Below, piece by piece: positions 1-64,000 of a stretch of DNA of 64,000 nt. This stretch comes from Bacteroidota bacterium (lineage in GTDB: Bacteria; Bacteroidota; Bacteroidia; Bacteroidales; CG2-30-32-10). The position numbers and the translations under genes are program-made. Numbering within the stretch: the stretch's first letter is position 1; each line of letters begins with the position of its first letter. The notes under the pieces are model-generated. The model worked only from the letters and a program-made list of their open reading frames with translations, was not told the DNA's origin and did no database searches. The stretch spans positions 17,063 to 81,062 of the forward strand of contig JACAAW010000001.1 in NCBI GenBank assembly GCA_013377115.1, given 5' to 3'.

Positions 1-33
1 AAATCAGAATACCTTGTTCGAATAATTCATTTT

Positions 34-960
34 ATGAATTCATCAGAATCCTTACTTTCAGAAGAAATAAAGCAAAAAGCATTTGAAATTGGCTTTTCTG
101 CATGTGGTATTTCGAAAATTGAAAATCTGGATTCTGAAAGTGATTTTTTAGAGAATTGGATCAATAAAGGCTTTAACGCCGAAATGAATTATCTAAAAAA
201 CCATAAAGAAAAACGAAGAAACCCTGCATTATTATTAGAAAATTCTGTTTCGGTAATTTCATTATTAATCAGCTATTCAACTGATGAAAAACTTGACGAT
301 GCTTCTTTTTATAAAATTGCAAAATATGCTTATGGCAAAGATTACCATGAAGTAATTAAAGCCAAGCTTGAAAAACTCATGGTATTCATCAAAGAAAAAA
401 CCGGAACAAAAATAATTCGTGGTTTTGTTGATTCTGCTCCATTTTTCGAAAAACCCTGGGCTGCAAAAAGCGGTTTGGGATGGATTGGAAAAAACTCTTT
501 GCTAATCAATAAAGAATTGGGTTCTTATGTTTTTATTGGAGAAATAATTACAGATGTTCAACTAAAATATGATTTACCTTTCGAAAACTCGCTTTGTGGA
601 AATTGCAATAAATGCATTGAAGCTTGCCCAACCAACGCTATTAATGATAATTGCTCAATAAATGCATCAAAATGTATTGCTTATCATACCATAGAAAGCA
701 AATCTGATTTACCCGAAAATTTGAATTTTAATAATTATATCTACGGTTGTGACATATGCCAGGATGCTTGTCCATGGAACCAAAAACTTGCAAACACCAA
801 AGAAGATGCTTTTCATTTAAACCCAAAAATAAAAAAACTCACCAAATCTGATTGGGAGAATTTAACCGAAGCTGCTTTTAAAGAGATTTTTGCTGAAAGC
901 GCAATGAATAGAGTAAAATATCACCAGTTAATTAGAAATATCAATTTTGTGACTAAATAA
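34..960 (+). CDS. queG: tRNA epoxyqueuosine(34) reductase
   Basis: 308 aa. Two ferredoxin-type 4Fe-4S motifs (CGNCNKCIEACP and CDICQDACPWN) follow a DUF1730-like N-terminus, which is the QueG layout. tgt from the same pathway lies at 9.3 kb. Confidence 0.8.
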   Translation: MNSSESLLSEEIKQKAFEIGFSACGISKIENLDSESDFLENWINKGFNAEMNYLKNHKEKRRNPALLLENSVSVISLLISYSTDEKLDDASFYKIAKYAYGKDYHEVIKAKLEKLMVFIKEKTGTKIIRGFVDSAPFFEKPWAAKSGLGWIGKNSLLINKELGSYVFIGEIITDVQLKYDLPFENSLCGNCNKCIEACPTNAINDNCSINASKCIAYHTIESKSDLPENLNFNNYIYGCDICQDACPWNQKLANTKEDAFHLNPKIKKLTKSDWENLTEAAFKEIFAESAMNRVKYHQLIRNINFVTK

Positions 961-965
961 AATCT

Positions 966-1559
966 CTATTTGCAATTACAGCTTGTCGAAAAATAAATCT
1001 TTGTATAAGGCAAAAGTTGGGAAATTTCTTCTTGTCCCTTTTCGTTAATGCCAATTACACGCAAATCCAAAACTTTCAAGGTGTTTTTTAATTGAGAAAT
1101 TTCATCTGGAAAAACAGTCAGGTAATTTCCCCACATATCAAAATAGCTTAACTTTTGTAAATTCTTAATTTCTTTTGGGAGCTCTGTAATTTCGTTTTCA
1201 TTTATAATTAATGAATCCAAATTGGTTAATTCACAGAGTTCAACAGGGAAAACTGTAAGTTTATTTCTCGCTAAATTAAGAATTTTTATCTTGGTAAGTG
1301 ACTTTATTTCAGGAGGAATAATTTTGATTTTATTCTTTGCTAAATTTAATTCTTCTAAGTTTTTGAATTTGAAAATTTCCACCGGAAACTCTTCCAACTT
1401 TTTTTTATGTAAATCTAGAATTTTTACTCCATCAGGATTTGTTAAAGCATCTTCAATGGAATTATATTCTCCAGGCCTCAAATCCTCATTATTTTGAGCA
1501 AAAGAAATCAAACCCCAAAAAACAAAAAGAAATGAAAGAATAAATTTCATTTTCAGCAA
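966..1559 (-). CDS. small secreted leucine-rich-repeat protein
   Basis: 197 aa. Hydrophobic signal-like N-terminus, then tandem LxxLxLxxNxL repeats (LNLAKNKIKIIP, LNLARNKLTVFP, LIINENEITELP). Confidence 0.7.
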   Translation of the reverse strand: MLKMKFILSFLFVFWGLISFAQNNEDLRPGEYNSIEDALTNPDGVKILDLHKKKLEEFPVEIFKFKNLEELNLAKNKIKIIPPEIKSLTKIKILNLARNKLTVFPVELCELTNLDSLIINENEITELPKEIKNLQKLSYFDMWGNYLTVFPDEISQLKNTLKVLDLRVIGINEKGQEEISQLLPYTKIYFSTSCNCK

Positions 1560-1615
1560 GATTAATTATTCAAAATTGATAAGCAAATTTAATCTTTTTA
1601 AAGTTCAATACAAGA

Positions 1616-2542
1616 TTATGATAAAATATCTATCGCTTTTCTTTGATCTTGGGATAATTGAAGTTTCAATTCTTCTAAACCATTGAATTTTTGCTCATCT
1701 CTAATCCTATCAATTAACGAAATTGAAATAACTTCATTGTAAATATCGGCATCGAAATCAAAAATATTCACTTCGATTGAAATACCAGTTAAATTCAAAG
1801 TTGGTCTGGTGCCGATATTTAACATTCCTTTATAAATTTTCTTATTCCATTCCACTAAAACAGCATAAACTCCATTGCCAGGAATCAATTTATATTTATT
1901 GTTGATGCTTAAATTTGCGGTCGGATATCCAATAGTTCTTCCGAGTCTATTTCCTTCAATAACGGTTCCTTTAATTGAATAATTGTATCCTAAATAACAA
2001 TTCGCAAGTTTGATATTTCCAATTTCGAGAGCTTTCCTAACTTTTGTTGAGCTCACAGCAATTTCGGAAATGTTTTTTGCGGGAATTTCCTCTACCTCAA
2101 AGTTGTATAATTTTCCCAAATCCGCAAGATTATGAGAATTTCCTTCCTGATTATTTCCAAATCGATGGTCATAACCAATGATAAATTTTTTAGTTTTTAT
2201 TTTATCAACTAAATATTGCTTGACAAATTCGGCAGCCGACAATTTTGAAAACTCTTTTGTAAAAGGAATTTCAATAACATAATCAATTCCAAGGATTTCG
2301 AGAATTTGAAATTTTTCTTCTTGAGTTGAAATTAATTTTAAATCGGATTGTTCGGGAAAAAGAACAATTCTTGGGTGAGGGAAAAAAGTAATTAATACAG
2401 AAGTTCCTCCACATTCTTTCGCATTTTGAATCAGGTTTTTTATTACTTCCTGATGTCCAATATGAATTCCATCAAAAAAACCCATGGTAACAATGGGAAA
2501 TTTGTCATTTATCTGAAAAGAATTATCGTAAAAAATAGTCAC
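1616..2542 (-). CDS. ribF: bifunctional riboflavin kinase / FAD synthetase
   Basis: 308 aa. N-terminal nucleotidyltransferase motif GFFDGIHIGHQ and C-terminal riboflavin-kinase motif GYPTANL. Confidence 0.9.
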   Translation of the reverse strand: MTIFYDNSFQINDKFPIVTMGFFDGIHIGHQEVIKNLIQNAKECGGTSVLITFFPHPRIVLFPEQSDLKLISTQEEKFQILEILGIDYVIEIPFTKEFSKLSAAEFVKQYLVDKIKTKKFIIGYDHRFGNNQEGNSHNLADLGKLYNFEVEEIPAKNISEIAVSSTKVRKALEIGNIKLANCYLGYNYSIKGTVIEGNRLGRTIGYPTANLSINNKYKLIPGNGVYAVLVEWNKKIYKGMLNIGTRPTLNLTGISIEVNIFDFDADIYNEVISISLIDRIRDEQKFNGLEELKLQLSQDQRKAIDILS

Positions 2543-2676
2543 TATAGCTTTGCTTTCTATTAATTTATAACGGTTTAGAATTTTTTTTCAAAATTATAAA
2601 AATAATGTAGAATTAATCTTGGTAAATTTCATAAAAAATTATAATTTCGTTTTCTGAAAAAGTTAATAAGAAATAA

Positions 2677-4215
<1,539 letters not shown>

Positions 4216-4366
4216 CTTTGTCAGTGCATAATGTCTGACTGCTGCGTTACTCTTGTCTGAAAAACCAGTCATTTACCTGAGTAAATTTCTGATTTTAAGA
4301 CTTCTAAAGCCTTGCATTCAAACATTTTGAACAAACAAAATAATAACAACAAAAACAAAGACAAAA

Positions 4367-4603
4367 ATGTTTTTAGAAATAATAACTCCTGATTTAAAAT
4401 TATTCTCTGGCGAAGTTAGCTTGATTCAATTACCTGGAATTGATGGTTCTTTTGAGTTGCTTAATAATCACGCTCCAATTGTGAGTGTGCTTGCAAAAGG
4501 CAAAATAAAAATCATTGATTCCGAAAAAACCAAACAGTATTTTGATGTTAATGGTGGCGTAATTGAAATGCAAAATAACAAAGCCATTATTTTAGCTGAA
4601 TAA
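4367..4603 (+). CDS. atpC: F0F1 ATP synthase subunit epsilon (short form)
   Basis: 78 aa, next gene after atpD. Contains only the epsilon N-terminal beta-sandwich region (GVIEM.. ending), the short form typical of Bacteroidota. Confidence 0.75.
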   Translation: MFLEIITPDLKLFSGEVSLIQLPGIDGSFELLNNHAPIVSVLAKGKIKIIDSEKTKQYFDVNGGVIEMQNNKAIILAE

Positions 4604-4664
4604 TTTTTACTTAAGTACATATTGATTTTACTTGGAATTATTCAAGTAAACAAACTACAATAAT

Positions 4665-5561
4665 ATGTTACAATCCCATTTATATGATAAACTATTTTCT
4701 AAAAAATGGTTTATTTCATACAGTTTAATTATTCTTGGGTCATTTATTCTTGCGGCGGCTTTCGTTTTTTTTATCACGCCATATAAAATTATACCTGGCG
4801 GTGTTTTTGGGATTTCAATTGTAATTCATTATTTATTCGGAGCTCCTGTCGGAATTACAGCGCTAATCATTAATATTCCATTAACAATTATTGGGATAAA
4901 AATCCTCGGACCGAGGTTTGGGATTAAAACAGTTGTCGGCATGGTGCTTTCATCTGTTTTTATGGATTTGCTCACCTATTTTTGGGGAGAAAGACCTTTG
5001 GTTGTAAATGACGCCTTGTTATCTACAATTTTTGGAGGCGTTTTATCAGGTTTTGGATTGGGATTGATTTTTAAAGCAAAAGCAACCTCTGGAGGCTCTG
5101 ATATAATTGCTATGATAATTGCAAAATACACCAAACTACCAATTGGCCAATTGATGATTTATGTTGACTCTTGCATTGTTTTAATTGGTTTATTTGCTTT
5201 CGGCGACTGGAAAATCCCTTTGTATTCCTGGCTGGTAATTTTCCTTTGTGGAAAAGTGATTGATGTTGTTTTGCAAGGAGTGAGTTACGACAAAACTGTT
5301 TTTATTGTTTCCGATAAATACGAAGAAATTAGAAATGTAATTATTAATGATCTTGATAGAGGTGGCACAACCATAAAAGCAGAAGGAATGTATCAAGGCA
5401 ATCCCAAAAATGTGATTTTCACCAACGTAAACAGACGTGAACTGGCTATTTTACAATCTTATATTCACCAGATTGACCCCAATGCATTTATGACTGTAAT
5501 CAATGCCAACGAAGTAATTGGTAGTGGTTTTAAATCCTTGAAAGAGAAAGTGATTGAATAA
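4665..5561 (+). CDS. YitT-family membrane protein (DUF2179 C-terminal domain)
   Basis: 298 aa. Several TM helices followed by a soluble C-terminal domain (..GGTTIKAEGMY..), as in YitT/DUF2179 proteins. Confidence 0.65.
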   Translation: MLQSHLYDKLFSKKWFISYSLIILGSFILAAAFVFFITPYKIIPGGVFGISIVIHYLFGAPVGITALIINIPLTIIGIKILGPRFGIKTVVGMVLSSVFMDLLTYFWGERPLVVNDALLSTIFGGVLSGFGLGLIFKAKATSGGSDIIAMIIAKYTKLPIGQLMIYVDSCIVLIGLFAFGDWKIPLYSWLVIFLCGKVIDVVLQGVSYDKTVFIVSDKYEEIRNVIINDLDRGGTTIKAEGMYQGNPKNVIFTNVNRRELAILQSYIHQIDPNAFMTVINANEVIGSGFKSLKEKVIE

Positions 5562-5565
5562 AACG

Positions 5566-6645
5566 TTAATTCCTATCAATCGCATTCAAATCATTGAAGG
5601 CAATTTTTAGTCGGTCTACCAATGTTTTTTCGCCTTCGTAAAGCCATGCGCGTGGATCGTAATATTTTTTATTGGGTTTTTCGTCGCCATCAGGATTTCC
5701 TATTTGTCCTTGAAGATAGGCTTCGTTTTTCTTATAGAAATTCATTACACCTTGCCAGTAGGCCCATTGGGTATCGGTATCGATGTTCATTTTTACAACT
5801 CCATACGAAATTGCTTCTCTAATTTCTTCCTGGCTTGATCCAGAACCACCATGGAAAACAAAATTTACTGGATTCTCAATCGTATTGTATTTTTCTTGAA
5901 TAAACTTTTGAGAGTTAAGAAGGATTTTAGGTTCTAATCTAACGTTTCCAGGTTTGTATACACCATGAACATTACCAAAAGATGCTGCAATTGTAAAGTT
6001 TTTGCTGATTGCACTTAATTGCTCGTAAGCAAAAGATACATCTTCGGGTTGTGTATATAGTTTCGAATTGTCAATATCGCTATTATCAACTCCATCTTCT
6101 TCTCCACCAGTTACTCCAAGTTCAATTTCTAAAGTCATACCAATTTTGCTCATTCTTTCGAGATATCTTTTGCAGATTTCAATGTTTTCTGTTAAGGTTT
6201 CCTCGGAAAGATCTAACATATGTGAACTATAAAGCGGTTTTCCATTTTTTTGGAAATATTTTTCGCCAGCATCTAAAAGGCCATCAATCCATGGAAGCAA
6301 TTTTTTTGCTGCATGATCAGTATGCAAAATAACTGGAACACCATATAATTCAGCAATATTATGAACATGCTCTGCTCCAGAAATAGCTCCTCTTATTGCA
6401 GTCTTTTGATTTTCATTTGGCAAACTTTTTCCAGCATAAAACAATGCTCCACCATTAGAAAACTGAATAATAATTGGAGAATTTACTTCTCTAGCAGCGG
6501 CCATTACACCATTAACTGAATTGGTTCCAACAACATTAACTGCGGGGATTGCAAACTTATTAAGTTTTGCTATTCTAAAAATTTCTTGTAAATCGTTTCC
6601 ACTTGCAACACCTGCTGCGATATTTTGCATAACTTTTTGTGACAT
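5566..6645 (-). CDS. fba: class II fructose-1,6-bisphosphate aldolase
   Basis: 359 aa. From recall it is collinear with E. coli FbaA, including HTDH and GVVKMNIDTDTQWA segments. Confidence 0.92.
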   Translation of the reverse strand: MSQKVMQNIAAGVASGNDLQEIFRIAKLNKFAIPAVNVVGTNSVNGVMAAAREVNSPIIIQFSNGGALFYAGKSLPNENQKTAIRGAISGAEHVHNIAELYGVPVILHTDHAAKKLLPWIDGLLDAGEKYFQKNGKPLYSSHMLDLSEETLTENIEICKRYLERMSKIGMTLEIELGVTGGEEDGVDNSDIDNSKLYTQPEDVSFAYEQLSAISKNFTIAASFGNVHGVYKPGNVRLEPKILLNSQKFIQEKYNTIENPVNFVFHGGSGSSQEEIREAISYGVVKMNIDTDTQWAYWQGVMNFYKKNEAYLQGQIGNPDGDEKPNKKYYDPRAWLYEGEKTLVDRLKIAFNDLNAIDRN

Positions 6646-6702
6646 ATGTTATTTCGTTTTATTGTTTAATTCCCAAATATAAAATTTTTATTAAAATTTC
6701 TC

Positions 6703-7404
6703 TTAACTTTTTGTCATTAATTTAAATCCAATTCCATGAACATTCAATAACTCTACTGTAGGATCGCTTTTTAAATATTTCCTCAACTTCACAATGTAAA
6801 CATCCATACTTCGGGCATTAAAATAGCTGTCGTCCTGCCAAATTCTATTCAAGGCAATTGTTCGGTCGAGGACTTCGTTCATGTTTTCACACAAAAGTTT
6901 TAGTAATTCAGCCTCTTTTGAAGTAAGTTTTTGATCAATTCCTTCAAAAAGCAAAGTTTGATGAGGATAATCGAAAGTATATTTCCCAAGAACAAAAACA
7001 TTTAATTTTTTGTTTTCATCATCCTCAGGAACAGAACGCCTTAATATTGCTTTCATACGCAGCAATAACTCTTCCATATTAAATGGCTTGGTAATATAAT
7101 CATCAGCGCCAATATTTAAACCATCCAAAATATCTTCTTGCATTGCCTTTGCTGTAAGGAAAAGTAAAGGGATTTTTTTATCCGTTTTTCGAATTTCTTT
7201 TGCAAGAGTAAACCCATCCTTTATTGGCATCATTACATCAATAATACAAAAATCGAAATGCTCTTTTTTGTAAGTATTATGTGCCTCCTGACCATTAACA
7301 CATAAATTTACGCTAAATCCTTTAGCTTCCAAATAGGCTTTTAATATGGTTCCTAAATTTTTATCATCTTCTGCGAGCAGAATTTTTGTGTTTTTTGTTT
7401 CCAT
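6703..7404 (-). CDS. OmpR/PhoB-family response regulator
   Basis: 233 aa. Receiver domain (acidic pocket EDD, phospho-Asp context IIDVMMP, LTAK) plus a winged-helix C-terminus. Adjacent to the histidine kinase gene (4-nt gap). Confidence 0.9.
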   Translation of the reverse strand: METKNTKILLAEDDKNLGTILKAYLEAKGFSVNLCVNGQEAHNTYKKEHFDFCIIDVMMPIKDGFTLAKEIRKTDKKIPLLFLTAKAMQEDILDGLNIGADDYITKPFNMEELLLRMKAILRRSVPEDDENKKLNVFVLGKYTFDYPHQTLLFEGIDQKLTSKEAELLKLLCENMNEVLDRTIALNRIWQDDSYFNARSMDVYIVKLRKYLKSDPTVELLNVHGIGFKLMTKS

Positions 7405-7408
7405 GGGG

Positions 7409-9058
7409 TTAAAAATTAGTTTTTTCTAAAGGAATTGAAATAATAAACGTTGATCCATTTTTTAGTTCACTTTCAACATGAATGGTTCCTTTGTGTTTTT
7501 CAATTATTGCTTTTACATAACTGAGTCCAAGACCAAATCCTTTTACATTGTGAACATTTCCTGTTGAAACCCTATAAAGGTTTTCGAAAATTCTTTTTTG
7601 ATTTAATTTACTAATACCAATACCATTGTCGGTAATTCTGACAACAATATGGCCGTTTATATTTTCTGTTTCAATAATAATTTTGGGATTTTCAGGACTG
7701 TATTTATTTGCATTATCAAGCAAATTATAGAAAACATTTGAAATATGAACTTTATCAGCATGAACAAAATCATTATTTGCATTTAATTGAAGTATCAATT
7801 CTCCATTATTATTTTCTAATTGAAGGATGAAACTTTTTAGAACATCCTCAATTATTTGATGCAAATTTACCTCTTCCAATCTAAGTTTTAAATGTCCATG
7901 ATCTAAAAGAGCCGTTTGAAGCACTTTTTCTGCCAAGGTTTCTAAACGTTTATTCTCTTCGTTTATTACATTCAAATAGCTATTATAAAGAGCATCTGAC
8001 TTGACCATATCAGGATCATTTAGAGCCTGACAAGCCAATGAAATTGTTGAAATTGGAGTCTTAAATTCATGTGTCATATTATTAATAAAATCGTTTTTCA
8101 TTTCAGAAAGCTTCTTTTGCTTATAAATAGTAAAGATGGTGTATGAAAAAGAAAAAACAATAACCACAAGTAAAATTGCAGAAATAGAAAGCATCGACCA
8201 CATTTGTGTTAAAATGTACTGTTTTTGCTGGGGAAAATATAACATTAAAAATTGTGGTGGCATGAACAAATTGTTTGGAAATATAGACGCCATAAATCCA
8301 TTGTATTGAAGGTCGTGAGTATACCTTCCGGTCTTTTCAAAAATGAATTTATTCTGAATGGTACTATAAACTCCAAATTCATAATCTGTCCTAATTCCTT
8401 TATATTTCATTTCAACATTTATCAATGAATCAATAAAAAGAGGGTTTATCCTTTTTTCTGTTGGATCATAGTGCTCCAAATTCACCATATCCTCAAACAA
8501 ATCACTTACGATACTAGATTTTTTGAAAAAGACATCAATTTTATTATTTAAACTATCAATATGATCATGTTTCCGAATTGGCTGTGGATTTGTAATTTGA
8601 TTTAATTTATTGGAGTTCTTTTCAATTTGAATGGGAGCATTTTCATTATAGGAAACTGTTGATGAGTCAATTACAGAATCTGTACCTAGGGAATGAGTTT
8701 TAGAATATTCTATTTTTATTTTCCTAAAGGAATATTTAAATGCACTATCAGAAGGCTCTGTAAAAGACTCTGACATGTTTTCAACTTCTTTAAAAAACAT
8801 TCCATTGAGGGAATCTATAAAACTGAAAAAAGGCAGGGATTTGGATGATTGATTGATGTTATTTTTTAATTTTTTGGAAAGTTCAATTTTTTCAAGCTTC
8901 ACAACAACATTTGTCAAAGCTTCATTTACATCTTTATTAAAGTTTGCTTCACGAATTGCAATTGCATTTTCAATCCATGACAATTGAATCCCAACCAAGC
9001 CAACCAAAGCCATAGAGATGAGAACAATAATAATAATAATGGTTTTCTTATTTGTCAT
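7409..9058 (-). CDS. sensor histidine kinase
   Basis: 549 aa. Two TM segments bracket an extracytoplasmic region. H-box HEFKTPIS, N-box DNANKYS, G-boxes DNGIGI and GFGLGLS. Confidence 0.9.
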   Translation of the reverse strand: MTNKKTIIIIIVLISMALVGLVGIQLSWIENAIAIREANFNKDVNEALTNVVVKLEKIELSKKLKNNINQSSKSLPFFSFIDSLNGMFFKEVENMSESFTEPSDSAFKYSFRKIKIEYSKTHSLGTDSVIDSSTVSYNENAPIQIEKNSNKLNQITNPQPIRKHDHIDSLNNKIDVFFKKSSIVSDLFEDMVNLEHYDPTEKRINPLFIDSLINVEMKYKGIRTDYEFGVYSTIQNKFIFEKTGRYTHDLQYNGFMASIFPNNLFMPPQFLMLYFPQQKQYILTQMWSMLSISAILLVVIVFSFSYTIFTIYKQKKLSEMKNDFINNMTHEFKTPISTISLACQALNDPDMVKSDALYNSYLNVINEENKRLETLAEKVLQTALLDHGHLKLRLEEVNLHQIIEDVLKSFILQLENNNGELILQLNANNDFVHADKVHISNVFYNLLDNANKYSPENPKIIIETENINGHIVVRITDNGIGISKLNQKRIFENLYRVSTGNVHNVKGFGLGLSYVKAIIEKHKGTIHVESELKNGSTFIISIPLEKTNF

Positions 9059-9251
9059 TTAGAAGTAAATTATACAAATTTACGCAATCAATAGGGATAT
9101 ACACCTGACTCTTAACATCTTTTAACAATAGTTAACGAACGTTAACATTAGCTTTATTAATATTTGTCCTAATTTTACGGAAAGAGAAACTTAAAGGAGT
9201 AATTACCTTTTTTATTCTTTTTTTTGTGTTAATTTTTCATGGTTATTAGTT

Positions 9252-9284
9252 AAAAGAACTGCTTTCAATTGAAGGCAGTTTTTT
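9252..9284 (-). terminator. rho-independent terminator downstream of tgt
   Basis: 9-bp stem (actgctttc / gaaggcagt, one G-U pair) with a 4-nt loop at 9258-9279, directly after the tgt stop. A T-rich tract follows on the minus strand and a T7 run follows on the plus strand. Confidence 0.6.
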
Positions 9285-10415
9285 TTATAATCTATTAGAA
9301 AGCTTTGGCAATATTTCCTTTTTCCAAGAAGAAAAAGTTCCATCAATAATTCTTTTTCGAGCTTCCTTTACAAGCCATAAATAAAAACCTAAATTATGAA
9401 CAGAAGCAATCATCGCCCCCAATATTTCATTGGCAACAACCAAATGTCTTAAATAAGCTTTGGTGTAAGAGCTGTCGACAAATGTGTTATTTGCTGGATC
9501 AATTGCTGAGAAATCATTTTTCCACCTTTCATTTTTAATGTTAATAATTCCTTCACTTGTAAAAAGCATACCATTTCTTGCATTTCTGGTTGGCATCACA
9601 CAATCGAACATATCAACACCAGCTGCAATTCCTTCTAAAATATTTGCAGGAGTTCCCACGCCCATTAAATACCTTGGTTTATCGGCAGGCAGAATATCGC
9701 AAACGAGTTCTGTCATTTCATACATTATCTCTGCTGGCTCGCCTACAGATAAACCTCCAATTGCATTTCCTTCTCTATTCATCGAAGCAATGAATTCTGC
9801 AGATTTTATTCTAAGATCTTTATAAACACTGCCCTGAACAATTGGAAATAAGGTTTGAGAATGACCGTATTTTGGATCAGTTTCGTCAAATCGAGTGCAG
9901 CATCTTTGCAACCACTGATGCGTAATATCTAAAGATTTGCTGGCATAATTATACTCACAAGGGAAAGGAGTGCATTCATCAAAAGCCATTATAATATCAG
10001 CTCCAATAATGCGCTGAATGTCCATTACCCGTTCGGGTGTAAAATTATGTCGAGAACCATCGATATGCGATTGGAATACAACGCCGTCAACAGACATTTT
10101 TCTTTTATCTGCAAGCGAATAAACCTGGTAACCGCCACTATCAGTTAAAACTGGTTTATTCCAACCATTAAAACCATGAATTCCGCCAGCCATTTCTAAT
10201 GTTTCTAAACCTGGTCGCAAATACAAATGGTAGGTATTTCCAAGAATTATTTGCGCTTGAATATCATTCATCAATTCACGCTGATGAACGGCTTTTACGG
10301 TTCCAGCAGTTCCTACAGGCATGAATATTGGAGTCTCAATTTCGCCATGGTCTGTTAATATTTTACCGGCTCTTGCCTTGGACTCCTTATCTTTATTAAC
10401 TATATCAAATTTCAT
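9285..10415 (-). CDS. tgt: tRNA-guanine(34) transglycosylase
   Basis: The ORF track gives 417 aa starting at 10538. The conserved Tgt N-terminus (MKFDIV..ARAGKILTDHGEIETPIFMPVGT) begins at the internal ATG at 10415. Catalytic LTDSGGYQ is present. The shorter start removes the overlap with the divergent gene at 10495. Confidence 0.9.
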   Translation of the reverse strand: MKFDIVNKDKESKARAGKILTDHGEIETPIFMPVGTAGTVKAVHQRELMNDIQAQIILGNTYHLYLRPGLETLEMAGGIHGFNGWNKPVLTDSGGYQVYSLADKRKMSVDGVVFQSHIDGSRHNFTPERVMDIQRIIGADIIMAFDECTPFPCEYNYASKSLDITHQWLQRCCTRFDETDPKYGHSQTLFPIVQGSVYKDLRIKSAEFIASMNREGNAIGGLSVGEPAEIMYEMTELVCDILPADKPRYLMGVGTPANILEGIAAGVDMFDCVMPTRNARNGMLFTSEGIINIKNERWKNDFSAIDPANNTFVDSSYTKAYLRHLVVANEILGAMIASVHNLGFYLWLVKEARKRIIDGTFSSWKKEILPKLSNRL

Positions 10416-10494
10416 AAATTGTTTACAAATATTTTTCAAAGATAAATTATAATCCTGAAGAAACGATAAATTTGTATACACAAACCATGGAACG

Positions 10495-11640
10495 ATGTTG
10501 ATTGATTTATTTTTTGCAAATCCGTATTTTAATATCATATTTTCTGTTTTTGCATTTTTTACTCTTATCCTGCTTATTTACTATTGGATCGTATTTTCGA
10601 AACTTGCATTCTATAAAAAAAAACAAGTTCAAAATTCCTATCAACCAGTATCGGTAGTGATTTGTGCAAAAAATGAATATTACAATCTTAAAAGAAACCT
10701 TCCACTAGTTTTAGAACAAGATTATCCTGATTTTGAAGTAATTGTTGTGAATGATTGCTCAGATGATGATACCAATTACCTTTTAAAAGATCTTTCCGAA
10801 AAATATCCGAATTTAAAAGACGTTAGTATTACATCAAGTATTAATTTTTTTCTTGGAAAGAAATTTCCATTATCCGTTGGTATTAAATCTGCTAAGAATG
10901 AACTATTAATTCTCACGGATGCTGATTGTCGTCCAAAAAGCAATCAGTGGATTCAAGAAATTCAGAATAATTATAGCCCACAAACAGAAATTGTTTTAGG
11001 TTACGGTCAATACGAAACTCAAAAAGGTTTGCTCAATAAATTAATTCGATTTGATACGATTCAAATTGCCATGCAGTACTTTTCATTGGCCTTGATGAAT
11101 TTAACTTATATGGGAGTTGGAAGAAATCTTTCTTATAAAAAATCAGTTTTCTTTAAGAATAAAGGATTTACATCGCATTACCATATCAATTCTGGAGATG
11201 ATGATTTGTTTATTAAGCGCATTGCAAAAAAAGGAAATACATCAATAGAAATTTCTGAGAAAACGCATACGGTTTCAATTCCAAAGCAAAGTTTCAGCGC
11301 ATGGTTTAAGCAAAAAAAACGACATTTATCTACTTCTATATATTATAAAGCAAAGCATAAAATAATTTTAGGGCTTTATTCTTTTTCTTCATTTGTATTT
11401 TATTTATCTTTATTTTTGTTGATAGGGTTGTCGTATAAAAACCTATATACCTTAATTCTTATAGGATCTCTTTTCGTAATAAAAGTTTTAAGTCAACTGA
11501 TAATTTTTAAAAAATGCATGAATCGGTTAAATGAAAAAAAATTATTATTACTTTCGCCTATATTTGAATTTGTTTTGATTATCATAAATATGTTTTTAGG
11601 ATTTTCAAATTTTATCTTTAAAGAAAACAAATGGAAGTAA
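10495..11640 (+). CDS. family-2 glycosyltransferase, membrane-bound
   Basis: 381 aa. N-terminal TM helix, GT-A core with acidic motifs (VNDCSDDD, LTDADC) and C-terminal TM helices. Confidence 0.75.
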   Translation: MLIDLFFANPYFNIIFSVFAFFTLILLIYYWIVFSKLAFYKKKQVQNSYQPVSVVICAKNEYYNLKRNLPLVLEQDYPDFEVIVVNDCSDDDTNYLLKDLSEKYPNLKDVSITSSINFFLGKKFPLSVGIKSAKNELLILTDADCRPKSNQWIQEIQNNYSPQTEIVLGYGQYETQKGLLNKLIRFDTIQIAMQYFSLALMNLTYMGVGRNLSYKKSVFFKNKGFTSHYHINSGDDDLFIKRIAKKGNTSIEISEKTHTVSIPKQSFSAWFKQKKRHLSTSIYYKAKHKIILGLYSFSSFVFYLSLFLLIGLSYKNLYTLILIGSLFVIKVLSQLIIFKKCMNRLNEKKLLLLSPIFEFVLIIINMFLGFSNFIFKENKWK

Positions 11641-12239
11641 GTCCTTTATTGACTGATAAAGCAATGCGTGATTATAAACTTGTTCAACTTGCAGTTGAAA
11701 CAGGAAATCAAAAAGCATATGCTGAGTTGATGAATTTTTACAAGGATTCTATCTATTTCATGTTGTTAAAGATGACCAACAATCCTGACGATGCTGATGA
11801 TTTGACATTGGAAGCGTTTGGGAAAGCCTTCAAAAAACTCAGTCAATATACTCCTGATTATGCATTTAGCACGTGGCTTTTTAAAATTGCCTCGAATAAT
11901 TGCATTGATTTTATTCGAAAGAAAAAGAAAAACACTTTTTCAATTGATCAGCCTTGGGAGAACTCTGATGGAAGTGAAGTTGCTCATAGCATACCTTCAC
12001 AAACCCTTGACCCTGAGAAAAAGTTTATCGAAAAACAAAAAATTCAATTAATGCGCGAGGTTGTTGAAAAACTGAAACCTAAATATCGTTCATTAATCGA
12101 GCTTCGCTATTTTAAAGAGTATTCTTATGAAGAAATAGCACAAGAATTGGATTTGCCTATTGGAACTGTAAAAGCTCAACTTTTCAGAGCCCGTGAATTT
12201 TTATTCAATATCTTAAAAGATTCTCAAGAAAAAATTTAA
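11631..12239 (+). CDS. ECF-type RNA polymerase sigma-70 family factor
   Basis: 202 aa. Region 2 (FSTWLFKIASNNCIDFIRK) and region 4 HTH (YSYEEIAQELDLPIGTVKAQLFRAR). The true start may be the ATG at 11664. Confidence 0.8.
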   Translation: MEVSPLLTDKAMRDYKLVQLAVETGNQKAYAELMNFYKDSIYFMLLKMTNNPDDADDLTLEAFGKAFKKLSQYTPDYAFSTWLFKIASNNCIDFIRKKKKNTFSIDQPWENSDGSEVAHSIPSQTLDPEKKFIEKQKIQLMREVVEKLKPKYRSLIELRYFKEYSYEEIAQELDLPIGTVKAQLFRAREFLFNILKDSQEKI

Positions 12240-12308
12240 TTCCTATTTTGAAAAAAATGTGCTATCAAAACAGAATGTATTTCTGAGTTAATAGCACAAA
12301 ATTACAAA

Positions 12309-13685
12309 CTACAGTCTTTCTAGTTCAACAGTAAAGTGACGCATAATAGGGGCTTCATAATTAATTTTAACGCCTCTTTTGATTGAATCTCTTCTATCAA
12401 AAACATTTTTTAGCGCAACAGCAATAACATCCATATGATTGTTGGTATAAACCCTGCGAGGAATTGCCAATCTTAAAAACTCTAATTGAGGATATCTGTT
12501 TTCTCTGGTGATTGGATCTCTATCAGCCAAAATTGCACCAATTTCAACGCCTCTAATTCCAGCTTCTAAATACAATTCAATACCTAAAGTTTGAGCTTGA
12601 AATTCCTCTTTTGGAAGATTGGTCAGAATTCTTTTTGCATCAATAAAAATGGCATGTCCGCCAATTGGCATTTGAATTGGAATACCAAATTCAATCAATC
12701 TATTGCCTAAATATTCTACTTGTTTAATTCGTGTTTCTAAATATTCGAATTCTGTACCTTCATCTAAACCTTGTGCCAAAGCATTCATATCTCTGCCCGA
12801 CATTCCACCATAAGTGATAAATCCTTCATAAATAATATTGAAAACGCTGGCTTTTCTAAATAAATCCTCGTCGCGCAATCCAATAAAACCGCCCATATTA
12901 ACGATGGCATCTTTTTTACTACTCATGGTCATTCCATCAGCATAAGAAAACATTTCTTTAACAATTTCTTTGATAGTTTTGTTTTGATAGCCATCTTCGC
13001 GAAGTTTAATAAAATATGCATTTTCAGCAAACCTTGCAGAATCAAAGAATACTTTTGTTCCGTATTTTTTTGCCATTGCATAAACTTCTTTCATGTTCTG
13101 CAATGAAACAGGCTGTCCACCAGAAGAATTACAGGTTACAGTTACAACAATTAATGGAATATTTTCAATTGGATTTTCGGTAAGGACTTTTTCCAGTTTT
13201 GCTAAATCCAAATTTCCTTTGAAAGGATGAATCGCAGTTGTATCAAATGCTTCATCAATAGTGCAATCCACAGCATGAGCCTTACGAAATTCTATATGAC
13301 CTTTTGTGGTATCAAAATGAGAATTGCCAGGAACAATGTCGCCTTCTTTTAGCAAAGCAGAAAACAATACATTTTCTGCAGCTCTTCCTTGATGAGTAGG
13401 AAGGAAAAAATTAAATCCAAGAAGATTTTTAATTGCATTTTTTAAATTATAATATGACGTTGCTCCAGCGTAACTTTCGTCGCCAACCATCATTGCTGAC
13501 CATTGTTTATCGCTCATTGCGCCGGTACCTGAATCTGTCAGCAAATCGATAAAAACTTGTTCGCTTTTAAGATTAAATAGATTATATTTTGCTTCTTTCA
13601 TCCATTGTTCGCGTTCTTCACGAGTACTTTTCCGGATGGTTTCAATCATTTTTATTTTATATGATTCTGAAAAAGGAAGTTCCAT
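12309..13685 (-). CDS. tnaA: tryptophanase (beta-eliminating lyase family; tyrosine phenol-lyase not fully excluded)
   Basis: 458 aa. IDLLTDSGTGAMS, PLP-lysine context SSKKDA, DSARFAENAYFIK. The FDTTKGH segment resembles my recollection of E. coli TnaA (FDTTQGH) more than Citrobacter TPL (FTTTRYH). Confidence 0.7.
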   Translation of the reverse strand: MELPFSESYKIKMIETIRKSTREEREQWMKEAKYNLFNLKSEQVFIDLLTDSGTGAMSDKQWSAMMVGDESYAGATSYYNLKNAIKNLLGFNFFLPTHQGRAAENVLFSALLKEGDIVPGNSHFDTTKGHIEFRKAHAVDCTIDEAFDTTAIHPFKGNLDLAKLEKVLTENPIENIPLIVVTVTCNSSGGQPVSLQNMKEVYAMAKKYGTKVFFDSARFAENAYFIKLREDGYQNKTIKEIVKEMFSYADGMTMSSKKDAIVNMGGFIGLRDEDLFRKASVFNIIYEGFITYGGMSGRDMNALAQGLDEGTEFEYLETRIKQVEYLGNRLIEFGIPIQMPIGGHAIFIDAKRILTNLPKEEFQAQTLGIELYLEAGIRGVEIGAILADRDPITRENRYPQLEFLRLAIPRRVYTNNHMDVIAVALKNVFDRRDSIKRGVKINYEAPIMRHFTVELERL

Positions 13686-13713
13686 TTTTTTAGTTTTTGT
13701 TTTTTATTAATAA

Positions 13714-15771
13714 TTATTTTTCAATTCTAATTCTGGCATCAACTGCCACAACTTTATCAGGACTTCCGAGCAATGGATTCAAATCCATTTCGAAAATTTC
13801 TGGTGCAATTGTTACCAATGCTGATAAACGCATTATGATATCGATGAAAATTTCTTCGTTCACACCCTTTTGGCCTCTAACGCCTTTAAGCATTTCATAA
13901 CTCTTCAATGATCGAATCATGCTTTTAGCTTCATCTTTACAAAGTGGTGCTAAACCAGAATTAATATCTTTTAGTACTTCAATAAAAATTCCACCAATAC
14001 CAGTAAGAATAATGTGTCCGAATTTATCTTCTCTTTTTGCTCCAGCAAATAATTCGAGTCCAGAAAGCATAGGTTGAATAAGAATCGCTGTAGTTTCGGC
14101 AATTTTTATCATTCTATCAAATTCACGAGCTGCAGTTTCTGTATCTTTAACATTAAGAACAACTCCGCCAACATCGGATTTATGAACAGGACCAACGACT
14201 TTCATTACAACAGGAAAACCTAAAGATTCTGCGGCCTTTACTGCTTCTTCTCTTGAGGTTACCACAGATTCGCCTGCTCTTGGAATTCCAGCTGCATCAA
14301 GCAAACTGCGAATATCTTCTGGTAATAAATAACCATTTTCTGATTTATCAATTACGCTACGAATCGCTGCTTTGTCGATCTCTGGCATTTCGAAATTTTC
14401 AGGAACTGGTTTTGGAGTGAAAAATATTTTCGACAAACCTTTGCCCAATGCGCCTTCTTCAGGGAAAAATATTCTGCCTCTGGAAATAAAATCTTCTATT
14501 TCCTTTTCAGCATTAATTATTGAAGGTAAAACAGGATAAATAGGCTTGCTGCAAGTTTTCATTTTTTGATCTAGCAAACGATAAACATTGTATACTTCAA
14601 ATAAACCTGGGCTACCAAAAATTACAACCATTGCATCGATATCAGAAAATTCGTTTTCGCAATAATCAATAATTCGTCCTAATTGTTCAGCTGTTCCAGT
14701 TGCTAAAAAATCAATTGGATTTGCTACTGATGAACCAGGGAAAAGACTATCTAATAATTCAATTGCTTTTGGGCCTTTAATTGGCGGAACTTCAAGTCCG
14801 TTATTTGAAAGGATATCTGTCAACATTACAGCTGGACCTCCGGCGTGAGTAATTACTGCAATGTTTTTGCCTTGTAATTCTTTGTGCATAAATATTGAAG
14901 CAATTGTGGTAAGTTCTTCTCTGCTATCACAACGCACAATTCCTGCTTTTCTAAACAGTGCATCAACAGCAACTTCGGGTGAAGCAAGGGCTCCCGTGTG
15001 AGATGAAGCTGCACGACTTCCTGCTGCAGAAGAACCAGCTTTAATTGCGGCAATCTTACATCCTTTTCTAATTAATGAAGAAGCGTGTTTTAAAAGCATT
15101 TGAGGCTTTTTTATATTTTCCATATATAAAAGCTTCACTTTTGAATCTCTTTCGGCATCAAAGCTCTCGTCCATATATTTTAAAATATCTTCAACACCCA
15201 TTTGTGCAGAATTACCAACTGAGGTTACACTAGCGAAAGTGAGTCCTTTTGGAATTCCAGCTTCCATAATAAAAACAGCTGTGGCACCAGAACCAGAAAT
15301 AAAGTCGATACCTTTTGGATCTAGTTTTGGAATTGGAGTCGTAAATACAACACTATAATTTGGATTTAAAAATCCAATGCAATTTGGACCAATCAAAGTT
15401 CCGTTGACACTGTTGATCAGTTCGACAATTTGACGTTCAATTTCAGCTCCTTCTTCATTTTCCTCGCTGAATCCAGCAGATAAAATGATAAATGCTTTCG
15501 TGCCTTTTTCTTTTACAAGAACTTCAACAGATTTTAGACAATACTGAGCAGCAATTGCAAGAATTGCTAAATCAACTTGTGGCAAATCTGCAACGTTAGC
15601 GTGGGTTTTTATTCCCTGAACTTCTTTTTCTTTTGGATTTACAACATAAACATTTCCTTTAAAATGGCCATCTTGTAAATTGAACAATACTTTTCCTCCT
15701 GGTTTATTAAGGGTGTTTGAGCCCCCAACCACAACGATACTTTTGGGATTAATTAATTCTTGGGTTACCAT
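13714..15771 (-). CDS. ADP-forming acetyl/acyl-CoA synthetase (fused alpha-beta, NDP-forming)
   Basis: About 685 aa from the ATG at 15771 (the track ORF extends to 15807). CoA-binding N-domain (IVVVGGSN), phosphohistidine loop SSHTGALAS, C-terminal ATP-grasp domain. Confidence 0.8.
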   Translation of the reverse strand: MVTQELINPKSIVVVGGSNTLNKPGGKVLFNLQDGHFKGNVYVVNPKEKEVQGIKTHANVADLPQVDLAILAIAAQYCLKSVEVLVKEKGTKAFIILSAGFSEENEEGAEIERQIVELINSVNGTLIGPNCIGFLNPNYSVVFTTPIPKLDPKGIDFISGSGATAVFIMEAGIPKGLTFASVTSVGNSAQMGVEDILKYMDESFDAERDSKVKLLYMENIKKPQMLLKHASSLIRKGCKIAAIKAGSSAAGSRAASSHTGALASPEVAVDALFRKAGIVRCDSREELTTIASIFMHKELQGKNIAVITHAGGPAVMLTDILSNNGLEVPPIKGPKAIELLDSLFPGSSVANPIDFLATGTAEQLGRIIDYCENEFSDIDAMVVIFGSPGLFEVYNVYRLLDQKMKTCSKPIYPVLPSIINAEKEIEDFISRGRIFFPEEGALGKGLSKIFFTPKPVPENFEMPEIDKAAIRSVIDKSENGYLLPEDIRSLLDAAGIPRAGESVVTSREEAVKAAESLGFPVVMKVVGPVHKSDVGGVVLNVKDTETAAREFDRMIKIAETTAILIQPMLSGLELFAGAKREDKFGHIILTGIGGIFIEVLKDINSGLAPLCKDEAKSMIRSLKSYEMLKGVRGQKGVNEEIFIDIIMRLSALVTIAPEIFEMDLNPLLGSPDKVVAVDARIRIEK

Positions 15772-16036
15772 ATTAAAATATTTTTGCGATAATGATAAAA
15801 TAAACAATAATTATTTTGCTTTTATTTAAACTGATCCCAAAATGAAATCAATCAGTTAAGAAAGGTAAAGAGGATCAGAAAAATAAAATATTAGAAAAGG
15901 ACAACAGAATAACTGTCGCGGTTTTTGATGTTTTTAAAGAGAATAAGTTTAATAAATAACATCATGAATTTGTTAAATTAGAAAGGTCAAATATAACAAT
16001 TTTTAAAATTCAAAATCAAAAACAATTCCTTGTTTT

Positions 16037-17011
16037 TTAGTGGTCGCGAGACATTAGAATTTCTGCAACTTTTTTCAATGCATCTTTTTTCTCCAAAGAC
16101 AAATCGATTTGATTCAAATTCCCTAATGCCACTTGATAAAAGGCTTCCATTTTCTCTTCAGTAAGCTTTTTAACGTCAAATTGATTAAAAATTTCTTTAA
16201 CTGTATTGACCTTAATATCATTGTCAATATCTAAAGTTGAGAATAATGTTTTTAATTTGTTTGCGTTGGTTTCATCAGCTTGTTCAATTGCTTTTAAATA
16301 AAGGAAGGTTTTCTTGTTGGCAATGATATCGCCTCCAGTTTTCTTGCCAAATTTTGATTCATCGGAATATAAATCTAATAAATCATCTTTTAATTGAAAA
16401 GCCATTCCCACATTTTCACCAAATTTATACATCAAATCAGCTTCTTCATTACTGGCATTCGCGATGATTGCGCCAATTTTTAAACTGGCACCCAATAAAA
16501 CTGCGGTTTTAAGACGAATCATATTTAAATAATCGTCAATAGAAACCTGCTCCATTGTTTCAAAGTTCATATCATATTGTTGTCCTTCACAAATTTCGAT
16601 GGCGGTTTGTGTAATCACTTCAATAATTTCGGAAAGTCTTGGGCTCTTGGTTCTAATTAAATATTTATATGCCAAAGCATACATCGTATCACCAGAAAGA
16701 ATTGCAATATTAGAATTCCATTTTTTGTAAACGGTTTCTTTACCTCTACGAATTGGTGCATTATCCATGATATCATCATGAAGCAATGTGAAATTATGAA
16801 AAATTTCTATTCCCATTGCAGGATATAATGCTGATTCCAAATCTCCATCGAATAAATTGCAACCCATTAAGCATAAAACAGGACGGATTCGTTTCCCCCC
16901 TTGCGACATGGTATAATCTATTGGGTCATAAAGCTCAATTGGGTCAGAATTAAATTTTTGTTTTTCGAACTCGTTTTGAACAAGTGAAAGGAGATGATCA
17001 ATGGTTTGCAT
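16037..17011 (-). CDS. polyprenyl diphosphate synthase (trans-isoprenyl)
   Basis: 324 aa. First and second Asp-rich motifs LLHDDIMD and LKDDLLD. Confidence 0.9.
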   Translation of the reverse strand: MQTIDHLLSLVQNEFEKQKFNSDPIELYDPIDYTMSQGGKRIRPVLCLMGCNLFDGDLESALYPAMGIEIFHNFTLLHDDIMDNAPIRRGKETVYKKWNSNIAILSGDTMYALAYKYLIRTKSPRLSEIIEVITQTAIEICEGQQYDMNFETMEQVSIDDYLNMIRLKTAVLLGASLKIGAIIANASNEEADLMYKFGENVGMAFQLKDDLLDLYSDESKFGKKTGGDIIANKKTFLYLKAIEQADETNANKLKTLFSTLDIDNDIKVNTVKEIFNQFDVKKLTEEKMEAFYQVALGNLNQIDLSLEKKDALKKVAEILMSRDH

Positions 17012-17012
17012 A

Positions 17013-17954
17013 TTATAAATTTTTCAGAAAAAGTTTTGAAGAAAGCACTTTTTGTATTCCTTCTTCAATTGGTAAAGGTTCTCTATCTAAGAGTTTCATC
17101 ATTTTGGTAATATCAGGAAATCTGCGTTTCATATCCCCTTCTTCAAGCTCAGGTAAATGAACGATTTTTGAATCTGATTTGGTGAATTTGATAATTAGTT
17201 TTGCTAGATCAAGTATAGAAATTTCAATATTACTTCCAATATTTATTACTTCGTTAATATGAAGATCGTTATAAAACGCAGTAACACATGCGTCAATATT
17301 ATCATCTATATAGCAAAAAGTACGAGTTTGTGAACCATCACCATAAATGGTAATATTTTTATTTTTAAGAGCTAAAGCAATAAATCTTGACATTACAAAA
17401 TCACGGCTTTGCTTTGGTCCATAGGTATTAAAGAATCTAAAAATAGTATAATCAAGATTAAATTCTTTATGGTATGACCTTAAAAATGCTTCGCCAATAT
17501 TTTTAACCACAGCATAAGGAACCCTGGAATTTAAAGGTGTTGTTTGCTCGTTTTGAGGAAATTCAACAGGTTCGCCATAAACTTCGGAAGATGAGGAAAA
17601 GAAAACTCTTTTTACTTCAGAATTTTTGCATAAATCTAAGATATTTTCAATACCATGTAAATCTTGCAGAACTTTCACTGGATGTTCTTGTGTTCTTTGA
17701 ACACCTACCAATGCAGCATAATGGAACACATAATCAAAATGAAAAGATTGCATTACACCTGCAATGTCGCGGTAATTATTTACATCACATTTTATAAATC
17801 GCCATCTATCTTTAGCTGGAGTTGGAAGTTTTGCAATATTTCCAGTAGAAAGATCATCCACTAAAACTATATAATTTCGGTCGTCTTTTAATAATTTTTC
17901 TGCCAAATCACTTCCGATAAACCCAGCGCCTCCAGTAATTAAAATTCTTCTCAT
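17013..17954 (-). CDS. NAD-dependent sugar-nucleotide epimerase/dehydratase (UDP-glucuronate decarboxylase-like)
   Basis: 313 aa. Rossmann motif GGAGFIGS and catalytic YxxxK (YAVVK). Confidence 0.75.
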   Translation of the reverse strand: MRRILITGGAGFIGSDLAEKLLKDDRNYIVLVDDLSTGNIAKLPTPAKDRWRFIKCDVNNYRDIAGVMQSFHFDYVFHYAALVGVQRTQEHPVKVLQDLHGIENILDLCKNSEVKRVFFSSSSEVYGEPVEFPQNEQTTPLNSRVPYAVVKNIGEAFLRSYHKEFNLDYTIFRFFNTYGPKQSRDFVMSRFIALALKNKNITIYGDGSQTRTFCYIDDNIDACVTAFYNDLHINEVINIGSNIEISILDLAKLIIKFTKSDSKIVHLPELEEGDMKRRFPDITKMMKLLDREPLPIEEGIQKVLSSKLFLKNL

Positions 17955-17995
17955 AATTTATATTTTCAAAAATAAAAATACAAAATTTCTTGCAT

Positions 17996-18856
17996 TTAGT
18001 CAATAAGGCTCATTAAATAATCTCCGTATCCACTTTTTAAAAGTGGTTCAGCAACTTTAACCAATTGATTTTTATTAATAAAGCCCATTCTATAAGCAAT
18101 TTCTTCTATGCAACCAATTTTCAATCCTTGACGTTCTTCAATTACTTGAACAAATTGCGAAGCCTGGATCAATGAAGCAAAAGTACCAGTATCAAGCCAT
18201 GCAGTTCCTCTATTTAGAATACCAACTTTTAATTTTCCTTGCTCCAAATAATATTTATTTACATCTGTAATTTCATATTCGCCTCTTTTGCTAGGTTGAA
18301 TATTCTTTGCTACTTCAACCACAGAATTATCATAAAAATACAAACCAGGAACTGCAAAATTTGATTTTGGATTACTTGGTTTTTCCTCTATAGAAATTGC
18401 TTTATGATCTTTATCAAACTCAACAACGCCATATCTTTCAGGATCAGAAACGTGATAAGCAAAAACAACGCCTCCATCAGGATTATTGTTTTCTTTTAGC
18501 AAGTTTTGAAGTCCGGTTCCATAAAAAATATTATCCCCCAAAACCAATGCGGCTTTGTCTTTTCCAATGAAATTTTCACCAATAACAAACGCTTGTGCTA
18601 AACCATTCGGAACAACTTGAGCTTCATAGCTAAAGGAACAACCAATTTGATTTCCATCTCCAAGTAATTTCTCGAAATTTGGCAAATCGTGCGGTGTCGA
18701 AATAATTAATATTTCTGAAATCCCTGCCATCATTAAAACTGACAATGGATAATAAATCATTGGTTTATCGTAAATTGGCATAAGTTGCTTGCTCACTGCC
18801 AAAGTTAATGGGTGAAGTCTGGTTCCTGAACCACCTGCTAAAATAATTCCTTTCAT
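17996..18856 (-). CDS. rfbA: glucose-1-phosphate thymidylyltransferase
   Basis: 286 aa. [11 protein letters not shown] motif and overall RmlA collinearity. Confidence 0.93.
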
Positions 18857-18862
18857 AAAGTG

Positions 18863-21271
18863 TTATTTTGTTTCTTCTTCTTTAATATTATCAAGGTTAA
18901 TTTCTTCTTCTGAATCATCATCTGATTCGTCAAAAATATCAATTATTGGCTGTTCTTTAAATGCTTTTGTTGTAACGATACTATCAAGAGATAGAATTAA
19001 TGAAGGTAAAACAATGATATTAAAAAACAGAGCCATGAACAATGTCAGTGAAATAAGCATTCCCAGCGCTTGAGTTCCTCCGAAATCGGAAAAGATAAAA
19101 ACTCCAAATCCAAGCACTAAAACAATTGAGGAGTAAATCATCGAAATCCCTGTTTCATTTAGAGCGTTGATGATGGATATTTTAATTTCGCCATTTCGCA
19201 GTTTGAGCTCATGCCGGTACTTCGAGAGGAATAAAATCGCATTATCAATAGAAATACCAAGGGCTACACTAAAAACAATTAATGTTGAAGGTTTTACCGG
19301 AATATGGCCAAAACCCATAATTGCAGCAGTCGAAAGCAGGGGAATCAAATTACATATCATTGCAATAATTACCATTCTGTATGAAGAGAAAACCAATGCA
19401 ATTAATAGTGAAATAATAATAATCCCAAACAAAACGCTTTCCAACAAGTTATTGATAAGAAAATCTGTTCCCTTGGTATAAACAACGCTATTTCCAGTTA
19501 TTACAACTTTATACTTTTCTGGATTAAAGATTGAATCAATTTTTGGACGCAGGTGTTTGTAAATAAGATTCATTTCTTTCGTACCAACATCAGCCATTTG
19601 AACGCTTATTCGAGTATATCTTTTTGTACTATCCATAAATGATTTAAGGATATTCTTTTTACCTTTAATTTTGCTTGGCATATAAGATAAAATGAAATCT
19701 TTTTCCATATCATTTGGCATTGAGTACTCAATAGAATCGCCGTTATAAAAAGATTGTCTGCTAAATTTTATCAATTCGGCCAAGGACATAGGTTTTGACA
19801 AAATTGGATATTTTGCAAGTTCTTGCTGAAGTTCATCTATTTTTCTGATTGTTGAAAGCTTCATTACACCGTTATTCTTCTTTGTGTCGATTGAAATTTC
19901 AAAGGGCATTACACCGCTAAAATTTTTCTCAAAGAATTTTAAATCTGTATAAATCGGATCATCTGCTTTTAAATCATCTACCAATTTCCCAGAAGTCTTC
20001 ATCAATGTAAGACCGTAAATACAAACGCCAATGAATATTATACAAACCGTATAAATCAATCCTCTTTTATTAAAAATTAAGTGGATTATTTTTTCAATAA
20101 TAAAATTAACTTTTCGGTTTTCAAGATGTTTAATTTGCTTTTCGGATGGAGGCTTTAAATAACTGAAAATAATAGGCACCAATACAAGTGACATAATAAA
20201 CGCAATCATTACATTTAATGATGCCACGATTCCAAATTCCCTTAAAATTGCATTTGAAGTAAAAATAAAAGTGGCAAAACCAGTAGCGGTGGTTGCATTG
20301 GTCATCAAAGTTGCGAAACCAATTCTTCTAACTACTTGAGATAAAGCTTTTACTTTATTGCCGTGGTTCTTATATTCCCAATGATATTTATTAATCAGAT
20401 AAATACAGTTTTCAATGGCAATTATTGTGAGCAGTGAAGGAATGATACCAGTTAAAATTGTGATTTTAAAGCCAAATAGTGAAATGATACCTAAAGTCCA
20501 GATAATACTCAAAGCTACTAATATCATTGAGGAAAATACAATTTTGGAAGATCTGAAGAATAAAATCATTATCAATGCTGAAATAAGCAATGATGCAATG
20601 ATGAATAATTTTAATTCCTTTTCAATCATCAATGAGGTTTGAGTCCGAATATAGGGTAGACCTGAAAAGTGAACCTCAGATTGAGTTTTTAACTTATAAT
20701 TATCAACTAAATCTTTAATTTTAAAAATAAGTTTTTCACGACTTTTGTCATTTATTTTCTTTCTATCTAGTGTTATTCCGATAAGATAAACTTGAGTTTT
20801 TTCATTATACACTAAGCCTCTATAAAAAGGTAGCGAAAGAATGACGTTTTTCAAACTATCAACTTCAGCTTGATCCTTTGGCATGTTTTGAACAACTGAA
20901 ATAAAATCGAATTTTTTTGTGCTGTCGTTTTTTACGATATTAAGCATTCGGGTAATAGAAACCAGTTCCTCAACACTTTCGAGTTTCCTAATATCTTCAC
21001 AAAGCTGATAAACGGCACAAAACTGTTTGTATTCGAAAATTTTATCGTTTTTTATTCCAACAGCGAAAATATTTCCGTCCTCTCCAAATCTAGTTTTAAA
21101 TGTTTCGTATTCAACATTAGCACTATCATTTGCAGGAAGCATTTTTGCAAGCTCATACGACATTTTCACATTTAAGGCTTTATAAGCCATGAATGCGGTA
21201 AGTAGTGAGATTACAATAATGATGGTTAATCTGTATCGTAATATTATTCTAACAAGTATGGTCCACATCAA
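18863..21271 (-). CDS. MMPL/RND-superfamily exporter
   Basis: 802 aa. Duplicated architecture: 1 TM, a large loop and 5 TM, occurring twice. Acidic C-terminal tail. Confidence 0.7.
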   Translation of the reverse strand: MMWTILVRIILRYRLTIIIVISLLTAFMAYKALNVKMSYELAKMLPANDSANVEYETFKTRFGEDGNIFAVGIKNDKIFEYKQFCAVYQLCEDIRKLESVEELVSITRMLNIVKNDSTKKFDFISVVQNMPKDQAEVDSLKNVILSLPFYRGLVYNEKTQVYLIGITLDRKKINDKSREKLIFKIKDLVDNYKLKTQSEVHFSGLPYIRTQTSLMIEKELKLFIIASLLISALIMILFFRSSKIVFSSMILVALSIIWTLGIISLFGFKITILTGIIPSLLTIIAIENCIYLINKYHWEYKNHGNKVKALSQVVRRIGFATLMTNATTATGFATFIFTSNAILREFGIVASLNVMIAFIMSLVLVPIIFSYLKPPSEKQIKHLENRKVNFIIEKIIHLIFNKRGLIYTVCIIFIGVCIYGLTLMKTSGKLVDDLKADDPIYTDLKFFEKNFSGVMPFEISIDTKKNNGVMKLSTIRKIDELQQELAKYPILSKPMSLAELIKFSRQSFYNGDSIEYSMPNDMEKDFILSYMPSKIKGKKNILKSFMDSTKRYTRISVQMADVGTKEMNLIYKHLRPKIDSIFNPEKYKVVITGNSVVYTKGTDFLINNLLESVLFGIIIISLLIALVFSSYRMVIIAMICNLIPLLSTAAIMGFGHIPVKPSTLIVFSVALGISIDNAILFLSKYRHELKLRNGEIKISIINALNETGISMIYSSIVLVLGFGVFIFSDFGGTQALGMLISLTLFMALFFNIIVLPSLILSLDSIVTTKAFKEQPIIDIFDESDDDSEEEINLDNIKEEETK

Positions 21272-21488
21272 AAATCGAAATTATAACCGTTTTATTTATT
21301 AAAAATCCTAAATCCAATGGATTTAACCGCCAAAATTAAGATTTTCATTTGTAATTCAAAAGATTAATAGTTAAATAATGTGGTTTTGATTTCGAAACAG
21401 CAATAAAAATAATGTTTATAGAGGATTTACAACAAAATATTTTTGGTGATATTATTCAAATTTAATAAGTTTGGAAAAAAATTTAAAT

Positions 21489-21998
21489 ATGGAAACCCAA
21501 GATTGTATAGTAAGTAGACGAAGTATTCGCAAATATAAAACTCAGGAAATTAGCAAAGAAATTGTTTCGAAACTTCTGGAAGCCGCAATGTATGCACCTT
21601 CAGCAAGAAACACCCAATCTTGGCAATTTATTGTAATTTCTGACAAAGAAAAATTGGCTGCAATTACCAAAGTTCATCCTTATGCAAAAATGCTTTTGGA
21701 AGCTCCGTTGGCAATTTTAGTTTGTGGTGATAAATTAAAAGAAGAAAATGAAAGTTATCTAGCAATTAATTGTTCTGCCGCAACTCAAAACATTTTGTTG
21801 TCTGCCCATAGTTTGGAAATTGGTTCCGTTTGGTTAGGTGTTTATCCCAGAATTGAAAGAATTACCCCTTTAATTGATTTGTTTGAGTTACCAGAACACA
21901 TTCTACCAATTTCTCTAATTGCTTTAGGTTATGCAGATGAACAAAAAGAAATTCCCGTGAGATTTAATCTTGAGAATATCCATTACGAAAAATTCTAA
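21489..21998 (+). CDS. nitroreductase-family FMN oxidoreductase
   Basis: The track ORF starts at a TTG (21471); the first ATG is at 21489. RRSIRKY, PSARNTQSW and a C-terminal GY..E region are typical of NfnB/NfsA-fold proteins. Confidence 0.75.
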   Translation: METQDCIVSRRSIRKYKTQEISKEIVSKLLEAAMYAPSARNTQSWQFIVISDKEKLAAITKVHPYAKMLLEAPLAILVCGDKLKEENESYLAINCSAATQNILLSAHSLEIGSVWLGVYPRIERITPLIDLFELPEHILPISLIALGYADEQKEIPVRFNLENIHYEKF

Positions 21999-22015
21999 GG
22001 AAGATTATTTTGCAT

Positions 22016-22043
22016 AAAAAAACCCCGAAAATTCGGGGTTTTT
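22016..22043. terminator. bidirectional rho-independent terminator between convergent genes
   Basis: aaaaaccccgaaaattcggggttttt: a 6-bp GC-rich stem (ccccga/tcgggg) with a 4-nt loop, an A-run 5' and a T-run 3'. It sits between the nitroreductase stop (21998) and the etfA stop (22052). Confidence 0.8.
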
Positions 22044-22051
22044 GAATATTA

Positions 22052-23023
22052 TTAATTTGCTTTTAATTCTTTTACTGCAGAAATAAGGTCGGGCAATACT
22101 TTTTGTAAATCGCCAACAATTCCATAATCAGCCGCTTCAAAAATTGGAGCATCAGGATCTTTATTAACAGCAACAATGCATTTCGCACCACTTATTCCAC
22201 CAAGATGTTGTATTGCACCAGAAATTCCAAATGCAAAATACAAATTAGGAGCAATAATTTTTCCTGTTTGTCCGGTATGTTCTTCGTGAGGTCTCCAACC
22301 TTCGTCAGACACTGGGCGTGAACAAGCTGTTCCTGCGCCCAAAAGCACTGCTAATTCTTCAATTGGACCCCAGTTTTCGCCACTTTTCATTCCTCTTCCG
22401 CCAGAAACAACTATTTCGGCATCAGATAAAAGAATTTTTCCAGTAACTTTATTTACATCTACGACTTTGGTTTTAAAATCTGAGTCTTTCAATTCTGGAT
22501 TAAACTGCTCAATCGTTCCACTTGCTGGACCTTCAACCAAGCCGAAGGCATTTTGAAGAAGCGTTACAATTTTTACTGGAGTTTTAATAACCAAATTTGC
22601 CAATGCTTTTGAAGTATAGATCTTTTTTGTAATTGTAAACGGTTCTGTACTTGAAGGAAGTGTCATCACTCCTGTTGCAAGACCTGCTTTCAATCTAACT
22701 GAAAGTCTTGGAGCAATTGCTTTACCAGAATTATTATGAGCAAAAACTATTACAGTTGCATTTTCTTTTGCTACGGCTTCAGCCAAAACAGAAGTATAAG
22801 CTTGGTTGTTTAAACCATTCAATTTTTCGTTATTTGCATTTAATATTTTAGAAGCACCGTAATTGCTAAGTTTTTTTAATTCTTCTTCGCCAACATTACC
22901 AATAGAAACAACAACAACCGAAGTGTTGAGTTTTTTGGCAATTTCGTTTGCATAAGAAACCAATTCGAAGGATAGCTTTTTAAATTTACCATCCCAGTTT
23001 TCTGTATAAACTAATACTGACAT
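22052..23023 (-). CDS. etfA: electron transfer flavoprotein subunit alpha
   Basis: 323 aa. C-terminal FAD-binding region ([23 protein letters not shown]). Confidence 0.9.
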
Positions 23024-23180
23024 ATTTTTGAGTTTTAAATTTATATTAAAATATTAAAAGGGGTTCTGAAAATTAGAATTTTCTAGGCGAACAAGGTTTT
23101 AAAAAGCGGAGTTTACTAAAGTAAATGAGCATTTTTAAAATTGAAGTTCAACGACGAAAATGCAATTTTTATTAGTCCCG

Positions 23181-23927
23181 TTAAATTACTTTTGCCTCGT
23201 TGTGTAGAAGATTCACTAATTCTTTTACATTTTCTGGGTCAATTTTTTTACATGCTGCTTTTGGTTTTGGCATATCGAAACCAACAAACTCTGTGAAAGA
23301 ATCAGCTCCAACACCTTCAAAAACTTCCATTGGTTTTCCTTTTGCCATCATAATACCACGCATTGAAGGAATTCTAGGTTCTTTTGCAATCCCCTTCTGA
23401 ACGATGCCAATAAATGGTAGTTGAGCTTCAACGGTTTCTTGTCCACCATCAATTTCTCTTTTCAATTGAACTTGACCATTAATTACATCCAAATGCGAAA
23501 CTGCAGAAACAGAAGGCATATCAAGCAATTCAGACAACATTCCACCTAAAGCAGCACCGTTATAATCACTAGATTCTATTCCGCAAATTACGATATCGTA
23601 ATTGTCTTTTTTAACGATTTCGGCAAGCTGACTAGCCACAAAGAAAGTATCTTTAGGTTCCGCATTTACGCGAATTCCTTTATCAGCTCCAATAGCCAAC
23701 GCTTTTCTTATAGTTGGTTCAGTTTCTTGTGAACCAACCGTAACAACAGTAATAGTTTCAATTACACCTGGCTGAGCATCTTTAATATCTAGGGCTCTGG
23801 TTAGTGCTAATTCGTCCCAAGGATTGATAATCCACTGAACACCTGCATTGTCAAAAGTTGTATTGTTTACAAATTTTATTTTTGTAGTGGTGTCAGGAAC
23901 ATTACTAATGCAAATTAAAATTTTCAT
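23181..23927 (-). CDS. etfB: electron transfer flavoprotein subunit beta
   Basis: 248 aa. Typical EtfB N-terminus (MKILICI..VPDT..KI) located upstream of etfA. Confidence 0.9.
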   Translation of the reverse strand: MKILICISNVPDTTTKIKFVNNTTFDNAGVQWIINPWDELALTRALDIKDAQPGVIETITVVTVGSQETEPTIRKALAIGADKGIRVNAEPKDTFFVASQLAEIVKKDNYDIVICGIESSDYNGAALGGMLSELLDMPSVSAVSHLDVINGQVQLKREIDGGQETVEAQLPFIGIVQKGIAKEPRIPSMRGIMMAKGKPMEVFEGVGADSFTEFVGFDMPKPKAACKKIDPENVKELVNLLHNEAKVI

Positions 23928-23957
23928 AACGAGTAAAAAATATTTTAGTGTTTGTTT

Positions 23958-25097
23958 TTATTTTAATAAAGACCTAGAAATTACAATTTTTTGAACTTCT
24001 GAAGTTCCTTCGTAAATCTGGGTAAGTTTGGCTTCACGCATCAATCTTTCAACATGATATTCTTTAACATAACCATATCCACCATGAATTTGAACAGCTT
24101 CAGTAGTTACTTCCATTGCCATATCAGCACAATATTGTTTTGCCATTGCACTTGCTGTACCATAAGGTAAATGCTGGTCTTTTAACCAAGCAGCTTTTAA
24201 GCAAAGGTTTCTTCCGTTTTCAATTTTCACAGCCATATCAGATAATTTGAATGCATTGATTTGGTGGTTGAAAATTTCTGTTCCGAAAGCTTTTCTTTCC
24301 ATTGAATATTTTAGTGCTCTTTCAAATGCACCAGAGGCAATTCCTAATGCTTGAGAAGCGATTCCAATTCTACCACCTTCTAAAGTTTTCATTGCAAATG
24401 GAAATCCAAATCCATCTTCACCAATTCTGTTTTCTTTAGGAACAATTACATCATTAAACATTACCGAATGGGTATCAGAACTTCTCATTCCCATTTTATT
24501 TTCGTGAGGTCCTAATGTGATTCCAGGAGAATTTTTATCAACGATTAAAGCATTGATACCTTTGTGTTTTTTATCAGGATGAGTTTGTGCAATAACGATA
24601 TAAGTTGAAGCAGAATTTGCATTGGTAATCCAATTTTTGGTTCCATTTAATAAATAATGGTCGCCTTTATCTTCTGCAGTTGTTCTTTGTGAAGTGGCAT
24701 CAGATCCAGCTTCTGGTTCTGATAAAAGAAATGCACCAATTTTTTGTCCGCTAGCTAATGGTCTTAAGAATTTTTGCTTTTGCTCTTCATTTCCATAAGT
24801 CTCAATCCCCCAAATTACAAGCGAATTACATACCGACATAACAACCGCAACTGAAGAATCAACTTTTGATATTTCTTCCATTGCCAAAACATAAGAAATG
24901 GTATCCATACCGCCACCATCATATTTAGGATCTGTCATCATACCTAAAAATCCTAATTCGGCTAATTTTTTTATATGTTCTGCTGGAAATTCCGACTTTT
25001 CGTCTCTTTCGATAACATCGTGAAGTAATTCTCTTTCAGCAAAGTCTTTAGCTGCTTGCTGAATCATTTTTTGTTCTTCAGTAAATTCAAAATTCAT
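23958..25097 (-). CDS. short/medium-chain acyl-CoA dehydrogenase (butyryl-CoA dehydrogenase-like)
   Basis: 379 aa. LSEPEAGSD and a catalytic-base context YEGTSEVQ near the C-terminus. First gene of an acd-etfB-etfA unit. Confidence 0.9.
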   Translation of the reverse strand: MNFEFTEEQKMIQQAAKDFAERELLHDVIERDEKSEFPAEHIKKLAELGFLGMMTDPKYDGGGMDTISYVLAMEEISKVDSSVAVVMSVCNSLVIWGIETYGNEEQKQKFLRPLASGQKIGAFLLSEPEAGSDATSQRTTAEDKGDHYLLNGTKNWITNANSASTYIVIAQTHPDKKHKGINALIVDKNSPGITLGPHENKMGMRSSDTHSVMFNDVIVPKENRIGEDGFGFPFAMKTLEGGRIGIASQALGIASGAFERALKYSMERKAFGTEIFNHQINAFKLSDMAVKIENGRNLCLKAAWLKDQHLPYGTASAMAKQYCADMAMEVTTEAVQIHGGYGYVKEYHVERLMREAKLTQIYEGTSEVQKIVISRSLLK

Positions 25098-25338
25098 GGT
25101 TTAATATATTAAGTTTATAGATTTTTGGATTTGAAATAAATTACCAACTTCATCAAGAAGAGCAACAAAGATAAAAAATTTTTGGAACAAAAGTAATAGG
25201 AAATAAATTTTTACATATTTTGTTTATCCTACTAAAATAGAAGTGTATTTTCATTTATAGGTCTCATTAAATAAGTATTTTGTTTTCACCTTTTTAATTT
25301 TTATCTTTGCCTTATATTAATAAATTTGAAAAAAAATT

Positions 25339-26517
25339 ATGGCAACAATTCATTACAATGCCCCTGATTACTTCCTTTTAGACGAGCTTTTTACTGACGA
25401 ACATAAAATGGTTCGAGGTGCAATTAGAGACTGGGTAAATCGCTCAGTAATTCCAATAATTGATGATGCATGCCAAACACATACTTTTCCGAAACATTTG
25501 ATTAGAGAACTTGGAGAAATGGGTGCATTTGGGCCATATATACCACAAAAATATGGTGGCGCAGGATTGGATCATATTGCCTATGGATTAATTATGCAAG
25601 AATTGGAAAGAGGAGATTCGGGAATTCGTTCTATGGCTTCTGTTCAATCTTCTCTGGTAATGTATCCAATTTATAGTTTTGGTACTGAAGAACAAAGAAT
25701 GAAATATCTTCCAAAACTTGCCACTGGCGAATTGGTAGGTTGCTTTGGATTAACAGAGCCTAATCATGGTTCCGATCCAGGAAGTATGGTAACCAGAATT
25801 ACCGACAAAGGAGACCATTTCCTTCTTAATGGTGCAAAAATGTGGATAACAAATTCTCCAATTGCTGACATTGGTGTTGTTTGGGCAAAAGATGATAATG
25901 GAATCGTTCGAGGAGTTATCGTTGAACGTGGAATGAAAGGTTTTACAACTCCAGAAACGACAAAAAAATGGTCCTTAAGAGCTTCTTATACTGGCGAAAT
26001 GGTATTTGACGATGTGATAATCCCAAAAGAGAATTTATTAACTGGCGTTCAAGGATTAAAAGGGCCAATGTCCTGTTTAAATTCAGCTAGATTTGGTATT
26101 GCTTGGGGTGTTATTGGTGCAGCAATGGATTGTTATGATGTTGCCTTAAATTATTCAAAAGAGAGAATTCAATTTAAAAGACCGATTGCTGGATTTCAAT
26201 TAACTCAAAAGAAATTTGCTGAAATTCTTACAGAAATCACTAAAGCACAATTCCTAGCTTGGCGATTGGGTGTTCTTCGTAACGAAAATAGAGCCACTCC
26301 AGCTCAAATTTCAATGGCAAAAAGAAATAATGTAAAAATGGCTTTGGACACTGCACGTGAATCTCGCCAAATACTTGGGGCAATGGGAATCACTGGTGAT
26401 TTTCCAATGATGAGACATATGATGAATTTAGAATCTGTAATCACCTACGAGGGAACTCATGATGTTCATCTTCTAATTACAGGCCTTGATATTACAGGCG
26501 AAAATGCTTTTTCCTAA
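25339..26517 (+). CDS. gcdH: glutaryl-CoA dehydrogenase
   Basis: 392 aa. From recall it aligns with human GCDH over most of its length (CFGLTEPNHGSDPGSM, WITNSPIAD, ARFGIAWGV, ITYEGTHDVHLLI). Confidence 0.9.
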   Translation: MATIHYNAPDYFLLDELFTDEHKMVRGAIRDWVNRSVIPIIDDACQTHTFPKHLIRELGEMGAFGPYIPQKYGGAGLDHIAYGLIMQELERGDSGIRSMASVQSSLVMYPIYSFGTEEQRMKYLPKLATGELVGCFGLTEPNHGSDPGSMVTRITDKGDHFLLNGAKMWITNSPIADIGVVWAKDDNGIVRGVIVERGMKGFTTPETTKKWSLRASYTGEMVFDDVIIPKENLLTGVQGLKGPMSCLNSARFGIAWGVIGAAMDCYDVALNYSKERIQFKRPIAGFQLTQKKFAEILTEITKAQFLAWRLGVLRNENRATPAQISMAKRNNVKMALDTARESRQILGAMGITGDFPMMRHMMNLESVITYEGTHDVHLLITGLDITGENAFS

Positions 26518-26556
26518 ATCATTTCATTAATAAAAAAATAGCTTAATCAAATTTGA

Positions 26557-29352
26557 ATGAAGCAAATTAATTTCAAAGTAAACGGAAAACATTATGGTCT
26601 TTTGGTGAATAGCCATGAAATGTTATCAACTGTAATACGAGAAAAGGTTGGATTAACAGGAACCAAAATAGGCTGTGAACAAGGTAGTTGCGGAGCATGT
26701 ACAGTTTTAGTAAACAACAAACCTGTTTTGAGTTGCATTACACCCGCTTTACGTTGCGAAAATGCCGAAATAATTACAATTGAAGCATTAGCCAAAGATG
26801 GAAAATTACACAAGCTTCAAGAAAAATTTGTTGAAAAAGGTGCCATTCAATGCGGATTTTGTACTCCAGGAATGGTGATGACAGCTCTCAGCCTGGCTCC
26901 AACCTTAAACAAGGATGAAGGTCTTGAATCAATGATGCATCAGATTAAAGATGGTTTATCAGGAAATTTATGCAGATGCACCGGTTATAAAAAAGTTATT
27001 GAAGCAGTTGCCGAATATGCTTTAGAAGATGCAAACATCATTGAAAAGCCTAAGAAACCAATAGAAACGAAAAGTGTAGGAGTTTCTAGACCGTATATCG
27101 AAGCCGAGAAAAAAGTAAAAGGTGCTGCAGATTATGCTGATGACATTGTAATGAAAAATGCTTTGCATTGTAAATTTTTACGCAGCATTTATCCTCATGC
27201 AAAAATCGAAAAAATTGACACCTCCGAAGCTCTCAAATTAGAAGGTGTTCATTATATAGCAATTGGAAAAGAATTGCCAATTACTTTTGGAGTTCTTCCT
27301 ATTTCTGCTGATGAAACAGCTATGGCAGTCGATAAAGTTCGCTATATTGGCGAAATTGTTGCCGCTGTTGCCGCAGATAGCGAGGAAATTGCAGCTGAAG
27401 CATGTAAATTAATCTATGTTCACTATAAGCCAATAAAAGAATTTTTAAAAATCGATGATTCATTAAACGACATTGGTACAAACGAAAAAATTCACGCGGC
27501 TGGAAAATTTAACAATAACATACATAAAAAGGCAGAATTACGTTTTGGAGATCAGCAACAAGGATTAAAAGATGCAGATATTACCACCAAAATGTCATTT
27601 GAATTTTTAGGCATCAATCATGGTTTTACTGAACCTCATGCTGCCACTGCATTTTGGGATGAAAATGGCTTGACAATAACCACTGCAACACAAGTTCCTC
27701 ATTATTTGCATCGCGCATTGGCAAAAGTTTTGGAAGTTCCTTTAAATCGAGTTCGAGTTATCAAACCTTATCTTGGTGGTGGTTTTGGCGGAAAAAGTGA
27801 TCCTTTTCCTCACGAAATGATTGTTTCTCATCTGGCTCGTAAAACTGGGAGACCTGTTCGCGTAAGATTATCTCGCGAAGAAGTTTTTCTTACCAACCAT
27901 GGACGACATCCATCAAAATTGTCGGTAGAAATGGGAATTTCAAAAGATGGATTTTTCAAAGTTCTCGATGCTGATATTGCCATTGATGGCGGAGCTTATG
28001 GAAGTTTTGGTATTGTAACTTCATACTATAACGGAGTTTTATTACAAGCTCCATACAAACTTGATAATTTTGGTTTCAGGACTTATCGAGTTTACACCAA
28101 CAAACCTCAATGTGGTGCAATGCGAGGCCATGGTGCTGTGAATTCCAGATATGCTGTTGAATCACTAATTGATGATTTAGCAAACAAAATAAATGTTGAT
28201 CCTTGCGAATTAAGATTAAAAAACTTCCTTGATTCTAACACCCAAACTGTTGGTCAATATCGAATTACTTCTAATGGAAGTCGAGAATCTTTGCTAAAAG
28301 TTATGGACCAATCAAAATGGAACGAACGCATTGGCAAATTAGAAACTGGTCATGGGCTTGGCGTTGCTTGCGGATTTTTTATTAGTGGAAGCGCTTTGCC
28401 AATTATCTGGAATGAATTACCACAATCAGTTGTTCATTTAAAACTTGATTTCGATGGCAGGGTTTTGATAACTTCTGGTTCCAGCGATATTGGTCAAGGA
28501 AGTGATACTATGCTTGCAATTATTGTTGCAGAAGTTCTTGGAATTTCGATGGACAAAATCTTTGTTTTGGCTGCGGATACATTGCTTACTCCTGTGGATT
28601 TTGGCAGCTATTCGAGTCGAGTTACATTTATGGCAGGTAATGCTGCAAAAGATGCCGCCGAAAACTTGAAAAAAGAAATTTTAGATGCTGTTGTAAAAGC
28701 AAAAGGAATTAATTCGGACGAACTTAATTTTGGAAATAACCGAGTATTTAGCAACGACAAAACTGTTGATTTATCTTGGGATGAAACTATTGAAATTTTA
28801 ACAGCAAAACGAGGAGCTGTTTGTGTAAGCGGAAAATACATTTCTCCAAAATTAGGTGGGGATTTCAAAGGAGCTGGAGCTGGATTAAGTCCTTCTTATA
28901 CATTTGGTGCTTGTGTTGCCGAAGTGAAAGTTGATACAGAGACTGGCCATGTAAAAGTTCTCAATGTTTGGGGAGCTCACGACTGCGGAAAAGCGCTAAA
29001 TCCAATGGCAGTTGAAGGTCAACTAGAAGGTTCGTGGCATATGGGCGCTGGACAAGCAATTAGCGAACAAATGAAATATTATAAAGGACTTTTATTAAAC
29101 AACAATTTCCTTGAATATAAAATCCCAACAACACTTGATACGCCAGATATTCATGCAAACATTATTGAAACAATGGATCCTGAAGGACCTTTTGGAGCAA
29201 AAGAATCTGGTGAAGGTGCAATTCATCCTGTGATTCCTGCAATTGCAAATGCAGTTTTTAAAGCTGTTGGTGTTCGAATTACACAATTACCGATTAGCGC
29301 AGAAGATGTTTTAGCTAAAATGAAAGAGAATCAAATTTCAAAAGAAAATTAA
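26557..29352 (+). CDS. molybdopterin oxidoreductase of the xanthine-dehydrogenase family with fused N-terminal [2Fe-2S] subunit; 4-hydroxybenzoyl-CoA reductase gamma-alpha-like
   Basis: 931 aa. The N-terminal ~160 aa carry two 2Fe-2S motifs (CEQGSCGACTV; CGFCTPG..CRCTGY). These are followed by the aldehyde-oxidase/XDH a/b-hammerhead and MoCo-binding domains. The specific assignment relies on the partner FAD subunit and the gene context. Confidence 0.65.
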   Translation: MKQINFKVNGKHYGLLVNSHEMLSTVIREKVGLTGTKIGCEQGSCGACTVLVNNKPVLSCITPALRCENAEIITIEALAKDGKLHKLQEKFVEKGAIQCGFCTPGMVMTALSLAPTLNKDEGLESMMHQIKDGLSGNLCRCTGYKKVIEAVAEYALEDANIIEKPKKPIETKSVGVSRPYIEAEKKVKGAADYADDIVMKNALHCKFLRSIYPHAKIEKIDTSEALKLEGVHYIAIGKELPITFGVLPISADETAMAVDKVRYIGEIVAAVAADSEEIAAEACKLIYVHYKPIKEFLKIDDSLNDIGTNEKIHAAGKFNNNIHKKAELRFGDQQQGLKDADITTKMSFEFLGINHGFTEPHAATAFWDENGLTITTATQVPHYLHRALAKVLEVPLNRVRVIKPYLGGGFGGKSDPFPHEMIVSHLARKTGRPVRVRLSREEVFLTNHGRHPSKLSVEMGISKDGFFKVLDADIAIDGGAYGSFGIVTSYYNGVLLQAPYKLDNFGFRTYRVYTNKPQCGAMRGHGAVNSRYAVESLIDDLANKINVDPCELRLKNFLDSNTQTVGQYRITSNGSRESLLKVMDQSKWNERIGKLETGHGLGVACGFFISGSALPIIWNELPQSVVHLKLDFDGRVLITSGSSDIGQGSDTMLAIIVAEVLGISMDKIFVLAADTLLTPVDFGSYSSRVTFMAGNAAKDAAENLKKEILDAVVKAKGINSDELNFGNNRVFSNDKTVDLSWDETIEILTAKRGAVCVSGKYISPKLGGDFKGAGAGLSPSYTFGACVAEVKVDTETGHVKVLNVWGAHDCGKALNPMAVEGQLEGSWHMGAGQAISEQMKYYKGLLLNNNFLEYKIPTTLDTPDIHANIIETMDPEGPFGAKESGEGAIHPVIPAIANAVFKAVGVRITQLPISAEDVLAKMKENQISKEN

Positions 29353-29359
29353 GCAAGAA

Positions 29360-30301
29360 ATGATAAAAGAACAATTATATTTCAAAGCTAAATCCATCGA
29401 AGAAGCTATTATTGAAGCAAATAATCATATTGCCAATTTTCGATATATTGCAGGTGGAACAGATGTTCTTGTCAATAAATTTCAAGGAAATGAGAACTCA
29501 AAAATGCTCATTGATCTTTCAGGTATAGATAGTTTAAAGCAAATTACTATTAAGGGAAATCAGGTAGAGATTGGTGCCCTCATTATTTTAGACGAATTAA
29601 AAAATCACAAAATCATTGCTGAAAGTTTTCCTGCATTATTTGAAGCCGCGCATGCTGTTGCCTCACCAATGATTCGTAAAACAGCTACAATCGGTGGAAA
29701 TTTACTATGCGAAAATCGTTGTACTTTTTACAATCAAACAGAATGGTGGAGAAAAGCTGCTGGATATTGTTTAAAATGTGACGGTGATATTTGCATTGCG
29801 ACAGGAGGAAAAAATAACTGCTTATCAAAATTCATTTCCGACACGGCCGTTGTATTGATTAGCATGAATGCAAGTATTGAAATTTTTGACAATAATCAAA
29901 CTTCAATAATTCCTTTAGAAAGTATTTATACTGGAGATGGTGTAAATCCAAGAAATTTAAGTAATTCTGCAATTATCAAATCTATTTTCATTTCGAATGA
30001 TGAAGGATTTACCTCAGTTTATAAAAAGTTGCGACAACGCGAAACCTTAGAATTTGGATCCTTAATTACTGCAGTTACAAAAAGTAAAAATGGAAAAATA
30101 AAGATTGTTTTAGGTGGTGTTGATCCAAAACCTATTGTTGTAGAGGGAATTGCAAATGATGATTTAAACGAACTTATCATAATAGCCAGTAAAAAAGCAC
30201 GAACCGTTGACAATGATATGTATTCCAGGAAATACCGGAAAGAAATGATTTCAGTATATTTGAAGAGAAGTTTTCAGGAATTGGGTTTAATTTTGCCTTA
30301 A
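29360..30301 (+). CDS. hcrB: FAD-binding subunit of the molybdoenzyme, with Cys-rich insertion (4-hydroxybenzoyl-CoA reductase beta-like)
   Basis: 313 aa. FAD_binding_5-type N-terminus (YIAGGTDVLV). An insertion LLCENRCTFYNQTEWWRKAAGYCLKCDGDICIATGGKNNCLS contains six Cys. Confidence 0.6.
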   Translation: MIKEQLYFKAKSIEEAIIEANNHIANFRYIAGGTDVLVNKFQGNENSKMLIDLSGIDSLKQITIKGNQVEIGALIILDELKNHKIIAESFPALFEAAHAVASPMIRKTATIGGNLLCENRCTFYNQTEWWRKAAGYCLKCDGDICIATGGKNNCLSKFISDTAVVLISMNASIEIFDNNQTSIIPLESIYTGDGVNPRNLSNSAIIKSIFISNDEGFTSVYKKLRQRETLEFGSLITAVTKSKNGKIKIVLGGVDPKPIVVEGIANDDLNELIIIASKKARTVDNDMYSRKYRKEMISVYLKRSFQELGLILP

Positions 30302-30329
30302 TAATAGTTAATAAATACCTCTTAACAAA

Positions 30330-31070
30330 ATGAATTTAAAAGGAAAAACTGCAATTGTAACTGGTGGCAGTCAAGGAATTGGCGCTGCTATCGCATTAAA
30401 ACTTGCTGAACTTGGAGCAAATATCGTCATCATTGATCGCAAAGAAAAAGAAGCTTCAGAAACTACAAAGGAAATTGAAAACCTTGGTGTTAAAAGTTTT
30501 GTTGTTATTGCTGATATTTCAAATTTCCAAGAAGCCGACAATGCCGTGAATTCAATTATTAAGGAATTTGGAAAAATTGATATTTTGGTTAACAATGCTG
30601 GAATCAACATGGACGGTGTTATCTGGAAAATGACCGAAGACCAATGGGACAAAGTTATCAATGTAAATCTAAAAGGTTATTTTAATTATATCAGAGCAAT
30701 TTCGCCAATTTTCAGAGAGCAAAAATCAGGAAAGATTATTAATATTACTTCCATAAACGGACTTAGAGGAAAATTTGGACAATCAAATTATGCTTCTGCA
30801 AAAGCTGGTATTATAGGATTAACAAAAACTGTTGCTAAAGAACTAGGAAAATACAATGTAAATGTAAACGCTGTAGCTCCCGGATTAATTGAAACCGAAA
30901 TGATGAAAAACGCAGATCCTGTGGTTCGCGAAGCAGCAACTGCCGAAATTGTGTTGGGAAGAATGGGCCAATCTGTAGATATTGCAAATACTGTGGCTTT
31001 TCTGGCTTCCGAATTATCGCGCCATATTACAGGCGAAGTGATAAAAGTCGATGGCGGACAATATATTTAG
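30330..31070 (+). CDS. short-chain dehydrogenase/reductase, 3-oxoacyl reductase (FabG-like)
   Basis: 246 aa. TGGSQGIG, NNAG, catalytic YASAKAG. Confidence 0.85.
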   Translation: MNLKGKTAIVTGGSQGIGAAIALKLAELGANIVIIDRKEKEASETTKEIENLGVKSFVVIADISNFQEADNAVNSIIKEFGKIDILVNNAGINMDGVIWKMTEDQWDKVINVNLKGYFNYIRAISPIFREQKSGKIINITSINGLRGKFGQSNYASAKAGIIGLTKTVAKELGKYNVNVNAVAPGLIETEMMKNADPVVREAATAEIVLGRMGQSVDIANTVAFLASELSRHITGEVIKVDGGQYI

Positions 31071-31094
31071 AAGAATTATTAAGAAAAATGCATT

Positions 31095-32288
31095 ATGAAT
31101 TTAAACGACATTGTAATAGTATCAGCCTGTAGAACTGCCATGGGAAAATTTGGAGGAACTCTTAGAAATATTCCTTCTTACGATTTGGGCGCAGTGGTTA
31201 TTAAAGAAGCATTAAAAAGGGTTTCTATTTCAGGAGATCAAGTTGATGATGTGATTTTAGGAAGCTGCCGTCAGGCCGGAAACGGACCAAATCCTGCAAG
31301 AACTGCTGCTGTTAAAGGTGGAATTGCAATGGAAAAACCTGTTATCACACTGAATATGGCATGTCCTTCAGGAATGAGATCCATTGCAATGGCATCGCAG
31401 GCAATTCGTTTGGGCGAGGCTGAAATTATGGTTGTTGGAGGTTTCGACAGCATGAGTTCAATTCCGTATTTATTGAAAAATGCCCGTTGGGATGGTTTTA
31501 AAATGGGAAACAAATCTCTTGAAGACGGTTGGAGCGATAGTATTGATCCGCTTATCGGACAAGGAATGGGTGAAACTGCAGAAAATTTATTTGATAAATA
31601 TAAAATTTCGAGAGAAGAACAAGATCAATATGCAGTTAATAGTCATTTGAAAGCTGCTGCTGCGCAAAAGAATGGTTGGTTTAATGAAGAAATTGTTCCT
31701 ATTGAAATTCCAGGTGCAAAAAATGCTGCTGCAACAATTTTTGATAAAGACGAAACCATCCGTACCAATGTGAACATGGAAGATCTTGCTAAAATTCGTC
31801 CTGCATTTAGAAAAGAAGGTGGAAGTGTAACTGCAGGAAACTCTTGTGGATTAAGTGATGGCGCAACAGCTTTAGTTGTGATGAGCCGTAAAAAAGCTTC
31901 AGAGTTAAATTTAACTCCACTTTTTTCAATTGTTTCTTATTCGCAAATTGCTGTAAATCCTTCAACAATGGGAGAAGGTCCTTCGGTTGCCATTCCTGAA
32001 GCATTGAAAAAAGCAAATATGACTTTGAATCAATTGGATATTGTTGAAATAAACGAAGCTTTTGCAGTTCAAGTTTTATCAAACCAAAAAGTTCTTAATA
32101 TAGATCCAGAAAAACTAAATGTTAATGGCGGTGCCATCGCATTAGGACATCCTACCGGAATAAGTGGAGCCAGAATATTAGTGACTGGTTATTATGCTCT
32201 AAAAAGACTCAATAAAACATATTGTGTTGCTTCCATTTGTGGTGGCGGTGGAGTAAGTACAGCAATGATAATAAAAAGAGAATCTTAA
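31095..32288 (+). CDS. acetyl-CoA C-acetyltransferase (thiolase II)
   Basis: 397 aa. Nucleophile context NMACPSG, NEAFA, GHPTGISG, CGGGG. Confidence 0.9.
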   Translation: MNLNDIVIVSACRTAMGKFGGTLRNIPSYDLGAVVIKEALKRVSISGDQVDDVILGSCRQAGNGPNPARTAAVKGGIAMEKPVITLNMACPSGMRSIAMASQAIRLGEAEIMVVGGFDSMSSIPYLLKNARWDGFKMGNKSLEDGWSDSIDPLIGQGMGETAENLFDKYKISREEQDQYAVNSHLKAAAAQKNGWFNEEIVPIEIPGAKNAAATIFDKDETIRTNVNMEDLAKIRPAFRKEGGSVTAGNSCGLSDGATALVVMSRKKASELNLTPLFSIVSYSQIAVNPSTMGEGPSVAIPEALKKANMTLNQLDIVEINEAFAVQVLSNQKVLNIDPEKLNVNGGAIALGHPTGISGARILVTGYYALKRLNKTYCVASICGGGGVSTAMIIKRES

Positions 32289-32291
32289 ATT

Positions 32292-32825
32292 TTATTTCTC
32301 TGGAAATCTAAACCCATTCTGAAATAACTGAACTACATTAATATTGGGATATTCAGTTTTTCCTAAAATATAAAGAAGTCCGATATAATAATTATCGATC
32401 CAACCTTTTACGCTTAGTTGGCTTCCATCTTTGGTTTTCCAATAATCAATAACTCCAGTTGCGTCAGGATTACTTTCTAAGGAGTGACCTTTTCCATAAC
32501 CAACTGCATCCGTAATTTCCCAGGAAGTTTTTAAATAATCCATGTATTGAATTAATAAAAGTTCCAAATCAGCTTTATCATTTCCTGTCTTTTGTGCAAA
32601 TTTTACTGTTACAATTCCGTAGGTGTATCCATCAAAATCAAAAGAACCTGTATAGATTTTTGCAGAATCAGGTGAATAATTGAATTCGAAATTAGTTGGG
32701 GTGCCAGGAAAATAGGCATAGCAGCCACTTGTTGAAATTGGAATTTTTTGGAACCTAGGAACTTTTTGACCAAATAAGGCAAAAATCGAGAAAAACAAAA
32801 CAAAATTCAATACAACTTTTTTCAT
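32292..32825 (-). CDS. hypothetical secreted protein
   Basis: 177 aa with a signal-like N-terminus. I recognise no motifs. Confidence 0.4.
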   Translation of the reverse strand: MKKVVLNFVLFFSIFALFGQKVPRFQKIPISTSGCYAYFPGTPTNFEFNYSPDSAKIYTGSFDFDGYTYGIVTVKFAQKTGNDKADLELLLIQYMDYLKTSWEITDAVGYGKGHSLESNPDATGVIDYWKTKDGSQLSVKGWIDNYYIGLLYILGKTEYPNINVVQLFQNGFRFPEK

Positions 32826-32892
32826 AACTATTAATTCATGGTAAAATTTGATGCTAATTTATAAAACTTAATTTACATTTTTCTGTTTTATT

Positions 32893-32932
32893 AAAAAAAG
32901 GGACATTGAACTAAATCCAAATATCCCTTTTT
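32893..32932 (-). terminator. candidate terminator of the ring-processing operon
   Basis: aaaaaaaggga ... tcccttttt forms a 9-bp stem around a ~20-nt loop just downstream of the 701-aa gene's stop, with a T-run on the minus strand. The loop is unusually large. Confidence 0.4.
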
Positions 32933-32952
32933 AATGATATTACTTCAGCTGT

Positions 32953-35058
32953 TTAAACTTGCCAAGTTTTTGTGTAAGTAGAACCAATAACTCCCTTTTT
33001 GCAAAGTTTTGTCGTCATAAATTCTCCTGAGTGTTTAGCTTGGATTGAAATTGCATCCGATAAAGTTGCATTACAAGAATTTTTAATACAATCTAAAAGT
33101 GCTTTTCTTGCTTGGCTTAGAATTTCATCTTCATTATTTTCTAATCCTGCTATTTCATTTGGAATATCAGAAATTGGATTTTCATTAACTGCTCTTTTTG
33201 CAATTCCATGATCCCCACCTGAAGCAATTTTCAAAGCCATTTTGATTGAGTCTTCAGTAGAACCAGCATAATCAATAAGCCAACCAACAGCATCTTTTGC
33301 TTTTACAGATTTTCCTGATAAAATCAACTTTAGTAAATTTTGATAATTTCCAGCTTGCATTTTTCTAAATGGCCAGTGACAGCCTTCCATTCCTGGTATT
33401 ACTGGCAAAGTAACTTCTGGCATGCCCAAAGCTGCATTTTCTTCTGCAACTAAATAATGACAATGAACCATTAATTCAAGGAATCCACCCAAACAGCGTT
33501 TTCCATTGATAAATCCAACAGAATTTTTAAAGTCGGTATGTAAACGTCGTGCAGTTGCTGACCATGCTTTGCTCAATTCAATTCCCTTATTTGCATCTTC
33601 AATTGCAGGGAAAAAATCTGTTGTATCAGCACCAACCATTTGTGTTGAAATATGGAAATCACCAGTGATAATTACGTTTTCGATTCCAGCTGATTTCAAA
33701 TAATCAATGGCTCTGTTTAATTCAGCATTTACATCATGATTATAGCTTTCGCGATTAATAGAAATTACACCAACTTTTCCGTCATGCTCGGCATTTACAT
33801 AAAGTTGTTGCCATTCTGGACTACCAATTTTATCAAATTCTTTTGGATACCAAGCATTTTTAGCCGCTTCTGGCTGAAGTTTATGATAATCGCTTACAAT
33901 TTTGCGAGCGGCATCAGCACCATAATGTCGAATAAGTGCAAGTACGCCTTTTCTAAATTGAGCACATAATTCACCAATTAAATTCATTTGTGAAAGATGC
34001 GAGCGATTTTCATGAAGCATCAAGCTGGTCATTTGGAACAATGGACCGAGAATCCATGCATCAAATTCTGCAGTTTCTTCTTCGTTCATCGACCAGTCAA
34101 CCATTGGTCTGAAATGATCAAGTGGATACCAGTTTGAACCGCTTTCTTTCTTTTCGTTCATGTTGTCACTTGGTGTAAAAAGTTCGCCATAATGTTGACC
34201 TAAATGATGCAAACACGACCAAGTTAGGAAGTTTGCTCCAGCAGCACCAATTGCATCATGCGCTCTGAAAGGATTTGGACCAAAATATTTACGAATATAT
34301 TTATCTATTTTCCAATAAGGCATATTGGTAGTTTCGTTGAATCTAGCAGCTGCACCTGTGAGTCCGCAGAAGAAAACATCAAGAACAAAGGCCCAATTAT
34401 CGCTAACTTGCATTGGAATTAATCCCAAAGCCCATAATAGTTTTGAACTTGAAGAAGGCGTTGATTCAACAATTTCCCAAATTTTATTTACTTCGTGAGG
34501 AAAAGCGGGGTGTGCAATTCCAACTCCTAGTTGTGAACTTGGAAATCCAGAAGTAACAGACCAAATATCGATATCAGGAAAACTTTCTCTGAATGCTTTA
34601 TAATGATCCTTTTTTATTTCGAGAATTTCGGGAATTGCTTCAAGTAAAAATTTAGGATTGTGAGAAGCCAAAGCTTTTGGTAATGTTTTTCCGTCGTATG
34701 AATATTTAATAATATTTCCCATTACTTTATTGGCATTTCCTTTTCCGAATGCTTTAACAAGTCCGGGATATTGTTTTGCAATACCATCTGGTACACCTGG
34801 AAAATCCAGTGCAATAATTGGAATATCGAAAGGTTCCAGTCTTGAACCCAACTGCATTGTTTTTCCTGCGCCAACAATTCCATTGGCTCCTGTAATTACA
34901 AGAGCTCCTCTATTACCTGCTTTTCCAAAAACTTGGTCAACAAGTTCACCTGCTGTAACAGGTAATTTTCCATTTTGAAATATTTCTATAATTGAACCTA
35001 ACCCCAGCGTCTGAAGTGTAGATGATCTCATTTGATTTATCATATATTTTTCCTCCAT
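32953..35058 (-). CDS. fused 3-hydroxyacyl-CoA dehydrogenase (N-terminal) / enoyl-CoA hydratase-fold (C-terminal) protein
   Basis: 701 aa. N-terminal Rossmann-like ITGANGIVGAGKT followed by a HAD-type helical domain. The C-terminal ~260 aa have a crotonase fold (GVISINRESYNHDV.., GKRCLGGFLELMVHCHY). Domain order is the reverse of FadB. Confidence 0.6.
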   Translation of the reverse strand: MEEKYMINQMRSSTLQTLGLGSIIEIFQNGKLPVTAGELVDQVFGKAGNRGALVITGANGIVGAGKTMQLGSRLEPFDIPIIALDFPGVPDGIAKQYPGLVKAFGKGNANKVMGNIIKYSYDGKTLPKALASHNPKFLLEAIPEILEIKKDHYKAFRESFPDIDIWSVTSGFPSSQLGVGIAHPAFPHEVNKIWEIVESTPSSSSKLLWALGLIPMQVSDNWAFVLDVFFCGLTGAAARFNETTNMPYWKIDKYIRKYFGPNPFRAHDAIGAAGANFLTWSCLHHLGQHYGELFTPSDNMNEKKESGSNWYPLDHFRPMVDWSMNEEETAEFDAWILGPLFQMTSLMLHENRSHLSQMNLIGELCAQFRKGVLALIRHYGADAARKIVSDYHKLQPEAAKNAWYPKEFDKIGSPEWQQLYVNAEHDGKVGVISINRESYNHDVNAELNRAIDYLKSAGIENVIITGDFHISTQMVGADTTDFFPAIEDANKGIELSKAWSATARRLHTDFKNSVGFINGKRCLGGFLELMVHCHYLVAEENAALGMPEVTLPVIPGMEGCHWPFRKMQAGNYQNLLKLILSGKSVKAKDAVGWLIDYAGSTEDSIKMALKIASGGDHGIAKRAVNENPISDIPNEIAGLENNEDEILSQARKALLDCIKNSCNATLSDAISIQAKHSGEFMTTKLCKKGVIGSTYTKTWQV

Positions 35059-35064
35059 CGTTAG

Positions 35065-36261
35065 TTAAGAAACTCTAAAAATACCTGCAGTGCCAACGTC
35101 TCCAGCTGCACAACCAAATATCAATACAAATCCACCACCTAAATCAACAGCTTCTTCGAGAGCTTCGATAAGGGTTCTTGTAAGCGTTGGTGCTTGTGGA
35201 TGTCCCCAAACAAGAGAACATCCAGTATTGTTCATTTTTGCCCAATCGTAATTCATTGTTTTAGCAAAAATAGCATCATTCACTGCAAAAGGATTGTGGT
35301 TCTTAACAACCGCCATATCATTCAATGTTAATCCAGTGCGATCAAGAAGTTTTTTAACTGCCATTCCCGGAGCTTCTGGCATCAAACCAGGTCCAGTACG
35401 AATATCAACTTTTGCGATAAATTCGATATTAATTTCTGGTCGAGTACTTAGTTCTTTCGCTTTTTCAATAGAAGAAACAAGTAGAGTTGCCATTCCATCT
35501 GCAGCATGAGTTTGAGTTCCTGAAGTAATACAAGTATCCAATTCTCTTTGTTCTCTGAGTGTTTGAAGTGAAATTTCGCGAACGCCAACATCTTCGCTAA
35601 TTGTTCCTAAAAGTCGGCCTTGTACATTCAATACATCAAATGAAAACAAGCATTTATCTAAGAAGCCAGATTTTTTTGTATCAAAATATTGTTTATAACG
35701 TAAGTAGGTAAGTTCATCAACTTCTGCTCTGTCAATTTTGTATTTACGAGCAGTCATACCGGCAGTTGAAAGCATTGAACTACCTGTAGAAGGATCAAAA
35801 CCGAAATTATCCCAAACATCGGCAATTACTTCTGTTCTTCTGTAAGAGCGACGTTCTGGAAAAACTCCAACTGGCGAATCACTTGTTCTATCAAAGGTTA
35901 AAACTCCGGCAACATCATAGGATTTTGAATTCACTTCTGATCCGGCAACTATCACAGCACTAAGTCCTGTGGCACAAGCTTGTTCCATTTGGAAACCAGG
36001 GATTCTTTGTCCCATGCAACTTGCCACAGCAGGTCCATTCCAAAATTTCCAATGCCATGGAACAGTAGATCCGATAACAAGATATTCAAGTTCTTTCCGA
36101 CGAACTTTTCGTTTTCCTAATATATTTGCCATTGCCTCTCCAGCAAACTGGCCAATATTCACCTCAGCTAAAGGTGATGTTTGCCATCCTGGGAAATAAC
36201 TACTTCCCCAAGTTCCGTATGGAATCCTAGCAAATGGAAACATTGATTCAACTAATTTCAT
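35065..36261 (-). CDS. divergent thiolase-family protein
   Basis: 398 aa. Nucleophile context MEQACATGL, C-terminal GHPQAP and FGCAAGD. The sequence is far from canonical thiolase II. Confidence 0.65.
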   Translation of the reverse strand: MKLVESMFPFARIPYGTWGSSYFPGWQTSPLAEVNIGQFAGEAMANILGKRKVRRKELEYLVIGSTVPWHWKFWNGPAVASCMGQRIPGFQMEQACATGLSAVIVAGSEVNSKSYDVAGVLTFDRTSDSPVGVFPERRSYRRTEVIADVWDNFGFDPSTGSSMLSTAGMTARKYKIDRAEVDELTYLRYKQYFDTKKSGFLDKCLFSFDVLNVQGRLLGTISEDVGVREISLQTLREQRELDTCITSGTQTHAADGMATLLVSSIEKAKELSTRPEINIEFIAKVDIRTGPGLMPEAPGMAVKKLLDRTGLTLNDMAVVKNHNPFAVNDAIFAKTMNYDWAKMNNTGCSLVWGHPQAPTLTRTLIEALEEAVDLGGGFVLIFGCAAGDVGTAGIFRVS

Positions 36262-36295
36262 TTTTACGCCTCCTTTATGTTTTCTTTTTTTTTCT

Positions 36296-37042
36296 TTATT
36301 TCGTATTTAACAAAACACAACCATATGCCGCCAAAAACTGTGACTTTTCAGGACTTTCTGTGTTTTTAAACTTATCTTTAAACAATTTCAATATCATTGG
36401 ATGGTTATCAGGAATTCCACCAGTTACGACCAAAAAGTCTTCAACCAATGCCAATTCGAAACTTCTTTCAATGATTGAATTATAAATTCCCAAAACGATA
36501 CTTGGCATATTGGATCCATTTTTTATCATCCCAATAATTTCCGAAACAGCGAAAACAGTGCAAAAACTATTAATTCGAATTTCTTCAGTTGCTTTCTCGG
36601 CAAATTCATTGAATTCTAATGCTGAAATATCTAAGCGAAAAGCTATTTCTTCCAAAAATGAACCAGTACCAGCAGCACATTTTCGATTCATTTTAAATTT
36701 ATCAACTTGACCTTCTGCGTTAATTTTCACAAACTTTGTATCCTGACCGCCAATATCAATTACGGAACATGGCTTTTTGTAAATATCAAAAACAGCTTTG
36801 GACAATGCAATTATCTCAGAATTGGAAACCAAAGGAACCGTAAGCTTTTCGCGGCCATAGCCACAGGTAAAAATTGGATATTCGATTTCATGCTGGGCAG
36901 AAAAATGGTCAATTACTTTTTTTGAAGCTTTATCAAAGTCAAAACCAGTGCGGCCAACAAAATAATCGACAATAGCGTTATCTTCGTTAACGAGAACACC
37001 TTTGGTAAATGAAGATCCTAAATCAATTCCTATTCGGTACAT
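36296..37042 (-). CDS. BcrAD/BadFG/HgdC-family ATPase (electron-transfer activator)
   Basis: 248 aa. Actin-fold phosphate-1 motif IGIDLGSSFTKG, IDIGGQDTK, and cluster-bridging Cys contexts NRKCAAGTGSFLE and NSFCTVFAVSE. Confidence 0.85.
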   Translation of the reverse strand: MYRIGIDLGSSFTKGVLVNEDNAIVDYFVGRTGFDFDKASKKVIDHFSAQHEIEYPIFTCGYGREKLTVPLVSNSEIIALSKAVFDIYKKPCSVIDIGGQDTKFVKINAEGQVDKFKMNRKCAAGTGSFLEEIAFRLDISALEFNEFAEKATEEIRINSFCTVFAVSEIIGMIKNGSNMPSIVLGIYNSIIERSFELALVEDFLVVTGGIPDNHPMILKLFKDKFKNTESPEKSQFLAAYGCVLLNTK

Positions 37043-37092
37043 TATATATTTTTTACATTTAGATTTAAAAATAATGTAAATCTAAGAGAAAA

Positions 37093-38328
37093 TTATTTTC
37101 TATTTGCCAATTGTTGAATAAACGTTTCTATTGAAATAATGCTTTGCTCTTCGCTGTAGCACCTTGAATCATTCAAATCGCCATGAATTTCAATAAAAGG
37201 AACCTTGGTTTTTTCTAATAATCTATTTTGCAAACCGTATCTGTTGTTCGAGTTACGTGGACAAGTTTTGGATTCATGATAAATAATTCCGTCAATCGAA
37301 AATTCTGATAGAAGATTTGTCAAAACTTTTTCCTTTTCCTCGTCGGCTCTTACAATAAATAATTTGCAATAGGCCAATGCCGAAGATTCAAAAGGATCTG
37401 CTGGGTCTAAGGCATCAAAAATCCAGCTATTGCAATAGGTTGAAGCGACAATACAAGTGTCGAGACTTGCAAACATCTTAGCATTGCTGCTTAATTTGTA
37501 CCACAATGGCATTCCGTCCCAGTAAAGTCTTAGTTTTTCGTTTGGAACTGCACTAATTCCGTTCCTCACTCTTTCTTGAAGTTCTGCAAGTAAAATTTTA
37601 TAATAATCAACAGCATGCTGAGTTCCACGCATCACAACGATTGGTCCCATGTGAATCGCTGAATCAAAAAAGTTGATTGGTGATGGCTTATTTTTCGCTG
37701 TTTCTAAAACTTGACGCCAAAGCACGCAACCATCATGAGATAATTTTATCGTTTCTCTGAATTTGTCAATGTCGAATTTTTGCGTTGCAACCTTTTCCAA
37801 TTCAGGAATAATTTCTTTGAATTGTTCTGCAACAGATTTTATGATGCTTGGCGTGAGCTCGTTTATACAAAGTGGTGTATTGATCTCTAAAATAGGAACT
37901 TTAAAATACCTGGCGTAATATGAAAACCAATCTCCAACCTCGCGGCATTGATTGGTATTATAAACCAAAATATCTGGTGTTGGCACCGATTTGAATCCAC
38001 TTTTTTGAAGCGGTGTTTCGTTTTGCAAAAATGCACCAATATCGCTTGTTAAATACGAACAAATATCTGGTGAAAAACCATGAGCAACAGCTGTAGGAAT
38101 ATATTTATCAGCAGTTTTTGAAGCTCCCAACATGGCACCATGATTTTCAGGAAAATAAACTTCAAATCCCATGGAATAAAGCAATTCTGCCGGACCAACA
38201 CTTGTGCACCAGACAATTTTTTTATTCTTGGTTTCGTCAGCGGTTTTTAGTCGGTTAAAATAATCATCCATAGTAACACGGAGATTACCAACAGATTGAA
38301 GTTTTACTATTTCAGGTTTTTCTTGCAT
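37093..38328 (-). CDS. single-subunit member of the benzoyl-CoA reductase / 2-hydroxyacyl-CoA dehydratase family (double-cubane-cluster-protein-like)
   Basis: 411 aa. Family N-terminal signature IVWCTSVGPAELLYSMGFEVYFPENHGA and multiple conserved-looking Cys. Only one such subunit lies next to one activator gene. Confidence 0.7.
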   Translation of the reverse strand: MQEKPEIVKLQSVGNLRVTMDDYFNRLKTADETKNKKIVWCTSVGPAELLYSMGFEVYFPENHGAMLGASKTADKYIPTAVAHGFSPDICSYLTSDIGAFLQNETPLQKSGFKSVPTPDILVYNTNQCREVGDWFSYYARYFKVPILEINTPLCINELTPSIIKSVAEQFKEIIPELEKVATQKFDIDKFRETIKLSHDGCVLWRQVLETAKNKPSPINFFDSAIHMGPIVVMRGTQHAVDYYKILLAELQERVRNGISAVPNEKLRLYWDGMPLWYKLSSNAKMFASLDTCIVASTYCNSWIFDALDPADPFESSALAYCKLFIVRADEEKEKVLTNLLSEFSIDGIIYHESKTCPRNSNNRYGLQNRLLEKTKVPFIEIHGDLNDSRCYSEEQSIISIETFIQQLANRK

Positions 38329-38330
38329 CG

Positions 38331-39104
38331 TTATTTATTTTTCCAAACTGGTTTTCTTTTTTCTAAGAATGAATTAATCCCTTCGTTTGCATCTTCGGTT
38401 TCCATCAACTCTTTTACAAACATATCAGTAAAAGCAGGCAGATTTTTATTCATGAAATAATCGAAAGAAGCACGGGCAGCGCGAGTTGCATATTTTAATG
38501 ATACTGCACTTTTGGTACAAATATTACTTGTAATCCATTTTTCAGTTTCTGCTTCCAACATTTCTTTGTCTTCAAATACCTCATTGAGCAAACCAAGGTT
38601 TTTTGCTTCATCAGCAGAAATAATTTTCCCTGTAATTAAAAGTTCCTCAGCTTTTGCATTTCCAATTTTCAATGGCAACATAATTGAGGCTGGCGGAGCA
38701 AAAACGCCAAGAACAATTTCTGGTTGACCTAATTTTGCTGATTTATCTGCAAACATAAAATTACAAACCAATGCTAATTCGAGACCTCCACCCAAACACT
38801 GACCAGAAATTTTAGACATGGTTGGAATATGAAGTTCAACTATTGTTTGGAATATTTTATGAAAAGTAGTGAGCATTTTTAATGCATTTTCTTTGGTATG
38901 TTCTTCAACACTGGCTCCAAATGAAAAATGTTTTCCTGCTCCCTCAAAAGTAATGAGTTTTAAATCGTTTCTGGTTTTGTACGAAACTAAAAGTTCAATC
39001 AGTTCATTCATCATGATATCATCAATAACATTGCCCTTACCGTCATCGAGAACAATTCTTGCGACGGTGTTTTCGTATAAATATTCTACTTTTATTTTTT
39101 GCAT
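38331..39104 (-). CDS. dch: enoyl-CoA hydratase-fold protein; candidate cyclohexa-1,5-diene-1-carbonyl-CoA hydratase
   Basis: 257 aa crotonase (GAGKHFSFGASVEEH, CLGGGLELALVC) in the same operon as the had and oah homologues. Substrate is inferred from context only. Confidence 0.55.
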   Translation of the reverse strand: MQKIKVEYLYENTVARIVLDDGKGNVIDDIMMNELIELLVSYKTRNDLKLITFEGAGKHFSFGASVEEHTKENALKMLTTFHKIFQTIVELHIPTMSKISGQCLGGGLELALVCNFMFADKSAKLGQPEIVLGVFAPPASIMLPLKIGNAKAEELLITGKIISADEAKNLGLLNEVFEDKEMLEAETEKWITSNICTKSAVSLKYATRAARASFDYFMNKNLPAFTDMFVKELMETEDANEGINSFLEKRKPVWKNK

Positions 39105-39110
39105 TGTATT

Positions 39111-39140
39111 AAAATGTTTGTTGTTCTTTGTTTTATGTTT
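39111..39140. repeat. left inverted repeat flanking the four-helix-bundle gene
   Basis: aaaatgtttgttgttctttgttttatgttt. Its reverse complement matches 39599-39634 (a 15-nt exact block aacataaaacaaaga plus a 7-nt block caaacat). Confidence 0.75.
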
Positions 39141-39549
39141 ATTGTTCTATATTGGTCGTTTTATGAAACTTTGTACCTTTATACTGAGAATTTTTCAGAT
39201 AAGTAATTAACCCTCCAGATTTTGAAATTATTTCTTCACAAATTTGAGAATTGATTTTAAATTCCTCTTCCGAAATATATTTCCAATCAATGGCTCTGTA
39301 TAATTGTGATCGACATTCATTGCATGAACCAAGTGCTATACTCAAAAAATTAACAAATTCTTTGTTTCCCCCTCTTCCATAGCCTTCAGCAATATTATCC
39401 ATAATTGAACCACTTGAAGATTTTATTTGGTCTCTAAATCTGAAATCTTTTTGAAAAGAACCCTTTTCTGTTATCTCAAAAATATTAACACACAATTTTC
39501 TTGCAAGTTGCCATATTTCTAAATCTTCAAATCTTTTAAAAGTCGCCAT
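39139..39549 (-). CDS. four-helix-bundle protein (23S rRNA intervening-sequence protein family)
   Basis: 136 aa. FEDLEIWQLARKL.., RFRDQIKSSSGSIMDNIAEGYGR, ALGSCNECRSQL are typical of the PF05635-type family. Confidence 0.8.
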   Translation of the reverse strand: MATFKRFEDLEIWQLARKLCVNIFEITEKGSFQKDFRFRDQIKSSSGSIMDNIAEGYGRGGNKEFVNFLSIALGSCNECRSQLYRAIDWKYISEEEFKINSQICEEIISKSGGLITYLKNSQYKGTKFHKTTNIEQ

Positions 39550-39598
39550 TTCAAATTGATAAGTTCAATGTTGATTATCAGTAATTTAATATGGTTTT

Positions 39599-39634
39599 AA
39601 CATAAAACAAAGATCCTCAAACATAAAACATTTT
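39599..39634. repeat. right inverted repeat flanking the four-helix-bundle gene
   Basis: aacataaaacaaagatcctcaaacataaaacatttt, partner of 39111-39140. Confidence 0.75.
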
Positions 39635-39639
39635 TTAGT

Positions 39640-40722
39640 TTATTGAAATTGTGGCGAAATCGTTTTTATCAATTCATCATTCCACTCATGACCTTCAGCA
39701 AGCATTTGGCGTAATTTTACAAAATCAGCTTCTCTATTGTCTTTTGGACCATCATTGAATGCTCTGAAACCAGCTTTTCCTTCTGTCATCATGTTTAAAG
39801 CTAACCAATCTCTGTGGCTTTCTTTGTTCATATCCCAGAAAGCAAGTTTATGCATTCTAAGAGCATTAATGGTTTTGCTTAAACAATTTGGCATTGTATA
39901 AAGTAATTTTGTACAACATTTTTCAACGGCTTCGTCTAATGCTGTCAAATCAACAACACCAGATTTCATGATTTCTTTTCCTTTTGCTAAATCATCACCA
40001 GATTTTGATCTGCCATAAACAATTTGACCTCTATCGTCAACCCATTTATCAACAACAACCATTGGGTTTGCTATATATTCGCCATTAACTTTTAAAGCAG
40101 GAACTACTTCAGTTAGTAAACCTAAACGTAAAGCTTCATGAGCCGACCATGGATCGCAAACTGTGCAAGAATACATTGCATTTTCAATACCAACTAAAAG
40201 AGGTAAGAAATCTGTTGAACCACCAATTGGTGCACTTCCATGTTTAGGACCAGCTTGACCAAAACGGGCTAAATCCTGAGAAATAGAGAAATCGCAAGCC
40301 ATTCCAATTTCTTGTCCACCACCAATTCTCATTCCATTAACTCTGCAGATAACAGGTTTGTCATTCATTAAAATTGAAGAAACCATGTCATTAAACAAAC
40401 GCATGTATTGTTTGTATTCTTGAGGATTTCCAGCATAATATTCTGCGTATTCTTTAGTGTTTCCACCTGTACAGAATGCTTTATCTCCAACTCCAGTGAA
40501 AACAACAGCAACCACGCTTCTATCATTAGAAGATTCGCGCATTGCAAGAATTACTTCTTTAACTGCATCAGTTGTGTAAGAATTGTATTGACTTGGATTG
40601 TTTAGAATAATCCAGGCATTGAATAAACCTTTTATTGCATTTCCATGTTTATCTTTACAAGGGCGCAATTCATAAATAATGTTTTGGTATTCGTGCTTTA
40701 CTAAATTGTGACTTGATAACAT
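39640..40722 (-). CDS. oah: 6-oxocyclohex-1-ene-1-carbonyl-CoA hydrolase (ring-cleaving; Oah/BamA)
   Basis: 360 aa, an enlarged crotonase. It contains QYNSYTT and GGGQEIGMACDF about 90 aa apart. These are the peptides encoded by the bamA marker primers SP9/ASP1 as I recall them. Confidence 0.85.
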   Translation of the reverse strand: MLSSHNLVKHEYQNIIYELRPCKDKHGNAIKGLFNAWIILNNPSQYNSYTTDAVKEVILAMRESSNDRSVVAVVFTGVGDKAFCTGGNTKEYAEYYAGNPQEYKQYMRLFNDMVSSILMNDKPVICRVNGMRIGGGQEIGMACDFSISQDLARFGQAGPKHGSAPIGGSTDFLPLLVGIENAMYSCTVCDPWSAHEALRLGLLTEVVPALKVNGEYIANPMVVVDKWVDDRGQIVYGRSKSGDDLAKGKEIMKSGVVDLTALDEAVEKCCTKLLYTMPNCLSKTINALRMHKLAFWDMNKESHRDWLALNMMTEGKAGFRAFNDGPKDNREADFVKLRQMLAEGHEWNDELIKTISPQFQ

Positions 40723-40748
40723 AATTCTATATTTTTTAATTATTAATA

Positions 40749-41810
40749 TTATTGATTGTCGGGGACCAAAATAGACCTTTTTTTGTATTTATGTTCCAAT
40801 GTATTTTTGAATACTTCATTGATTTTCGACATTGGGAAAAGTTCAACAAAATCATTGATTTTCAATTTATCTGTCGCAATTAAATCAATTACTTCTGTAT
40901 ATAATTCAGGTTTGCAACCCCAGGTGCCAATTACTTTTGCATCGAAAGCCATTAAATTACTCAAGCGAACTTCTGGTTTATCCATGGTAAATCCAACAAT
41001 TGATAAAGTTGAAGTAAAGGTAATCAAATTGAATCCCAATTCTTGTCCGGCTTTTGTACCAGACATTTCGAAAATTTTCCAACCAAAGCGAGAAACGCCC
41101 AAGATTTTAACAATCTCTTTTACATTTTCTTTCACGGTTCTAATATCCATACCTTTAATATTGAGAGTGGCATCAATTCCGTTTGCTTTTGCGGTTGCTA
41201 ATTTTTCATTATCAATATCCAAAGCCAAAACTTTGGCACCCATAATTTTTGCGATTAATGCAGCATAAACGCCAACACCGCCAACACCAATAACAATTGC
41301 TAAATCGCCTACCTCCAATTCAGATTTTTTCAATACTTGATAAGGAGTTGAAATTGCATCAGCAACAACAGCTAATTTTTCCAAAGGGTATTTTTCTAAA
41401 ACGGCTTCAGGAACTGGACATAAAAATTTCGCAGGAACTTTGATATGAGAAGCAAAACCTCCATCAAAATCATTTCCTGGCATTAGTTGTTTTTGGCACA
41501 TATTGCTGCGTCCCTTTTTACAAAGTTCACATTCGCCACAAGGAAGAACAGCAGGAATAATCACATTTTTTCCAATCCACTCACTTGGTCCAGCTATGAC
41601 TTTTCCACTAATTTCATGACCAAGAGTTAAAGGCAATTCTTTTTTTGTTTTTACACCAAAATGCCAAAAGCTCAAATCTGTATGGCAAACGCCACAACCA
41701 GAAATTTTTATTAAAGCTTCATCTTGATTGAGTTCTGGTAAAGGACTTTCTACAAGTTGAAAATCAGCTTTTAGCTCCGTCATTTTCCAAGAATACATTT
41801 TTCCTTCCAT
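40749..41810 (-). CDS. had: Zn-dependent alcohol dehydrogenase; candidate 6-hydroxycyclohex-1-ene-1-carbonyl-CoA dehydrogenase
   Basis: 353 aa. Catalytic Zn ligands (GCGVCHTD, GHEISG), structural Zn site CGECELCKKGRSNMC, Rossmann motif GVGGVGV. Immediately upstream of oah. Confidence 0.7.
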   Translation of the reverse strand: MEGKMYSWKMTELKADFQLVESPLPELNQDEALIKISGCGVCHTDLSFWHFGVKTKKELPLTLGHEISGKVIAGPSEWIGKNVIIPAVLPCGECELCKKGRSNMCQKQLMPGNDFDGGFASHIKVPAKFLCPVPEAVLEKYPLEKLAVVADAISTPYQVLKKSELEVGDLAIVIGVGGVGVYAALIAKIMGAKVLALDIDNEKLATAKANGIDATLNIKGMDIRTVKENVKEIVKILGVSRFGWKIFEMSGTKAGQELGFNLITFTSTLSIVGFTMDKPEVRLSNLMAFDAKVIGTWGCKPELYTEVIDLIATDKLKINDFVELFPMSKINEVFKNTLEHKYKKRSILVPDNQ

Positions 41811-41830
41811 ATGATAATGTTATTTGTTTT

Positions 41831-42799
41831 TTAAATATTTTCTCCGTCTTTGGATGTTCTATTTTTGTAGGTTATTGACCTTACTAAATTTGTAAACGTT
41901 AAATTTAATGGTGTTTTAATGTAATGTTTACGACCATATTCAACAATTTTTCCATTCATAAAATCAATTTCTGTCTCTTTTTTGTTAATTAAATCGACTG
42001 CTAATGAAGGCATGTGATTTCCGGCATTTTTCAAATAACGAATGCACAATTTAACAAAATTCTCAGGTAATTTTATTTCCTCTGCTTTTGCAACTTCAAC
42101 AGCTTCATAAATAATTTGTTCTACAATTTCTAAAGTATCTGGATGATCCATTGCTTCTTTCATGGTAAGATTGGAAATCGCACATAATGGACTTAAAGCC
42201 GCATTTAAAATTGTTTTTTCCCAAATTTTGTTAACGACTTCAAAAGAGCCAACTTTTTCGGTAATTAAACCAACGCTTGTTAATAATTCGGCTATTTTTT
42301 CAGCTATTTCAGGATGAGAATCATCAACAGAGGCAACATAGTTTGGTGGATTGAAAAAACTAACTGCTGTAACATTAGGAGCATGAAGATTTCCAGCATA
42401 GTTGACAACCATTCTCAACACTTTTGATTCTTCAAAATGTGTAATGTATTTTTTTCTAACTCCAATTCCATTTTGGGCAATCAATAAAAAAACATCTTTT
42501 TTATCACAAAGTTTTACTTGTTCGATAATACTATCAACATTATAATCTTTTACAGCGCTAATTAAAACATCAAAATCATGTTCCAGCAATTCTTGAATTG
42601 AGCTATAAACATGTTTAAAATAAGCTTGCTTTTCAATTTTATCAACCAATTCAATTCCTGAATTTCTAATTAAAGCAAGTTTGTTTTTATCAATGTCAGT
42701 AATAGCAACTTCACATCCAGCTTCTTTTAAATGAACTGCTAATGCTTGCCCAACAGGACCAAGACCAATAATTCCGAATCGAAATACTTTTTCTCCCAT
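41831..42799 (-). CDS. ketopantoate-reductase (ApbA/PanE) family NAD(P)-dependent oxidoreductase
   Basis: 322 aa. N-terminal GIIGLGPVG Rossmann fold and C-terminal PanE-type helical domain (KIWEKTILNAALSPL.., SLAVDL..KETEIDFMNG). Confidence 0.7.
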   Translation of the reverse strand: MGEKVFRFGIIGLGPVGQALAVHLKEAGCEVAITDIDKNKLALIRNSGIELVDKIEKQAYFKHVYSSIQELLEHDFDVLISAVKDYNVDSIIEQVKLCDKKDVFLLIAQNGIGVRKKYITHFEESKVLRMVVNYAGNLHAPNVTAVSFFNPPNYVASVDDSHPEIAEKIAELLTSVGLITEKVGSFEVVNKIWEKTILNAALSPLCAISNLTMKEAMDHPDTLEIVEQIIYEAVEVAKAEEIKLPENFVKLCIRYLKNAGNHMPSLAVDLINKKETEIDFMNGKIVEYGRKHYIKTPLNLTFTNLVRSITYKNRTSKDGENI

Positions 42800-42841
42800 A
42801 ATTTTATTCTTCTTTCTATAAAATAAAAATCCTTTAATAAA

Positions 42842-44929
42842 TTACATAATAATACGAGCATCTACTGCACAAACCCTATTCTCATTTGCAAAAATGGGGT
42901 TTAAATCCAACTCTTTGATTTCTGGAAAATCATTCACCAAAGTGGAAATTCTTTGTAAAATCTCTGATACTTTTCCTTTATCAATTCCTTTTTTCCCTCT
43001 AAAATCATTCAATAATGCGGCCGATTTAATATTTTCGAGCATTTCATTTGCCTCAACATCAGTGGTTGGAGCAATTTTGAACACCACATCTTTGTATACC
43101 TCAACCATAACACCACCCATTCCGAACATAATTAAATGGCCTAATCCTTCTTCCTCCTTAACTCCGATAATTAATTCTCGGCTTTCAGGAAGAAATTCCT
43201 GAATGAAGAATTTTAAATCTGGTTGCTGAAGTTTGTTTTGCATATTTTGCACTACAGTTCTGACTTCCTCAGCGTTTTTAATATTTATTGCAACTCCACC
43301 CACATCACTTTTGTGAATGATTTTTTCCGAATCCGCTTTTATTACCAAAGGAAATCCAATTTTCTCGGCTTCAATAACAGCTTCATCAACAGTTTTTGCA
43401 ATACTCCATTTTGCTATTGGAATTTTGTAAGCCTCTAAAATTTCATAAACATCTTTGGCTGTTAAAACTTCTTTTCCTTGGGCTTTTACTGAATCGAAAA
43501 CGGCTTTAGCTTTGCCTTTATTGATATCTGTAAAAGTTTTTATTGAACCTTTTTTCCTCGATCTGATTTCATTGTATTTTGAAAGTGACGAAAGGGCTTT
43601 TGCAGCAGTTTCAGGGTAATCAAAACATGGAATTCCTCCATCAGCAAGAATTTTAGAAGTTTCACCCCAGTTTTGTTTATCCGTGATATAATTACAAACA
43701 ATTGGTTTTATTTGTTTTTTGCTTATTTCAGCAATTTCTTTAGCGACACTCACACAATCAACAAAAGGAGGAGTTACAAAAGTGAGATAAATCCCGTCAA
43801 TTTGCTCTTCATTCATCATCACTTCTATGGCGCTTTTAAAATGTGCAGCACCAGCAGTCGCCACAACATCCAAAGGATTGTTTATTGACGCTTGTTCCAA
43901 CATGGTTAGTTTTAATTCTGCTTTGGCTTTTTCCGAAATTGGAGGCATTGCCATACCACAAGAAACCAGTTCGTCGGTTGCAATAATAGCAGGACCACCA
44001 GTATTGGTAATCATTCCAACGTTGCTTCCATTTGGTATTGGTTGCGAAGAAAAAGCAATGGCAGCATGACAAATTTCCTCTAAATTAGAGAATGAAAGAA
44101 TTCCTGCTTTTTGAAATATCAGCTCCATTGTTACTCCACCAGCCAAACCACCAGTATGGGATTTGGAAGCCGCAGCACCTTTTTCGGTTCTACCAGCAGA
44201 AATGGCTAAAATTGGTTTTTTAGCAGCAACTTCCATCGCTACTTCCATGAATTCTTTTGTATTTGAAAGGCTTTCGAGATAAAGAATAATTACTTTGGTT
44301 CCTTCATCTTCGCCATAATATTTTAAAATTTCGGATATGGAAACATCAGAGCCATTGCCATTAGAAGAATAAAGCCTCAATCCAATTTCCATATCATGCA
44401 ATACTTGCATAATTAATGCCCCAACACCGCCACTTTGCGCAACAATAGAAATAGAACCTGGTTTGTAAAATGTAAATGTAAAATTGCAATAAGCATTGTA
44501 TTTTGGGTCGGAATTGATGGTACCTTGGCAGTTTGGACCAATAATTCTGATACCGTATTTTTTTGCGCGGGCTAAAAAATCATCTTCAAGAGCCTGACCT
44601 TCTGCCCCCATTTCTTTGAAACCAGCAGTATTGATAATAATAGCTTTTACTCCTTTTTTTCCGCAATTTTCAACCTCTTCTGGAACAAACGGTGGAGGTA
44701 TAACGATGTGAGCTAATTCGACTTCGCCAGGAACATCCATAATTGATGGATAAGCTTTTATTCCCCGAATCTCGTCAACCTTTGGGTTTATTGGATAAAT
44801 TGGCCCTGTAAAACCATAATGAACTAAGTTTTTGATGATGATATTTCCAATAGAAAGCTCTTTTACTGATGCACCAATTAACGCAATTGATTTGGGTTCG
44901 TAGAAATAATTCAAGTTATCTTTATTCAT
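42842..44929 (-). CDS. ADP-forming acyl-CoA synthetase (fused alpha-beta), first gene of the ring-processing operon
   Basis: 695 aa. CoA-binding N-domain (IALIGAS), phosphohistidine loop SKSHTGGLAG, C-terminal ATP-grasp domain. Paralogue of the gene at 13714-15771. Confidence 0.8.
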   Translation of the reverse strand: MNKDNLNYFYEPKSIALIGASVKELSIGNIIIKNLVHYGFTGPIYPINPKVDEIRGIKAYPSIMDVPGEVELAHIVIPPPFVPEEVENCGKKGVKAIIINTAGFKEMGAEGQALEDDFLARAKKYGIRIIGPNCQGTINSDPKYNAYCNFTFTFYKPGSISIVAQSGGVGALIMQVLHDMEIGLRLYSSNGNGSDVSISEILKYYGEDEGTKVIILYLESLSNTKEFMEVAMEVAAKKPILAISAGRTEKGAAASKSHTGGLAGGVTMELIFQKAGILSFSNLEEICHAAIAFSSQPIPNGSNVGMITNTGGPAIIATDELVSCGMAMPPISEKAKAELKLTMLEQASINNPLDVVATAGAAHFKSAIEVMMNEEQIDGIYLTFVTPPFVDCVSVAKEIAEISKKQIKPIVCNYITDKQNWGETSKILADGGIPCFDYPETAAKALSSLSKYNEIRSRKKGSIKTFTDINKGKAKAVFDSVKAQGKEVLTAKDVYEILEAYKIPIAKWSIAKTVDEAVIEAEKIGFPLVIKADSEKIIHKSDVGGVAINIKNAEEVRTVVQNMQNKLQQPDLKFFIQEFLPESRELIIGVKEEEGLGHLIMFGMGGVMVEVYKDVVFKIAPTTDVEANEMLENIKSAALLNDFRGKKGIDKGKVSEILQRISTLVNDFPEIKELDLNPIFANENRVCAVDARIIM

Positions 44930-45034
44930 AAACTATAAAAATTCAGGTGAAAAGCAGGATGTTAGATTTGAAGTTTTTAGGAGAATCAAAATACTTAACG
45001 AGTCCAAATTTAAATCTTTCTTAAAGTTATTTTA

Positions 45035-45213
45035 TTAAAATCAAATATAGTAATCTTTATTGATTATGTCAAATTTTAAAAAAACCATAACAAATAAGGA
45101 TTCTTTATATCGCAAAGATAAAAATAAATCGACAAAAAACAAATATGGTTTGAAAAAACAAACGAATTCGCCTTTTTTCCTATTGCTTTAGTAGGAAATT
45201 AACTATTTTTAAC
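45035..45213 (-). promoter_or_regulatory. promoter/regulatory region, copy X of a duplicated ~180-bp block
   Basis: On the minus strand: TTTG (45070-45073), N20, TATATTTG (45042-45049), matching the Bacteroidota -33/-7 consensus, about 113 nt upstream of the ATG at 44929. A 43-nt block identical to copy Y lies further upstream (tctttatatcgcaaagataaaaataaatcgacaaaaaacaaat), as does the palindrome TTCCTA-N9-TAGGAA (45177-45197). Confidence 0.7.
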
Positions 45214-45444
45214 ATTTTATTAATATTTAACGCAAATCAAAATAAAAACGTTAGATATTTAATCCTTTAATTCAAAACGAAATATTTTATCTTTCGAGGT
45301 AATTCCTCTTCACAAATACACTGATTTCATTAATGAAATAACGGCAAGTACTTTCTAAATTATTATCAAATAATTCCGGTGGTATTGATTATTTTTAGGC
45401 GGTTGAAAAAGTGGTATTTTGAGAAATATTGATACAAATTCTAC

Positions 45445-46272
45445 CTATTTTTTCAACTTCTTATTTTTCTTCGCTTCGGGTAAAAAATTGTTTTCAGAAA
45501 TTACTTTTTCACCTGTTTTTAATTCCAATGCTTTTCTAGCATCACCTGCTATTTTACCGCCTTGTTTGGCAACCACTTTATTTTGGACAAAACCTTTTGG
45601 GTTTTTAGTTTTTACAATAGCTGTTGTTGATGCTTCTCCGAGCATTGAGAAAATTAATTCCAAATCGGTCATGTGGTCACGCAGGTTTTGGCTTTTCAAA
45701 CCTTTTACTTTCTTGTATTGAGAAGGTGTTAAACCAAATGTTGCTTTAGAAATTTCTGCAGTTAAAATAGAATATTCAATTTGTTCTTTTACGCCTCTAT
45801 TTTTCCATTCCTCAGTTAATTCTTCACGAATAGCAATGCTACGCATTCGTTTTTCAATCCAATCGTCAGGATAGCCTTTGGCTTTATACAATTCTCTGGT
45901 TCGTTGAGTTGCTAATTCCGGATTTTCAATTTCGTCTAATCTGTCTGAACCAACTTGTGCCAACCATTGCTTAAATGGTTCTGCTTTGGGTGATGGAATT
46001 GATTGAATGATTCTCAAAAGACCTTTAGCGTTTGCAGCCTGTACTTTACGTCTTTTACCATCAGCTGCCTGCATTTCAACTAGGGTACAAATTGTACCCC
46101 AGTTGCTTTTTAGTTGTTCATCACGACTTAAAATTCTTTTTATGTATTGCTTAACATCCGCACTATCGGTGAGGACTTCTACAACATCTTGCACTGAGAA
46201 ATACCATTTGTTCTCTGTTTCGTTCCAAACAGACCGTATTTGCTTACTTTCAAAAAGTTTTATATTGCTCAT
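45445..46272 (-). CDS. Bro-N domain / DinD-like (DNA-damage-inducible protein D family) protein
   Basis: About 275 aa from the ATG at 46272 (MSNIKLFESKQIRSVWNETENKWYFSVQDVVEVLT is Bro-N-like). The C-terminal region ..NLRDHMTDLELIFSMLGEASTT.. resembles DinD. Confidence 0.65.
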   Translation of the reverse strand: MSNIKLFESKQIRSVWNETENKWYFSVQDVVEVLTDSADVKQYIKRILSRDEQLKSNWGTICTLVEMQAADGKRRKVQAANAKGLLRIIQSIPSPKAEPFKQWLAQVGSDRLDEIENPELATQRTRELYKAKGYPDDWIEKRMRSIAIREELTEEWKNRGVKEQIEYSILTAEISKATFGLTPSQYKKVKGLKSQNLRDHMTDLELIFSMLGEASTTAIVKTKNPKGFVQNKVVAKQGGKIAGDARKALELKTGEKVISENNFLPEAKKNKKLKK

Positions 46273-46544
46273 TAATTTGTTTTTTCTGGAACTCAAAAAT
46301 ACTTAAAAGTGCGTACTTTAAAAAATGATTTTGAAAATTTGGAGGGTTGAGTTATCAACAATTATTTATTACAGTAGACAATTTACAACAAATATTCTAA
46401 GGAAAATCTATCAGGAAATACAAAAATTATTCCGCAATCACCCAATCACCATTTTTGATGAGAATATTGTTAGGATTGAAATCCCAGTTCATGTTACTTA
46501 ATAATTAAGAAAATTCTAAATAATTACAATTTCAATAATTGGTA

Positions 46545-47369
46545 TTATTTTTTATTCAATTTATGGTATCTAAATCCACCAAATATTGCAGCTCCAATTG
46601 CTCCAGAATAAATTGCATCGGGATGTGTCGAAAAAGTTAAACCTAATTTTGCTTCTGTTCCAAGTTCTTCAATTGCCTGAACCATACCTTTATTCATTGC
46701 CATTCCACCCATTAATGCAACTTTTGAATCGGCTTTTAATGAAGAAAGCAATTTTATTACTTTACTTGCTATGGATAAATGAATTCCTTTAATAATATCT
46801 GGAGTTGAAATCCCTCTAGAAACCATGTTAATCACATCCGTTTCTGCAAGTACTGAGCAAATACCTGAAGGCAATTCAGGTGACATTGATTTTAGTGATG
46901 CATCGCCAACTTCTTCTATTGCTAATCCTAAATATCTTGAAATGTTTTCAACAAATTGTCCCGAACCAGAAGCACATTGGCCTGTCATTTTATAATCCAA
47001 TACTCGGCCTTCATCACTAATGTTTATTGCTCTTACGAAAAGAGCTCCAAGATCCAAAACTGTTTTTGAACCAGGATTAAGAAATAGCCCACCTTTTGCA
47101 TGAGTAGTCATGCTATAAAAATGACCTTTCTTTCTTTTTAGAAGTTCTCCTTCTCCAGTTGAAGCCACATAAGCAATATCCTCGTATTTCAAATTGTTTT
47201 TTAAAAGTATTGCATCTAATAAAAGATCCGAAATACTTTCGGGATTCCTTTTTCTTATTTTCTCGTTTACCTTGTCAATAATAATTGGATTATCAGAATA
47301 CTCCATTAAAACCAGTTTAATTGTACTGCTTCCAACGTCAATTCCGAGGGTATAAACTTTATTATCCAT
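46545..47369 (-). CDS. bcrD: benzoyl-CoA reductase ATPase subunit, small (BcrD/BadG-like)
   Basis: 274 aa. LGIDVGSSTIK, cluster Cys contexts TGQCASGSGQF and SGICSVLAETD. Fourth gene of a C-B-A-D series. Confidence 0.75.
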   Translation of the reverse strand: MDNKVYTLGIDVGSSTIKLVLMEYSDNPIIIDKVNEKIRKRNPESISDLLLDAILLKNNLKYEDIAYVASTGEGELLKRKKGHFYSMTTHAKGGLFLNPGSKTVLDLGALFVRAINISDEGRVLDYKMTGQCASGSGQFVENISRYLGLAIEEVGDASLKSMSPELPSGICSVLAETDVINMVSRGISTPDIIKGIHLSIASKVIKLLSSLKADSKVALMGGMAMNKGMVQAIEELGTEAKLGLTFSTHPDAIYSGAIGAAIFGGFRYHKLNKK

Positions 47370-47401
47370 ATAGACTTATTTCTTTATTTAATTTTTACTG
47401 A

Positions 47402-48784
47402 TTATTCAACATGACTTCTTCTAGCAAACATTGCTCCGCCCAGAGCTCCCATAAATATTGAGTCAGGATGAATATTAATAATAATATCATCACCATAATT
47501 TTTATGTACCAACTCAGAAACGTATTTCAATACTGCTTGGTTACGAGCAACACCACCTGTAAATGTAAATTCATTTCTAACACCACCTGAACGAGCTAAT
47601 AAAGACATCGCTCTCATCACAATTGCGCGATGTAAACCGGCTAAAATATCAGAACGTTTTTGACCTACATTTAAAAGCTCACGAATTTCTGCAGCAGCAA
47701 AAACAGTACACGTTGAACAAATATTAACTTCACTTTTTGCCTCCAAAGCTAATGGTCCAAGTTCATTTAATGAAATACTAAACTCATCAGCAATGTAACC
47801 AAGATATCTTCCACATCCAGCAGCACATCTATCATTCATATGGAAACTAGTTACCAAACCATGACTATCAACCTGAATCGCTTTTGTATCCTGCCCACCA
47901 ATGTCTAAAACTGTTTTTGTATTAGGGAAAACAGCATGAGCTCCAAAAGCATGGCATAAAATCTCAGATTTGATACATTTCTCTGGGAATGGCAATAATG
48001 CTCTTCCATATCCTGTTCCTACCATATTGGCTATGTGAATATCCATATTGGCAACAAACATGATGTGTTCCTTTATTGAATCATGAACATTTTTAAAGTT
48101 GCCCTTCAATAAATTCATTTCAGTATCAAATTCTATACTTTGGTTTTCAGCAATAGTCTCTTCAAGATTCTGATATTTATCGTGAAGAATTTCTAATGCC
48201 TGAAACACCAACTCTTTGAAATTAAACTCCGTGAGCTCATTTTCTACGGATGTGATACTTTTATCATAAACCAGCATCAAAGGTTCAAATAGTGCTTTAT
48301 CTAATTTCCCAATTTCTTTGTTAAAATGCTCACTTACAATATCACGAAAAAATTGATTTTTAGAACCTAAATTTCCATACAAAAAATCATCATGAATAAT
48401 TGGTCCAATAGTTTTTACAATATTCTCAACATGCTTTGCAACAATATCTCTCAATTCGTTTTCGAAGGTAGTTGCAATGGTATCTTTGAATTGAACATTT
48501 AGGCGATCCAATCGTTTTTTAAACTGTAAATATTGAAATACGGATTCAACATCCTCGATATATTTTTTATATTCTGGTTTGCTCTGAATCTCATCTTCCA
48601 ATTTTAATTTGAGCAAAGAAAATCTAGCATTATAAATGGCCTCAAGTCTGGCAATTTCAGTTGCCACCGTATAATTTGCCCTTGTATTTGTAATTCCTCT
48701 TCCAATTATCTCATCTTTTTCATTAACAATTACTGCTTTAGATGTTGTTGAGCCGAGGTCTATTCCTAAAAAGTATTTCTTCAT
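47402..48784 (-). CDS. bcrA: benzoyl-CoA reductase ATPase subunit, large (BcrA/BadF-like)
   Basis: 460 aa. LGIDLGSTTSKA, then a ~200-aa insertion, then DIGGQDTKA, NDRCAAGCGRYL and CSTCTVFAAAE. The insertion-bearing large ATPase is characteristic of class I BCR alpha subunits. Confidence 0.75.
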   Translation of the reverse strand: MKKYFLGIDLGSTTSKAVIVNEKDEIIGRGITNTRANYTVATEIARLEAIYNARFSLLKLKLEDEIQSKPEYKKYIEDVESVFQYLQFKKRLDRLNVQFKDTIATTFENELRDIVAKHVENIVKTIGPIIHDDFLYGNLGSKNQFFRDIVSEHFNKEIGKLDKALFEPLMLVYDKSITSVENELTEFNFKELVFQALEILHDKYQNLEETIAENQSIEFDTEMNLLKGNFKNVHDSIKEHIMFVANMDIHIANMVGTGYGRALLPFPEKCIKSEILCHAFGAHAVFPNTKTVLDIGGQDTKAIQVDSHGLVTSFHMNDRCAAGCGRYLGYIADEFSISLNELGPLALEAKSEVNICSTCTVFAAAEIRELLNVGQKRSDILAGLHRAIVMRAMSLLARSGGVRNEFTFTGGVARNQAVLKYVSELVHKNYGDDIIINIHPDSIFMGALGGAMFARRSHVE

Positions 48785-48817
48785 TGATATCTGTTATTTC
48801 TAAATTTTGTAAAATTT

Positions 48818-50089
48818 TTAATACATCTTTCTTTGATCTAACATTTGGAAAAAAGACTCAAGTCTGTTTTTAATGTTGGAATAAGAAAAATATCTCGGAT
48901 CTACTAAATCAGATTCAATAAATCCGACAGGAATTTCCAGTTGTCGTTCTAATTGTTGCATAATCATTAATTGTCCGGCAGAAAAAGAATTACAACTTTT
49001 TATTGAATTCACTAAAAATCCATCGGCTTTATAATCTGTAATACATTTTGACAAAAGCTCCACTCTTTGTTCTAAATTTAGGTTGGTATAGCAATTCATA
49101 CAATATTCTGCAAGGCTTTCGAGTGGTTTCTCAGGATTAACTCTAAATCCCATATCATAAACACCGCCAACTTTGGTATAGGAAGAAGCAACGATGACGG
49201 CTCCCATATCATAGAATAATTTCCAAAATTCTCTGAAATGAGTCCAATTTGGAGGACCTTCAACTACCAATCTAAATCGTTCTTTTTCCATTACACCTTC
49301 AGGGGTGATTGGGCCCAAACCAAGATTAACTCTTTCTAAAATTTCATTATAAAGTTCATGATAATAATTTACTGCTTCATCAGAACCACGAAAACCATTA
49401 TTAATTGGCCCGATATAGTAAACGCCAGCAAAATAGGCATCAATAGGAGATGGAACATTTTTGGTGGTATCAAAAATCTTCATAATATAATCTTCCACCT
49501 TGCTAGAATTTCGTAAGCAGGCCTTTAATTTTTCTTCATCATATTTATTTCCAGAAACTTTTTCCATTTTAGGAATAACCTCTTCCTTCAATTGCTTCAC
49601 CATATAAGCAGTCATTTCTGGAGTAACTTTATGATTTTCTTGATAAGGTGTGTGCAATAAGGCAACAGGAACATCTGGATAAAGACGTTTTAATGTTTCG
49701 AACCATTTCATGAAAGTGAAACAGCCAGTATAACTTAAAAGAAAAAGATCGGGTTCAGGAATTTTTTCACCATTTGGACCAATGTTTCCATTAATCATCA
49801 TTCCAACATCACATTTAACATAGGTACAAACATCTTCAGAATGCCCTATTTTTTCTGCATCCCTAATAAAATCGGCAGATTTTTTTCTCATTCCAGATTG
49901 CAATGCATTTATTTCTGGATAAACAGGCAACATGCCGAATGACAATATTAATTCTGAAATATTCCCCGGAACAAAAGTATAAACAACTTTTTTTCCAGTT
50001 TCTTTTGCAGTACTCAAATCCTTAAAAAGACGAGAAATCATCTCTTTTTGAATAATCATACTTTTTTCTTTTGCAATATCTTTTGACAT
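48818..50089 (-). CDS. bcrB: benzoyl-CoA reductase core subunit (BcrB/BadE-like; 2-hydroxyacyl-CoA dehydratase fold)
   Basis: 423 aa. Family signature VVYTFVPGNISELILSFGMLPVYPE. Its size fits the ~48-kDa BCR beta subunit. Confidence 0.7.
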   Translation of the reverse strand: MSKDIAKEKSMIIQKEMISRLFKDLSTAKETGKKVVYTFVPGNISELILSFGMLPVYPEINALQSGMRKKSADFIRDAEKIGHSEDVCTYVKCDVGMMINGNIGPNGEKIPEPDLFLLSYTGCFTFMKWFETLKRLYPDVPVALLHTPYQENHKVTPEMTAYMVKQLKEEVIPKMEKVSGNKYDEEKLKACLRNSSKVEDYIMKIFDTTKNVPSPIDAYFAGVYYIGPINNGFRGSDEAVNYYHELYNEILERVNLGLGPITPEGVMEKERFRLVVEGPPNWTHFREFWKLFYDMGAVIVASSYTKVGGVYDMGFRVNPEKPLESLAEYCMNCYTNLNLEQRVELLSKCITDYKADGFLVNSIKSCNSFSAGQLMIMQQLERQLEIPVGFIESDLVDPRYFSYSNIKNRLESFFQMLDQRKMY

Positions 50090-50166
50090 ATTTTAAGTAA
50101 AATTAATAGTTAAAAAAACGAGTATTTTTGCAGTATAAATTCAAATATGAAATCTACTAAAATACA

Positions 50167-51330
50167 CTAATCCCAAAGTTTAATAGAATCTGAAAAAGTT
50201 CCAACCTGTTCTTTAATAACTTTAAACTGTCCTGTATTTTCACTATACAAGAAGCTTATGTAACGCATATTGTTTTCAATGCAGGCTTGTTGAAGAATTG
50301 GATGGTCTAATAATGCTGGGTCACAAAAACTAGGAGCAGCAAAAATAATTCCATCAACTTTTCTTTCGCTGGCAAGTTTTAATAATCGAGCTTCTTTCGG
50401 ATTATCAACGTCGTAAACTGATGAAGAGAAGGTGCTATTATTTAAATATGAGTGACTTAATGCTCTAAAAGGATCATTGCTGTCAGTTGGAATATCTCCT
50501 TGAATCCATCTGGTTCCTAAAAGGAAATCATCTTCAACAATATAACAACCTGCCAATTCAATAGCTCTAATTAATCCAACTGGAGGTTGCTCACAAAATG
50601 CTCCAATTACTAAAACTCTGATTTTATCTAGTGGCTCTCCACTTTCTTGATTAAGCAAACTAATTACTTTTTCAAGAATTTCATTATGCTCTTCAACTGG
50701 AATTACCAATCCTGCCCTTACAATATGGTAAACATCAGCAGCTGTTATTTTCCAAGGAGCAGCATCGCGAATGGAATAAATCTCTTCAGTTAATTTTCTA
50801 TTTTTATTGAACAAAGAAATAGAGTGATTAAGGCGTTCAGGTGTAATTTCAACATTGTTGATTTTTTTTACTTCTGCCAATACGTGTTCCATTTCTTGAA
50901 TATAGAAGGTTCCCCCAATATGAGATTTGAAATTTTGCGGATAATCCAGATATTTTACAAACTTACCTTTGTTTAAGAGTTTAAACATTCCAGATAAATT
51001 TCTGATAACATCACAAATAGAAGGAAAAATAAATCCATCAAAACCCTCAAAATGATTATCAAGAGCAAGCTCAATGATACCTCTGGGCATATGGCAAATA
51101 TAGGATTGATAATAAGCATCACCCTTTACTATTAGTTTTTTATCTCCACCACCCATTATACCAATGGCTAAACCATTTGCAGCATGTATAATTTCTCTAG
51201 GAAAATAAATTGGCATATAACCTACCAGAACCCTTGACTGATCCTGCGATTTCCACTCTTTTGCTCTAGTAAAATTTAAATCAAAGGAAAGATCTTCACA
51301 TTTACTAATAATTTCATTTAAAGATTCCAA
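50167..51330 (-). CDS. bcrC: benzoyl-CoA reductase core subunit (BcrC/BadD-like)
   Basis: 387 aa. VGYMPIYFPREIIHAANG signature. The ORF begins with TTG at 51330, and the next Met lies inside the conserved region, so a TTG start is likely. Confidence 0.7.
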   Translation of the reverse strand: MESLNEIISKCEDLSFDLNFTRAKEWKSQDQSRVLVGYMPIYFPREIIHAANGLAIGIMGGGDKKLIVKGDAYYQSYICHMPRGIIELALDNHFEGFDGFIFPSICDVIRNLSGMFKLLNKGKFVKYLDYPQNFKSHIGGTFYIQEMEHVLAEVKKINNVEITPERLNHSISLFNKNRKLTEEIYSIRDAAPWKITAADVYHIVRAGLVIPVEEHNEILEKVISLLNQESGEPLDKIRVLVIGAFCEQPPVGLIRAIELAGCYIVEDDFLLGTRWIQGDIPTDSNDPFRALSHSYLNNSTFSSSVYDVDNPKEARLLKLASERKVDGIIFAAPSFCDPALLDHPILQQACIENNMRYISFLYSENTGQFKVIKEQVGTFSDSIKLWD

Positions 51331-51357
51331 ATTGTAATTGTTTTTAATGAAGTTTTT

Positions 51358-51538
51358 TATAAAATCAAATATAGCAATCTAAATCAGTTATGTCAAATTT
51401 TAGAAATATTATAACAAATAACTAATCTTTATATCGCAAAGATAAAAATAAATCGACAAAAAACAAATCACAATTAAAAAAGGCGCCGTAAGTGCTGTTT
51501 TTCCTATCGCTTTAATAGGAAATTTAACTATTTTTAAC
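51358..51538 (-). promoter_or_regulatory. promoter/regulatory region, copy Y of the duplicated block (upstream of bcrC)
   Basis: On the minus strand: TTTG (51394-51397), N20, TATATTTG (51366-51373), 36 nt upstream of the TTG start. It carries the same 43-nt block as copy X and the palindrome TTCCTAT-N7-ATAGGAA (51501-51521). Confidence 0.7.
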
Positions 51539-51547
51539 TTTTCACTT

Positions 51548-52339
51548 TTAGAATTGAATTTTCGAAATAAATTCCATCATTTTTCTTTGCACCAATTCTT
51601 TGGCTTGAAAATGAGGTTCATGTCCACAATTCTCAATAAATAGAATTTCGATGGTTCCGCTTACGTTTTTTAGTTTTGAAATCAATTGCTCAACAGAACC
51701 GTAAGCATCGTCTTTTCCTTGAATAGAAAGGACAGGAGAGGTAATATTTTTTAAATGTTTTTCAACATTCCAAATTTTTCCACCTTCCGAAAGCCAAGTA
51801 TCGCACCAACCATGAAACATGGTTTCGGTTTTTTCTTGATGGTATTTATAAAGGACTCTTTTCAGAACACCTGATTCAAAATGTTTTAATGTGGCCCGGA
51901 AACCTTGATAGGTAATTTCTTCACAAAAAATATGATCTGCTTCAGTTATTACTCCTAAAACTTTTTCGCGATATTTTGATGCAAACAAAAGTGCAATGGT
52001 TCCTCCATCACTATGTCCAACTAAAATTACTTTTTCAGTGATATTCAAATTTTTCAATAAATCAGGTAAGGAATCAAACCCTTCAATATCCATATAATCG
52101 TTATCACGAAGTTCGTTCAGCATTTCCGATTTTCCGTATCCATAACGATCGTAAATCAGCATGGGCAATTCTGTTTTATCGCTTATTTCTTTAGGAAACC
52201 CTTTCCACTGGGCACAACTTCCTAAACCTTCATGAAGAAAAATCAATAACGGTTTTTCAGGCTTCCGAAATTGAAGATTGTGAAACTCGTAATAAATTTC
52301 CCTGCTATTTGCATTAATAAAACCACTGGTACTATTCAT
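51548..52339 (-). CDS. alpha/beta-fold hydrolase
   Basis: 263 aa. HEGLGS oxyanion region, nucleophile elbow GHSDGG, C-terminal catalytic His (CGHEPH). Confidence 0.8.
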   Translation of the reverse strand: MNSTSGFINANSREIYYEFHNLQFRKPEKPLLIFLHEGLGSCAQWKGFPKEISDKTELPMLIYDRYGYGKSEMLNELRDNDYMDIEGFDSLPDLLKNLNITEKVILVGHSDGGTIALLFASKYREKVLGVITEADHIFCEEITYQGFRATLKHFESGVLKRVLYKYHQEKTETMFHGWCDTWLSEGGKIWNVEKHLKNITSPVLSIQGKDDAYGSVEQLISKLKNVSGTIEILFIENCGHEPHFQAKELVQRKMMEFISKIQF

Positions 52340-52344
52340 TGTTT

Positions 52345-53289
52345 TTAAAAATCGAAAATAAACAATTCTTTTTTTGCTTGTATATATTCTGAAATTATTT
52401 CATTGATGATTGCTGCTGCTGGTTCAATTTCCTTAATTATTCCTGAAATCTGTCCAATTTCTAATTCACCTTCATCAGGATTTCCTTCAAACATCCCTTT
52501 TCGGGCTCTACCTTTTCCGAGCAAATTTGCAATTTCCTCAACTGAAGCACCTTCAATTTCAAGTTTTTCAACGTCATCAAAGAATTTATTTTTCAGAAGA
52601 CGAACTGGTTGCAATCTTTTCATGCTAAGTTTAGTATCGCCATCAACCGCTTCAAGAATTTTTCTTTTAAAAAGTGGATGTGCACTCGATTCGTTTGAGG
52701 CAACAAAACGACTTCCAATTTGAACTCCATCGGCACCCAATGCCATTGCTGCCAGCATTCCTCTTCCTGTTCCAATCCCTCCGGCAGCTATCAAAGGAAT
52801 TGATATTGCTTCTCGAACCATTGGAATTAAAACCATCGTTGTTGTTTCTTCTTTTCCATTATGGCCGCCTGCTTCAAAACCTTCGGCCACAACTGCATCA
52901 ACACCAGCCGCTTCGCATTTTATTGCAGATTTAACATTTGCTACCACATGAACTACAGTCATTCCATTTTCTTTTAAAAATGGGGTCCATTTTGCAGGAT
53001 TTCCAGCTGAAGTAAAAACAATTTTTACTTTTTCTTGAATGCAAATATTAACAAACTCTTCTGCATAAGGAAAAATTAAAGGAATATTTACTCCAAAAGG
53101 TTTGTCGGTTATTTTTTTGCATTTAGTGATATGGTCAAGCAAAATTTCTGGTTTCATTGAACCTGAGCCAATAATTCCTAAGCCACCAGCATTACTAACT
53201 GCAGAAGCCAATTCCCAACCACTGCACCAAATCATTCCAGCCTGAATGATTGGATATTTAATTTTGAATAATTCGGTAATTTTATTCAT
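52345..53289 (-). CDS. FMN-dependent nitronate monooxygenase / FabK-like enoyl reductase family protein
   Basis: 314 aa TIM barrel. IIQAGM, GGLGIIG, AAGGIGTGRG, GADGVQIGSRF. Confidence 0.8.
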   Translation of the reverse strand: MNKITELFKIKYPIIQAGMIWCSGWELASAVSNAGGLGIIGSGSMKPEILLDHITKCKKITDKPFGVNIPLIFPYAEEFVNICIQEKVKIVFTSAGNPAKWTPFLKENGMTVVHVVANVKSAIKCEAAGVDAVVAEGFEAGGHNGKEETTTMVLIPMVREAISIPLIAAGGIGTGRGMLAAMALGADGVQIGSRFVASNESSAHPLFKRKILEAVDGDTKLSMKRLQPVRLLKNKFFDDVEKLEIEGASVEEIANLLGKGRARKGMFEGNPDEGELEIGQISGIIKEIEPAAAIINEIISEYIQAKKELFIFDF

Positions 53290-53302
53290 CGTTTATTTTT
53301 TA

Positions 53303-53340
53303 AGCGAGACAACAAAAGTTTTAAAAACTTTTGTTATCTT
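53303..53340. repeat. REP-like imperfect palindrome H1
   Basis: agcgagacaacaaaagttttaaaaacttttgttatctt. Stem acaaaag/cttttgt extended by gaga/tatc. Located between the RAYT stop and the start of the preceding gene. Confidence 0.75.
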
Positions 53341-53343
53341 AAG

Positions 53344-53919
53344 CTAAGTCTGAAAATCAAGTTCAAAATTAGTATTTTCCATTAAATGAAATGCTTTAAA
53401 ATTATTTATATCCTCAAACATTTCAATAATTTCTTTTGAACCTAGCCATTCGCAATCATTTTTTGTAATAGCATTAAAAGAACTAAAATTGTAATCAGAG
53501 GCAACTGAACAAATTCCAGCTTCCACAGGGTTCAAGTGAATGTATCGAATAAGATTCTTAAGATAAATTTCGTCTTCTATTTGTTTACGTTTAAATTTAT
53601 ACTGAAATAAACTTCCAGTCCTATGATATTTTTTATTGATACTTTTAGCATATGAAATAAAAAAATCTCGAAAAGCTTTTTCAATTGGGGTTAAAGCTAG
53701 TTGTTTCGTTAAATTTTGATACTGCAATTTTTCATTTTCTTTTATTCTTATTAAAAAATGAAAATGATTATTCATCAAACAATATGAAAAGACATCAACA
53801 AATGGATCGAGGTATTGGCGAAATTTTTTCAGAAAATAATCATAATTCTCTTCCTCATAAAATATAATATCGCCATTGTTACCCCTATTAAATACGTGGT
53901 AATATCCGCCTTCAATCAT
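53344..53919 (-). CDS. REP-associated tyrosine transposase (RAYT; IS200/IS605 Y1 HUH family)
   Basis: 191 aa. HUH motif NNHFHFLI and catalytic-Tyr motif LIRYIHLNPVEAG. Confidence 0.85.
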   Translation of the reverse strand: MIEGGYYHVFNRGNNGDIIFYEEENYDYFLKKFRQYLDPFVDVFSYCLMNNHFHFLIRIKENEKLQYQNLTKQLALTPIEKAFRDFFISYAKSINKKYHRTGSLFQYKFKRKQIEDEIYLKNLIRYIHLNPVEAGICSVASDYNFSSFNAITKNDCEWLGSKEIIEMFEDINNFKAFHLMENTNFELDFQT

Positions 53920-53933
53920 TTCGTTTATCTTTT

Positions 53934-53972
53934 AGAGAAACTAAAAAAGTTTTTGAAAAATTTTTAGTCTTA
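53934..53972. repeat. REP-like imperfect palindrome H2
   Basis: agagaaactaaaaaagtttttgaaaaatttttagtctta. Arms aga(aa)ctaaaaa / tttttagtct with a 2-nt bulge. Immediately upstream of the RAYT start. Confidence 0.65.
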
Positions 53973-54001
53973 TACTGCTTTTGTATTCTTCCAAATAATG
54001 A

Positions 54002-54373
54002 TTATACTAGCATTCTATTTATAAAAAATTTAAAAAGGATCAGTGATGCAAAGGTTAAAATCAAAAATGACCAAGATAAAACTATTGATAAAAAATGACT
54101 TTTGAAAAACATCGGTTTCTCTTTAATTATTTTTTTTGCATACCCTTTTTTAACATAATAAAAATAATTAAAGACAAAGGGCAAAAGAATTATACCAAAT
54201 AAAATCCAATTATCTATTGTGTGCTTGAAAATTAACGAACTTAAGTAATCTGAAAATCCCATAACAAAAATCATTTCAGAAAAACTCAAAGAAAACCATG
54301 CGCTGAGTATTGGCTGGGTTTCCACCTTTGACCATTTATAGAATAAGTAATTATAGTAAAACAAAGTATTCAT
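54002..54373 (-). CDS. hypothetical small membrane protein
   Basis: 123 aa with 3-4 predicted TM helices. No recognisable motif. Confidence 0.4.
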   Translation of the reverse strand: MNTLFYYNYLFYKWSKVETQPILSAWFSLSFSEMIFVMGFSDYLSSLIFKHTIDNWILFGIILLPFVFNYFYYVKKGYAKKIIKEKPMFFKSHFLSIVLSWSFLILTFASLILFKFFINRMLV

Positions 54374-54458
54374 TCAAAAAAATATTGTTACTTACAAATT
54401 CTTGTAAAGATAGAAATTAGATAACTTCGTTTTATTTTATAAAATAAAAAACTTCATA

Positions 54459-54503
54459 AGCGAAAGACTACAAAAGTTTTAAAAACTTTTGTAGTCTCGC
54501 TTT
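54459..54503. repeat. REP-like palindrome H3 (also a likely terminator hairpin for the thiolase operon)
   Basis: aagcgaaagactacaaaagttttaaaaacttttgtagtctcgctt. Perfect 12-bp stem agactacaaaag/cttttgtagtct. Its core acaaaagttttaaaaacttttgt is identical to H1. Confidence 0.8.
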
Positions 54504-54519
54504 GTTTTCGCTAAATTAT

Positions 54520-55764
54520 TTATTCCGCTTTTTTATAAACTATAGAAACTAAAGTTTTATCATCGCCACCCATATTAATGGTTAAACCATAAGGTCTTTC
54601 AGGTTTCATTGTAATTTGAGCATCACCAGCTTTTCCAGTTAGTTGTTCCCAAATAGTAACGGCTTGGTGAACTCCAGTTGCACCAGTTGGATGGCCCCAA
54701 CCAATTAAACCGCCAGTGGTATTAAATGGAACCATTCCTGTTCTAGAGGTATTTCCTTCTAAAACGAAATCGATTCCTTTTCCGTGTTCAGCAAAACCAA
54801 TGGCTTCGGTTGCCATTACGCCTGCAATTGTAAAACAATCGTGGCATTCAACAGTTCCAATTTGATCTTTTGTAACTCCTGCAGACTCGAAAGCTTTCTT
54901 AACCGCAACCTTTGTTGTTGAAAGAACTGTAGGATCTGTTGGTGGCTTTGTGATATCATCTTCTGCCATTCCAAATCCCATTACTTCAACTGCATCTTTT
55001 TTGTCAATACCGCATCTTCTCAAACCTTCTTCAGAAACAATTGCGATTGAACTTGCACCATCAGATACTTTTGAACAATCAAAAACATTTAATGAATCAA
55101 CAAAACCCTTTGGATTTGGAGTTACTAATCCACATGCTTGTAAATCTTTGGTTGTATTGTGGAATTCTTGTGCTGTAGGACAAAGACGTGCATTTTCAAT
55201 GGCGTTTGTAAACCATTTTGCCATTGCCGCTCTTGTTTTTTCTCTGTCAAATCTTTCTGCATAAGCTTTTGAGCGATCACTAAATTTTCCAGGGAAGAAA
55301 TAAGCATGACCTGTTTTTCTTTCTTTTGCCCAACCTGCTGCTGCAAGAATATCAGCTCCGTAAATTGCTTTAACCGTATTTTGAACTTCAACACCTAAAA
55401 CCAAAACAACTTCTGCTGTTTCAGCTAAGATAGATTTAATTCCCGCTGCTAATGCTAATGCACCAGTTCCACAAGCACCTTCAACTCTGGTACAAGGAAT
55501 ATATCTTAAACCTTCATCAATGTAAGGAATAAATCCTGCCATATTTGCTTGTCTGTTGAAACGAGAAGCAATAAAATTTCCAATAACGCCTTCGTCAACG
55601 TTTTTAGCACCACCGATTTGTTTAAGAACTGCCTGACCAGCTTCTCTGATATATTCTTCTAAGCCTGGACGCTCTTTTTTAGGATTGAATTCTTTTCTAC
55701 CGGTTCCCATCGAAATGGTGTTGTATCCGGCAACCATATATATTTTTCTACGTAATTTTGTCAT
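54520..55764 (-). CDS. thiolase-domain protein (SCP-x / non-specific lipid-transfer-type thiolase)
   Basis: 414 aa. Nucleophile context VEGACGTGALA, HDCFT and GHPTGATG motifs. Confidence 0.8.
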   Translation of the reverse strand: MTKLRRKIYMVAGYNTISMGTGRKEFNPKKERPGLEEYIREAGQAVLKQIGGAKNVDEGVIGNFIASRFNRQANMAGFIPYIDEGLRYIPCTRVEGACGTGALALAAGIKSILAETAEVVLVLGVEVQNTVKAIYGADILAAAGWAKERKTGHAYFFPGKFSDRSKAYAERFDREKTRAAMAKWFTNAIENARLCPTAQEFHNTTKDLQACGLVTPNPKGFVDSLNVFDCSKVSDGASSIAIVSEEGLRRCGIDKKDAVEVMGFGMAEDDITKPPTDPTVLSTTKVAVKKAFESAGVTKDQIGTVECHDCFTIAGVMATEAIGFAEHGKGIDFVLEGNTSRTGMVPFNTTGGLIGWGHPTGATGVHQAVTIWEQLTGKAGDAQITMKPERPYGLTINMGGDDKTLVSIVYKKAE

Positions 55765-55785
55765 TTTTAAATCCTCCTTATTTTA

Positions 55786-57117
55786 TTAATAATTGTTTAT
55801 TGGTCCGTAAGCATGGAAAAATCCTGTGAGTAACACTGTGTTCACGTCATTTTCGCTAAAAGCTACTTTATCAGAAACCAATTTTAAACCAATTTCTTTT
55901 GAACGTTTTGCATAATTTCTTGCAATTTCTGCTCCCATTGAATCAAAAGTTTTCAAATCATTGAAATAGGCAACGAAAACTTCTTCTTTCTTTTTGTTTC
56001 CAACCACTGCTTTCCATGGCTGAACAGAAGCTGGAGGATTTCCTAATTTTGAATCGCAATTTGCTTGGAATTCGTCAACAGCAACATAGGCTTTTTTATT
56101 CAAATCATAGAAACCAGTAACTCTTCCTTTTTCGTATTTTAGGAAACCATCTTTTTGCGAACCGTCGGAATTTTGTCCACCACGAACTCCAATTTCTAAC
56201 ATTTTGTCAAGTAAATCGCAATGCAAATTTTCGTCAGCAAGATAAGGATTCATAACACTCATGATATATTGACAAACATCGATTCCGACATAATCAATTA
56301 ATTGAAAAATTCCCATCGGACGAATCAAATAATCTTGAGTTACTTTATTAATCATATAAACAGCTTCAGGGAAAGAAGCAGTTGCCATTAATTTTTCTGC
56401 TTGAGCAATTCCGTATTGAGCATCACGCATAAAATGACCATTGCCAATAAATCCAGCAAAATCGTGAGAAGGAACAACGATTTTCTTAAGATTTTTAGCC
56501 AACATATTTGCAAACTCAACCAATTCCATGTCTGCATTTTCGGTTTTGATAATTTCAACCAATTTCTGAATTGCAGGTGGATTATAGAAATGAACTCCTA
56601 AAACTCTGCCACCTAAATTTGCTTTACTATCAATTACATTGATTGGAATTGAAGAAGTGTTGGTGCAGAACCAAGGTGATTTTTTGTTGTTTTGATTAAT
56701 TTGAGTGAAGATTTTAACTTTCAATTCTGGATCTTCTTTAATTGCTTCAAAAATAACAGTTGATTCATAAGCAGCTTCCAAATTCGTTGTAGGTCTAACA
56801 ATGAAAAGTACATCCTCAACATATTGATCAATGATTTCGCTGTTGTCAATTAAATCAGCTCTGTCTTCGTAAACTTTTCTAAGAGCAATTACTTTTTTCT
56901 CAGCAGCTTTAAGAACTTGAGTTTTTAGGTATTTCATCAAGCCTTTAAGAGCTTCACTGGAAGTATCCATTGCATTAAGCACAAAAAGTTTTCCTTTGTT
57001 TTCGGGCAATAAACTTAAATCTGCCATTTCAATAGCAGTAAGCAATAGGATTCCGCTACCCATTTTTCCTGCGGCTCCCAGAACGGTTACGTTTTGTAAT
57101 TTTTCTGAATAGTTCAT
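55786..57117 (-). CDS. 3-hydroxyacyl-CoA dehydrogenase (long form)
   Basis: 443 aa. N-terminal VLGAAGKMGSG Rossmann fold, HFYNPP motif, C-terminal HAD dimerisation-type domain. Confidence 0.8.
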   Translation of the reverse strand: MNYSEKLQNVTVLGAAGKMGSGILLLTAIEMADLSLLPENKGKLFVLNAMDTSSEALKGLMKYLKTQVLKAAEKKVIALRKVYEDRADLIDNSEIIDQYVEDVLFIVRPTTNLEAAYESTVIFEAIKEDPELKVKIFTQINQNNKKSPWFCTNTSSIPINVIDSKANLGGRVLGVHFYNPPAIQKLVEIIKTENADMELVEFANMLAKNLKKIVVPSHDFAGFIGNGHFMRDAQYGIAQAEKLMATASFPEAVYMINKVTQDYLIRPMGIFQLIDYVGIDVCQYIMSVMNPYLADENLHCDLLDKMLEIGVRGGQNSDGSQKDGFLKYEKGRVTGFYDLNKKAYVAVDEFQANCDSKLGNPPASVQPWKAVVGNKKKEEVFVAYFNDLKTFDSMGAEIARNYAKRSKEIGLKLVSDKVAFSENDVNTVLLTGFFHAYGPINNY

Positions 57118-57140
57118 TTTCTTTATTTTAATTTATTTTC

Positions 57141-57911
57141 TTAATTCCAGTTAGGTTTTCTTTTTTCAAGAAAAGCACGCATTCCTTCGGCACCTTCATT
57201 TCCAAACAAAGAGCCAAATTCTTTTGATTCAAGATCGCTGCCGGATTTAAAATCGGTCAGCATTCCTTGTCTTGTCACTAATTTTATTTTTTTAACAGCA
57301 TTAGGACCTTTTGAAGCAATTTTTGTTGCAATTGCAATAGTTTCAGACATTAATTGCTCTGGTTCTACAACTTTTTGAACCAATCCGATTCGAAGTGCTT
57401 CATCAGCAGTAATCATATCAGCAGTATAAAGCAGATACAATGCATTTGGAAGTCCAACAATTCTTGGAAGTCTTTGTGTTGCAGCATAACCAGGAATAAG
57501 TCCCAGATTAACTTCTGGCTGACCAAATTTTGCAAGATTACTTGCAATCCTGAAATCACATGCCATGGCAAGTTCGCAGCCGCCACCTAAAGCAAAACCG
57601 TTGATTGCAGCAATAACCGGAATCTCCAATTTTTCAATGCTATTAAAAGTATTTTGTCCAATTTTTGAGAAATTGCTACCTTGTTCGTCATTCATATCAA
57701 CCATTTCGGCAATATCAGCACCAGCAACAAAAGCTTTTCCATCACCAGTTAATATCAAAACACTAATATCTTTTCTTGCTGACACATCTATAAGCATTTG
57801 ATCCATTTCTGAAAAAAATCTGGTATTCAATGCATTCATAGCTTGAGGCCTCGAAATTTTAACAATACCAATTCCGTTTTCCACTTCAAGACTTAATATT
57901 TCGTAATTCAT
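57141..57911 (-). CDS. enoyl-CoA hydratase (crotonase)
   Basis: 256 aa. AFVAGADI, GFALGGGCELAMACD, FGQPEVNLG. Confidence 0.9.
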   Translation of the reverse strand: MNYEILSLEVENGIGIVKISRPQAMNALNTRFFSEMDQMLIDVSARKDISVLILTGDGKAFVAGADIAEMVDMNDEQGSNFSKIGQNTFNSIEKLEIPVIAAINGFALGGGCELAMACDFRIASNLAKFGQPEVNLGLIPGYAATQRLPRIVGLPNALYLLYTADMITADEALRIGLVQKVVEPEQLMSETIAIATKIASKGPNAVKKIKLVTRQGMLTDFKSGSDLESKEFGSLFGNEGAEGMRAFLEKRKPNWN

Positions 57912-58251
57912 ATTTTAGAGTTTTTGTAAATTATCTAATGTTAATTATTCTTAAAATCATTTATTTCCTATTTTTTCTATAACAAAACCTAAAATTTGCT
58001 CATTTTTCATTATTCACAATAAAATGGAAACCCGCGATTTACGTATGAAATTAATTTTTTAATGACCTCTAACTGCAAATATAAAAAAAAATTCAAACTA
58101 ATATACACATTTATTGAATTTTTAAAAAGAACAAAAATTTAATAATTATTCTTTATTGTAAAACAAAAATCCAAGATCCTGAATATTAAAATTGTTTAAG
58201 AAACTTTACGCAATTTTCTTAATTTTGTCGAAAAATTTGGCATTAAATTTT

Positions 58252-60576
58252 ATGAGAAAAATTTGGTTATTTATTGGTATATTATTGTTCTTGTTTAAAT
58301 TAGAATCCCTCGCACAAGGCAAACATACCATTAGCGGATACATTAAAGATGCAAAAACTGGCGAAGGGCTTATCGGTGCATCAGTCATTGTTAAGGAAAT
58401 TCCTGGAACTGGTGTTTCAACAAACGCCTATGGCTTTTACTCCCTAACTTTACTTGATGGCAAATACACTTTAACAACTCAGTTCGTTGGATACGAGCCT
58501 TCGAGCATCATAATAAATTTGGATAAAAATTTAAAATCTGATTTTATTATTAAAGAGCGAACCGTTAATCTCAAAGAAGTTTCAATTACTGGAGAAAAAC
58601 GTGAAGAAAACATTGTTAAAACTCAAATGGGAGTTGAAAAAATTAACATCAAAGCCGTTAATAACATTCCGGTTTTGTTGGGAGAAAAAGATCTTCTAAA
58701 AACATTGCAATTGATACCAGGCGTTAAATCAGCTGGAGAAGGCAATAGTGGCTTTTATGTTCGTGGTGGTGGCGCAGATCAGAATTTGATTTTATTGGAC
58801 GAAGCCACCGTTTACAATGCCTCCCATTTAATGGGATTTTTCTCAGTTTTTAATTCGGATGCCATCAAAGATTTAACAGTTTATAAAGGTGGACAACCGG
58901 CAGAATATGGTGGCAGATTATCATCCGTTATAGATATAAAAATGAATGATGGGAACAATAAAAAGTTTGGTGCCAGTGGCGGAATAGGTTTAATTTCATC
59001 AAGATTAAATATTGAAGGTCCGATTGTAAAAGATAAAGGTTCTTTTTCTCTTTCAGGTCGTAGAACTTATGCCGATTTATTTTTGAAACTTTCGTCAGAC
59101 ACTAATTTAACTGATGCAAAACTTTATTTCTACGACTTAAATTTAAAGGGAAACTATACCATTAATGACAAAAATCGAATTTTCTTATCAGGTTATTTTG
59201 GAAAAGACATATTAGGATTTGGGAAAATGTTTGGTATTGATTGGGGTAATGCAACAGGAACTTTAAGATGGAATCATTTGGTAAATGATAAATTGTTTTC
59301 GAACACCTCGTTAATTTTTAGCAATTACGATTATAAAATCAAACTCGATTTTAATGGAAACGAAATGAATATCATTTCTAGAATTCAAGATTATAACCTG
59401 AAGCAAGATTTTCAATATTTTGCAAATTCGAATAGTAAATTAAAAGTTGGATTTAACTCTATTTACCATAAAATTATTCCTGGCGCAATTACCAACAGTG
59501 ATAAGTCGATTCAAGATCTGCATCTTCCAAATAAATATGGTTGGGAAAACGCAATTTATGGTTCTCACGAATTAAAACTTTCTGCTTTGTTCAGTGTTGA
59601 ATATGGAATTCGCCTTGCCTCCTATAGCGCCATCGGACCAGGAAATTTTTATTCCTACAATTCAGATGGTTCGATTTTAGACACTATTGTTTCTAAGAAT
59701 GGCGAATTTGTAAAAACCTATTTCAATGCTGAGCCACGTTTGGCAGTAAATTATATCATCAATGAAAAAAGTTCTATAAAAGCATCTTATGGAAGGAATA
59801 CTCAAAATCTTCATTTGCTTTCAAATTCAACCTCAGGAAGTCCAACAGATTTGTGGATTGGAAGCAGTAATAATGTGAAACCAGAACTTTGCGATCAGGT
59901 TTCTCTCGGGTATTTCAGGAATTTCTTCAATAACAATTATGAGTTTTCTACTGAGCTTTATTATAAAAGCCTTCAAAACCAAATTGATTATAAAAATGGT
60001 GCAGAGCTAAATTTTAATGAAATGGTAGAGTCTCAATTGTATTATGGCGTTGGAAGAGCTTACGGAATTGAATTGTTTTTCAAGAAAAAATATGGCCGTT
60101 TTAATGGTTGGATTGGTTACACACTTTCTCGTTCCGAACGCAAATTCAAAGAAATTAATAACGGAAAGTATTTTGCAGCAAAACAAGACAGAACTCACGA
60201 CATTTCAATAGTTGGAATGTTTGATCTTACAAAAAAATGGAATATTTCTGCAACTTGGGTTTATTATACTGGAAACGCTGTGACTTTTCCAAGTGGGAAA
60301 TATGAAGTTGCCGGTCAAGTTTTTAATTATTACACAGAAAGAAATGGTTACAGAATGCCAGCATATCATCGTTTAGATATTGGAGCAACATGGATCACCA
60401 AGAAAACCGAAAAATTTGAATCCAGTTTAAATATTTCGGTTTACAATGTTTATGCTCGCGAAAACGCATATTCGATAAGTTTCCAGGAGGACCCCAACGA
60501 CCCAACAAAAACACAAGCGGTTCAAACAACCTTATTCAAACTTATTCCTTCAATTACTTACAATTTTAAATTTTAA
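58252..60576 (+). CDS. TonB-dependent outer-membrane receptor with carboxypeptidase-regulatory-like N-domain
   Basis: The track ORF starts at a TTG (58192), whereas the signal peptide MRKIWLFIGILLFLFKLESLAQG starts at the ATG at 58252. CarbopepD_reg-like GYIKDAKTGEGLIGASV, a plug domain, and a C-terminal beta-barrel ending in ..YNFKF. Confidence 0.85.
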   Translation: MRKIWLFIGILLFLFKLESLAQGKHTISGYIKDAKTGEGLIGASVIVKEIPGTGVSTNAYGFYSLTLLDGKYTLTTQFVGYEPSSIIINLDKNLKSDFIIKERTVNLKEVSITGEKREENIVKTQMGVEKINIKAVNNIPVLLGEKDLLKTLQLIPGVKSAGEGNSGFYVRGGGADQNLILLDEATVYNASHLMGFFSVFNSDAIKDLTVYKGGQPAEYGGRLSSVIDIKMNDGNNKKFGASGGIGLISSRLNIEGPIVKDKGSFSLSGRRTYADLFLKLSSDTNLTDAKLYFYDLNLKGNYTINDKNRIFLSGYFGKDILGFGKMFGIDWGNATGTLRWNHLVNDKLFSNTSLIFSNYDYKIKLDFNGNEMNIISRIQDYNLKQDFQYFANSNSKLKVGFNSIYHKIIPGAITNSDKSIQDLHLPNKYGWENAIYGSHELKLSALFSVEYGIRLASYSAIGPGNFYSYNSDGSILDTIVSKNGEFVKTYFNAEPRLAVNYIINEKSSIKASYGRNTQNLHLLSNSTSGSPTDLWIGSSNNVKPELCDQVSLGYFRNFFNNNYEFSTELYYKSLQNQIDYKNGAELNFNEMVESQLYYGVGRAYGIELFFKKKYGRFNGWIGYTLSRSERKFKEINNGKYFAAKQDRTHDISIVGMFDLTKKWNISATWVYYTGNAVTFPSGKYEVAGQVFNYYTERNGYRMPAYHRLDIGATWITKKTEKFESSLNISVYNVYARENAYSISFQEDPNDPTKTQAVQTTLFKLIPSITYNFKF

Positions 60577-60579
60577 GAA

Positions 60580-61392
60580 ATGAAAATATTAGAAATTTTA
60601 TATAGAAATCCACTTAATTTTATTGGCATTGTTTTCCTTTCAACCATGGCACTTTTCTCTTGCCAAAAGGTAGTGGATATTAATTTAAATTCCGTTCCAA
60701 AACAAAATGTTATTGAAGCAGAAATTACAAATCAGCCTGGCCCATTTTCGTTCAAAATAACCAAGACAGTGAATTACGACGAAGAGAATAATTTTCCAGC
60801 AATTTCAGGTGCTGTGGTTAAGGTTTCTGACAATTCAGGAAACTCAGAAACGCTTACTGAAACTGCTCCAGGAATTTATACAGCAAATGTAATGCAAGGT
60901 GTTCCTGGAAGAACTTATTATCTTGATATTTTTGCAGAAGGAAAAGAATATCACGCAGAATCAACAATGCCACAAGCAGTAAATTTTGATACTCTGGTAA
61001 ATATCAAAGAAATATCTTTTGGTGATACATTTAGATACGTAAACGCAATTTTCCTTGACCCAGTTGGTGTAGATAATTATTATCGCTTCGTCACTTTCCA
61101 TAACGACACATTGCTTAAAACAATTATTATTGCAAATGATCAATTTATGGATGGAAGTTATATTCCAGTTGGTATTTATGATTATAAAATCAATTTTGAA
61201 ATTGGTGACACTTTAAAAGTTGTTATGCAATGCATTGATAAAAATGTTTTTGAATATTTTAAAACACTAAGCACATTGGGTGGTTATAGCGAAACTGCTT
61301 CACCTGCAAATCCTACAACAAATATCAATAATGGCGCACTTGGCTATTTTAACGCCACTTCAACTCAAACAAAAACAGTTGTAATTCAATAA
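60580..61392 (+). CDS. DUF4249-type lipoprotein partner of the TonB receptor
   Basis: 270 aa. Signal/lipobox-like LFSCQ and a C-terminal ..GALGYF.A.S motif typical of DUF4249. Starts 4 nt after the receptor gene. Confidence 0.6.
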   Translation: MKILEILYRNPLNFIGIVFLSTMALFSCQKVVDINLNSVPKQNVIEAEITNQPGPFSFKITKTVNYDEENNFPAISGAVVKVSDNSGNSETLTETAPGIYTANVMQGVPGRTYYLDIFAEGKEYHAESTMPQAVNFDTLVNIKEISFGDTFRYVNAIFLDPVGVDNYYRFVTFHNDTLLKTIIIANDQFMDGSYIPVGIYDYKINFEIGDTLKVVMQCIDKNVFEYFKTLSTLGGYSETASPANPTTNINNGALGYFNATSTQTKTVVIQ

Positions 61393-61450
61393 TTAGGTAA
61401 TTTGCAAGACCAGAAAACGCTTAAACTTCTAATCTTTTCAATAATAATGT

Positions 61451-62410
61451 ATGATTAAAAAACTTATGGTTGTAATTATACTCCTTTTAATTAGCATTGC
61501 AAATTCAGAAGCTTGTACAATCTTCTCTGGGATAGACAAAAATGGTAATGTTTGGACTGGAAATAACGAGGACGGAATTTTTAGTTTAAATACATGCATT
61601 AATGTTATAGCACCTACCAATAAGACTTTTGGGTATTTTTATTTTACTAATTCTAAAAATCCAAATGAATTTCCACAAGGAGGCTTAAATGATGCTGGTC
61701 TTTTTTTTGATGGCAATTCTGTTCCGATTTCTGTTTATAAAGATTTTGATAAAAAGAAAGATTTCCCAAATGGAATTAATGAAATGATGTTTTTCATTTT
61801 AAAAAATTGTCAAACCGTGCAAGAAGTGTTTAATGTTTTTAAAACATACAGGTTAAAAGGACTTGAAGGAAGTCAATTGCATTTTGCTGATAAGTACGGG
61901 ACTTTTGGAATTATTGTAGCTGACAGCATGTGGATTACGAAAGCAAATTATCAAATTTCTACAAATTACAATTTGTGTCATCCAAATAAAGATAATATTC
62001 ATTGCTTGCGTTTCCCAATAGCTGAAAGGATATTAAAATCAAAGGAAATTGGGTTAGAAACATTTAGAAATATATGTGATTCCACAAGTCAAGAAAAATG
62101 GACAAATTACTCTAATATTCAAAATCTCAATACAGGAGATATTTGGTTTTACTATGCAATGAATTATAGTAGACCATATAAAACAAATATAAAGGAATTA
62201 CTTGAAAAAGGGAATAGGACGTTTTACATGTATGAGTTATTTAAAGACGACCCTCTAGTGAAACAAATTCTTCAATCAAAGGAAACAGAAAATCAATTAT
62301 TTCTTTTTATTTTGGCCTCACTCTTTATTGTTTTACTTTTGACAATATACATTTTGTTAAATAAAAGACGAGAACGAAAACTCAGAAAAGTAATAATAAA
62401 ACAGAAGTGA
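61451..62410 (+). CDS. secreted Ntn (N-terminal Cys nucleophile) hydrolase-like protein with C-terminal membrane anchor
   Basis: 319 aa. A signal peptide ends ..ANSEA|CTIFSG, which would expose an N-terminal Cys as in choloylglycine/linear-amide C-N hydrolases. C-terminal TM helix plus a basic tail (NKRRERKLRK). Confidence 0.5.
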   Translation: MIKKLMVVIILLLISIANSEACTIFSGIDKNGNVWTGNNEDGIFSLNTCINVIAPTNKTFGYFYFTNSKNPNEFPQGGLNDAGLFFDGNSVPISVYKDFDKKKDFPNGINEMMFFILKNCQTVQEVFNVFKTYRLKGLEGSQLHFADKYGTFGIIVADSMWITKANYQISTNYNLCHPNKDNIHCLRFPIAERILKSKEIGLETFRNICDSTSQEKWTNYSNIQNLNTGDIWFYYAMNYSRPYKTNIKELLEKGNRTFYMYELFKDDPLVKQILQSKETENQLFLFILASLFIVLLLTIYILLNKRRERKLRKVIIKQK

Positions 62411-62557
62411 TTCGTGGAAACCATAGTAAGTAAAATCACCAAAGAAAAGTTGCAGCCTCCAAACTAGTAATATTTGTTTTTCAAACTAAAATTTTTTCAA
62501 ATTTATTGATTTTGCAAAATATATGTCGTATGTTTGCAACATAATTCAAAAATACAA

Positions 62558-62884
62558 ATGACGTACAAAAAAACTCAAGATTTCGACAAAGATTTTCAAG
62601 AAATTGCCACTTACGCAAGGATTCTTTCGCATCCTGCCAGAATTGCTATTTTGAGTTATTTGGCTAAAACTAATAGTTGCATTTCAGGAGATATCACTAA
62701 CGAAATTCCATTAAGCAGAACTACAGTTTCGCAGCATTTGCAAGAACTTAAAAAAGCAGAATTGATTACTGGAGAAATTGATGGAGTTAAAATTTGCTAT
62801 TGTATCAATAGTCAAACCATGAAAAAATGTACCGATTTATTCGGCAAATTATTCAAGAACATTACTAAAACTAAATGTTGTTAA
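62558..62884 (+). CDS. ArsR/SmtB-family metalloregulator
   Basis: About 108 aa from the ATG at 62558 (the track ORF starts at an upstream TTG). HTH region ILSHPARIAILSYL..CISGDIT..IPLSRTTVSQHLQELKKA and a C-terminal CC. Confidence 0.85.
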   Translation: MTYKKTQDFDKDFQEIATYARILSHPARIAILSYLAKTNSCISGDITNEIPLSRTTVSQHLQELKKAELITGEIDGVKICYCINSQTMKKCTDLFGKLFKNITKTKCC

Positions 62885-62895
62885 AAAAATAAATT

Positions 62896-63267
62896 ATGGA
62901 AACTAAAGACGAAAAAGATAATTGTTGTTCACCAAAAGATGAAAACAAAAAAGATTGTGGTTGCGATTCGAATGAAAACTCAAAAGATACTTGCTGTTCA
63001 ACAAAAGACGAAAAAAAATCAGACTGTGGCTGCAGCGATTCATCTTGTTGCGAGCCAAAACAAAAAAACAAATTCGTAAAATTTATCTTTATTTTAGTAA
63101 TTGGCGCTGCCATTGGAATTATTGGATTTAAACTTTACAGCAATTCAACAATGAAAAAGGAAGCCACAACAAAAAATTGCGCCGTAACGGACTCAACCAA
63201 ACAAACAAAAGCTGGGGAAAAACCAAGTTGTTGTCCAGGATCAAAGACTAATTGTGAAAAAAAATAA
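62896..63267 (+). CDS. Cys-rich, single-pass membrane protein (putative metal/thiol-binding)
   Basis: 123 aa. N-terminal tandem ~22-aa repeat (KDNCCSPKDENKKDCGCDS / KDTCCSTKDEKKSDCGCSDS, then SCCEP), one TM helix, and a C-terminal tail with CC and C motifs. Confidence 0.6.
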   Translation: METKDEKDNCCSPKDENKKDCGCDSNENSKDTCCSTKDEKKSDCGCSDSSCCEPKQKNKFVKFIFILVIGAAIGIIGFKLYSNSTMKKEATTKNCAVTDSTKQTKAGEKPSCCPGSKTNCEKK

Positions 63268-63270
63268 ATT

Positions 63271-63969
63271 ATGCAAGAATGGATCAATCAGGTTATTAAT
63301 TCTGAAAGTATTTCATTTAGTGTTTTAATTGCTGGCTTTTTACTGGGAGCTCTGGCAACAATAACTTCGTGTTGTAATTTTGCTGTAATTGGTGCCGTTG
63401 TTGGCTATTCTGGGAGCATCAGTGTTTCACAAAAGAAAAAAAGCGTCACTACGAGTGGATTAGCATTTCTTCTTGGAACGGTTGTTTCTCTGGGAATTAT
63501 TGGTGGATTAACTGGTTATATCAGCAATTTTATTGGCGATACCATTGGGGATTACTGGAAGATTTTTGCAGGAGTAATCTCTATTTTCTTCGGTTTAGCA
63601 ACCATGAATGCATTACCATTTAATCTGCCATCCGTTACTTTTTTAAAAGCAAAAGGAAGTGGATTTTTTTCAGCATTGCTTTTTGGCTTAATGATTGGTG
63701 GTCTTTCAACAGTTTGTAACACAGCTTGTAATCCAATTTTTCCGATTGTATTGGGCGCTGCTTTTATTAAAGCAAATTATGCATGGGGAATGGCAATACT
63801 ATTCTCATTCGCTTTAGGATATGGACTTCCACTTGCTGCAGGTATGATTGGGATTGGTTTAGGTCTGGGAAAACTCTCAAAAACGTTTAACACTTTCAGT
63901 ACAGCAATAAAGTATATTGCCGGAATTATTTTAATTGCAATCGGATTTTATTTTCTAATCACATTATAG
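63271..63969 (+). CDS. CcdA/DsbD-family thiol:disulfide transfer membrane protein
   Basis: 232 aa, about 6 TM helices. Cys pairs within TM1 (TSCCNF) and TM4 (VCNTACNP), as in the cytochrome c biogenesis CcdA/DsbD transmembrane domain. Confidence 0.65.
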   Translation: MQEWINQVINSESISFSVLIAGFLLGALATITSCCNFAVIGAVVGYSGSISVSQKKKSVTTSGLAFLLGTVVSLGIIGGLTGYISNFIGDTIGDYWKIFAGVISIFFGLATMNALPFNLPSVTFLKAKGSGFFSALLFGLMIGGLSTVCNTACNPIFPIVLGAAFIKANYAWGMAILFSFALGYGLPLAAGMIGIGLGLGKLSKTFNTFSTAIKYIAGIILIAIGFYFLITL

Positions 63970-64000
63970 AAAATTTTAAAAATGGAAACGATTTCAGCTA

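What the first reader, a model, noticed from the sequence alone, without database searches (positions are those of the whole stretch)
42842..44929. ADP-forming acyl-CoA synthetase in the position normally held by benzoate-CoA ligase
The first gene of the ring-processing operon is a ~700-aa fused NDP-forming acyl-CoA synthetase with a CoA-binding domain, phosphohistidine loop SKSHTGG and an ATP-grasp domain. It is not an AMP-forming adenylate ligase, and no AMP-forming aryl-CoA ligase is visible anywhere in the window. Archaeal members of this family (for example the Pyrococcus ACS II type) accept aryl acids. If this enzyme activates benzoate or hydroxybenzoate, activation would cost one ATP equivalent instead of two. 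That would partly offset the 2 ATP spent by class I BCR. Alternatively it runs in reverse and conserves ATP from acetyl-CoA or another acyl-CoA product. A paralogue at 13714-15771 sits next to tryptophanase and is a better candidate for the ordinary acetate-forming role.
Basis: inference. Interest (0 to 1): 0.6.

Follow-up and report, generated by a model that had tools for sequence, protein, structure and literature searches.

The report
ADP-forming CoA ligase inside benzoyl-CoA operons
A gene annotated as an acetate-CoA ligase belongs to a distinct enzyme group that sits inside the anaerobic aromatic-ring-breakdown operons of many Bacteroidota relatives, where it probably attaches coenzyme A for one ATP instead of two, more likely to an amino-acid-derived 2-hydroxy acid than to benzoate.

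Summary
ORF 42842-44929 (-) encodes a 695-aa fused NDP-forming acyl-CoA synthetase. Both catalytic histidines are present (H258 in SKSHTGG, and H539). No AMP-forming ligase or CoA-transferase occurs in the window.

New evidence:
- The enzyme belongs to a clade of at least 240 database protein clusters from Bacteroidota, Ignavibacteria and relatives.
- In 14 of 14 loci with readable upstream DNA, the gene lies directly behind benzoyl-CoA reductase genes. These are Thauera-type, Bzd-like or class II.
- The clade has an invariant acyl pocket (Q135/G168/A357/P388), unlike those of the acetate and 4-hydroxybutyrate enzymes.
- Its constant partners are a ketopantoate-reductase-family oxidoreductase, a single HadB-like dehydratase subunit and an activase. 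They are not the ring-cleavage enzymes.
- Elsewhere the oxidoreductase is fused to the activase, to the dehydratase, to a crotonase or to an AMP-forming ligase.
- HisC-type aminotransferases join the module in two lineages.

Best reading (0.42): the enzyme is the ATP-to-ADP CoA ligase of a non-canonical 2-hydroxyacyl-CoA dehydratase route. That route would run arylpyruvate, aryl-lactate, aryl-lactyl-CoA, cinnamoyl-CoA, benzoyl-CoA.

The ATP-conserving reverse role is not excluded. Nothing here is biochemically tested.

The parts
42842..44929 (-). ADP-forming (NDP-forming) acyl-CoA synthetase, 695 aa, fused domains 1-2-5-4-3. Catalytic H258 and H539. Clade-specific acyl pocket Q135/F150/G168/A357/P388.
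   Evidence: Pfam; NCBIfam, with all equivalog cut-offs missed; PDB 8WZU at 464 bits; pocket conservation.
41831..42799 (-). Ketopantoate-reductase (PanE/ApbA) family oxidoreductase, 322 aa. Proposed 2-oxoacid (arylpyruvate) reductase.
   Evidence: Pfam ApbA + ApbA_C; TIGR00745 at 166.8, above the 141 cut-off; catalytic K/N/S/D/E motifs retained. It is next to ACS, or one gene away, in all 16 loci. Homologues are fused to activase, HGD-D, ECH or an AMP-ligase.
40749..41810 (-). 6-hydroxycyclohex-1-ene-1-carbonyl-CoA dehydrogenase (Had).
   Evidence: TIGR03201 at 451 bits, above the 338.65 cut-off.
39640..40722 (-). 6-oxocyclohex-1-ene-1-carbonyl-CoA hydrolase (Oah/BamA).
   Evidence: TIGR03200 at 593 bits, above the 464 cut-off.
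39139..39549 (-). 23S rRNA-intervening-sequence-family protein, apparently a passenger gene in the operon.
   Evidence: PF05635, 2.3e-34. Absent from L003, L004 and L055; present at other positions in L053 and L115.
38331..39104 (-). Crotonase-family hydratase, best match cyclohexa-1,5-dienecarbonyl-CoA hydratase (Dch).
   Evidence: TIGR03189 at 212 bits, below the 292.5 cut-off.
37093..38328 (-). Single HGD-D family subunit, HadB-like (alpha-type 2-hydroxyacyl-CoA dehydratase). No beta-subunit gene is present.
   Evidence: PF06050; HadB NF052455 at 220 bits; PDB 3O3M_A at 178 bits over the full length, with three conserved Cys aligned. Orthologues are 74-98% identical on the same contigs as ACS orthologues.
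36296..37042 (-). ATP-dependent activase (BcrAD/HgdC family).
   Evidence: TIGR00241 at 167.5, above the 125.4 cut-off. Fused to the PanE-like protein in L009, L117, L118 and L119.
35065..36261 (-). Divergent thiolase.
   Evidence: Pfam Thiolase_N and Thiolase_C; TIGR01930 at 141 bits, below cut-off.
32953..35058 (-). 701-aa divergent bifunctional 3-hydroxyacyl-CoA dehydrogenase / enoyl-CoA hydratase.
   Evidence: C-terminal ECH domain; 23% identity over 567 aa to the L119 HCDH/ECH protein.
46545..51330 (-). Class I (Thauera-type) benzoyl-CoA reductase: bcrC 50167-51330, bcrB 48818-50089, bcrA 47402-48784, bcrD 46545-47369.
   Evidence: TIGR02263 and TIGR02260 score above cut-off. TIGR02259 (416 against 578) and TIGR02261 (306.5 against 312.85) score below.
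44930..46544 (-). 1.6-kb insertion between bcrD and the ACS gene. It holds a Bro-N domain gene (45445-46296) and an AT-rich 515-nt leader with promoter-like TTGACA-17-TATATT / TAtaTTTG at 45072-45044.
   Evidence: Pfam Bro-N; sequence; promoter scan, not above chance overall; alignment to L003 and L055, where bcrD and ACS abut.
26557..30301 (+). 4-hydroxybenzoyl-CoA-reductase-like molybdenum hydroxylase. A gamma-alpha fusion of 931 aa (26557-29352) plus an FAD subunit (29360-30301).
   Evidence: TIGR03194 at 816 bits (below the 994 cut-off), TIGR03193 and TIGR03195. It recurs next to the module in L007, L117, L118, L119 and the P0049 locus.
13714..15807 (-). Paralogous ADP-forming acyl-CoA synthetase (ACS2), 32% identical, lacking the clade pocket signature, beside tryptophanase (12309-13685).

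Best explanation
The gene encodes a functional ADP-forming acyl-CoA synthetase of a distinct clade found in Bacteroidota, Ignavibacteria and their relatives. Members of this clade are built into benzoyl-CoA reductase operons. The enzyme most likely runs in the ATP-consuming direction (acid + CoA + ATP -> acyl-CoA + ADP + Pi). In that role it would be the CoA ligase of a four-part, non-canonical 2-hydroxyacyl-CoA dehydratase module. Proposed sequence: (1) a ketopantoate-reductase-family enzyme reduces a 2-oxo acid to the 2-hydroxy acid. The 2-oxo acid is most likely phenylpyruvate or 4-hydroxyphenylpyruvate made by transamination of Phe or Tyr. (2) The ACS thioesterifies the 2-hydroxy acid, taking the place of the CoA-transferase used by clostridia. 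(3) A single HadB-like [4Fe-4S] subunit, started by its ATP-dependent activase, removes water to give cinnamoyl- or 4-coumaroyl-CoA. (4) The hydratase/dehydrogenase and the thiolase encoded downstream cut off acetyl-CoA, leaving benzoyl-CoA or 4-hydroxybenzoyl-CoA. The latter would be dehydroxylated by the Mo enzyme at 26557-30301. (5) BcrCBAD, Dch, Had and Oah then open the ring. What is shown: the domain architecture, the catalytic residues, the conserved gene order, the fusions and the pocket conservation. What is inferred: the direction of the reaction, the identity of the acid and every chemical step.
For: 1. The enzyme is intact and its closest characterised relative is an activating enzyme, Nmar_0206. 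2. 16 distinct orthologous loci at 57-100% identity were examined. All 14 with informative upstream DNA carry BCR genes directly upstream. These are Thauera-type class I, Bzd-like, or class II BamB-I. In L003 and L055 the ACS start codon lies within about 10 nt of the bcrD stop. 3. The genes that stay with ACS when the order changes are PanE-like, HgdB-like and activase. The orders seen are ACS-HgdB-PanE-activase (L051), ACS-HgdB-PanE-aminotransferase-PanE (L007/8) and ACS-HgdB-x-PanE::activase-thiolase (L009, L117-119). 4. Fusions link the PanE-like protein to the other steps. It is fused to the activase (both halves above NCBIfam cut-offs). It is fused to the orthologous HGD-D subunit (P0379, 62% identity). 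It is fused to a crotonase (P0378) and to an AMP-forming ligase (P0457). 5. HisC-family aminotransferases, above the TIGR01141 cut-off, lie inside or beside the module in two separate lineages. 6. The HgdB-like protein aligns over its full length with HadB, with three conserved Cys aligned. The PanE-like protein keeps the KPR catalytic motifs. 7. Pocket positions Q135/F150/G168/G170/A357/T358/P388/F389 are invariant in 240 sequences that are only 57% identical overall. They differ from ckcACD (F/F/A/G/A), Nmar_0206 (L/F/A/G/S), ACS2 and the outgroups not linked to BCR. 8. No other ligase or CoA-transferase is present in 64 kb plus flanks or in the related loci. 9. This model assigns a role to every gene of the operon except the passenger genes (IVP here) and, in subclade B, the stand-alone ANL C-terminal-domain ORF. 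A benzoate-only model leaves the PanE-like, HgdB-like and activase genes unexplained.
Against: There is no biochemical evidence of any kind. Classical 2-hydroxyacyl-CoA dehydratases are alpha-beta heterodimers, and only one HGD-D gene is present here. The reductase belongs to the KPR family rather than the D-2-hydroxyacid-dehydrogenase family, and it could act on another ketone or on a CoA ester. Aminotransferases were seen in only 2 of 16 loci, and none lies in this window. Homologous PanE fusions occur in Marinimicrobia, Myxococcota and Asgard archaea. Their link to BCR was not examined, so the module's substrate need not be aromatic. In L115 no HGD-D gene lies within 10 kb downstream. In the P0049 locus none lies within 10 kb, but an orthologue is probably further along the same contig, judged from a matching longest-contig length. 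The ACD reaction is near equilibrium, so the direction cannot be read from sequence. Pocket residues do not identify a substrate.
Confidence: 0.42

Rival explanations
1. The enzyme is an ADP-forming benzoate (and/or 4-hydroxybenzoate) CoA ligase that replaces the AMP-forming BclA/BadA/BzdA/BamY type. Activation then costs one ATP equivalent instead of two.
For: It is the only CoA-activating enzyme in the cluster. It sits directly behind bcrD or bamI in 14 of 14 informative loci. Its pocket is not acetate-like, with small residues at G168, G170 and A357. Its nearest characterised relative is an activating enzyme. A 4-hydroxybenzoyl-CoA-reductase-like enzyme co-occurs and needs a source of 4-hydroxybenzoyl-CoA. 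Archaeal ACS II enzymes accept aryl acids (own knowledge: Mai & Adams 1996; Musfeldt & Schoenheit 2002).
Against: It leaves the always-linked PanE-like, HadB-like and activase genes without a role. The ligase that ACS appears to have replaced was associated with PanE, not with BCR. The vestigial ANL C-terminal domain lies inside the module, and an AMP-ligase::PanE fusion exists. That ligase is of the generic fatty-acyl type, not the benzoate-ligase type. No direct evidence exists for any aromatic acid as substrate.
Confidence: 0.22
2. The enzyme runs in the ATP-conserving direction. It would convert acetyl-CoA, or another pathway thioester such as glutaryl-, pimeloyl- or 3-hydroxypimeloyl-CoA, to the free acid plus ATP. 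This would recover energy spent by BCR.
For: This is the usual physiological role of bacterial and archaeal ACDs. The pathway yields three acetyl-CoA per ring. The reaction is near equilibrium. NCBIfam acetate-CoA ligase models are the second and third best hits. Pimeloyl-CoA synthetase PauA is a member of this superfamily (own knowledge).
Against: All acetate-CoA ligase equivalog cut-offs are missed (451 against 567; 483 against 1200). The pocket differs from the acetate enzyme at 4 of 5 positions and is invariant across the clade. A separate paralogue is available for acetate formation. Strict linkage to a reductase-dehydratase module, and replacement of an AMP-forming and therefore activating ligase, argue for the activating direction.
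Confidence: 0.13
3. The four-gene module is a hydroxyglutarate-type pathway, or one acting on another non-aromatic 2-hydroxy acid. It would run 2-oxoglutarate -> 2-hydroxyglutarate -> 2-hydroxyglutaryl-CoA (made by the ACS) -> glutaconyl-CoA. It would be clustered with the benzoyl-CoA genes only because both share the glutaconyl/crotonyl-CoA lower pathway.
For: The same module logic applies as in the best explanation. Glutaryl-CoA-dehydrogenase-like and ETF genes lie in the window. The polar pocket residues Q135 and T358 could bind a distal carboxylate. Module homologues occur in phyla whose link to BCR was not examined.
Against: There is no glutaconyl-CoA decarboxylase gene in the window or in the flanks examined. 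Spending ATP on activation would make glutamate fermentation energetically poor. It gives no reason for 14 of 14 linkage directly behind BCR, or for interleaving with the 4-hydroxybenzoyl-CoA-reductase-like genes in L007.
Confidence: 0.12

Closest known systems
Nitrosopumilus maritimus 4-hydroxybutyrate-CoA ligase (ADP-forming), Nmar_0206, PDB 8WZU
   Same: Best hit among solved and characterised proteins (464 bits, aligned over residues 11-688). It has the same single-chain domain order 1-2-5-4-3, the same two catalytic histidines, and works physiologically in the activating, ATP-saving direction.
   Different: The NF045493 equivalog cut-off is missed (550 against 1300). Four of the five acyl-pocket positions differ (L131Q, A164G, G355A, S385P). 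It is archaeal and belongs to a CO2-fixation cycle, not a bacterial catabolic operon.
Archaeal ADP-forming acetyl-CoA synthetases: ACD I (e.g. Ca. Korarchaeum, PDB 4XYL/4YAK) and the aryl-accepting ACS II of Pyrococcus and Archaeoglobus
   Same: Same superfamily and same phospho-histidine mechanism. ACS II sets a precedent for aryl-substituted acids as substrates (own knowledge).
   Different: Those enzymes have separate alpha and beta subunits and act in the ATP-forming direction in peptide fermentation. The pocket of ckcACD is F/F/A/G/A, against Q/F/G/A/P here. TIGR02717 and NF045494 cut-offs are missed.
Clostridial 2-hydroxyacyl-CoA dehydratase pathways (FldH/FldA/FldBC/FldI for phenyllactate; LdhA/HadA/HadBC/HadI; HgdH/GctAB/HgdAB/HgdC)
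   Same: Same four functions in one gene cluster: a 2-oxoacid reductase, a CoA-activating enzyme, an HGD-D-type [4Fe-4S] dehydratase and an ATP-dependent activator. The HgdB-like protein aligns over its full length with HadB.
   Different: Activation is by an ADP-forming ligase, not a CoA-transferase. The reductase is KPR family, not D-2-hydroxyacid dehydrogenase family. Only one dehydratase subunit gene is present. The reductase is often fused to the activase. The product is proposed to be oxidised to benzoyl-CoA rather than reduced to arylpropionate.
AMP-forming benzoate-CoA ligases of the benzoyl-CoA pathway (BclA, BadA, BzdA, BamY; ANL superfamily)
   Same: Same position and presumed role in the operon, namely supplying the CoA thioester that BCR needs.
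   Different: No homology and no PF00501 domain. ATP goes to ADP + Pi instead of AMP + PPi. The substrate is probably not benzoate.

Membership tests
NDP-forming acyl-CoA synthetase (ACD) superfamily | Five subdomains: CoA-binding, two flavodoxin-like ligase-CoA domains and an ATP-grasp. | tested here: met
   PF13380, PF13607, PF19045 and PF13549 are all above their gathering scores. Full-length alignment to 8WZU.
NDP-forming acyl-CoA synthetase (ACD) superfamily | Phospho-histidine on the swinging loop, plus a second histidine in the ATP-grasp domain. | tested here: met
   H258 (SKSHTGG) and H539 align with Nmar_0206 H256 and H535. Both are invariant in 240 relatives.
NDP-forming acyl-CoA synthetase (ACD) superfamily | Catalysis yields ADP (or GDP) + Pi rather than AMP + PPi. 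| not testable with these tools
   Needs an enzyme assay.
Acetate-CoA ligase (ADP-forming), TIGR02717 / NF045494 | Score above the curated equivalog cut-off. | tested here: not met
   451.5 against 567.15, and 483 against 1200.
Acetate-CoA ligase (ADP-forming), TIGR02717 / NF045494 | Acetyl-binding pocket as in ckcACD (F, F, A, G, A at the five contact positions). | tested here: not met
   The query has Q135, F150, G168, A357 and P388.
4-hydroxybutyrate-CoA ligase (ADP-forming), NF045493 | Score above the curated equivalog cut-off. | tested here: not met
   550 against 1300. The pocket differs at 4 of 5 positions.
AMP-forming aryl-CoA ligase (ANL superfamily; benzoate-CoA ligase) | PF00501 AMP-binding domain with the PS00455 motif. 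| tested here: not met
   Absent from this protein and from the whole window.
Classical 2-hydroxyacyl-CoA dehydratase system (Had/Fld/Hgd type) | ATP-dependent activator of the BcrAD/HgdC family. | tested here: met
   TIGR00241 at 167.5, above the 125.4 cut-off, for 36296-37042.
Classical 2-hydroxyacyl-CoA dehydratase system (Had/Fld/Hgd type) | Heterodimeric dehydratase encoded by two HGD-D genes (alpha and beta). | tested here: not met
   Only one HGD-D gene accompanies the activase, in the window and in the relatives that carry one.
Classical 2-hydroxyacyl-CoA dehydratase system (Had/Fld/Hgd type) | CoA-transferase for substrate activation. | tested here: not met
   No CoA-transferase family appears in the window or in the neighbours listed. 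The ACS occupies that role by position.
Classical 2-hydroxyacyl-CoA dehydratase system (Had/Fld/Hgd type) | Dehydration of a (R)-2-hydroxyacyl-CoA to the 2-enoyl-CoA. | not testable with these tools
   Needs anaerobic reconstitution.
Benzoyl-CoA degradation gene cluster | BCR together with dienoyl-CoA hydratase, Had and Oah. | tested here: met
   BcrB, BcrC, Had and Oah score above their equivalog cut-offs. BcrA, BcrD and Dch are best hits but below cut-off.

The most novel reading that the evidence does not exclude
Many anaerobic members of the Bacteroidota, Ignavibacteria and related phyla possess an undescribed route from phenylalanine and tyrosine to benzoyl-CoA. The steps would be arylpyruvate -> aryl-lactate -> aryl-lactyl-CoA -> cinnamoyl/4-coumaroyl-CoA -> (4-hydroxy)benzoyl-CoA. 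The route would be built from a ketopantoate-reductase-family reductase, an ADP-forming CoA ligase and a single-subunit radical dehydratase whose activase is often fused to the reductase. It would deliver benzoyl-CoA at a net cost of zero ATP, because one ATP is spent and one acetyl-CoA is gained. It would also bypass the phenylacetyl-CoA alpha-oxidation used in denitrifying bacteria. That could help explain how these organisms can afford ATP-dependent class I BCR.
Probability: 0.33. Interest if true: 0.85.

Novelty: new variant of a known kind. Interest (0 to 1): 0.7.

Why it matters
The ATP budget decides who can degrade aromatic compounds without oxygen. The textbook pathway spends two ATP equivalents on an AMP-forming ligase, and two more on class I BCR. 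An ADP-forming ligase built into BCR operons across a large, ecologically abundant group would change that accounting. The host MAGs are labelled as coming from settings such as lake water, groundwater and digester sludge.

If the module reading is right, it also reveals a new entry route for aromatic amino acids and aryl-lactates into the benzoyl-CoA pathway. That route would use a minimal, single-subunit form of the radical 2-hydroxyacyl-CoA dehydratases.

There is a practical consequence too. Several hundred database protein clusters carry source names that hide this linkage:
- 'acetate--CoA ligase family protein' or 'acetyltransferase';
- '2-dehydropantoate 2-reductase';
- '2-hydroxyglutaryl-CoA dehydratase'.

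Metabolic reconstructions of MAGs that rely on these names would miss both the activation step and the module.

Tried and rejected
- The metagenome scan with the ACS returned almost only distant (30-39% identity) homologues not linked to BCR, plus two short orthologous contigs. It added no context.
- Exact-sequence look-ups of the window's own proteins found only short Logan contigs, not the 88.7-kb NCBI contig. The rest of this genome could therefore not be searched for AMP-forming ligases.
- Seven literature searches found no description of an ADP-forming synthetase, a PanE-like gene or a HadB-like module in BCR clusters. One 2026 paper only speculates about a phenyllactyl-CoA route in a benzene degrader.
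- Rfam found no riboswitch or other known RNA in the window or in the ACS leader.
- The sigma-70 promoter scan was not above chance (18 found, 15.5 expected), so the promoter call upstream of ACS is weak.
- No convincing terminal repeats flank the Bro-N insertion.
- Rejected: the enzyme as the housekeeping acetate enzyme of Bacteroidota. All sampled orthologues are BCR-linked and the pocket differs.
- Rejected: a PatZ-like protein acetyltransferase, which is JGI's name for many members. There is no GNAT domain.
- Rejected: the PanE-like protein as electron donor to the activase. It has no flavin or Fe-S domain.
- Judged unlikely: the module running backwards from glutaconyl-CoA to 2-oxoglutarate. 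NAD(P)-linked oxidation of a 2-hydroxy acid is strongly unfavourable.
- I could not compare the HgdB-like protein with FldB, HgdA or LcdA, because no reference sequences were available in the tools.


Full report
1. THE OBSERVATION.
The ORF at 42842..44929 (minus strand, ATG start, 695 aa) is a fused NDP-forming acyl-CoA synthetase.
- Pfam finds CoA_binding_2, Succ_CoA_lig, Ligase_CoA_2 and ATP-grasp_5, with E-values down to 3.9e-70.
- The best solved relative is the ADP-forming 4-hydroxybutyrate-CoA ligase Nmar_0206 of N. maritimus (8WZU, 464 bits). It aligns over residues 11-688 with the same domain order.
- The loop AAASKSHTGGLAGG carries H258, which matches Nmar H256. H539 matches the ATP-grasp histidine H535 described in PMC11494057. 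Both are invariant in all aligned relatives.
- Every curated NCBIfam equivalog cut-off is missed: 4-hydroxybutyrate ligase 550 against 1300, Archaeoglobus acetate ligase 483 against 1200, and TIGR02717 451 against 567.
- So the protein is a member of the superfamily but of no named specificity group.

2. THE SURROUNDINGS IN THE WINDOW.
On the same strand, with gaps of 2-127 nt, the following genes come after the ACS:
- a PanE/ApbA-family oxidoreductase;
- Had and Oah, both above their equivalog cut-offs;
- a 23S-rRNA-IVP-family passenger gene;
- a Dch-like hydratase;
- one HGD-D subunit (HadB-like) and an activase (TIGR00241, above cut-off);
- a thiolase;
- a divergent 701-aa HCDH/ECH protein.

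BcrCBAD lies upstream. It is separated from the ACS by a 1.6-kb insertion carrying a Bro-N gene and an AT-rich leader. The plus strand at 25339-32288 encodes a glutaryl-CoA-dehydrogenase-like protein, a 4-hydroxybenzoyl-CoA-reductase-like Mo enzyme (a gamma-alpha fusion plus an FAD subunit), an SDR and a thiolase.

No AMP-binding (PF00501) or CoA-transferase domain is present in any scanned ORF, and every ORF of 400 aa or more was scanned. No PS00455 motif exists in the window. About 8 kb of extra flank from the same organism is also negative. The paralogue at 13714-15807 is 32% identical and does lie beside a true tryptophanase.

3. RELATED SEQUENCES.
The protein comes from a Bacteroidetes MAG. 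It has hundreds of relatives at 64-100% identity in Bacteroidota, Ignavibacteria and Chlorobi MAGs. A sister subclade of 705-712 aa is about 57% identical. I examined 16 distinct orthologous loci.

In all 14 loci with informative upstream DNA the gene follows benzoyl-CoA reductase genes:
- Thauera-type BcrCBAD: the window, L003/4, L053, L055, L009, L117, L118 and L119.
- A Bzd-like set with ferredoxin: L007/8.
- Class II BamB-I: L005, L051, L115, L116 and the P0049 locus.

In L003 and L055 the ACS start codon lies within about 10 nt of the bcrD stop. The Bro-N segment in the window is therefore a lineage-specific insertion. Homologues at 30-39% identity from Planctomycetota, Desulfobacterota and Actinomycetes show no such context.

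4. THE ACYL POCKET.
PMC11494057 names five positions within 5 A of the acyl group. In Nmar_0206 these are L131, F146, A164, G355' and S385'. The corresponding residues are:
- this enzyme: Q135, F150, G168, A357, P388;
- the acetate enzyme of Ca. Korarchaeum: F, F, A, G, A;
- PH0766: V, F, A, A, T.

In 240 sequences of the two subclades, which are 57% identical overall, eight positions are almost completely invariant: Q135, F150, G168, G170, A357, T358, P388 and F389. A357 and P388 each differ in one sequence. The outgroups not linked to BCR have L/A/G-D/A, and ACS2 also lacks the signature. This argues for one specific, non-acetate substrate. It does not say which one.

5. WHO THE REAL PARTNERS ARE.
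When gene order varies, Had, Oah and Dch move away from the ACS. Three genes stay with it: the PanE-like gene, the HgdB-like gene and the activase.
- L051: ACS-HgdB-PanE-activase.
- L007/8: ACS-HgdB-PanE-aminotransferase-PanE2-...-HcrB-HcrCA-activase.
- Subclade B: BcrCBAD-ACS-HgdB-(155-aa ORF)-PanE::activase-thiolase-Had-Oah-Dch-HCDH/ECH.

Further points on the partners:
- The PanE::activase fusion is present in four independent loci, with both halves above their NCBIfam cut-offs.
- HgdB-like orthologues are 74-98% identical.
- The HgdB-like protein aligns end to end with HadB (3O3M_A), with three conserved Cys aligned. These probably correspond to the [4Fe-4S] ligands (own knowledge).
- The PanE-like protein keeps the KPR catalytic Lys/Asn/Ser/Asp/Glu motifs.

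6. ROSETTA-STONE FUSIONS.
I ran an exhaustive phmmer search of the PanE-like protein against 1.84 billion representatives. Among its closest clusters it found the following fusions:
- PanE fused to the activase: P0362, P0366 and P0371.
- PanE fused to an HGD-D subunit that is 62% identical to the window's (P0379).
- PanE fused to a crotonase (P0378).
- PanE fused to an AMP-forming acyl-CoA ligase (P0457, PF00501).

These proteins come from Marinimicrobia, Myxococcota, Asgard archaea and unnamed metagenomes.

The 155-181-aa ORFs inside the subclade-B modules are homologous to the C-terminal part of the ligase half of P0457 (E 1e-15 to 4e-20). They are stand-alone or vestigial AMP-ligase C-terminal domains. 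The ligase half of P0457 is of the generic fatty-acyl type, not a benzoate-CoA ligase type.

Together these fusions tie the reductase to a ligase, a dehydratase, its activase and a hydratase. They also suggest that the ADP-forming ACS has taken over the job of an AMP-forming ligase within that module.

7. AMINOTRANSFERASES.
HisC-family aminotransferases (TIGR01141, above cut-off) lie inside the module in L007/8 and directly upstream of bcrC in L118. HisC-type enzymes commonly serve as aromatic aminotransferases (own knowledge). None is present in this window.

8. MECHANISM PROPOSED (inference).
1. An aminotransferase converts Phe or Tyr to the arylpyruvate.
2. The PanE-like enzyme reduces it to the aryl-lactate.
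3. The ACS forms aryl-lactyl-CoA at the cost of ATP -> ADP + Pi.
4. The HadB-like subunit, primed by the activase, eliminates water to give cinnamoyl- or 4-coumaroyl-CoA.
5. HCDH/ECH and the thiolase release acetyl-CoA and (4-hydroxy)benzoyl-CoA.
6. The Mo enzyme removes the para-hydroxyl group.
7. BCR, Dch, Had and Oah open the ring.

Net cost up to benzoyl-CoA would be one ATP spent and one acetyl-CoA gained.

This assigns a role to every conserved gene of the module and operon, apart from passenger genes such as IVP and the 155-181-aa ANL C-terminal-domain ORFs of subclade B. It also explains the lack of any other ligase. It parallels the clostridial Fld/Had/Hgd pathways with three differences:
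- an ADP-forming ligase replaces the CoA-transferase;
- a KPR-family reductase replaces the D-2-hydroxyacid dehydrogenase;
- one dehydratase subunit gene is present instead of two.

I give this model 0.42.

9. RIVALS.
It is consistent with the position and the pocket, but leaves three always-linked genes unexplained. It also conflicts with the PanE association of the displaced AMP-ligase.
(b) ATP conservation from acetyl-CoA or dicarboxylyl-CoAs (0.13). This is thermodynamically possible. The pocket, the failed cut-offs, the available paralogue and the module logic all count against it.
(c) A hydroxyglutarate-type or other non-aromatic 2-hydroxy acid module (0.12). The fusions in phyla whose link to BCR was not examined keep this possibility open. 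Against it, no glutaconyl-CoA decarboxylase gene is present, and the 14 of 14 placement behind BCR would be unexplained.
The remaining probability, about 0.1, covers substrates or roles not considered here.

10. NOVELTY AND LIMITS.
Seven full-text searches found no description of this arrangement. I rate it a new variant of known kinds, namely the benzoyl-CoA pathway periphery and the 2-hydroxyacyl-CoA dehydratase pathway.

All functional statements are inferences from sequence, synteny and fusions. Whole genomes could not be searched. Context look-ups were capped, so the neighbourhoods of the non-FCB fusions are unknown.

Noticed in passing
Window 44930-46544; compare L003 9900-10060 and L055 9900-10060: A 1.6-kb insertion carrying a Bro-N domain gene (45445-46296) splits bcrD from the ACS gene, which abut in relatives. 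A 23-aa remnant at 46430-46498 resembles the N-terminus of the 187-aa ORF that precedes ACS in L051.
   Followed up: partly
L003/4, L053, L055, L009, L117-119 (class I); L005, L051, L115, L116 (class II); L007/8 (Bzd-like): The same conserved ACS-PanE(-HgdB) block sits behind three different kinds of benzoyl-CoA reductase. This implies that the reductase type has been swapped at one locus. L055 carries BcrCBAD and, divergently, BamB-E-like genes side by side.
   Followed up: partly
L009 13874-15721; L117 13868-15721; L118 13534-15372; L119 13910-15763; P0362, P0366, P0371: Conserved in-frame fusions of a ketopantoate-reductase-family domain to a BcrAD/HgdC-type activase. The P0366 cluster is widespread in Marinimicrobia (98 contigs). 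Source databases name these proteins '2-dehydropantoate 2-reductase'.
   Followed up: partly
L009 13360-13824; L117 13364-13831; L119 13377-13862; L118 9378-9923: Conserved 155-181-aa ORFs, 35-47% identical to each other. They are homologous only to the C-terminal part of an AMP-forming acyl-CoA ligase (P0457 residues 365-582). They may be a stand-alone domain or a relic, and their function is unknown. No counterpart exists in the window.
   Followed up: partly
Window 26557-29352 and 29360-30301: A 4-hydroxybenzoyl-CoA-reductase-like Mo enzyme whose gamma (2Fe-2S) and alpha subunits are fused into one 931-aa protein. All three subunit models score below their equivalog cut-offs. In L118 a SufS-like desulfurase and a HisC-type aminotransferase are interleaved with its subunit genes.
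   Followed up: partly
Window 39139-39549; L053 2771-3115; L115 879-1160: 23S rRNA-intervening-sequence-family protein genes are inserted at different places in these aromatic operons. They behave like passenger genes.
   Followed up: no
Window 53344-53919; L002 94-531: A 191-aa ORF inside the upstream part of the operon has the look of a REP-associated or IS200-like tyrosine transposase (YHVFNRGN...NHFHFLI), though Pfam gave no hit. L002 has an IS200-like 145-aa ORF upstream of its ACS. These operons seem prone to small mobile insertions.
   Followed up: no
L115 17659-22079: A second ADP-forming synthetase (711 aa, 33% identical, also with Q at the position 135 equivalent but A at 168) lies next to 2-oxoacid:ferredoxin oxidoreductase genes. 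This is the classical arylacetyl-CoA/ATP-forming arrangement, and it occurs in the same locus as the BCR-linked enzyme.
   Followed up: no
L051 16654-22082: Directly after the ACS-HgdB-PanE-activase module come caprolactamase/acetophenone-carboxylase-like hydantoinase A and B subunits, a TrpB-like (TrpB2) PLP enzyme and a RidA-family protein.
   Followed up: no
Window 22052-25097: An acyl-CoA dehydrogenase whose best match is clostridial acryloyl-CoA reductase AcrC (433 bits, below cut-off), with EtfAB. It could be an electron-bifurcating Bcd/Etf-type complex supplying reduced ferredoxin to class I BCR.
   Followed up: no
Window 58192-60576: A TonB-dependent receptor with a CarboxypepD_reg domain (Bacteroidota SusC-like) is transcribed divergently from the start of the aromatic operon. 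It is a candidate importer for the pathway's substrate.
   Followed up: no

Follow-up and report, generated by a model that had tools for sequence, protein, structure and literature searches.

In Proteobacteria, the promoters of anaerobic benzoate degradation are known together with their regulators, namely bzd PN with BzdR in Azoarcus and the bad promoters with BadR, BadM and AadR in Rhodopseudomonas. To our knowledge, these regulatory regions are not duplicated within their clusters, and we know of no description of how the benzoyl-CoA reductase pathway is regulated in Bacteroidota. The cluster described here was found in 64,000 nt of a Bacteroidota metagenome-assembled genome; this whole stretch is called the window in the following. 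As in the proteobacterial bzd and bad systems, a regulatory region with candidate operator palindromes precedes the benzoyl-CoA reductase genes, but it has no sequence similarity to the proteobacterial regions, the sigma-factor consensus is a different one and no cognate regulator gene was found in the window.

A second kind of described system concerns mobile DNA in operons, where the downstream genes can be rescued by a new promoter, for example by the outward-reading promoters of insertion sequences (PMC9330008). Our locus resembles such cases in that a foreign gene sits within the operon and a (predicted) promoter directly behind it faces the genes that were cut off. It differs from them in that this promoter would be a diverged copy of the operon's own upstream region and not a part of the mobile element; therefore the original regulation, and not only expression, would be restored. 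A further difference to these insertion sequence cases is that the foreign unit, a DinD/Bro-N gene with its flanks, has neither a transposase nor terminal repeats.

A duplicated block in front of two gene sets

All genes of the region are encoded on the minus strand. One copy of the block (copy B) is followed by bcrC, bcrB, bcrA and bcrD (bcrCBAD, 46545-51330), the first of which, bcrC (50167-51330), scores 456 bits with the model TIGR02263, above the cutoff of 421. The first gene downstream of the other copy (copy A) encodes an ADP-forming acyl-CoA synthetase (42842-44929) and is followed by genes for an ApbA-like reductase, by had and oah, by a gene of the 23S-rRNA-IVP family, and by genes for a dch-like hydratase and an HGD-D/BcrAD pair. 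Since bcrC, bcrB, had and oah exceed the NCBIfam equivalog cutoffs, both halves can be assigned to one pathway; bcrA (416 vs 578), bcrD (306.5 vs 312.9) and dch (212 vs 292.5) stay below theirs. With the subunits BcrC, BcrB, BcrA and BcrD plus had and oah, the gene set is that of a Thauera-type class I benzoyl-CoA reductase operon. The original prediction had placed a regulatory block in front of both core operons, and the gene order around the two copies bears this out, as they precede the two halves of the benzoyl-CoA dearomatisation pathway.

That the two regions are paralogous had been claimed for 45035-45213 and 51358-51538. In MAFFT and pairwise alignments, the latter proposed earlier as a check, copies A (44995-45218) and B (51318-51543) are indeed colinear on the minus strand. 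A blastn search with the bcrD-synthetase spacer against the window aligned 44995-45217 with 51318-51542 over 227 columns (79.7% identity, E 4e-50), and in a repeat search the pair emerged as the largest direct repeat of the window (45030-45218 vs 51354-51542). While the paralogy thus stands, the extent given originally was too small: the block comprises ~225 nt and reaches 13 nt into the bcrC coding sequence. Copy B spans the whole intergenic region plus these 13 nt, and copy A is located at the downstream end of a 1.6-kb insertion (see below), 66-289 nt 5' of the synthetase ATG (44929).

Listed in the order of transcription (minus strand), the block consists of a 5' anchor, a palindrome, a central patch, the core, a stretch with the predicted promoter P2 and a leader/coding end, and these parts have diverged to very different degrees. 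Anchor and palindrome together are 89% identical between A and B. The patch (45145-45173 in A, 51469-51497 in B) has 29 nt in both copies and no indel, yet only 12 of the 29 positions match (41% identity), which agrees with the earlier statement that a central segment of ~30 nt is completely different. That the patch is unrelated in sequence yet equal in length suggests that spacing, not sequence, matters at this place; neither copy's patch resembles the corresponding segment of the two closest relatives (L002 and L003) significantly. The core, which harbours the predicted promoter P1, is identical at 43 of 43 positions (45102-45144 in A, 51426-51468 in B), as originally noted, and occurs exactly twice in the window, with a chance expectation of 0; a third copy was not found in the window even with up to three mismatches. 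In the following 66-nt stretch with P2, 80% of the positions are identical, and all substitutions fall outside both P2 boxes. The last ~44 nt, representing the 5' leader and the first bcrC codons in copy B, are 68% identical. A perfect run of 43 nt amid 228 columns of 79% identity has a probability of about 4e-4 according to mismatch permutation. Divergence as uneven as this suggests constraint or gene conversion: the two copies are evidently not of recent date, and the putative promoter elements were kept unchanged, be it by selection or by conversion.

Gene order in related loci and origin of the copies

Comparison loci were collected from GTDB representative genomes (80 loci, bcrC as query) and from metagenome contigs (80 loci, bcrD as query). 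The order bcrC-B-A-D-synthetase-apbA-had-oah-dch is conserved across metagenome-assembled genomes of Bacteroidota and Ignavibacteria. In L002 and L003, whose BcrC is 89% identical at the amino acid level, 2 nt separate the bcrD stop from the synthetase start, and in 61 of the 68 loci holding both genes the gap does not exceed 264 nt (median near 30 nt); the remaining seven have a different gene at this position. A Bro-N gene was found in none of the 68. In the window, 1,615 nt (44930-46544, minus strand) extend from the bcrD stop (46545) to the synthetase ATG (44929). We regard this stretch as a lineage-specific insertion because the two genes are nearly adjacent, and without Bro-N, in the relatives. 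Likewise, among the roughly 110 related loci whose upstream sequence was long enough, none repeats its bcrC upstream region. A search with bcrD in metagenome contigs for closer relatives that have the insertion yielded a best match of 76% amino acid identity and none with Bro-N. The idea that the promoter block was duplicated, possibly after insertion of a DinD-like gene had split a single operon, is therefore supported by synteny. At the ends of the block, of the insertion and of the DinD unit, no convincing inverted repeats or target duplications were detected.

The DinD/Bro-N unit occupies 45257-46333 (minus strand), with the gene at 45445-46272, or up to 46296 if a TTG start is used (protein NVO01119.1). 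The protein has more than 8,000 homologues, the best 120, with 85-93% identity, being spread over many Bacteroidota and at least one Limnohabitans. The homologues are always encoded by a solitary gene and lie in unrelated contexts, such as restriction-modification genes, a Y1 transposase, DUF1016 nucleases or a RES-Xre pair. In contigs of three other samples, identity to the window is 100% but limited to the stretch from 46333/46308 to 45257/45265, where these contigs end; that they stop at the same borders suggests a DinD unit of about 1.08 kb that is present in different contexts. For the copy in locus L087, nucleotide similarity to the window's DinD is confined to the coding sequence. No terminal repeats or transposase were found at the unit ends or within the unit. 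According to these comparisons, DinD/Bro-N is an unusually conserved and apparently mobile gene that lacks recognisable transposition machinery. Behind the gene there is no canonical intrinsic terminator, only a weak 5-bp hairpin with a T tract near 45270-45295, so that read-through from bcrD may feed the downstream genes.

As to the origin of the two copies, copy B starts 5 nt past the stop codon (51548-51550) of an alpha/beta-hydrolase gene and runs into an intact bcrC (TTG at 51330). Two anchors, AAAAATAGTTAA and ATTTGTTTTTT, are shared by A, B and the bcrC upstream regions of L002 and L003, with a spacing of 54 nt in A, 55 nt in B and 54 nt each in L002 and L003; the sequence between them is not significantly similar. 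Copy B represents the native site, and the two anchors with their conserved spacing of 54-55 nt indicate its orthology to the sequence preceding bcrC in L002 and L003. Copy A, for its part, runs on into TTGGAcTCgTTAAgT, the start sequence of bcrC. This relic of the TTG and the first four codons (44993-45007, minus strand), which the original prediction had not noted, reads TTGGACTCGTTAAGT compared to TTGGAATCTTTAAAT in bcrC, the latter being identical in the window, L002 and L003. Copy A hence derives from a bcrC upstream region. The similarity is confined to two sites, and the derived copy is absent from the relatives and carries flanking sequence of its source, as is the case in segmental duplications. 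At two short stretches, AATGTTAAAAATAGTTAA and AAAATAACTTTAA, copy A is slightly closer to L002 and L003 than copy B is; it may perhaps have descended from an older or foreign version of the bcrC upstream region.

Some further features of the bcrC start and its relic can be added here. The start codon of bcrC is TTG in the window and in nine of nine relatives inspected, and the first 31 nt of bcrC are identical in the window, L002 and L003, as compared with ~20% nucleotide divergence across the genes. The TTG of the relic opens a frame of 24 codons (44933-45007, minus strand) that ends with a TAG 3 nt before the synthetase ATG, which would in principle permit translation coupling. We did not consider this frame significant, its rough chance of staying open in A+T-rich DNA being about 0.13.

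Predicted promoters, palindrome and anchor

The sigma-A consensus of Bacteroidota, TTTG at -33 and TAnnTTTG at -7, was mapped in Bacteroides and Flavobacterium (PMC9723704). A promoter TTTG-N20-TATATTTG, here termed P2, had been proposed originally and is present on the minus strand of both copies, but this description was incomplete since a further promoter candidate within the core (P1) had been missed. P1 has the form TTTG-N19-TATCTTTG and is found at 45113-45143 in copy A (predicted transcription start near 45108) and at 51437-51467 in copy B (predicted start near 51432). P2 sits 71 nt downstream of P1. In copy A it reads TTTGACA-N17-TATATTTG (45042-45073), with a predicted start near 45037 and a leader of ~108 nt; in copy B (51366-51397), the predicted start is near 51361, leaving ~31 nt of leader to the TTG of bcrC. 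All four predicted starts lie about 5 nt past the -7 box, as expected for promoters of the Bacteroidota sigma-A type.

The -7 boxes of P1 and P2 conform exactly to TAnnTTTG in both copies, and the TTTG elements precede them by 19 nt (P1) and 20 nt (P2), the consensus spacing being about 19-21 nt. Exact matches to the composite motif TTTG-N18-21-TAnnTTTG amount to 10 on both strands of the window compared to 5 expected, and four of the ten fall into the two blocks; among the other six, four or five lie upstream of correctly oriented genes. Taken by itself, the TAnnTTTG box shows no enrichment in the window (116 vs 108 expected). P2 also fits the consensus TTGACA/TATATT, and it is the best TTGACA/TATAAT-type (sigma-70-like) match in the 7.6 kb scanned, with 11 of 12 positions in both copies. 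We infer that P1 and P2 of each copy are tandem sigma-A promoters of the Bacteroidota type. They share with the mapped promoters the exact -7 box, a TTTG 19-20 nt upstream and the orientation toward the first gene of a set, and differ from them in being known from sequence alone. The duplication of a tandem pair 71 nt apart as one unit is particular to this locus and not a trait of the promoter family.

The distal palindrome mentioned in the original prediction was recovered in both copies, with intact arms and the common form TTTCCTAY-N7-RTAGGAAA. It reads TTTCCTAC-TAAAGCA-ATAGGAAA in copy A (45176-45198) and TTTCCTAT-TAAAGCG-ATAGGAAA in copy B (51500-51522), and its centre is located ~80 nt upstream of the predicted P1 start in copy A. 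Searched for as a regulon-wide operator, the palindrome was found nowhere else in the window or in the 172 fetched loci. It is a candidate protein-binding site, be it for an activator or as an operator, but since it is confined to the two blocks and the window shows no evident regulator gene nearby, a role as an operator is conjecture. An intrinsic terminator was considered as well and rejected: the stem is A+T-rich, an A5 stretch follows on the minus strand, the terminator scan did not call it and the fold z-scores are weak.

Adjacent to the palindrome, the 5' anchor (minus strand) reads TGTTAAAAATAGTTAA in copy A (45199-45214) and AGTTAAAAATAGTTAA in copy B (51524-51539), with the shared form (T/A)GTTAAAAATAGTTAA. 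It recurs ahead of bcrC in L002 and L003, relatives with otherwise unalignable intergenic DNA. A mini-ORF starting at the anchor (ATG TTA AAA ATA GTT...) was discarded, as the reading frame is not conserved between A, B, L002 and L003. A k-mer enrichment analysis of the sequences upstream of bcrC in 109 relatives returned only A+T-rich words and was uninformative.

Explanations for the second copy

In our opinion, the block is likely to be the promoter region of the benzoyl-CoA reductase operon, duplicated such that like control was restored behind the DinD insertion. As the synteny shows, the ancestor had a single unit, bcrC-B-A-D-synthetase-apbA-had-oah-dch, which would have been driven from the bcrC upstream region. 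In the present lineage, 1,615 nt entered between bcrD and the synthetase gene, comprising the DinD/Bro-N unit and, at the downstream end, the ~225 nt of copy A. Each copy is predicted to supply two tandem sigma-A promoters and an upstream palindrome at a fixed distance, so that copy A would drive synthetase-had-oah-dch from the same promoters, and probably via the same regulator site, as copy B does for bcrCBAD. The pathway halves would thereby be co-regulated despite the foreign gene between them. This is a tidy but ordinary operon repair that introduces no new kind of system and will not surprise the specialist. It nevertheless provides a clean, datable case of an operon tolerating a selfish gene, in which the control region of the operon turns up again past the foreign gene; provided that the promoters are active, the regulation stays the same for both halves of the pathway. 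The elements identical between the copies (two -33/-7 pairs, the palindrome and the fixed spacing) mark the likely functional parts of the bcr promoter and are a useful pointer to the regulatory elements of bcr genes in Bacteroidota.

A more far-reaching proposal, which we put forward only tentatively, is that copies A and B serve as a paralogue footprint revealing a regulatory module, so far undescribed, by which Bacteroidota would control the anaerobic reduction of aromatic rings, i.e. candidate sites of a regulator that co-controls both pathway halves. Parts of this module would be TTTCCTAY-N7-RTAGGAAA and the anchor TGTTAAAAATAGTTAA, kept at a fixed distance of 54-55 nt from the -33 element of P1. 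If this holds true, a side effect of the 43-nt perfect direct repeats would be that the reductase module can be excised or amplified.

Alternatively, copy A could be a functionless by-product, carried along with or generated by the illegitimate recombination that inserted the DinD gene, with the synthetase gene set expressed by read-through from copy B or from a DinD promoter and the core representing a conversion tract. The lack of a convincing terminator between the DinD gene and copy A, the co-orientation of this gene with the operon and the useless bcrC start relic in copy A would all be accounted for, and the insertion of the IVP-family gene further down the same operon, behind which no promoter copy is found, demanded no new promoter either. 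Yet the four boxes and both palindrome arms of copy A are intact, whereas the spacers are substituted at ~20% of the positions and the relic is down to 68%. Intact boxes and arms beside drifted spacers and a decayed relic form the pattern expected of purifying selection on promoter and operator elements, and together with the 43-nt run (p about 4e-4) this fits selection on elements better than a single conversion tract, although for the identical core itself gene conversion could take the place of selection. On balance, we rate a functionless copy A as unlikely. That the copies act mainly as direct repeats, allowing loop-out or tandem amplification of the 6.3-kb segment with bcrCBAD and DinD, seems very improbable to us. 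A 43-nt perfect repeat within about 190 nt of 84% identity does bracket exactly this segment. Moreover, unitigs from an independent short-read assembly of SRR12042538 (Logan) fit the linear and the excised or deleted form alike: they cover 53697-51439 (L083), 51449-45115 (L082) and 45131-38599 (L001). On the other hand, no deletion or amplification junction was seen, 43 nt is close to the minimal length at which RecA-dependent recombination is efficient, and recombination would be a side effect of the duplication that gives no reason for conserved promoter boxes. The same unitigs speak to a possible assembly or chimerism artefact, a natural concern with a metagenome-assembled genome. They end inside the shared 43-mer (51439/51449 and 45115/45131) and are otherwise ~100% identical to the window, so that all three flanks are recovered independently and the repeat is not an assembly artefact; and because the copies differ at about 20% of the positions, they are no collapsed or duplicated read set either. 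We consider the chance of an artefact negligible.

The block might further be thought of as a dispersed mobile repeat of the MITE, REP or BIME type that happens to be present at both sites. It shares with such elements that it is short, non-coding and repeated, has an internal palindrome and resides in a genome with a RAYT-like gene, which is itself flanked by 33-nt palindromes in the vicinity. The dispersed copies that would mark a generic repeat, a scenario considered along with the original prediction, were not encountered in the window or in the collections searched, however. There are only two copies in 64 kb, both without terminal inverted repeats or target duplications, and exact 24- to 26-mers of the core gave 0 matches in GTDB representative genomes, JGI metagenome contigs and IMG/VR, collections that do not include the source genome. 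A blastn search of the block against the PLSDB plasmids gave no match; when the first 81 fetched loci were searched with both copies (word size 7) and all 172 with the whole insertion (word size 9), the block was matched only by unitigs of the same organism. In addition, its palindrome is unrelated to the REP-like one, copy A bears a coding remnant from the beginning of bcrC and the relatives' bcrC upstream regions are orthologues of copy B, all of which makes a mobile repeat highly improbable. An equally slim chance is given to a structured cis-regulatory RNA (leader or riboswitch) or a small RNA common to both operons, as might be suspected from long conserved non-coding DNA before two catabolic gene sets and a conserved hairpin. 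Rfam covariance models gave no match to the block at the gathering score and no relevant one at E values up to 1, and the left half of the block folds no better than shuffled sequences on either strand (z from -0.25 to -1.95). Also, the hairpin is upstream of both predicted promoters, and the leaders behind P2 are of unequal length (31 vs 108 nt) and show the lowest conservation within the block.

Apart from the duplication, the surroundings of the bcr genes have some features of their own. Between thiolase-like and FabK-like genes, ~2 kb upstream of the bcr genes, there is what looks like an inserted RAYT/REP-like unit. It contains two copies, 91% identical, of a near-perfect 33-nt palindrome (AGACwACAAAAGTTTTAAAAACTTTTGTwrTCT; 53307-53339 and 54465-54497) that flank the ORFs 53344-53919 and 54002-54373 (minus strand), one of which matches NF047646, the model for REP-associated tyrosine transposases, with an E value of 2e-16 but a score below the cutoff. 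The IVP-family gene (PF05635; 39139-39549, minus strand) has been inserted behind oah and ahead of the dch-like gene, two genes with a gap of 20 nt in L002 and L003; a homologue with 42% identity is found in an Ignavibacteria locus (L012, 7605-7940) at a different place of the same cluster. At the end of the operon, a second HGD-D/BcrAD pair (36296-38328, minus strand), consisting of a 2-hydroxyacyl-CoA-dehydratase-like subunit and an activase, is kept in the relatives beside a complete bcrCBAD. Finally, the order of the cluster is circularly permuted: the dch-like and HGD-D/BcrAD genes are located before bcrC in L012 (6750-20156), but after oah in the window (36296-51330) as well as in L002 and L003, which may be the trace of an earlier tandem duplication whose ends were lost.

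What the first reader, a model, noticed from the sequence alone, without database searches (positions are those of the whole stretch)
46545..51330. Four-gene class I (ATP-dependent) benzoyl-CoA reductase in Thauera-like bcrCBAD order
Four consecutive minus-strand genes encode two different dehydratase-fold core subunits (387 and 423 aa) and two different actin-fold ATPases. The ATPases are 460 aa (with a ~200-aa insertion) and 274 aa. Each ATPase has both Cys contexts that bridge the shared [4Fe-4S] cluster (CAAG/CASG and C(T/S)V(F/L)A). 2-Hydroxyacyl-CoA dehydratases use a single homodimeric activator gene. The heterodimeric ATPase module plus two core subunits in C-B-A-D order, with sizes close to Thauera BcrC/B/A/D as I remember them (about 44, 48, 49 and 30 kDa), is the class I BCR signature. 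Spending 2 ATP per ring is usually associated with facultative anaerobes, so its presence here bears on the organism's energy budget. The first gene appears to use a TTG start.
Basis: partly seen in the sequence, partly recalled or inferred. Interest (0 to 1): 0.75.

Follow-up and report, generated by a model that had tools for sequence, protein, structure and literature searches.

The report
ATP-dependent benzoyl-CoA reductase operon
These four genes encode a Thauera-type, ATP-driven enzyme that breaks the aromaticity of benzoyl-CoA, inside a complete anaerobic aromatic-degradation island of an uncultured Bacteroidota bacterium; public databases already annotate it this way, so the finding is correct but ordinary.

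Summary
Four consecutive minus-strand genes (387, 423, 460 and 274 aa; TTG start on the first) encode two HGD-D-fold core subunits and two different actin-fold ATPases, in bcrC-B-A-D order. BcrB and BcrC pass NCBI's curated equivalog cut-offs for Thauera/Rhodopseudomonas-type benzoyl-CoA reductase; a solved MBR-type subunit fails that cut-off. A tree separates BcrB from the MBR, BZD and 2-hydroxyacyl-CoA dehydratase types. All cluster-ligand cysteines and the catalytic glutamate are present and invariant in about 80 orthologues. Genes for had, oah and a dch-like hydratase follow in the same transcription direction.

It is not new. The identical BcrB is already in NCBI as "benzoyl-CoA reductase subunit B [Bacteroidetes bacterium]". 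At least 591 GTDB species representatives carry relatives. Class I enzymes in strict anaerobes and in FCB-superphylum genomes are already published.

The differences from Thauera:
- No ferredoxin gene is linked.
- BcrA and BcrD score below their cut-offs; BcrA's insertion is divergent.
- A BRO-N gene splits the operon, and a duplicated promoter follows it.
- In the Bacteroidota/Ignavibacteria-type clade, bcrCBAD travels with an uncharacterised single-subunit HadB-like protein, a ketopantoate-reductase-like dehydrogenase and a second activase. The last two are usually fused. This module is the only part with real novelty potential.

The parts
50167..51330 (-). bcrC: gamma core subunit (387 aa, TTG start), the presumed electron-relay Fe-S subunit
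   Evidence: TIGR02263 scores 456.5 bits, above the 421.15 cut-off. It is PF06050. The best solved relative is MbdN (186 bits). C79, C106 and C336 align with Cys of HadC, MbdN, BzdN and DCCP. C246 and C262 are shared with MbdN only. All five are invariant in 77 orthologues. The TTG start is conserved.
48818..50089 (-). bcrB: beta core subunit (423 aa), the presumed catalytic subunit that binds benzoyl-CoA and an aqua-[4Fe-4S] cluster
   Evidence: TIGR02260 scores 632 bits, above the 486.55 cut-off. It is 100% identical to the NCBI entry 'MAG: benzoyl-CoA reductase subunit B [Bacteroidetes bacterium]'. C88, C123 and C366 correspond to BzdO C95, C128 and C380. Y90 corresponds to BzdO Y97 (PMC11971306). 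E59 corresponds to BzdO E65 through the HGD2/HadB alignments. All are invariant in 80 loci.
47402..48784 (-). bcrA: large ATPase subunit (460 aa) with a ~190-aa insertion at residues ~55-246
   Evidence: The best family is TIGR02259, matched end to end at 416 bits, below the 578 cut-off. It is PF01869. C320 and C359 occupy the cluster-ligand columns, and DIGGQDTK is intact. The insertion is only 22% identical to the Planctomycetota orthologue, against 67% for the C-terminal core.
46545..47369 (-). bcrD: small ATPase subunit (274 aa)
   Evidence: TIGR02261 scores 306.5 bits, just below the 312.85 cut-off. C132 and C171 align to HgdC C127 and C166. The phosphate-2 motif is degenerate (DLGALFVRA) in all orthologues of both clades.
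51331..51547 (-). Promoter and regulatory region of bcrCBAD
   Evidence: It holds a hairpin after the upstream gene, a 43-nt block and TTTG-N20-TATATTTG. It is the best sigma70-like hit in the region (51396-51368, 11 of 12). Positions 51354-51542 are repeated at 45030-45218 with 78% identity.
45445..46296 (-). BRO-N domain gene inserted between bcrD and the next pathway gene
   Evidence: PF02498 Bro-N. It has no counterpart in the 80 related genome loci, where the next gene follows bcrD directly. It is present on the identical Logan contig L001.
44930..45444 (-). Second copy of the bcr promoter and operator region, upstream of the ACD gene
   Evidence: Alignment A1 shows the 43-nt block is 100% identical and the -33/-7-like elements are conserved. 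There is a promoter-like hit at 45072-45044.
42842..44929 (-). ADP-forming acyl-CoA synthetase (ACD, fused alpha-beta, 695 aa). It either activates an acid substrate or makes ATP from acetyl-CoA.
   Evidence: It matches NF045493, NF045494 and TIGR02717 below their cut-offs, plus the Pfam domains CoA_binding, Succ_CoA_lig and ATP-grasp_5. It occupies the position held by an AMP-forming CoA ligase in L042. It is conserved after bcrD in L002-L010.
41831..42799 (-). Ketopantoate-reductase-family NAD(P)H dehydrogenase ('PanE-like')
   Evidence: TIGR00745 scores 166.8, above the 141 cut-off. It has the ApbA and ApbA_C domains and a GLGPVG motif. It is present in 42 of 49 FCB-type loci and 0 of 17 others. 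It is fused to the activase in 30 of 31 loci.
40749..41810 (-). [quoted passage not shown]
   Evidence: TIGR03201 scores 451, above the 338.65 cut-off.
39640..40722 (-). [quoted passage not shown]
   Evidence: TIGR03200 scores 593.4, above the 464.45 cut-off.
38331..39104 (-). dch-like cyclohexa-1,5-diene-1-carbonyl-CoA hydratase
   Evidence: The best family is TIGR03189 at 212 bits, below the 292.5 cut-off. It is syntenic with had and oah in relatives.
37093..38328 (-). HGD2: a lone HadB-like (alpha-type) HGD-D protein of unknown substrate
   Evidence: PF06050. HadB of 3O3M scores 178 bits, above MbdO at 103. Three Cys and the PEN glutamate are conserved. It falls among HAD-like proteins in the tree. 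It is present in 40 of 49 FCB-type loci and 0 of 17 others. Databases name it only generically.
36296..37042 (-). Act2: HgdC/HadI-type activase (248 aa), presumably homodimeric
   Evidence: TIGR00241 scores 167.5, above the 125.4 cut-off. C122 (KCAAGTG) and C161 (FCTVFA) match the sequence contexts of the bridging-cluster Cys of the HgdC family; this is a motif match, with no residue-level alignment of Act2 run.
32953..36261 (-). Thiolase (35065-36261) and a 701-aa protein with a C-terminal crotonase domain (32953-35058), presumed beta-oxidation steps
   Evidence: The pair recurs in L017 and L073 at 59-71% identity.
26557..30301 (+). 4-hydroxybenzoyl-CoA reductase-like molybdoenzyme: fused gamma-alpha (931 aa) plus the beta subunit
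   Evidence: TIGR03194 scores 816 (below 994.55), TIGR03193 scores 151.6 and TIGR03195 scores 207.6. Homologues lie next to bcrC in 15 of 49 FCB-type loci.

Best explanation

Mechanism, inferred from the family. BcrA and BcrD form a heterodimer that shares one [4Fe-4S] cluster, held by BcrA C320/C359 and BcrD C132/C171. The cluster is reduced by an unlinked low-potential donor. ATP hydrolysis then drives the electron to the BcrBC dimer. BcrC relays it through a Cys-ligated Fe-S cluster. BcrB holds a three-Cys [4Fe-4S] cluster (C88, C123, C366) whose fourth ligand is water. With E59, this site delivers hydrogen and electrons to the ring of benzoyl-CoA, giving cyclohexa-1,5-diene-1-carbonyl-CoA. 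Two ATP are spent per ring.

The dch-like, had and oah genes downstream hydrate, oxidise and open the ring to 3-hydroxypimeloyl-CoA. Beta-oxidation genes in the same island take it on to acetyl-CoA.

Shown here: gene content, family membership of B and C, ligand conservation, synteny and distribution. Inferred: substrate, ATP stoichiometry and electron donor.
For: - Family scores. BcrB scores 632 bits and BcrC 456.5 bits, both above the curated equivalog cut-offs. The bzd-type and Had models score 84-173 bits.
- Calibration. The solved MBR-type MbdO reaches only 220 bits on the BcrB model, so the cut-off separates BCR from MBR.
- Tree. BcrB sits in a clade with orthologues whose loci read had-oah-dch-bcrCBAD. 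From my own knowledge this is the Thauera order. MbdO, BzdO and HadB lie elsewhere.
- Solved structures. MbdO/N/Q rank above HadB/C/HadI for BcrB, BcrC and BcrA; for BcrD, MbdQ (125.8 bits) is essentially level with HgdC (124.2) and HadI (119.3). BzdO/N rank below HadB/C for the two core subunits.
- Residues. The BzdO ligands C95/C128/C380, plus Y97 and E65, have counterparts in BcrB (PMC11971306). The ATPase Cys align with HgdC C127 and C166. All are invariant in 77-80 orthologues.
- Context. had scores 451 (cut-off 339) and oah 593 (cut-off 464). A dch-like gene, hcr-like genes, acyl-CoA dehydrogenase with ETF, thiolases and hydroxyacyl-CoA dehydrogenases lie in the same island.
- Annotation. 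NCBI and JGI name the identical and related proteins BcrB.
Against: - BcrA (416 bits against 578) and BcrD (306.5 against 312.85) are below their equivalog cut-offs. For BcrA this traces to the divergent insertion.
- The dch-like gene is below its cut-off, at 212 against 292.5.
- No ferredoxin or flavodoxin gene is found in the 64-kb window, nor within 10 kb in the 23 related loci inspected.
- BzdO His131, proposed as an acid/base partner, is Phe126 here. It is also Phe in the solved MbdO and in all 80 orthologues, so this is a BCR/MBR-type trait.
- A BRO-N gene interrupts the ancestral operon.
- No member of this Bacteroidota clade has been assayed, so the substrate is inferred.
Confidence: 0.85

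Rival explanations
1. It is a genuine class I aryl-CoA reductase, but its physiological substrate is a substituted or different aryl-CoA (for example hydroxy-, methyl- or halo-benzoyl-CoA) rather than benzoyl-CoA. This would parallel how MbdONQP and MbrBCAD diverged from Bcr.
For: The FCB-type clade is a distinct subclade, with BcrB only 62-66% identical to the clade that has canonical synteny. Its A subunit is divergent. It travels with extra genes (HGD2, PanE-like, activase, hcr-like) that suggest particular feeder pathways.
Against: BcrB and BcrC pass equivalog cut-offs that the MBR-type fails. The residues mapped from BzdO are identical in the FCB-type and canonical clades. had and oah pass their equivalog cut-offs and the dch-like gene has the hydratase model as its best hit, which fits an unsubstituted dienoyl-CoA. 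An hcr-like 4-hydroxybenzoyl-CoA reductase would already funnel hydroxylated substrate to benzoyl-CoA.
Confidence: 0.1
2. It is a 2-hydroxyacyl-CoA dehydratase-type enzyme (catalytic electron recycling, no net reduction) that happens to have a heterodimeric activator.
For: All four proteins belong to the same BCR/HAD superfamily. HadB, HadC and HadI are the second-best solved relatives of BcrB, BcrC and BcrA; for BcrD the activases HgdC and HadI score essentially level with MbdQ. A 2-hydroxyacid-type dehydrogenase (PanE-like) is nearby.
Against: Had models score 164-173 bits against cut-offs of 700-750, while the Bcr models score 456-632. The tree separates them. The window already contains a separate HAD-like protein with its own single activase (HGD2 and Act2), which is the better partner for the PanE-like gene. 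The BcrA insertion and the C-B-A-D order are Bcr traits.
Confidence: 0.02
3. The cluster is a decaying or poorly expressed remnant. The BRO-N insertion and other selfish elements (RAYT, four-helix-bundle gene) have disrupted the operon, so the pathway is not functional in this organism.
For: Three insertions unique to this genome lie inside the island: BRO-N at 45445-46296, the four-helix-bundle gene at 39139-39549 and the RAYT unit at 53302-54502.
Against: All ORFs are intact and all functional residues are retained. A copy of the bcr promoter and operator lies downstream of the BRO-N gene, consistent with maintained expression of the distal genes. Gene-by-gene identity to relatives is 65-90% with no frameshifts.
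Confidence: 0.03

Closest known systems
BCR-type class I benzoyl-CoA reductase (Thauera aromatica BcrCBAD; Rhodopseudomonas palustris BadDEFG)
   Same: It has four subunits in C-B-A-D order. B and C pass the NCBIfam equivalog models built for this type. BcrA carries the family's insertion, matched end to end by TIGR02259. BcrD has the same degenerate phosphate-2 motif as orthologues with canonical synteny. Subunit masses are similar (the Thauera values are from my own knowledge). had, oah and dch are linked.
   Different: No ferredoxin gene follows bcrD. had, oah and dch lie downstream rather than upstream of bcr. A and D are below the equivalog cut-offs, and the BcrA insertion is 22% identical to the orthologue from the canonical-synteny clade. 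FCB-specific companions HGD2, PanE-like and Act2 are present. The host is an uncultured Bacteroidota bacterium with ~33% GC rather than a denitrifying or phototrophic proteobacterium. I could not obtain a named Thauera sequence for a direct pairwise identity.
MBR-type 3-methylbenzoyl-CoA reductase MbdONQP (Thauera chlorobenzoica; PDB 9G87/9GAI/9GAL/9GBA)
   Same: It is the closest solved structure for all four subunits, at 190, 186, 212 and 126 bits; for the small ATPase the margin over HgdC (124 bits) is negligible. It shares the three Cys in the B-type subunit, Phe at the BzdO-His131 position, and five Cys in the C-type subunit, including C246 and C262.
   Different: MbdO scores only 220 bits on the BcrB model and lies in a separate clade. 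MbdQ has 269 aa and lacks the ~190-aa insertion of BcrA.
BZD-type BzdNOPQ (Aromatoleum sp. CIB; BzdNO structure 8S02, PMC11971306)
   Same: The catalytic-subunit ligand set is the same (Cys95/128/380 correspond to C88/123/366), as are Tyr97 (Y90) and Glu65 (E59).
   Different: Sequence similarity is low, at 66 and 97 bits. BzdN binds a six-Cys [8Fe-9S] double cubane. The window's BcrC keeps only three of those positions: it lacks the 'mCtytPEE' and 'ddqCsGsRYF' cysteines and has C246 and C262 instead. BzdO His131 is Phe126 here.
2-Hydroxyacyl-CoA dehydratases with their activators (HadBC/HadI 3O3M/4EHT; HgdAB/HgdC 1HUX)
   Same: They share the superfamily fold, three-Cys clusters in both core subunits, and the bridging-cluster Cys in the ATPase.
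   Different: They use one homodimeric activator and recycle a single electron catalytically (PMC11971306). Profile scores are far below their cut-offs. They form a separate clade, which instead contains the window's HGD2.

Membership tests
BCR-type class I benzoyl-CoA reductase (Bcr/Bad) | Four different subunits encoded together, in gene order C-B-A-D | tested here: met
   There are four contiguous minus-strand ORFs with 32-77 nt spacers. Their best families are BcrC, BcrB, BcrA and BcrD, in that order.
BCR-type class I benzoyl-CoA reductase (Bcr/Bad) | Core subunits reach the curated equivalog score for BcrB and BcrC | tested here: met
   TIGR02260 scores 632 against 486.55. TIGR02263 scores 456.5 against 421.15. 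The cut-off excludes MBR-type MbdO, which scores 220 bits.
BCR-type class I benzoyl-CoA reductase (Bcr/Bad) | ATPase subunits reach the curated equivalog score for BcrA and BcrD | tested here: not met
   TIGR02259 scores 416.2 against 578. TIGR02261 scores 306.5 against 312.85. Both are still the best-scoring families and match end to end. The FCB orthologue in L042 gives 438 and 313.3, and the Planctomycetota orthologue passes both with 592.6 and 346.5. The BcrA shortfall maps to the divergent insertion.
BCR-type class I benzoyl-CoA reductase (Bcr/Bad) | Large insertion in the A-type ATPase that is absent from HAD activators and from MbdQ/BzdQ | tested here: met
   Residues ~55-246 are unmatched by MbdQ, HadI and HgdC but are covered by the 432-position TIGR02259 model.
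BCR/HAD radical enzyme family | Two Cys per ATPase subunit that bridge a shared [4Fe-4S] cluster | tested here: met
   BcrD C132 and C171 align to HgdC C127 and C166. BcrA C320 and C359 sit in the same columns as in MbdQ and HadI. They are invariant in 73-78 orthologues.
Class I benzoyl-CoA reductase (catalytic subunit, as defined by the BzdO structure) | Three-Cys [4Fe-4S] site with an open coordination position, plus the catalytic Glu and the thioester-binding Tyr | tested here: met
   C88, C123 and C366 correspond to BzdO C95, C128 and C380. Y90 corresponds to Y97. E59 corresponds to E65 (PMC11971306). The water ligand itself cannot be seen from sequence.
Class I benzoyl-CoA reductase (catalytic subunit, as defined by the BzdO structure) | His131 next to the cluster-bound water | tested here: not met
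   The position is Phe126 here. It is also Phe in the solved MbdO and in all 80 orthologues. This marks the BZD type, not class I as a whole.
BZD-type class I reductase | Six-Cys [8Fe-9S] double-cubane site in the N/C-type subunit | tested here: not met
   Only three of the BzdN/DCCP Cys positions are kept (C79, C106, C336), and two BzdN/DCCP Cys positions are not Cys. TIGR03190 and TIGR03191 score 93 and 84 bits against cut-offs near 450.
Benzoyl-CoA degradation gene cluster (Thauera type) | Linked dch, had and oah genes | tested here: met
   had scores 451 against 338.65 and oah scores 593.4 against 464.45. For the dch-like gene the best family scores 212, below 292.5. The arrangement differs from canonical: the genes are downstream, not upstream.
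Benzoyl-CoA degradation gene cluster (Thauera type) | Ferredoxin gene adjacent to bcrD as the dedicated electron donor (own knowledge of the Thauera cluster) | tested here: not met
   No CxxCxxCxxxC-type or other Cys-rich small ORF is found in the window apart from QueG, an ArsR-family regulator (62534-62884), an ArsR-linked Cys-rich protein and an antisense ORF. None was found within 10 kb in the 23 related loci inspected.
Class I benzoyl-CoA reductase | [quoted passage not shown] | not testable with these tools
   This requires an anaerobic enzyme assay.
2-Hydroxyacyl-CoA dehydratase (HadBC/HgdAB/FldBC) | Core subunits group with HAD alpha/beta subunits, and a single homodimeric activator is used | tested here: not met
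   HadB and HadC models score 173 and 164 bits against cut-offs of 750 and 700. The tree separates them. Two different ATPase genes are present.

The most novel reading that the evidence does not exclude
In the Bacteroidota/Ignavibacteria/Calditrichia-type clade, bcrCBAD is not a stand-alone four-gene system. It is tied to a previously undescribed second ATP-dependent radical-enzyme module with three parts:
- a lone HadB-like catalytic protein with no beta partner (HGD2, 37093-38328);
- a ketopantoate-reductase-family NAD(P)H dehydrogenase (41831-42799);
- an HgdC-type activase (36296-37042).

The last two are fused into one polypeptide in 30 of 31 related loci. Within 10 kb of bcrB the module is found more often than had/oah/dch: 40-42 of 49 loci against 10-25 of 49. 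It is absent from the clade with canonical Thauera synteny (0 of 17).

The most novel reading is that this is a new single-subunit 2-hydroxyacyl-CoA dehydratase pathway. A 2-oxo acid would be reduced to an (R)-2-hydroxy acid, converted to its CoA ester by the adjacent ligase or ACD, and dehydrated to an enoyl-CoA. This could feed aromatic 2-oxo acids such as phenylpyruvate or 4-hydroxyphenylpyruvate into benzoyl-CoA through side-chain beta-oxidation. A less likely alternative is that the module serves the reductase itself. The substrate is pure inference.
Probability: 0.3. Interest if true: 0.6.

Novelty: new member of a known kind. Interest (0 to 1): 0.3.

Why it matters
The reductase itself adds little. 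It confirms that Thauera-type ATP-dependent ring reduction is common in uncultured Bacteroidota, Ignavibacteria and many other phyla: at least 591 species representatives, with every one of the top 80 hits a MAG. The textbook link between class I enzymes and facultative denitrifiers is therefore a cultivation bias, a point already made in the literature.

The practical value is for annotation. BcrA and BcrD of this clade fall below NCBI's cut-offs, so pipelines will name only two of the four subunits.

The more useful lead is the clade-specific HGD2 plus KPR::activase module and the missing ferredoxin. If the module is a feeder pathway, it would define how these abundant anoxic-water and sediment bacteria channel amino-acid- or lignin-derived 2-oxo acids into benzoyl-CoA. 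It would also add a single-subunit member to the 2-hydroxyacyl-CoA dehydratase family.

Tried and rejected
- **Named Thauera/Rhodopseudomonas reference.** I tried three routes to get one for direct identity and tree anchoring. Cluster look-up of ten 50%-representatives gave no organism names except Kariarchaeaceae. A tblastn search of the plasmid collection gave only relatives of 25% identity or less. The single genome scan returned its best 80 loci, all MAGs. BCR-type membership therefore rests on the NCBIfam equivalog models, the MbdO calibration and synteny.
- **Literature.** Searches for Bacteroidota/Bacteroidales/Ignavibacteria class I BCR, for the MbdONQP structure paper and for the KPR plus HAD combination found nothing specific. 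One search was wasted on a search that was too loose.
- **Ferredoxin.** Two motif and Cys-content scans of the window, plus a scan of 23 related loci, found none.
- **BZD-type [8Fe-9S] in BcrC.** Rejected on the Cys pattern.
- **KPR domain as electron donor to the fused activase.** I judged this unlikely. KPR-family enzymes are cofactor-free hydride-transfer enzymes (own knowledge) and only a GxGxxG motif is evident. I did not test it.
- **Structure prediction and fold search.** Not run. Sequence-level matches to solved BCR/HAD structures were already unambiguous.
- It cannot be addressed from a 64-kb window.

Full report
**1. Observation**

| Gene | Coordinates | Length | Start |
|---|---|---|---|
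| bcrC | 50167-51330 | 387 aa | TTG |
| bcrB | 48818-50089 | 423 aa | ATG |
| bcrA | 47402-48784 | 460 aa | ATG |
| bcrD | 46545-47369 | 274 aa | ATG |

The first two are PF06050 (HGD-D). The last two are PF01869 (BcrAD_BadFG). The members of each pair are distant paralogues, about 28% identical locally. Calculated masses are 43.9, 48.7, 51.8 and 29.5 kDa.

The 460-aa ATPase aligns to the 269-aa MbdQ over residues 3-54 and 247-456. That leaves an insertion of about 190 aa.

In BcrD they align to Cys127 and Cys166 of the HgdC activator 1HUX.

The TTG start is the first canonical start after the upstream in-frame stop. It is TTG at the same codon in 13 loci, and in 12 of the 13 closest in the listing. 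It is ATG at that column in 35 more distant loci.

**2. Family assignment**

| Subunit | NCBIfam model | Score (bits) | Cut-off | Result |
|---|---|---|---|---|
| BcrB | TIGR02260 | 632 | 486.55 | pass |
| BcrC | TIGR02263 | 456.5 | 421.15 | pass |
| BcrA | TIGR02259 | 416 | 578 | below |
| BcrD | TIGR02261 | 306.5 | 312.85 | just below |

BcrA and BcrD are nevertheless matched end to end by these models, which are their best hits. The bzd-type and Had models score only 84-173 bits.

I calibrated the BcrB cut-off with other sequences:

| Sequence | Score on TIGR02260 (bits) |
|---|---|
| MbdO (solved, MBR-type) | 220 |
| Window BcrB | 632 |
| Chitinophagaceae orthologue | 704 |
| Planctomycetota orthologue | 724 |
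| Top 50%-cluster representative | 815 |

The cut-off therefore separates the BCR type from the MBR type.

A neighbour-joining tree was built from 91 B-type sequences. These were 50%-identity representatives from an exhaustive HMMER search, orthologues translated from related loci, and MbdO, HadB and BzdO transcribed from PDB alignments. The window's BcrB falls in a tight clade. That clade is sister to orthologues whose loci read had-oah-dch-bcrCBAD. It is well apart from the MBR, BZD and HAD groups.

Against solved structures, MbdO/N/Q score highest for BcrB, BcrC and BcrA, followed by HadB/C/HadI. For BcrD, MbdQ (125.8 bits) is essentially level with HgdC (124.2) and HadI (119.3). BzdO/N and then the double-cubane protein follow for the two core subunits.

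**3. Catalytic and cluster residues**

The 2025 BzdNO structure paper (PMC11971306) defines the catalytic subunit's features. These are a [4Fe-4S] cluster on Cys95, Cys128 and Cys380 with a water ligand, Glu65 and His131 beside it, and Tyr97 on the thioester.

- In the window's BcrB the counterparts are C88, C123, C366, E59 and Y90.
- His131 is Phe126. It is also Phe in the solved MbdO, so this is a difference between the BCR/MBR types and the BZD type, not a defect.
- BzdN carries a six-Cys [8Fe-9S] cluster. The window's BcrC keeps only three of those positions (C79, C106, C336). It shares two other cysteines (C246, C262) with MbdN.
- Across 77-80 orthologues from both clades, every one of these residues is invariant. 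The same holds for the four ATPase cysteines and BcrA's DIGGQDTK motif.
- BcrD's phosphate-2 motif is degenerate in all of them.

**4. Context**

All the following genes are transcribed in the same direction as bcrCBAD, and they follow it in this order:

1. A BRO-N gene.
2. An ADP-forming acyl-CoA synthetase (ACD).
3. A ketopantoate-reductase-family dehydrogenase (PanE-like).
4. had (451 bits, cut-off 339).
5. oah (593 bits, cut-off 464).
6. A four-helix-bundle gene.
7. A dch-like hydratase (212 bits, below the 292.5 cut-off).
8. A lone HadB-like HGD-D protein (HGD2).
9. A 248-aa activase (Act2).
10. A thiolase.
11. A 701-aa crotonase-domain protein.

Elsewhere in the window are:
- a 4-hydroxybenzoyl-CoA-reductase-like molybdoenzyme;
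- acyl-CoA dehydrogenases with ETF;
- further thiolases;
- a hydroxyacyl-CoA dehydrogenase and a crotonase.

Together these make a full benzoyl-CoA island. No ferredoxin or flavodoxin candidate exists anywhere in the window.

**5. How common is it?**

- The identical BcrB is in NCBI as 'MAG: benzoyl-CoA reductase subunit B [Bacteroidetes bacterium]'.
- More than 100 clusters at 80-98% identity come from Bacteroidales, Bacteroidota, Ignavibacteria and Chlorobi MAGs, and NCBI and JGI name them the same way.
- The same four genes plus BRO-N occur on a Logan contig from SRR12042538.
- A scan of one genome per GTDB species found at least 591 relatives.
- The best 80 are all MAGs. They include Bacteroidales, Flavobacteriales, Saprospiraceae, Chitinophagaceae, Ignavibacteria, Calditrichaceae, Planctomycetota, Acidobacteriota, Polyangia, Gemmatimonadales and Krumholzibacteriia. 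Several of the closest have record titles pointing to lake metagenomes.

Published work already reports bcrABCD in FCB-superphylum Krumholzibacteriota MAGs (PMC10936416). It also reports class I reductases in strictly anaerobic deep-sea Chloroflexi and in Ferroglobus (PMC5736913).

**6. Two architectures**

| Feature | Loci with BcrB 62-66% identical | FCB-type loci (BcrB 70% or more) |
|---|---|---|
| Gene order | had-oah-dch-bcrCBAD | bcrCBAD, CoA ligase, HGD2, PanE-like::activase, thiolase, had-oah-dch |
| had and oah within 10 kb | 15 of 17 each (dch 13 of 17) | had 25, oah 12, dch 10 of 49 |
| HGD2 | 0 of 17 | 40 of 49 |
| PanE-like | 0 of 17 | 42 of 49 |
| hcr-like genes | 1 of 17 | 15 of 49, often upstream of bcrC |

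In 30 of 31 FCB-type loci where they are adjacent, the PanE-like dehydrogenase and the activase form one ORF.

The window and its nearest Bacteroidales relatives have a rearranged version. The order is bcrCBAD, ACD, PanE-like, had, oah, dch, HGD2, Act2, with the fusion split.

HGD2 resembles the catalytic alpha subunit HadB (178 bits), with three Cys and the PEN glutamate. It groups with HAD-like proteins. It has no beta partner and only a generic name in databases.

The PanE-like protein's solved relatives are all KPR-family enzymes. From my own knowledge, 3WFI is a D-mandelate (D-2-hydroxyacid) dehydrogenase.

The simplest reading is a 2-oxo acid to (R)-2-hydroxyacyl-CoA to enoyl-CoA feeder route. 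The substrate is unknown, and I found no literature on this combination.

**7. Operon structure in this genome**

- Relatives have the next pathway gene 15-55 nt after bcrD. Here a BRO-N gene lies between them.
- A 189-nt stretch upstream of bcrC (51354-51542) is repeated at 78% identity just downstream of BRO-N (45030-45218).
- The repeat includes a hairpin, a 43-nt perfectly conserved block containing ATCTTT-N7-AAAGAT, and a TTTG-N20-TATATTTG element. The last matches the Bacteroidetes -33/-7 promoter consensus; that consensus is from my own knowledge.
- This fits a promoter copy that keeps the distal genes expressed and co-regulated.
- The RAYT gene with orf123, and the four-helix-bundle gene, are each flanked by inverted repeats and have no counterparts in related loci.

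**8. Verdict**

This is a BCR-type class I benzoyl-CoA reductase operon, a new member of a well-known kind that automated pipelines already name. Interest is modest.

They are the FCB-specific HGD2 / KPR::activase module, the missing ferredoxin, and the replacement of an AMP-forming ligase by an ADP-forming synthetase.

Noticed in passing
window 36296-38328 and 41831-42799; related loci L015-L057 (for example L042 15236-18416): A lone HadB-like HGD-D protein (HGD2), a ketopantoate-reductase-family dehydrogenase and an HgdC-type activase accompany bcrCBAD in 40-42 of 49 Bacteroidota/Ignavibacteria-type loci and 0 of 17 other loci. The dehydrogenase and activase are fused into one ~610-aa protein in 30 of 31 loci. 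The function is uncharacterised and the database names are generic.
   Followed up: partly
window 51354-51542 and 45030-45218: This is a 189-nt direct repeat (78% identity) of the bcrC upstream region, placed upstream of the ACD gene. It contains a hairpin, a 43-nt 100%-identical block with the palindrome ATCTTT-N7-AAAGAT, and TTTG-N20-TATATTTG, a Bacteroidetes-type promoter. It suggests a shared regulator and a promoter duplication linked to the BRO-N insertion.
   Followed up: partly
window 45445-46296: A BRO-N domain gene (283 aa, TTG start) is inserted between bcrD and the ACD gene. It is absent from all 80 related genome loci but present on the identical Logan contig L001.
   Followed up: partly
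window 53302-54502: A REP-associated tyrosine transposase gene (53344-53919) and a 123-aa hydrophobic ORF (54002-54373) are flanked by 44-nt inverted repeats (53302-53345 and 54459-54502). Each arm is itself a hairpin (AGACwACAAAAGTTTTAAAAACTTTTGTwGTCT).
   Followed up: partly
window 39114-39624: A four-helix-bundle gene (TIGR02436) at 39139-39549 sits between oah and dch. It is flanked by 26-nt inverted repeats (39114-39139 and 39599-39624) and is absent from related loci.
   Followed up: no
window 42842-44929; L042 13609-15354: An ADP-forming acyl-CoA synthetase (695 aa) occupies the slot after bcrD in the window and its closest relatives. The one more distant FCB-type locus read in detail (L042) has an AMP-forming acyl-CoA ligase there, and other FCB-type loci show a ~1.8-kb unmatched gap at that position. 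It could be a cheaper acid-activating enzyme or an ATP-yielding acetyl-CoA outlet. A second paralogue (13714-15807) lies next to a tryptophanase gene (12309-13685).
   Followed up: partly
window 26557-30301: A 4-hydroxybenzoyl-CoA-reductase-like molybdoenzyme has its gamma (2Fe-2S) and alpha subunits fused into one 931-aa protein, followed by a beta-like subunit. All scores are below the equivalog cut-offs. Homologues lie next to bcrC in 15 of 49 FCB-type loci.
   Followed up: partly
window 50167-51330 (BcrC residues C79, C106, C246, C262, C336): Five cysteines are invariant in 77 BcrC orthologues and shared with the solved MbdN. That is two more than the three-Cys site of HadC, and the pattern differs from the six-Cys [8Fe-9S] site of BzdN. 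The cluster type of BCR-type gamma subunits is therefore not obvious from sequence.
   Followed up: partly
window 46545-47369 (BcrD residues 106-114): BcrD's phosphate-2 ATP-binding motif is degenerate (DLGALFVRA instead of DIGGQDxK) in all orthologues of both clades, while BcrA keeps DIGGQDTK. This hints at functional asymmetry between the two ATPase subunits.
   Followed up: partly
window 32953-35058: A 701-aa protein has only a weak C-terminal crotonase match. Its N-terminal ~415 residues match no Pfam or NCBIfam family. It is paired with a thiolase here and in L017 and L073 (59-71% identity).
   Followed up: no
window 62534-63267: An ArsR/SmtB-family regulator is followed by a 123-aa protein with 14 cysteines in CC/CxC motifs and a hydrophobic segment. 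It may be a metal-binding protein.
   Followed up: no
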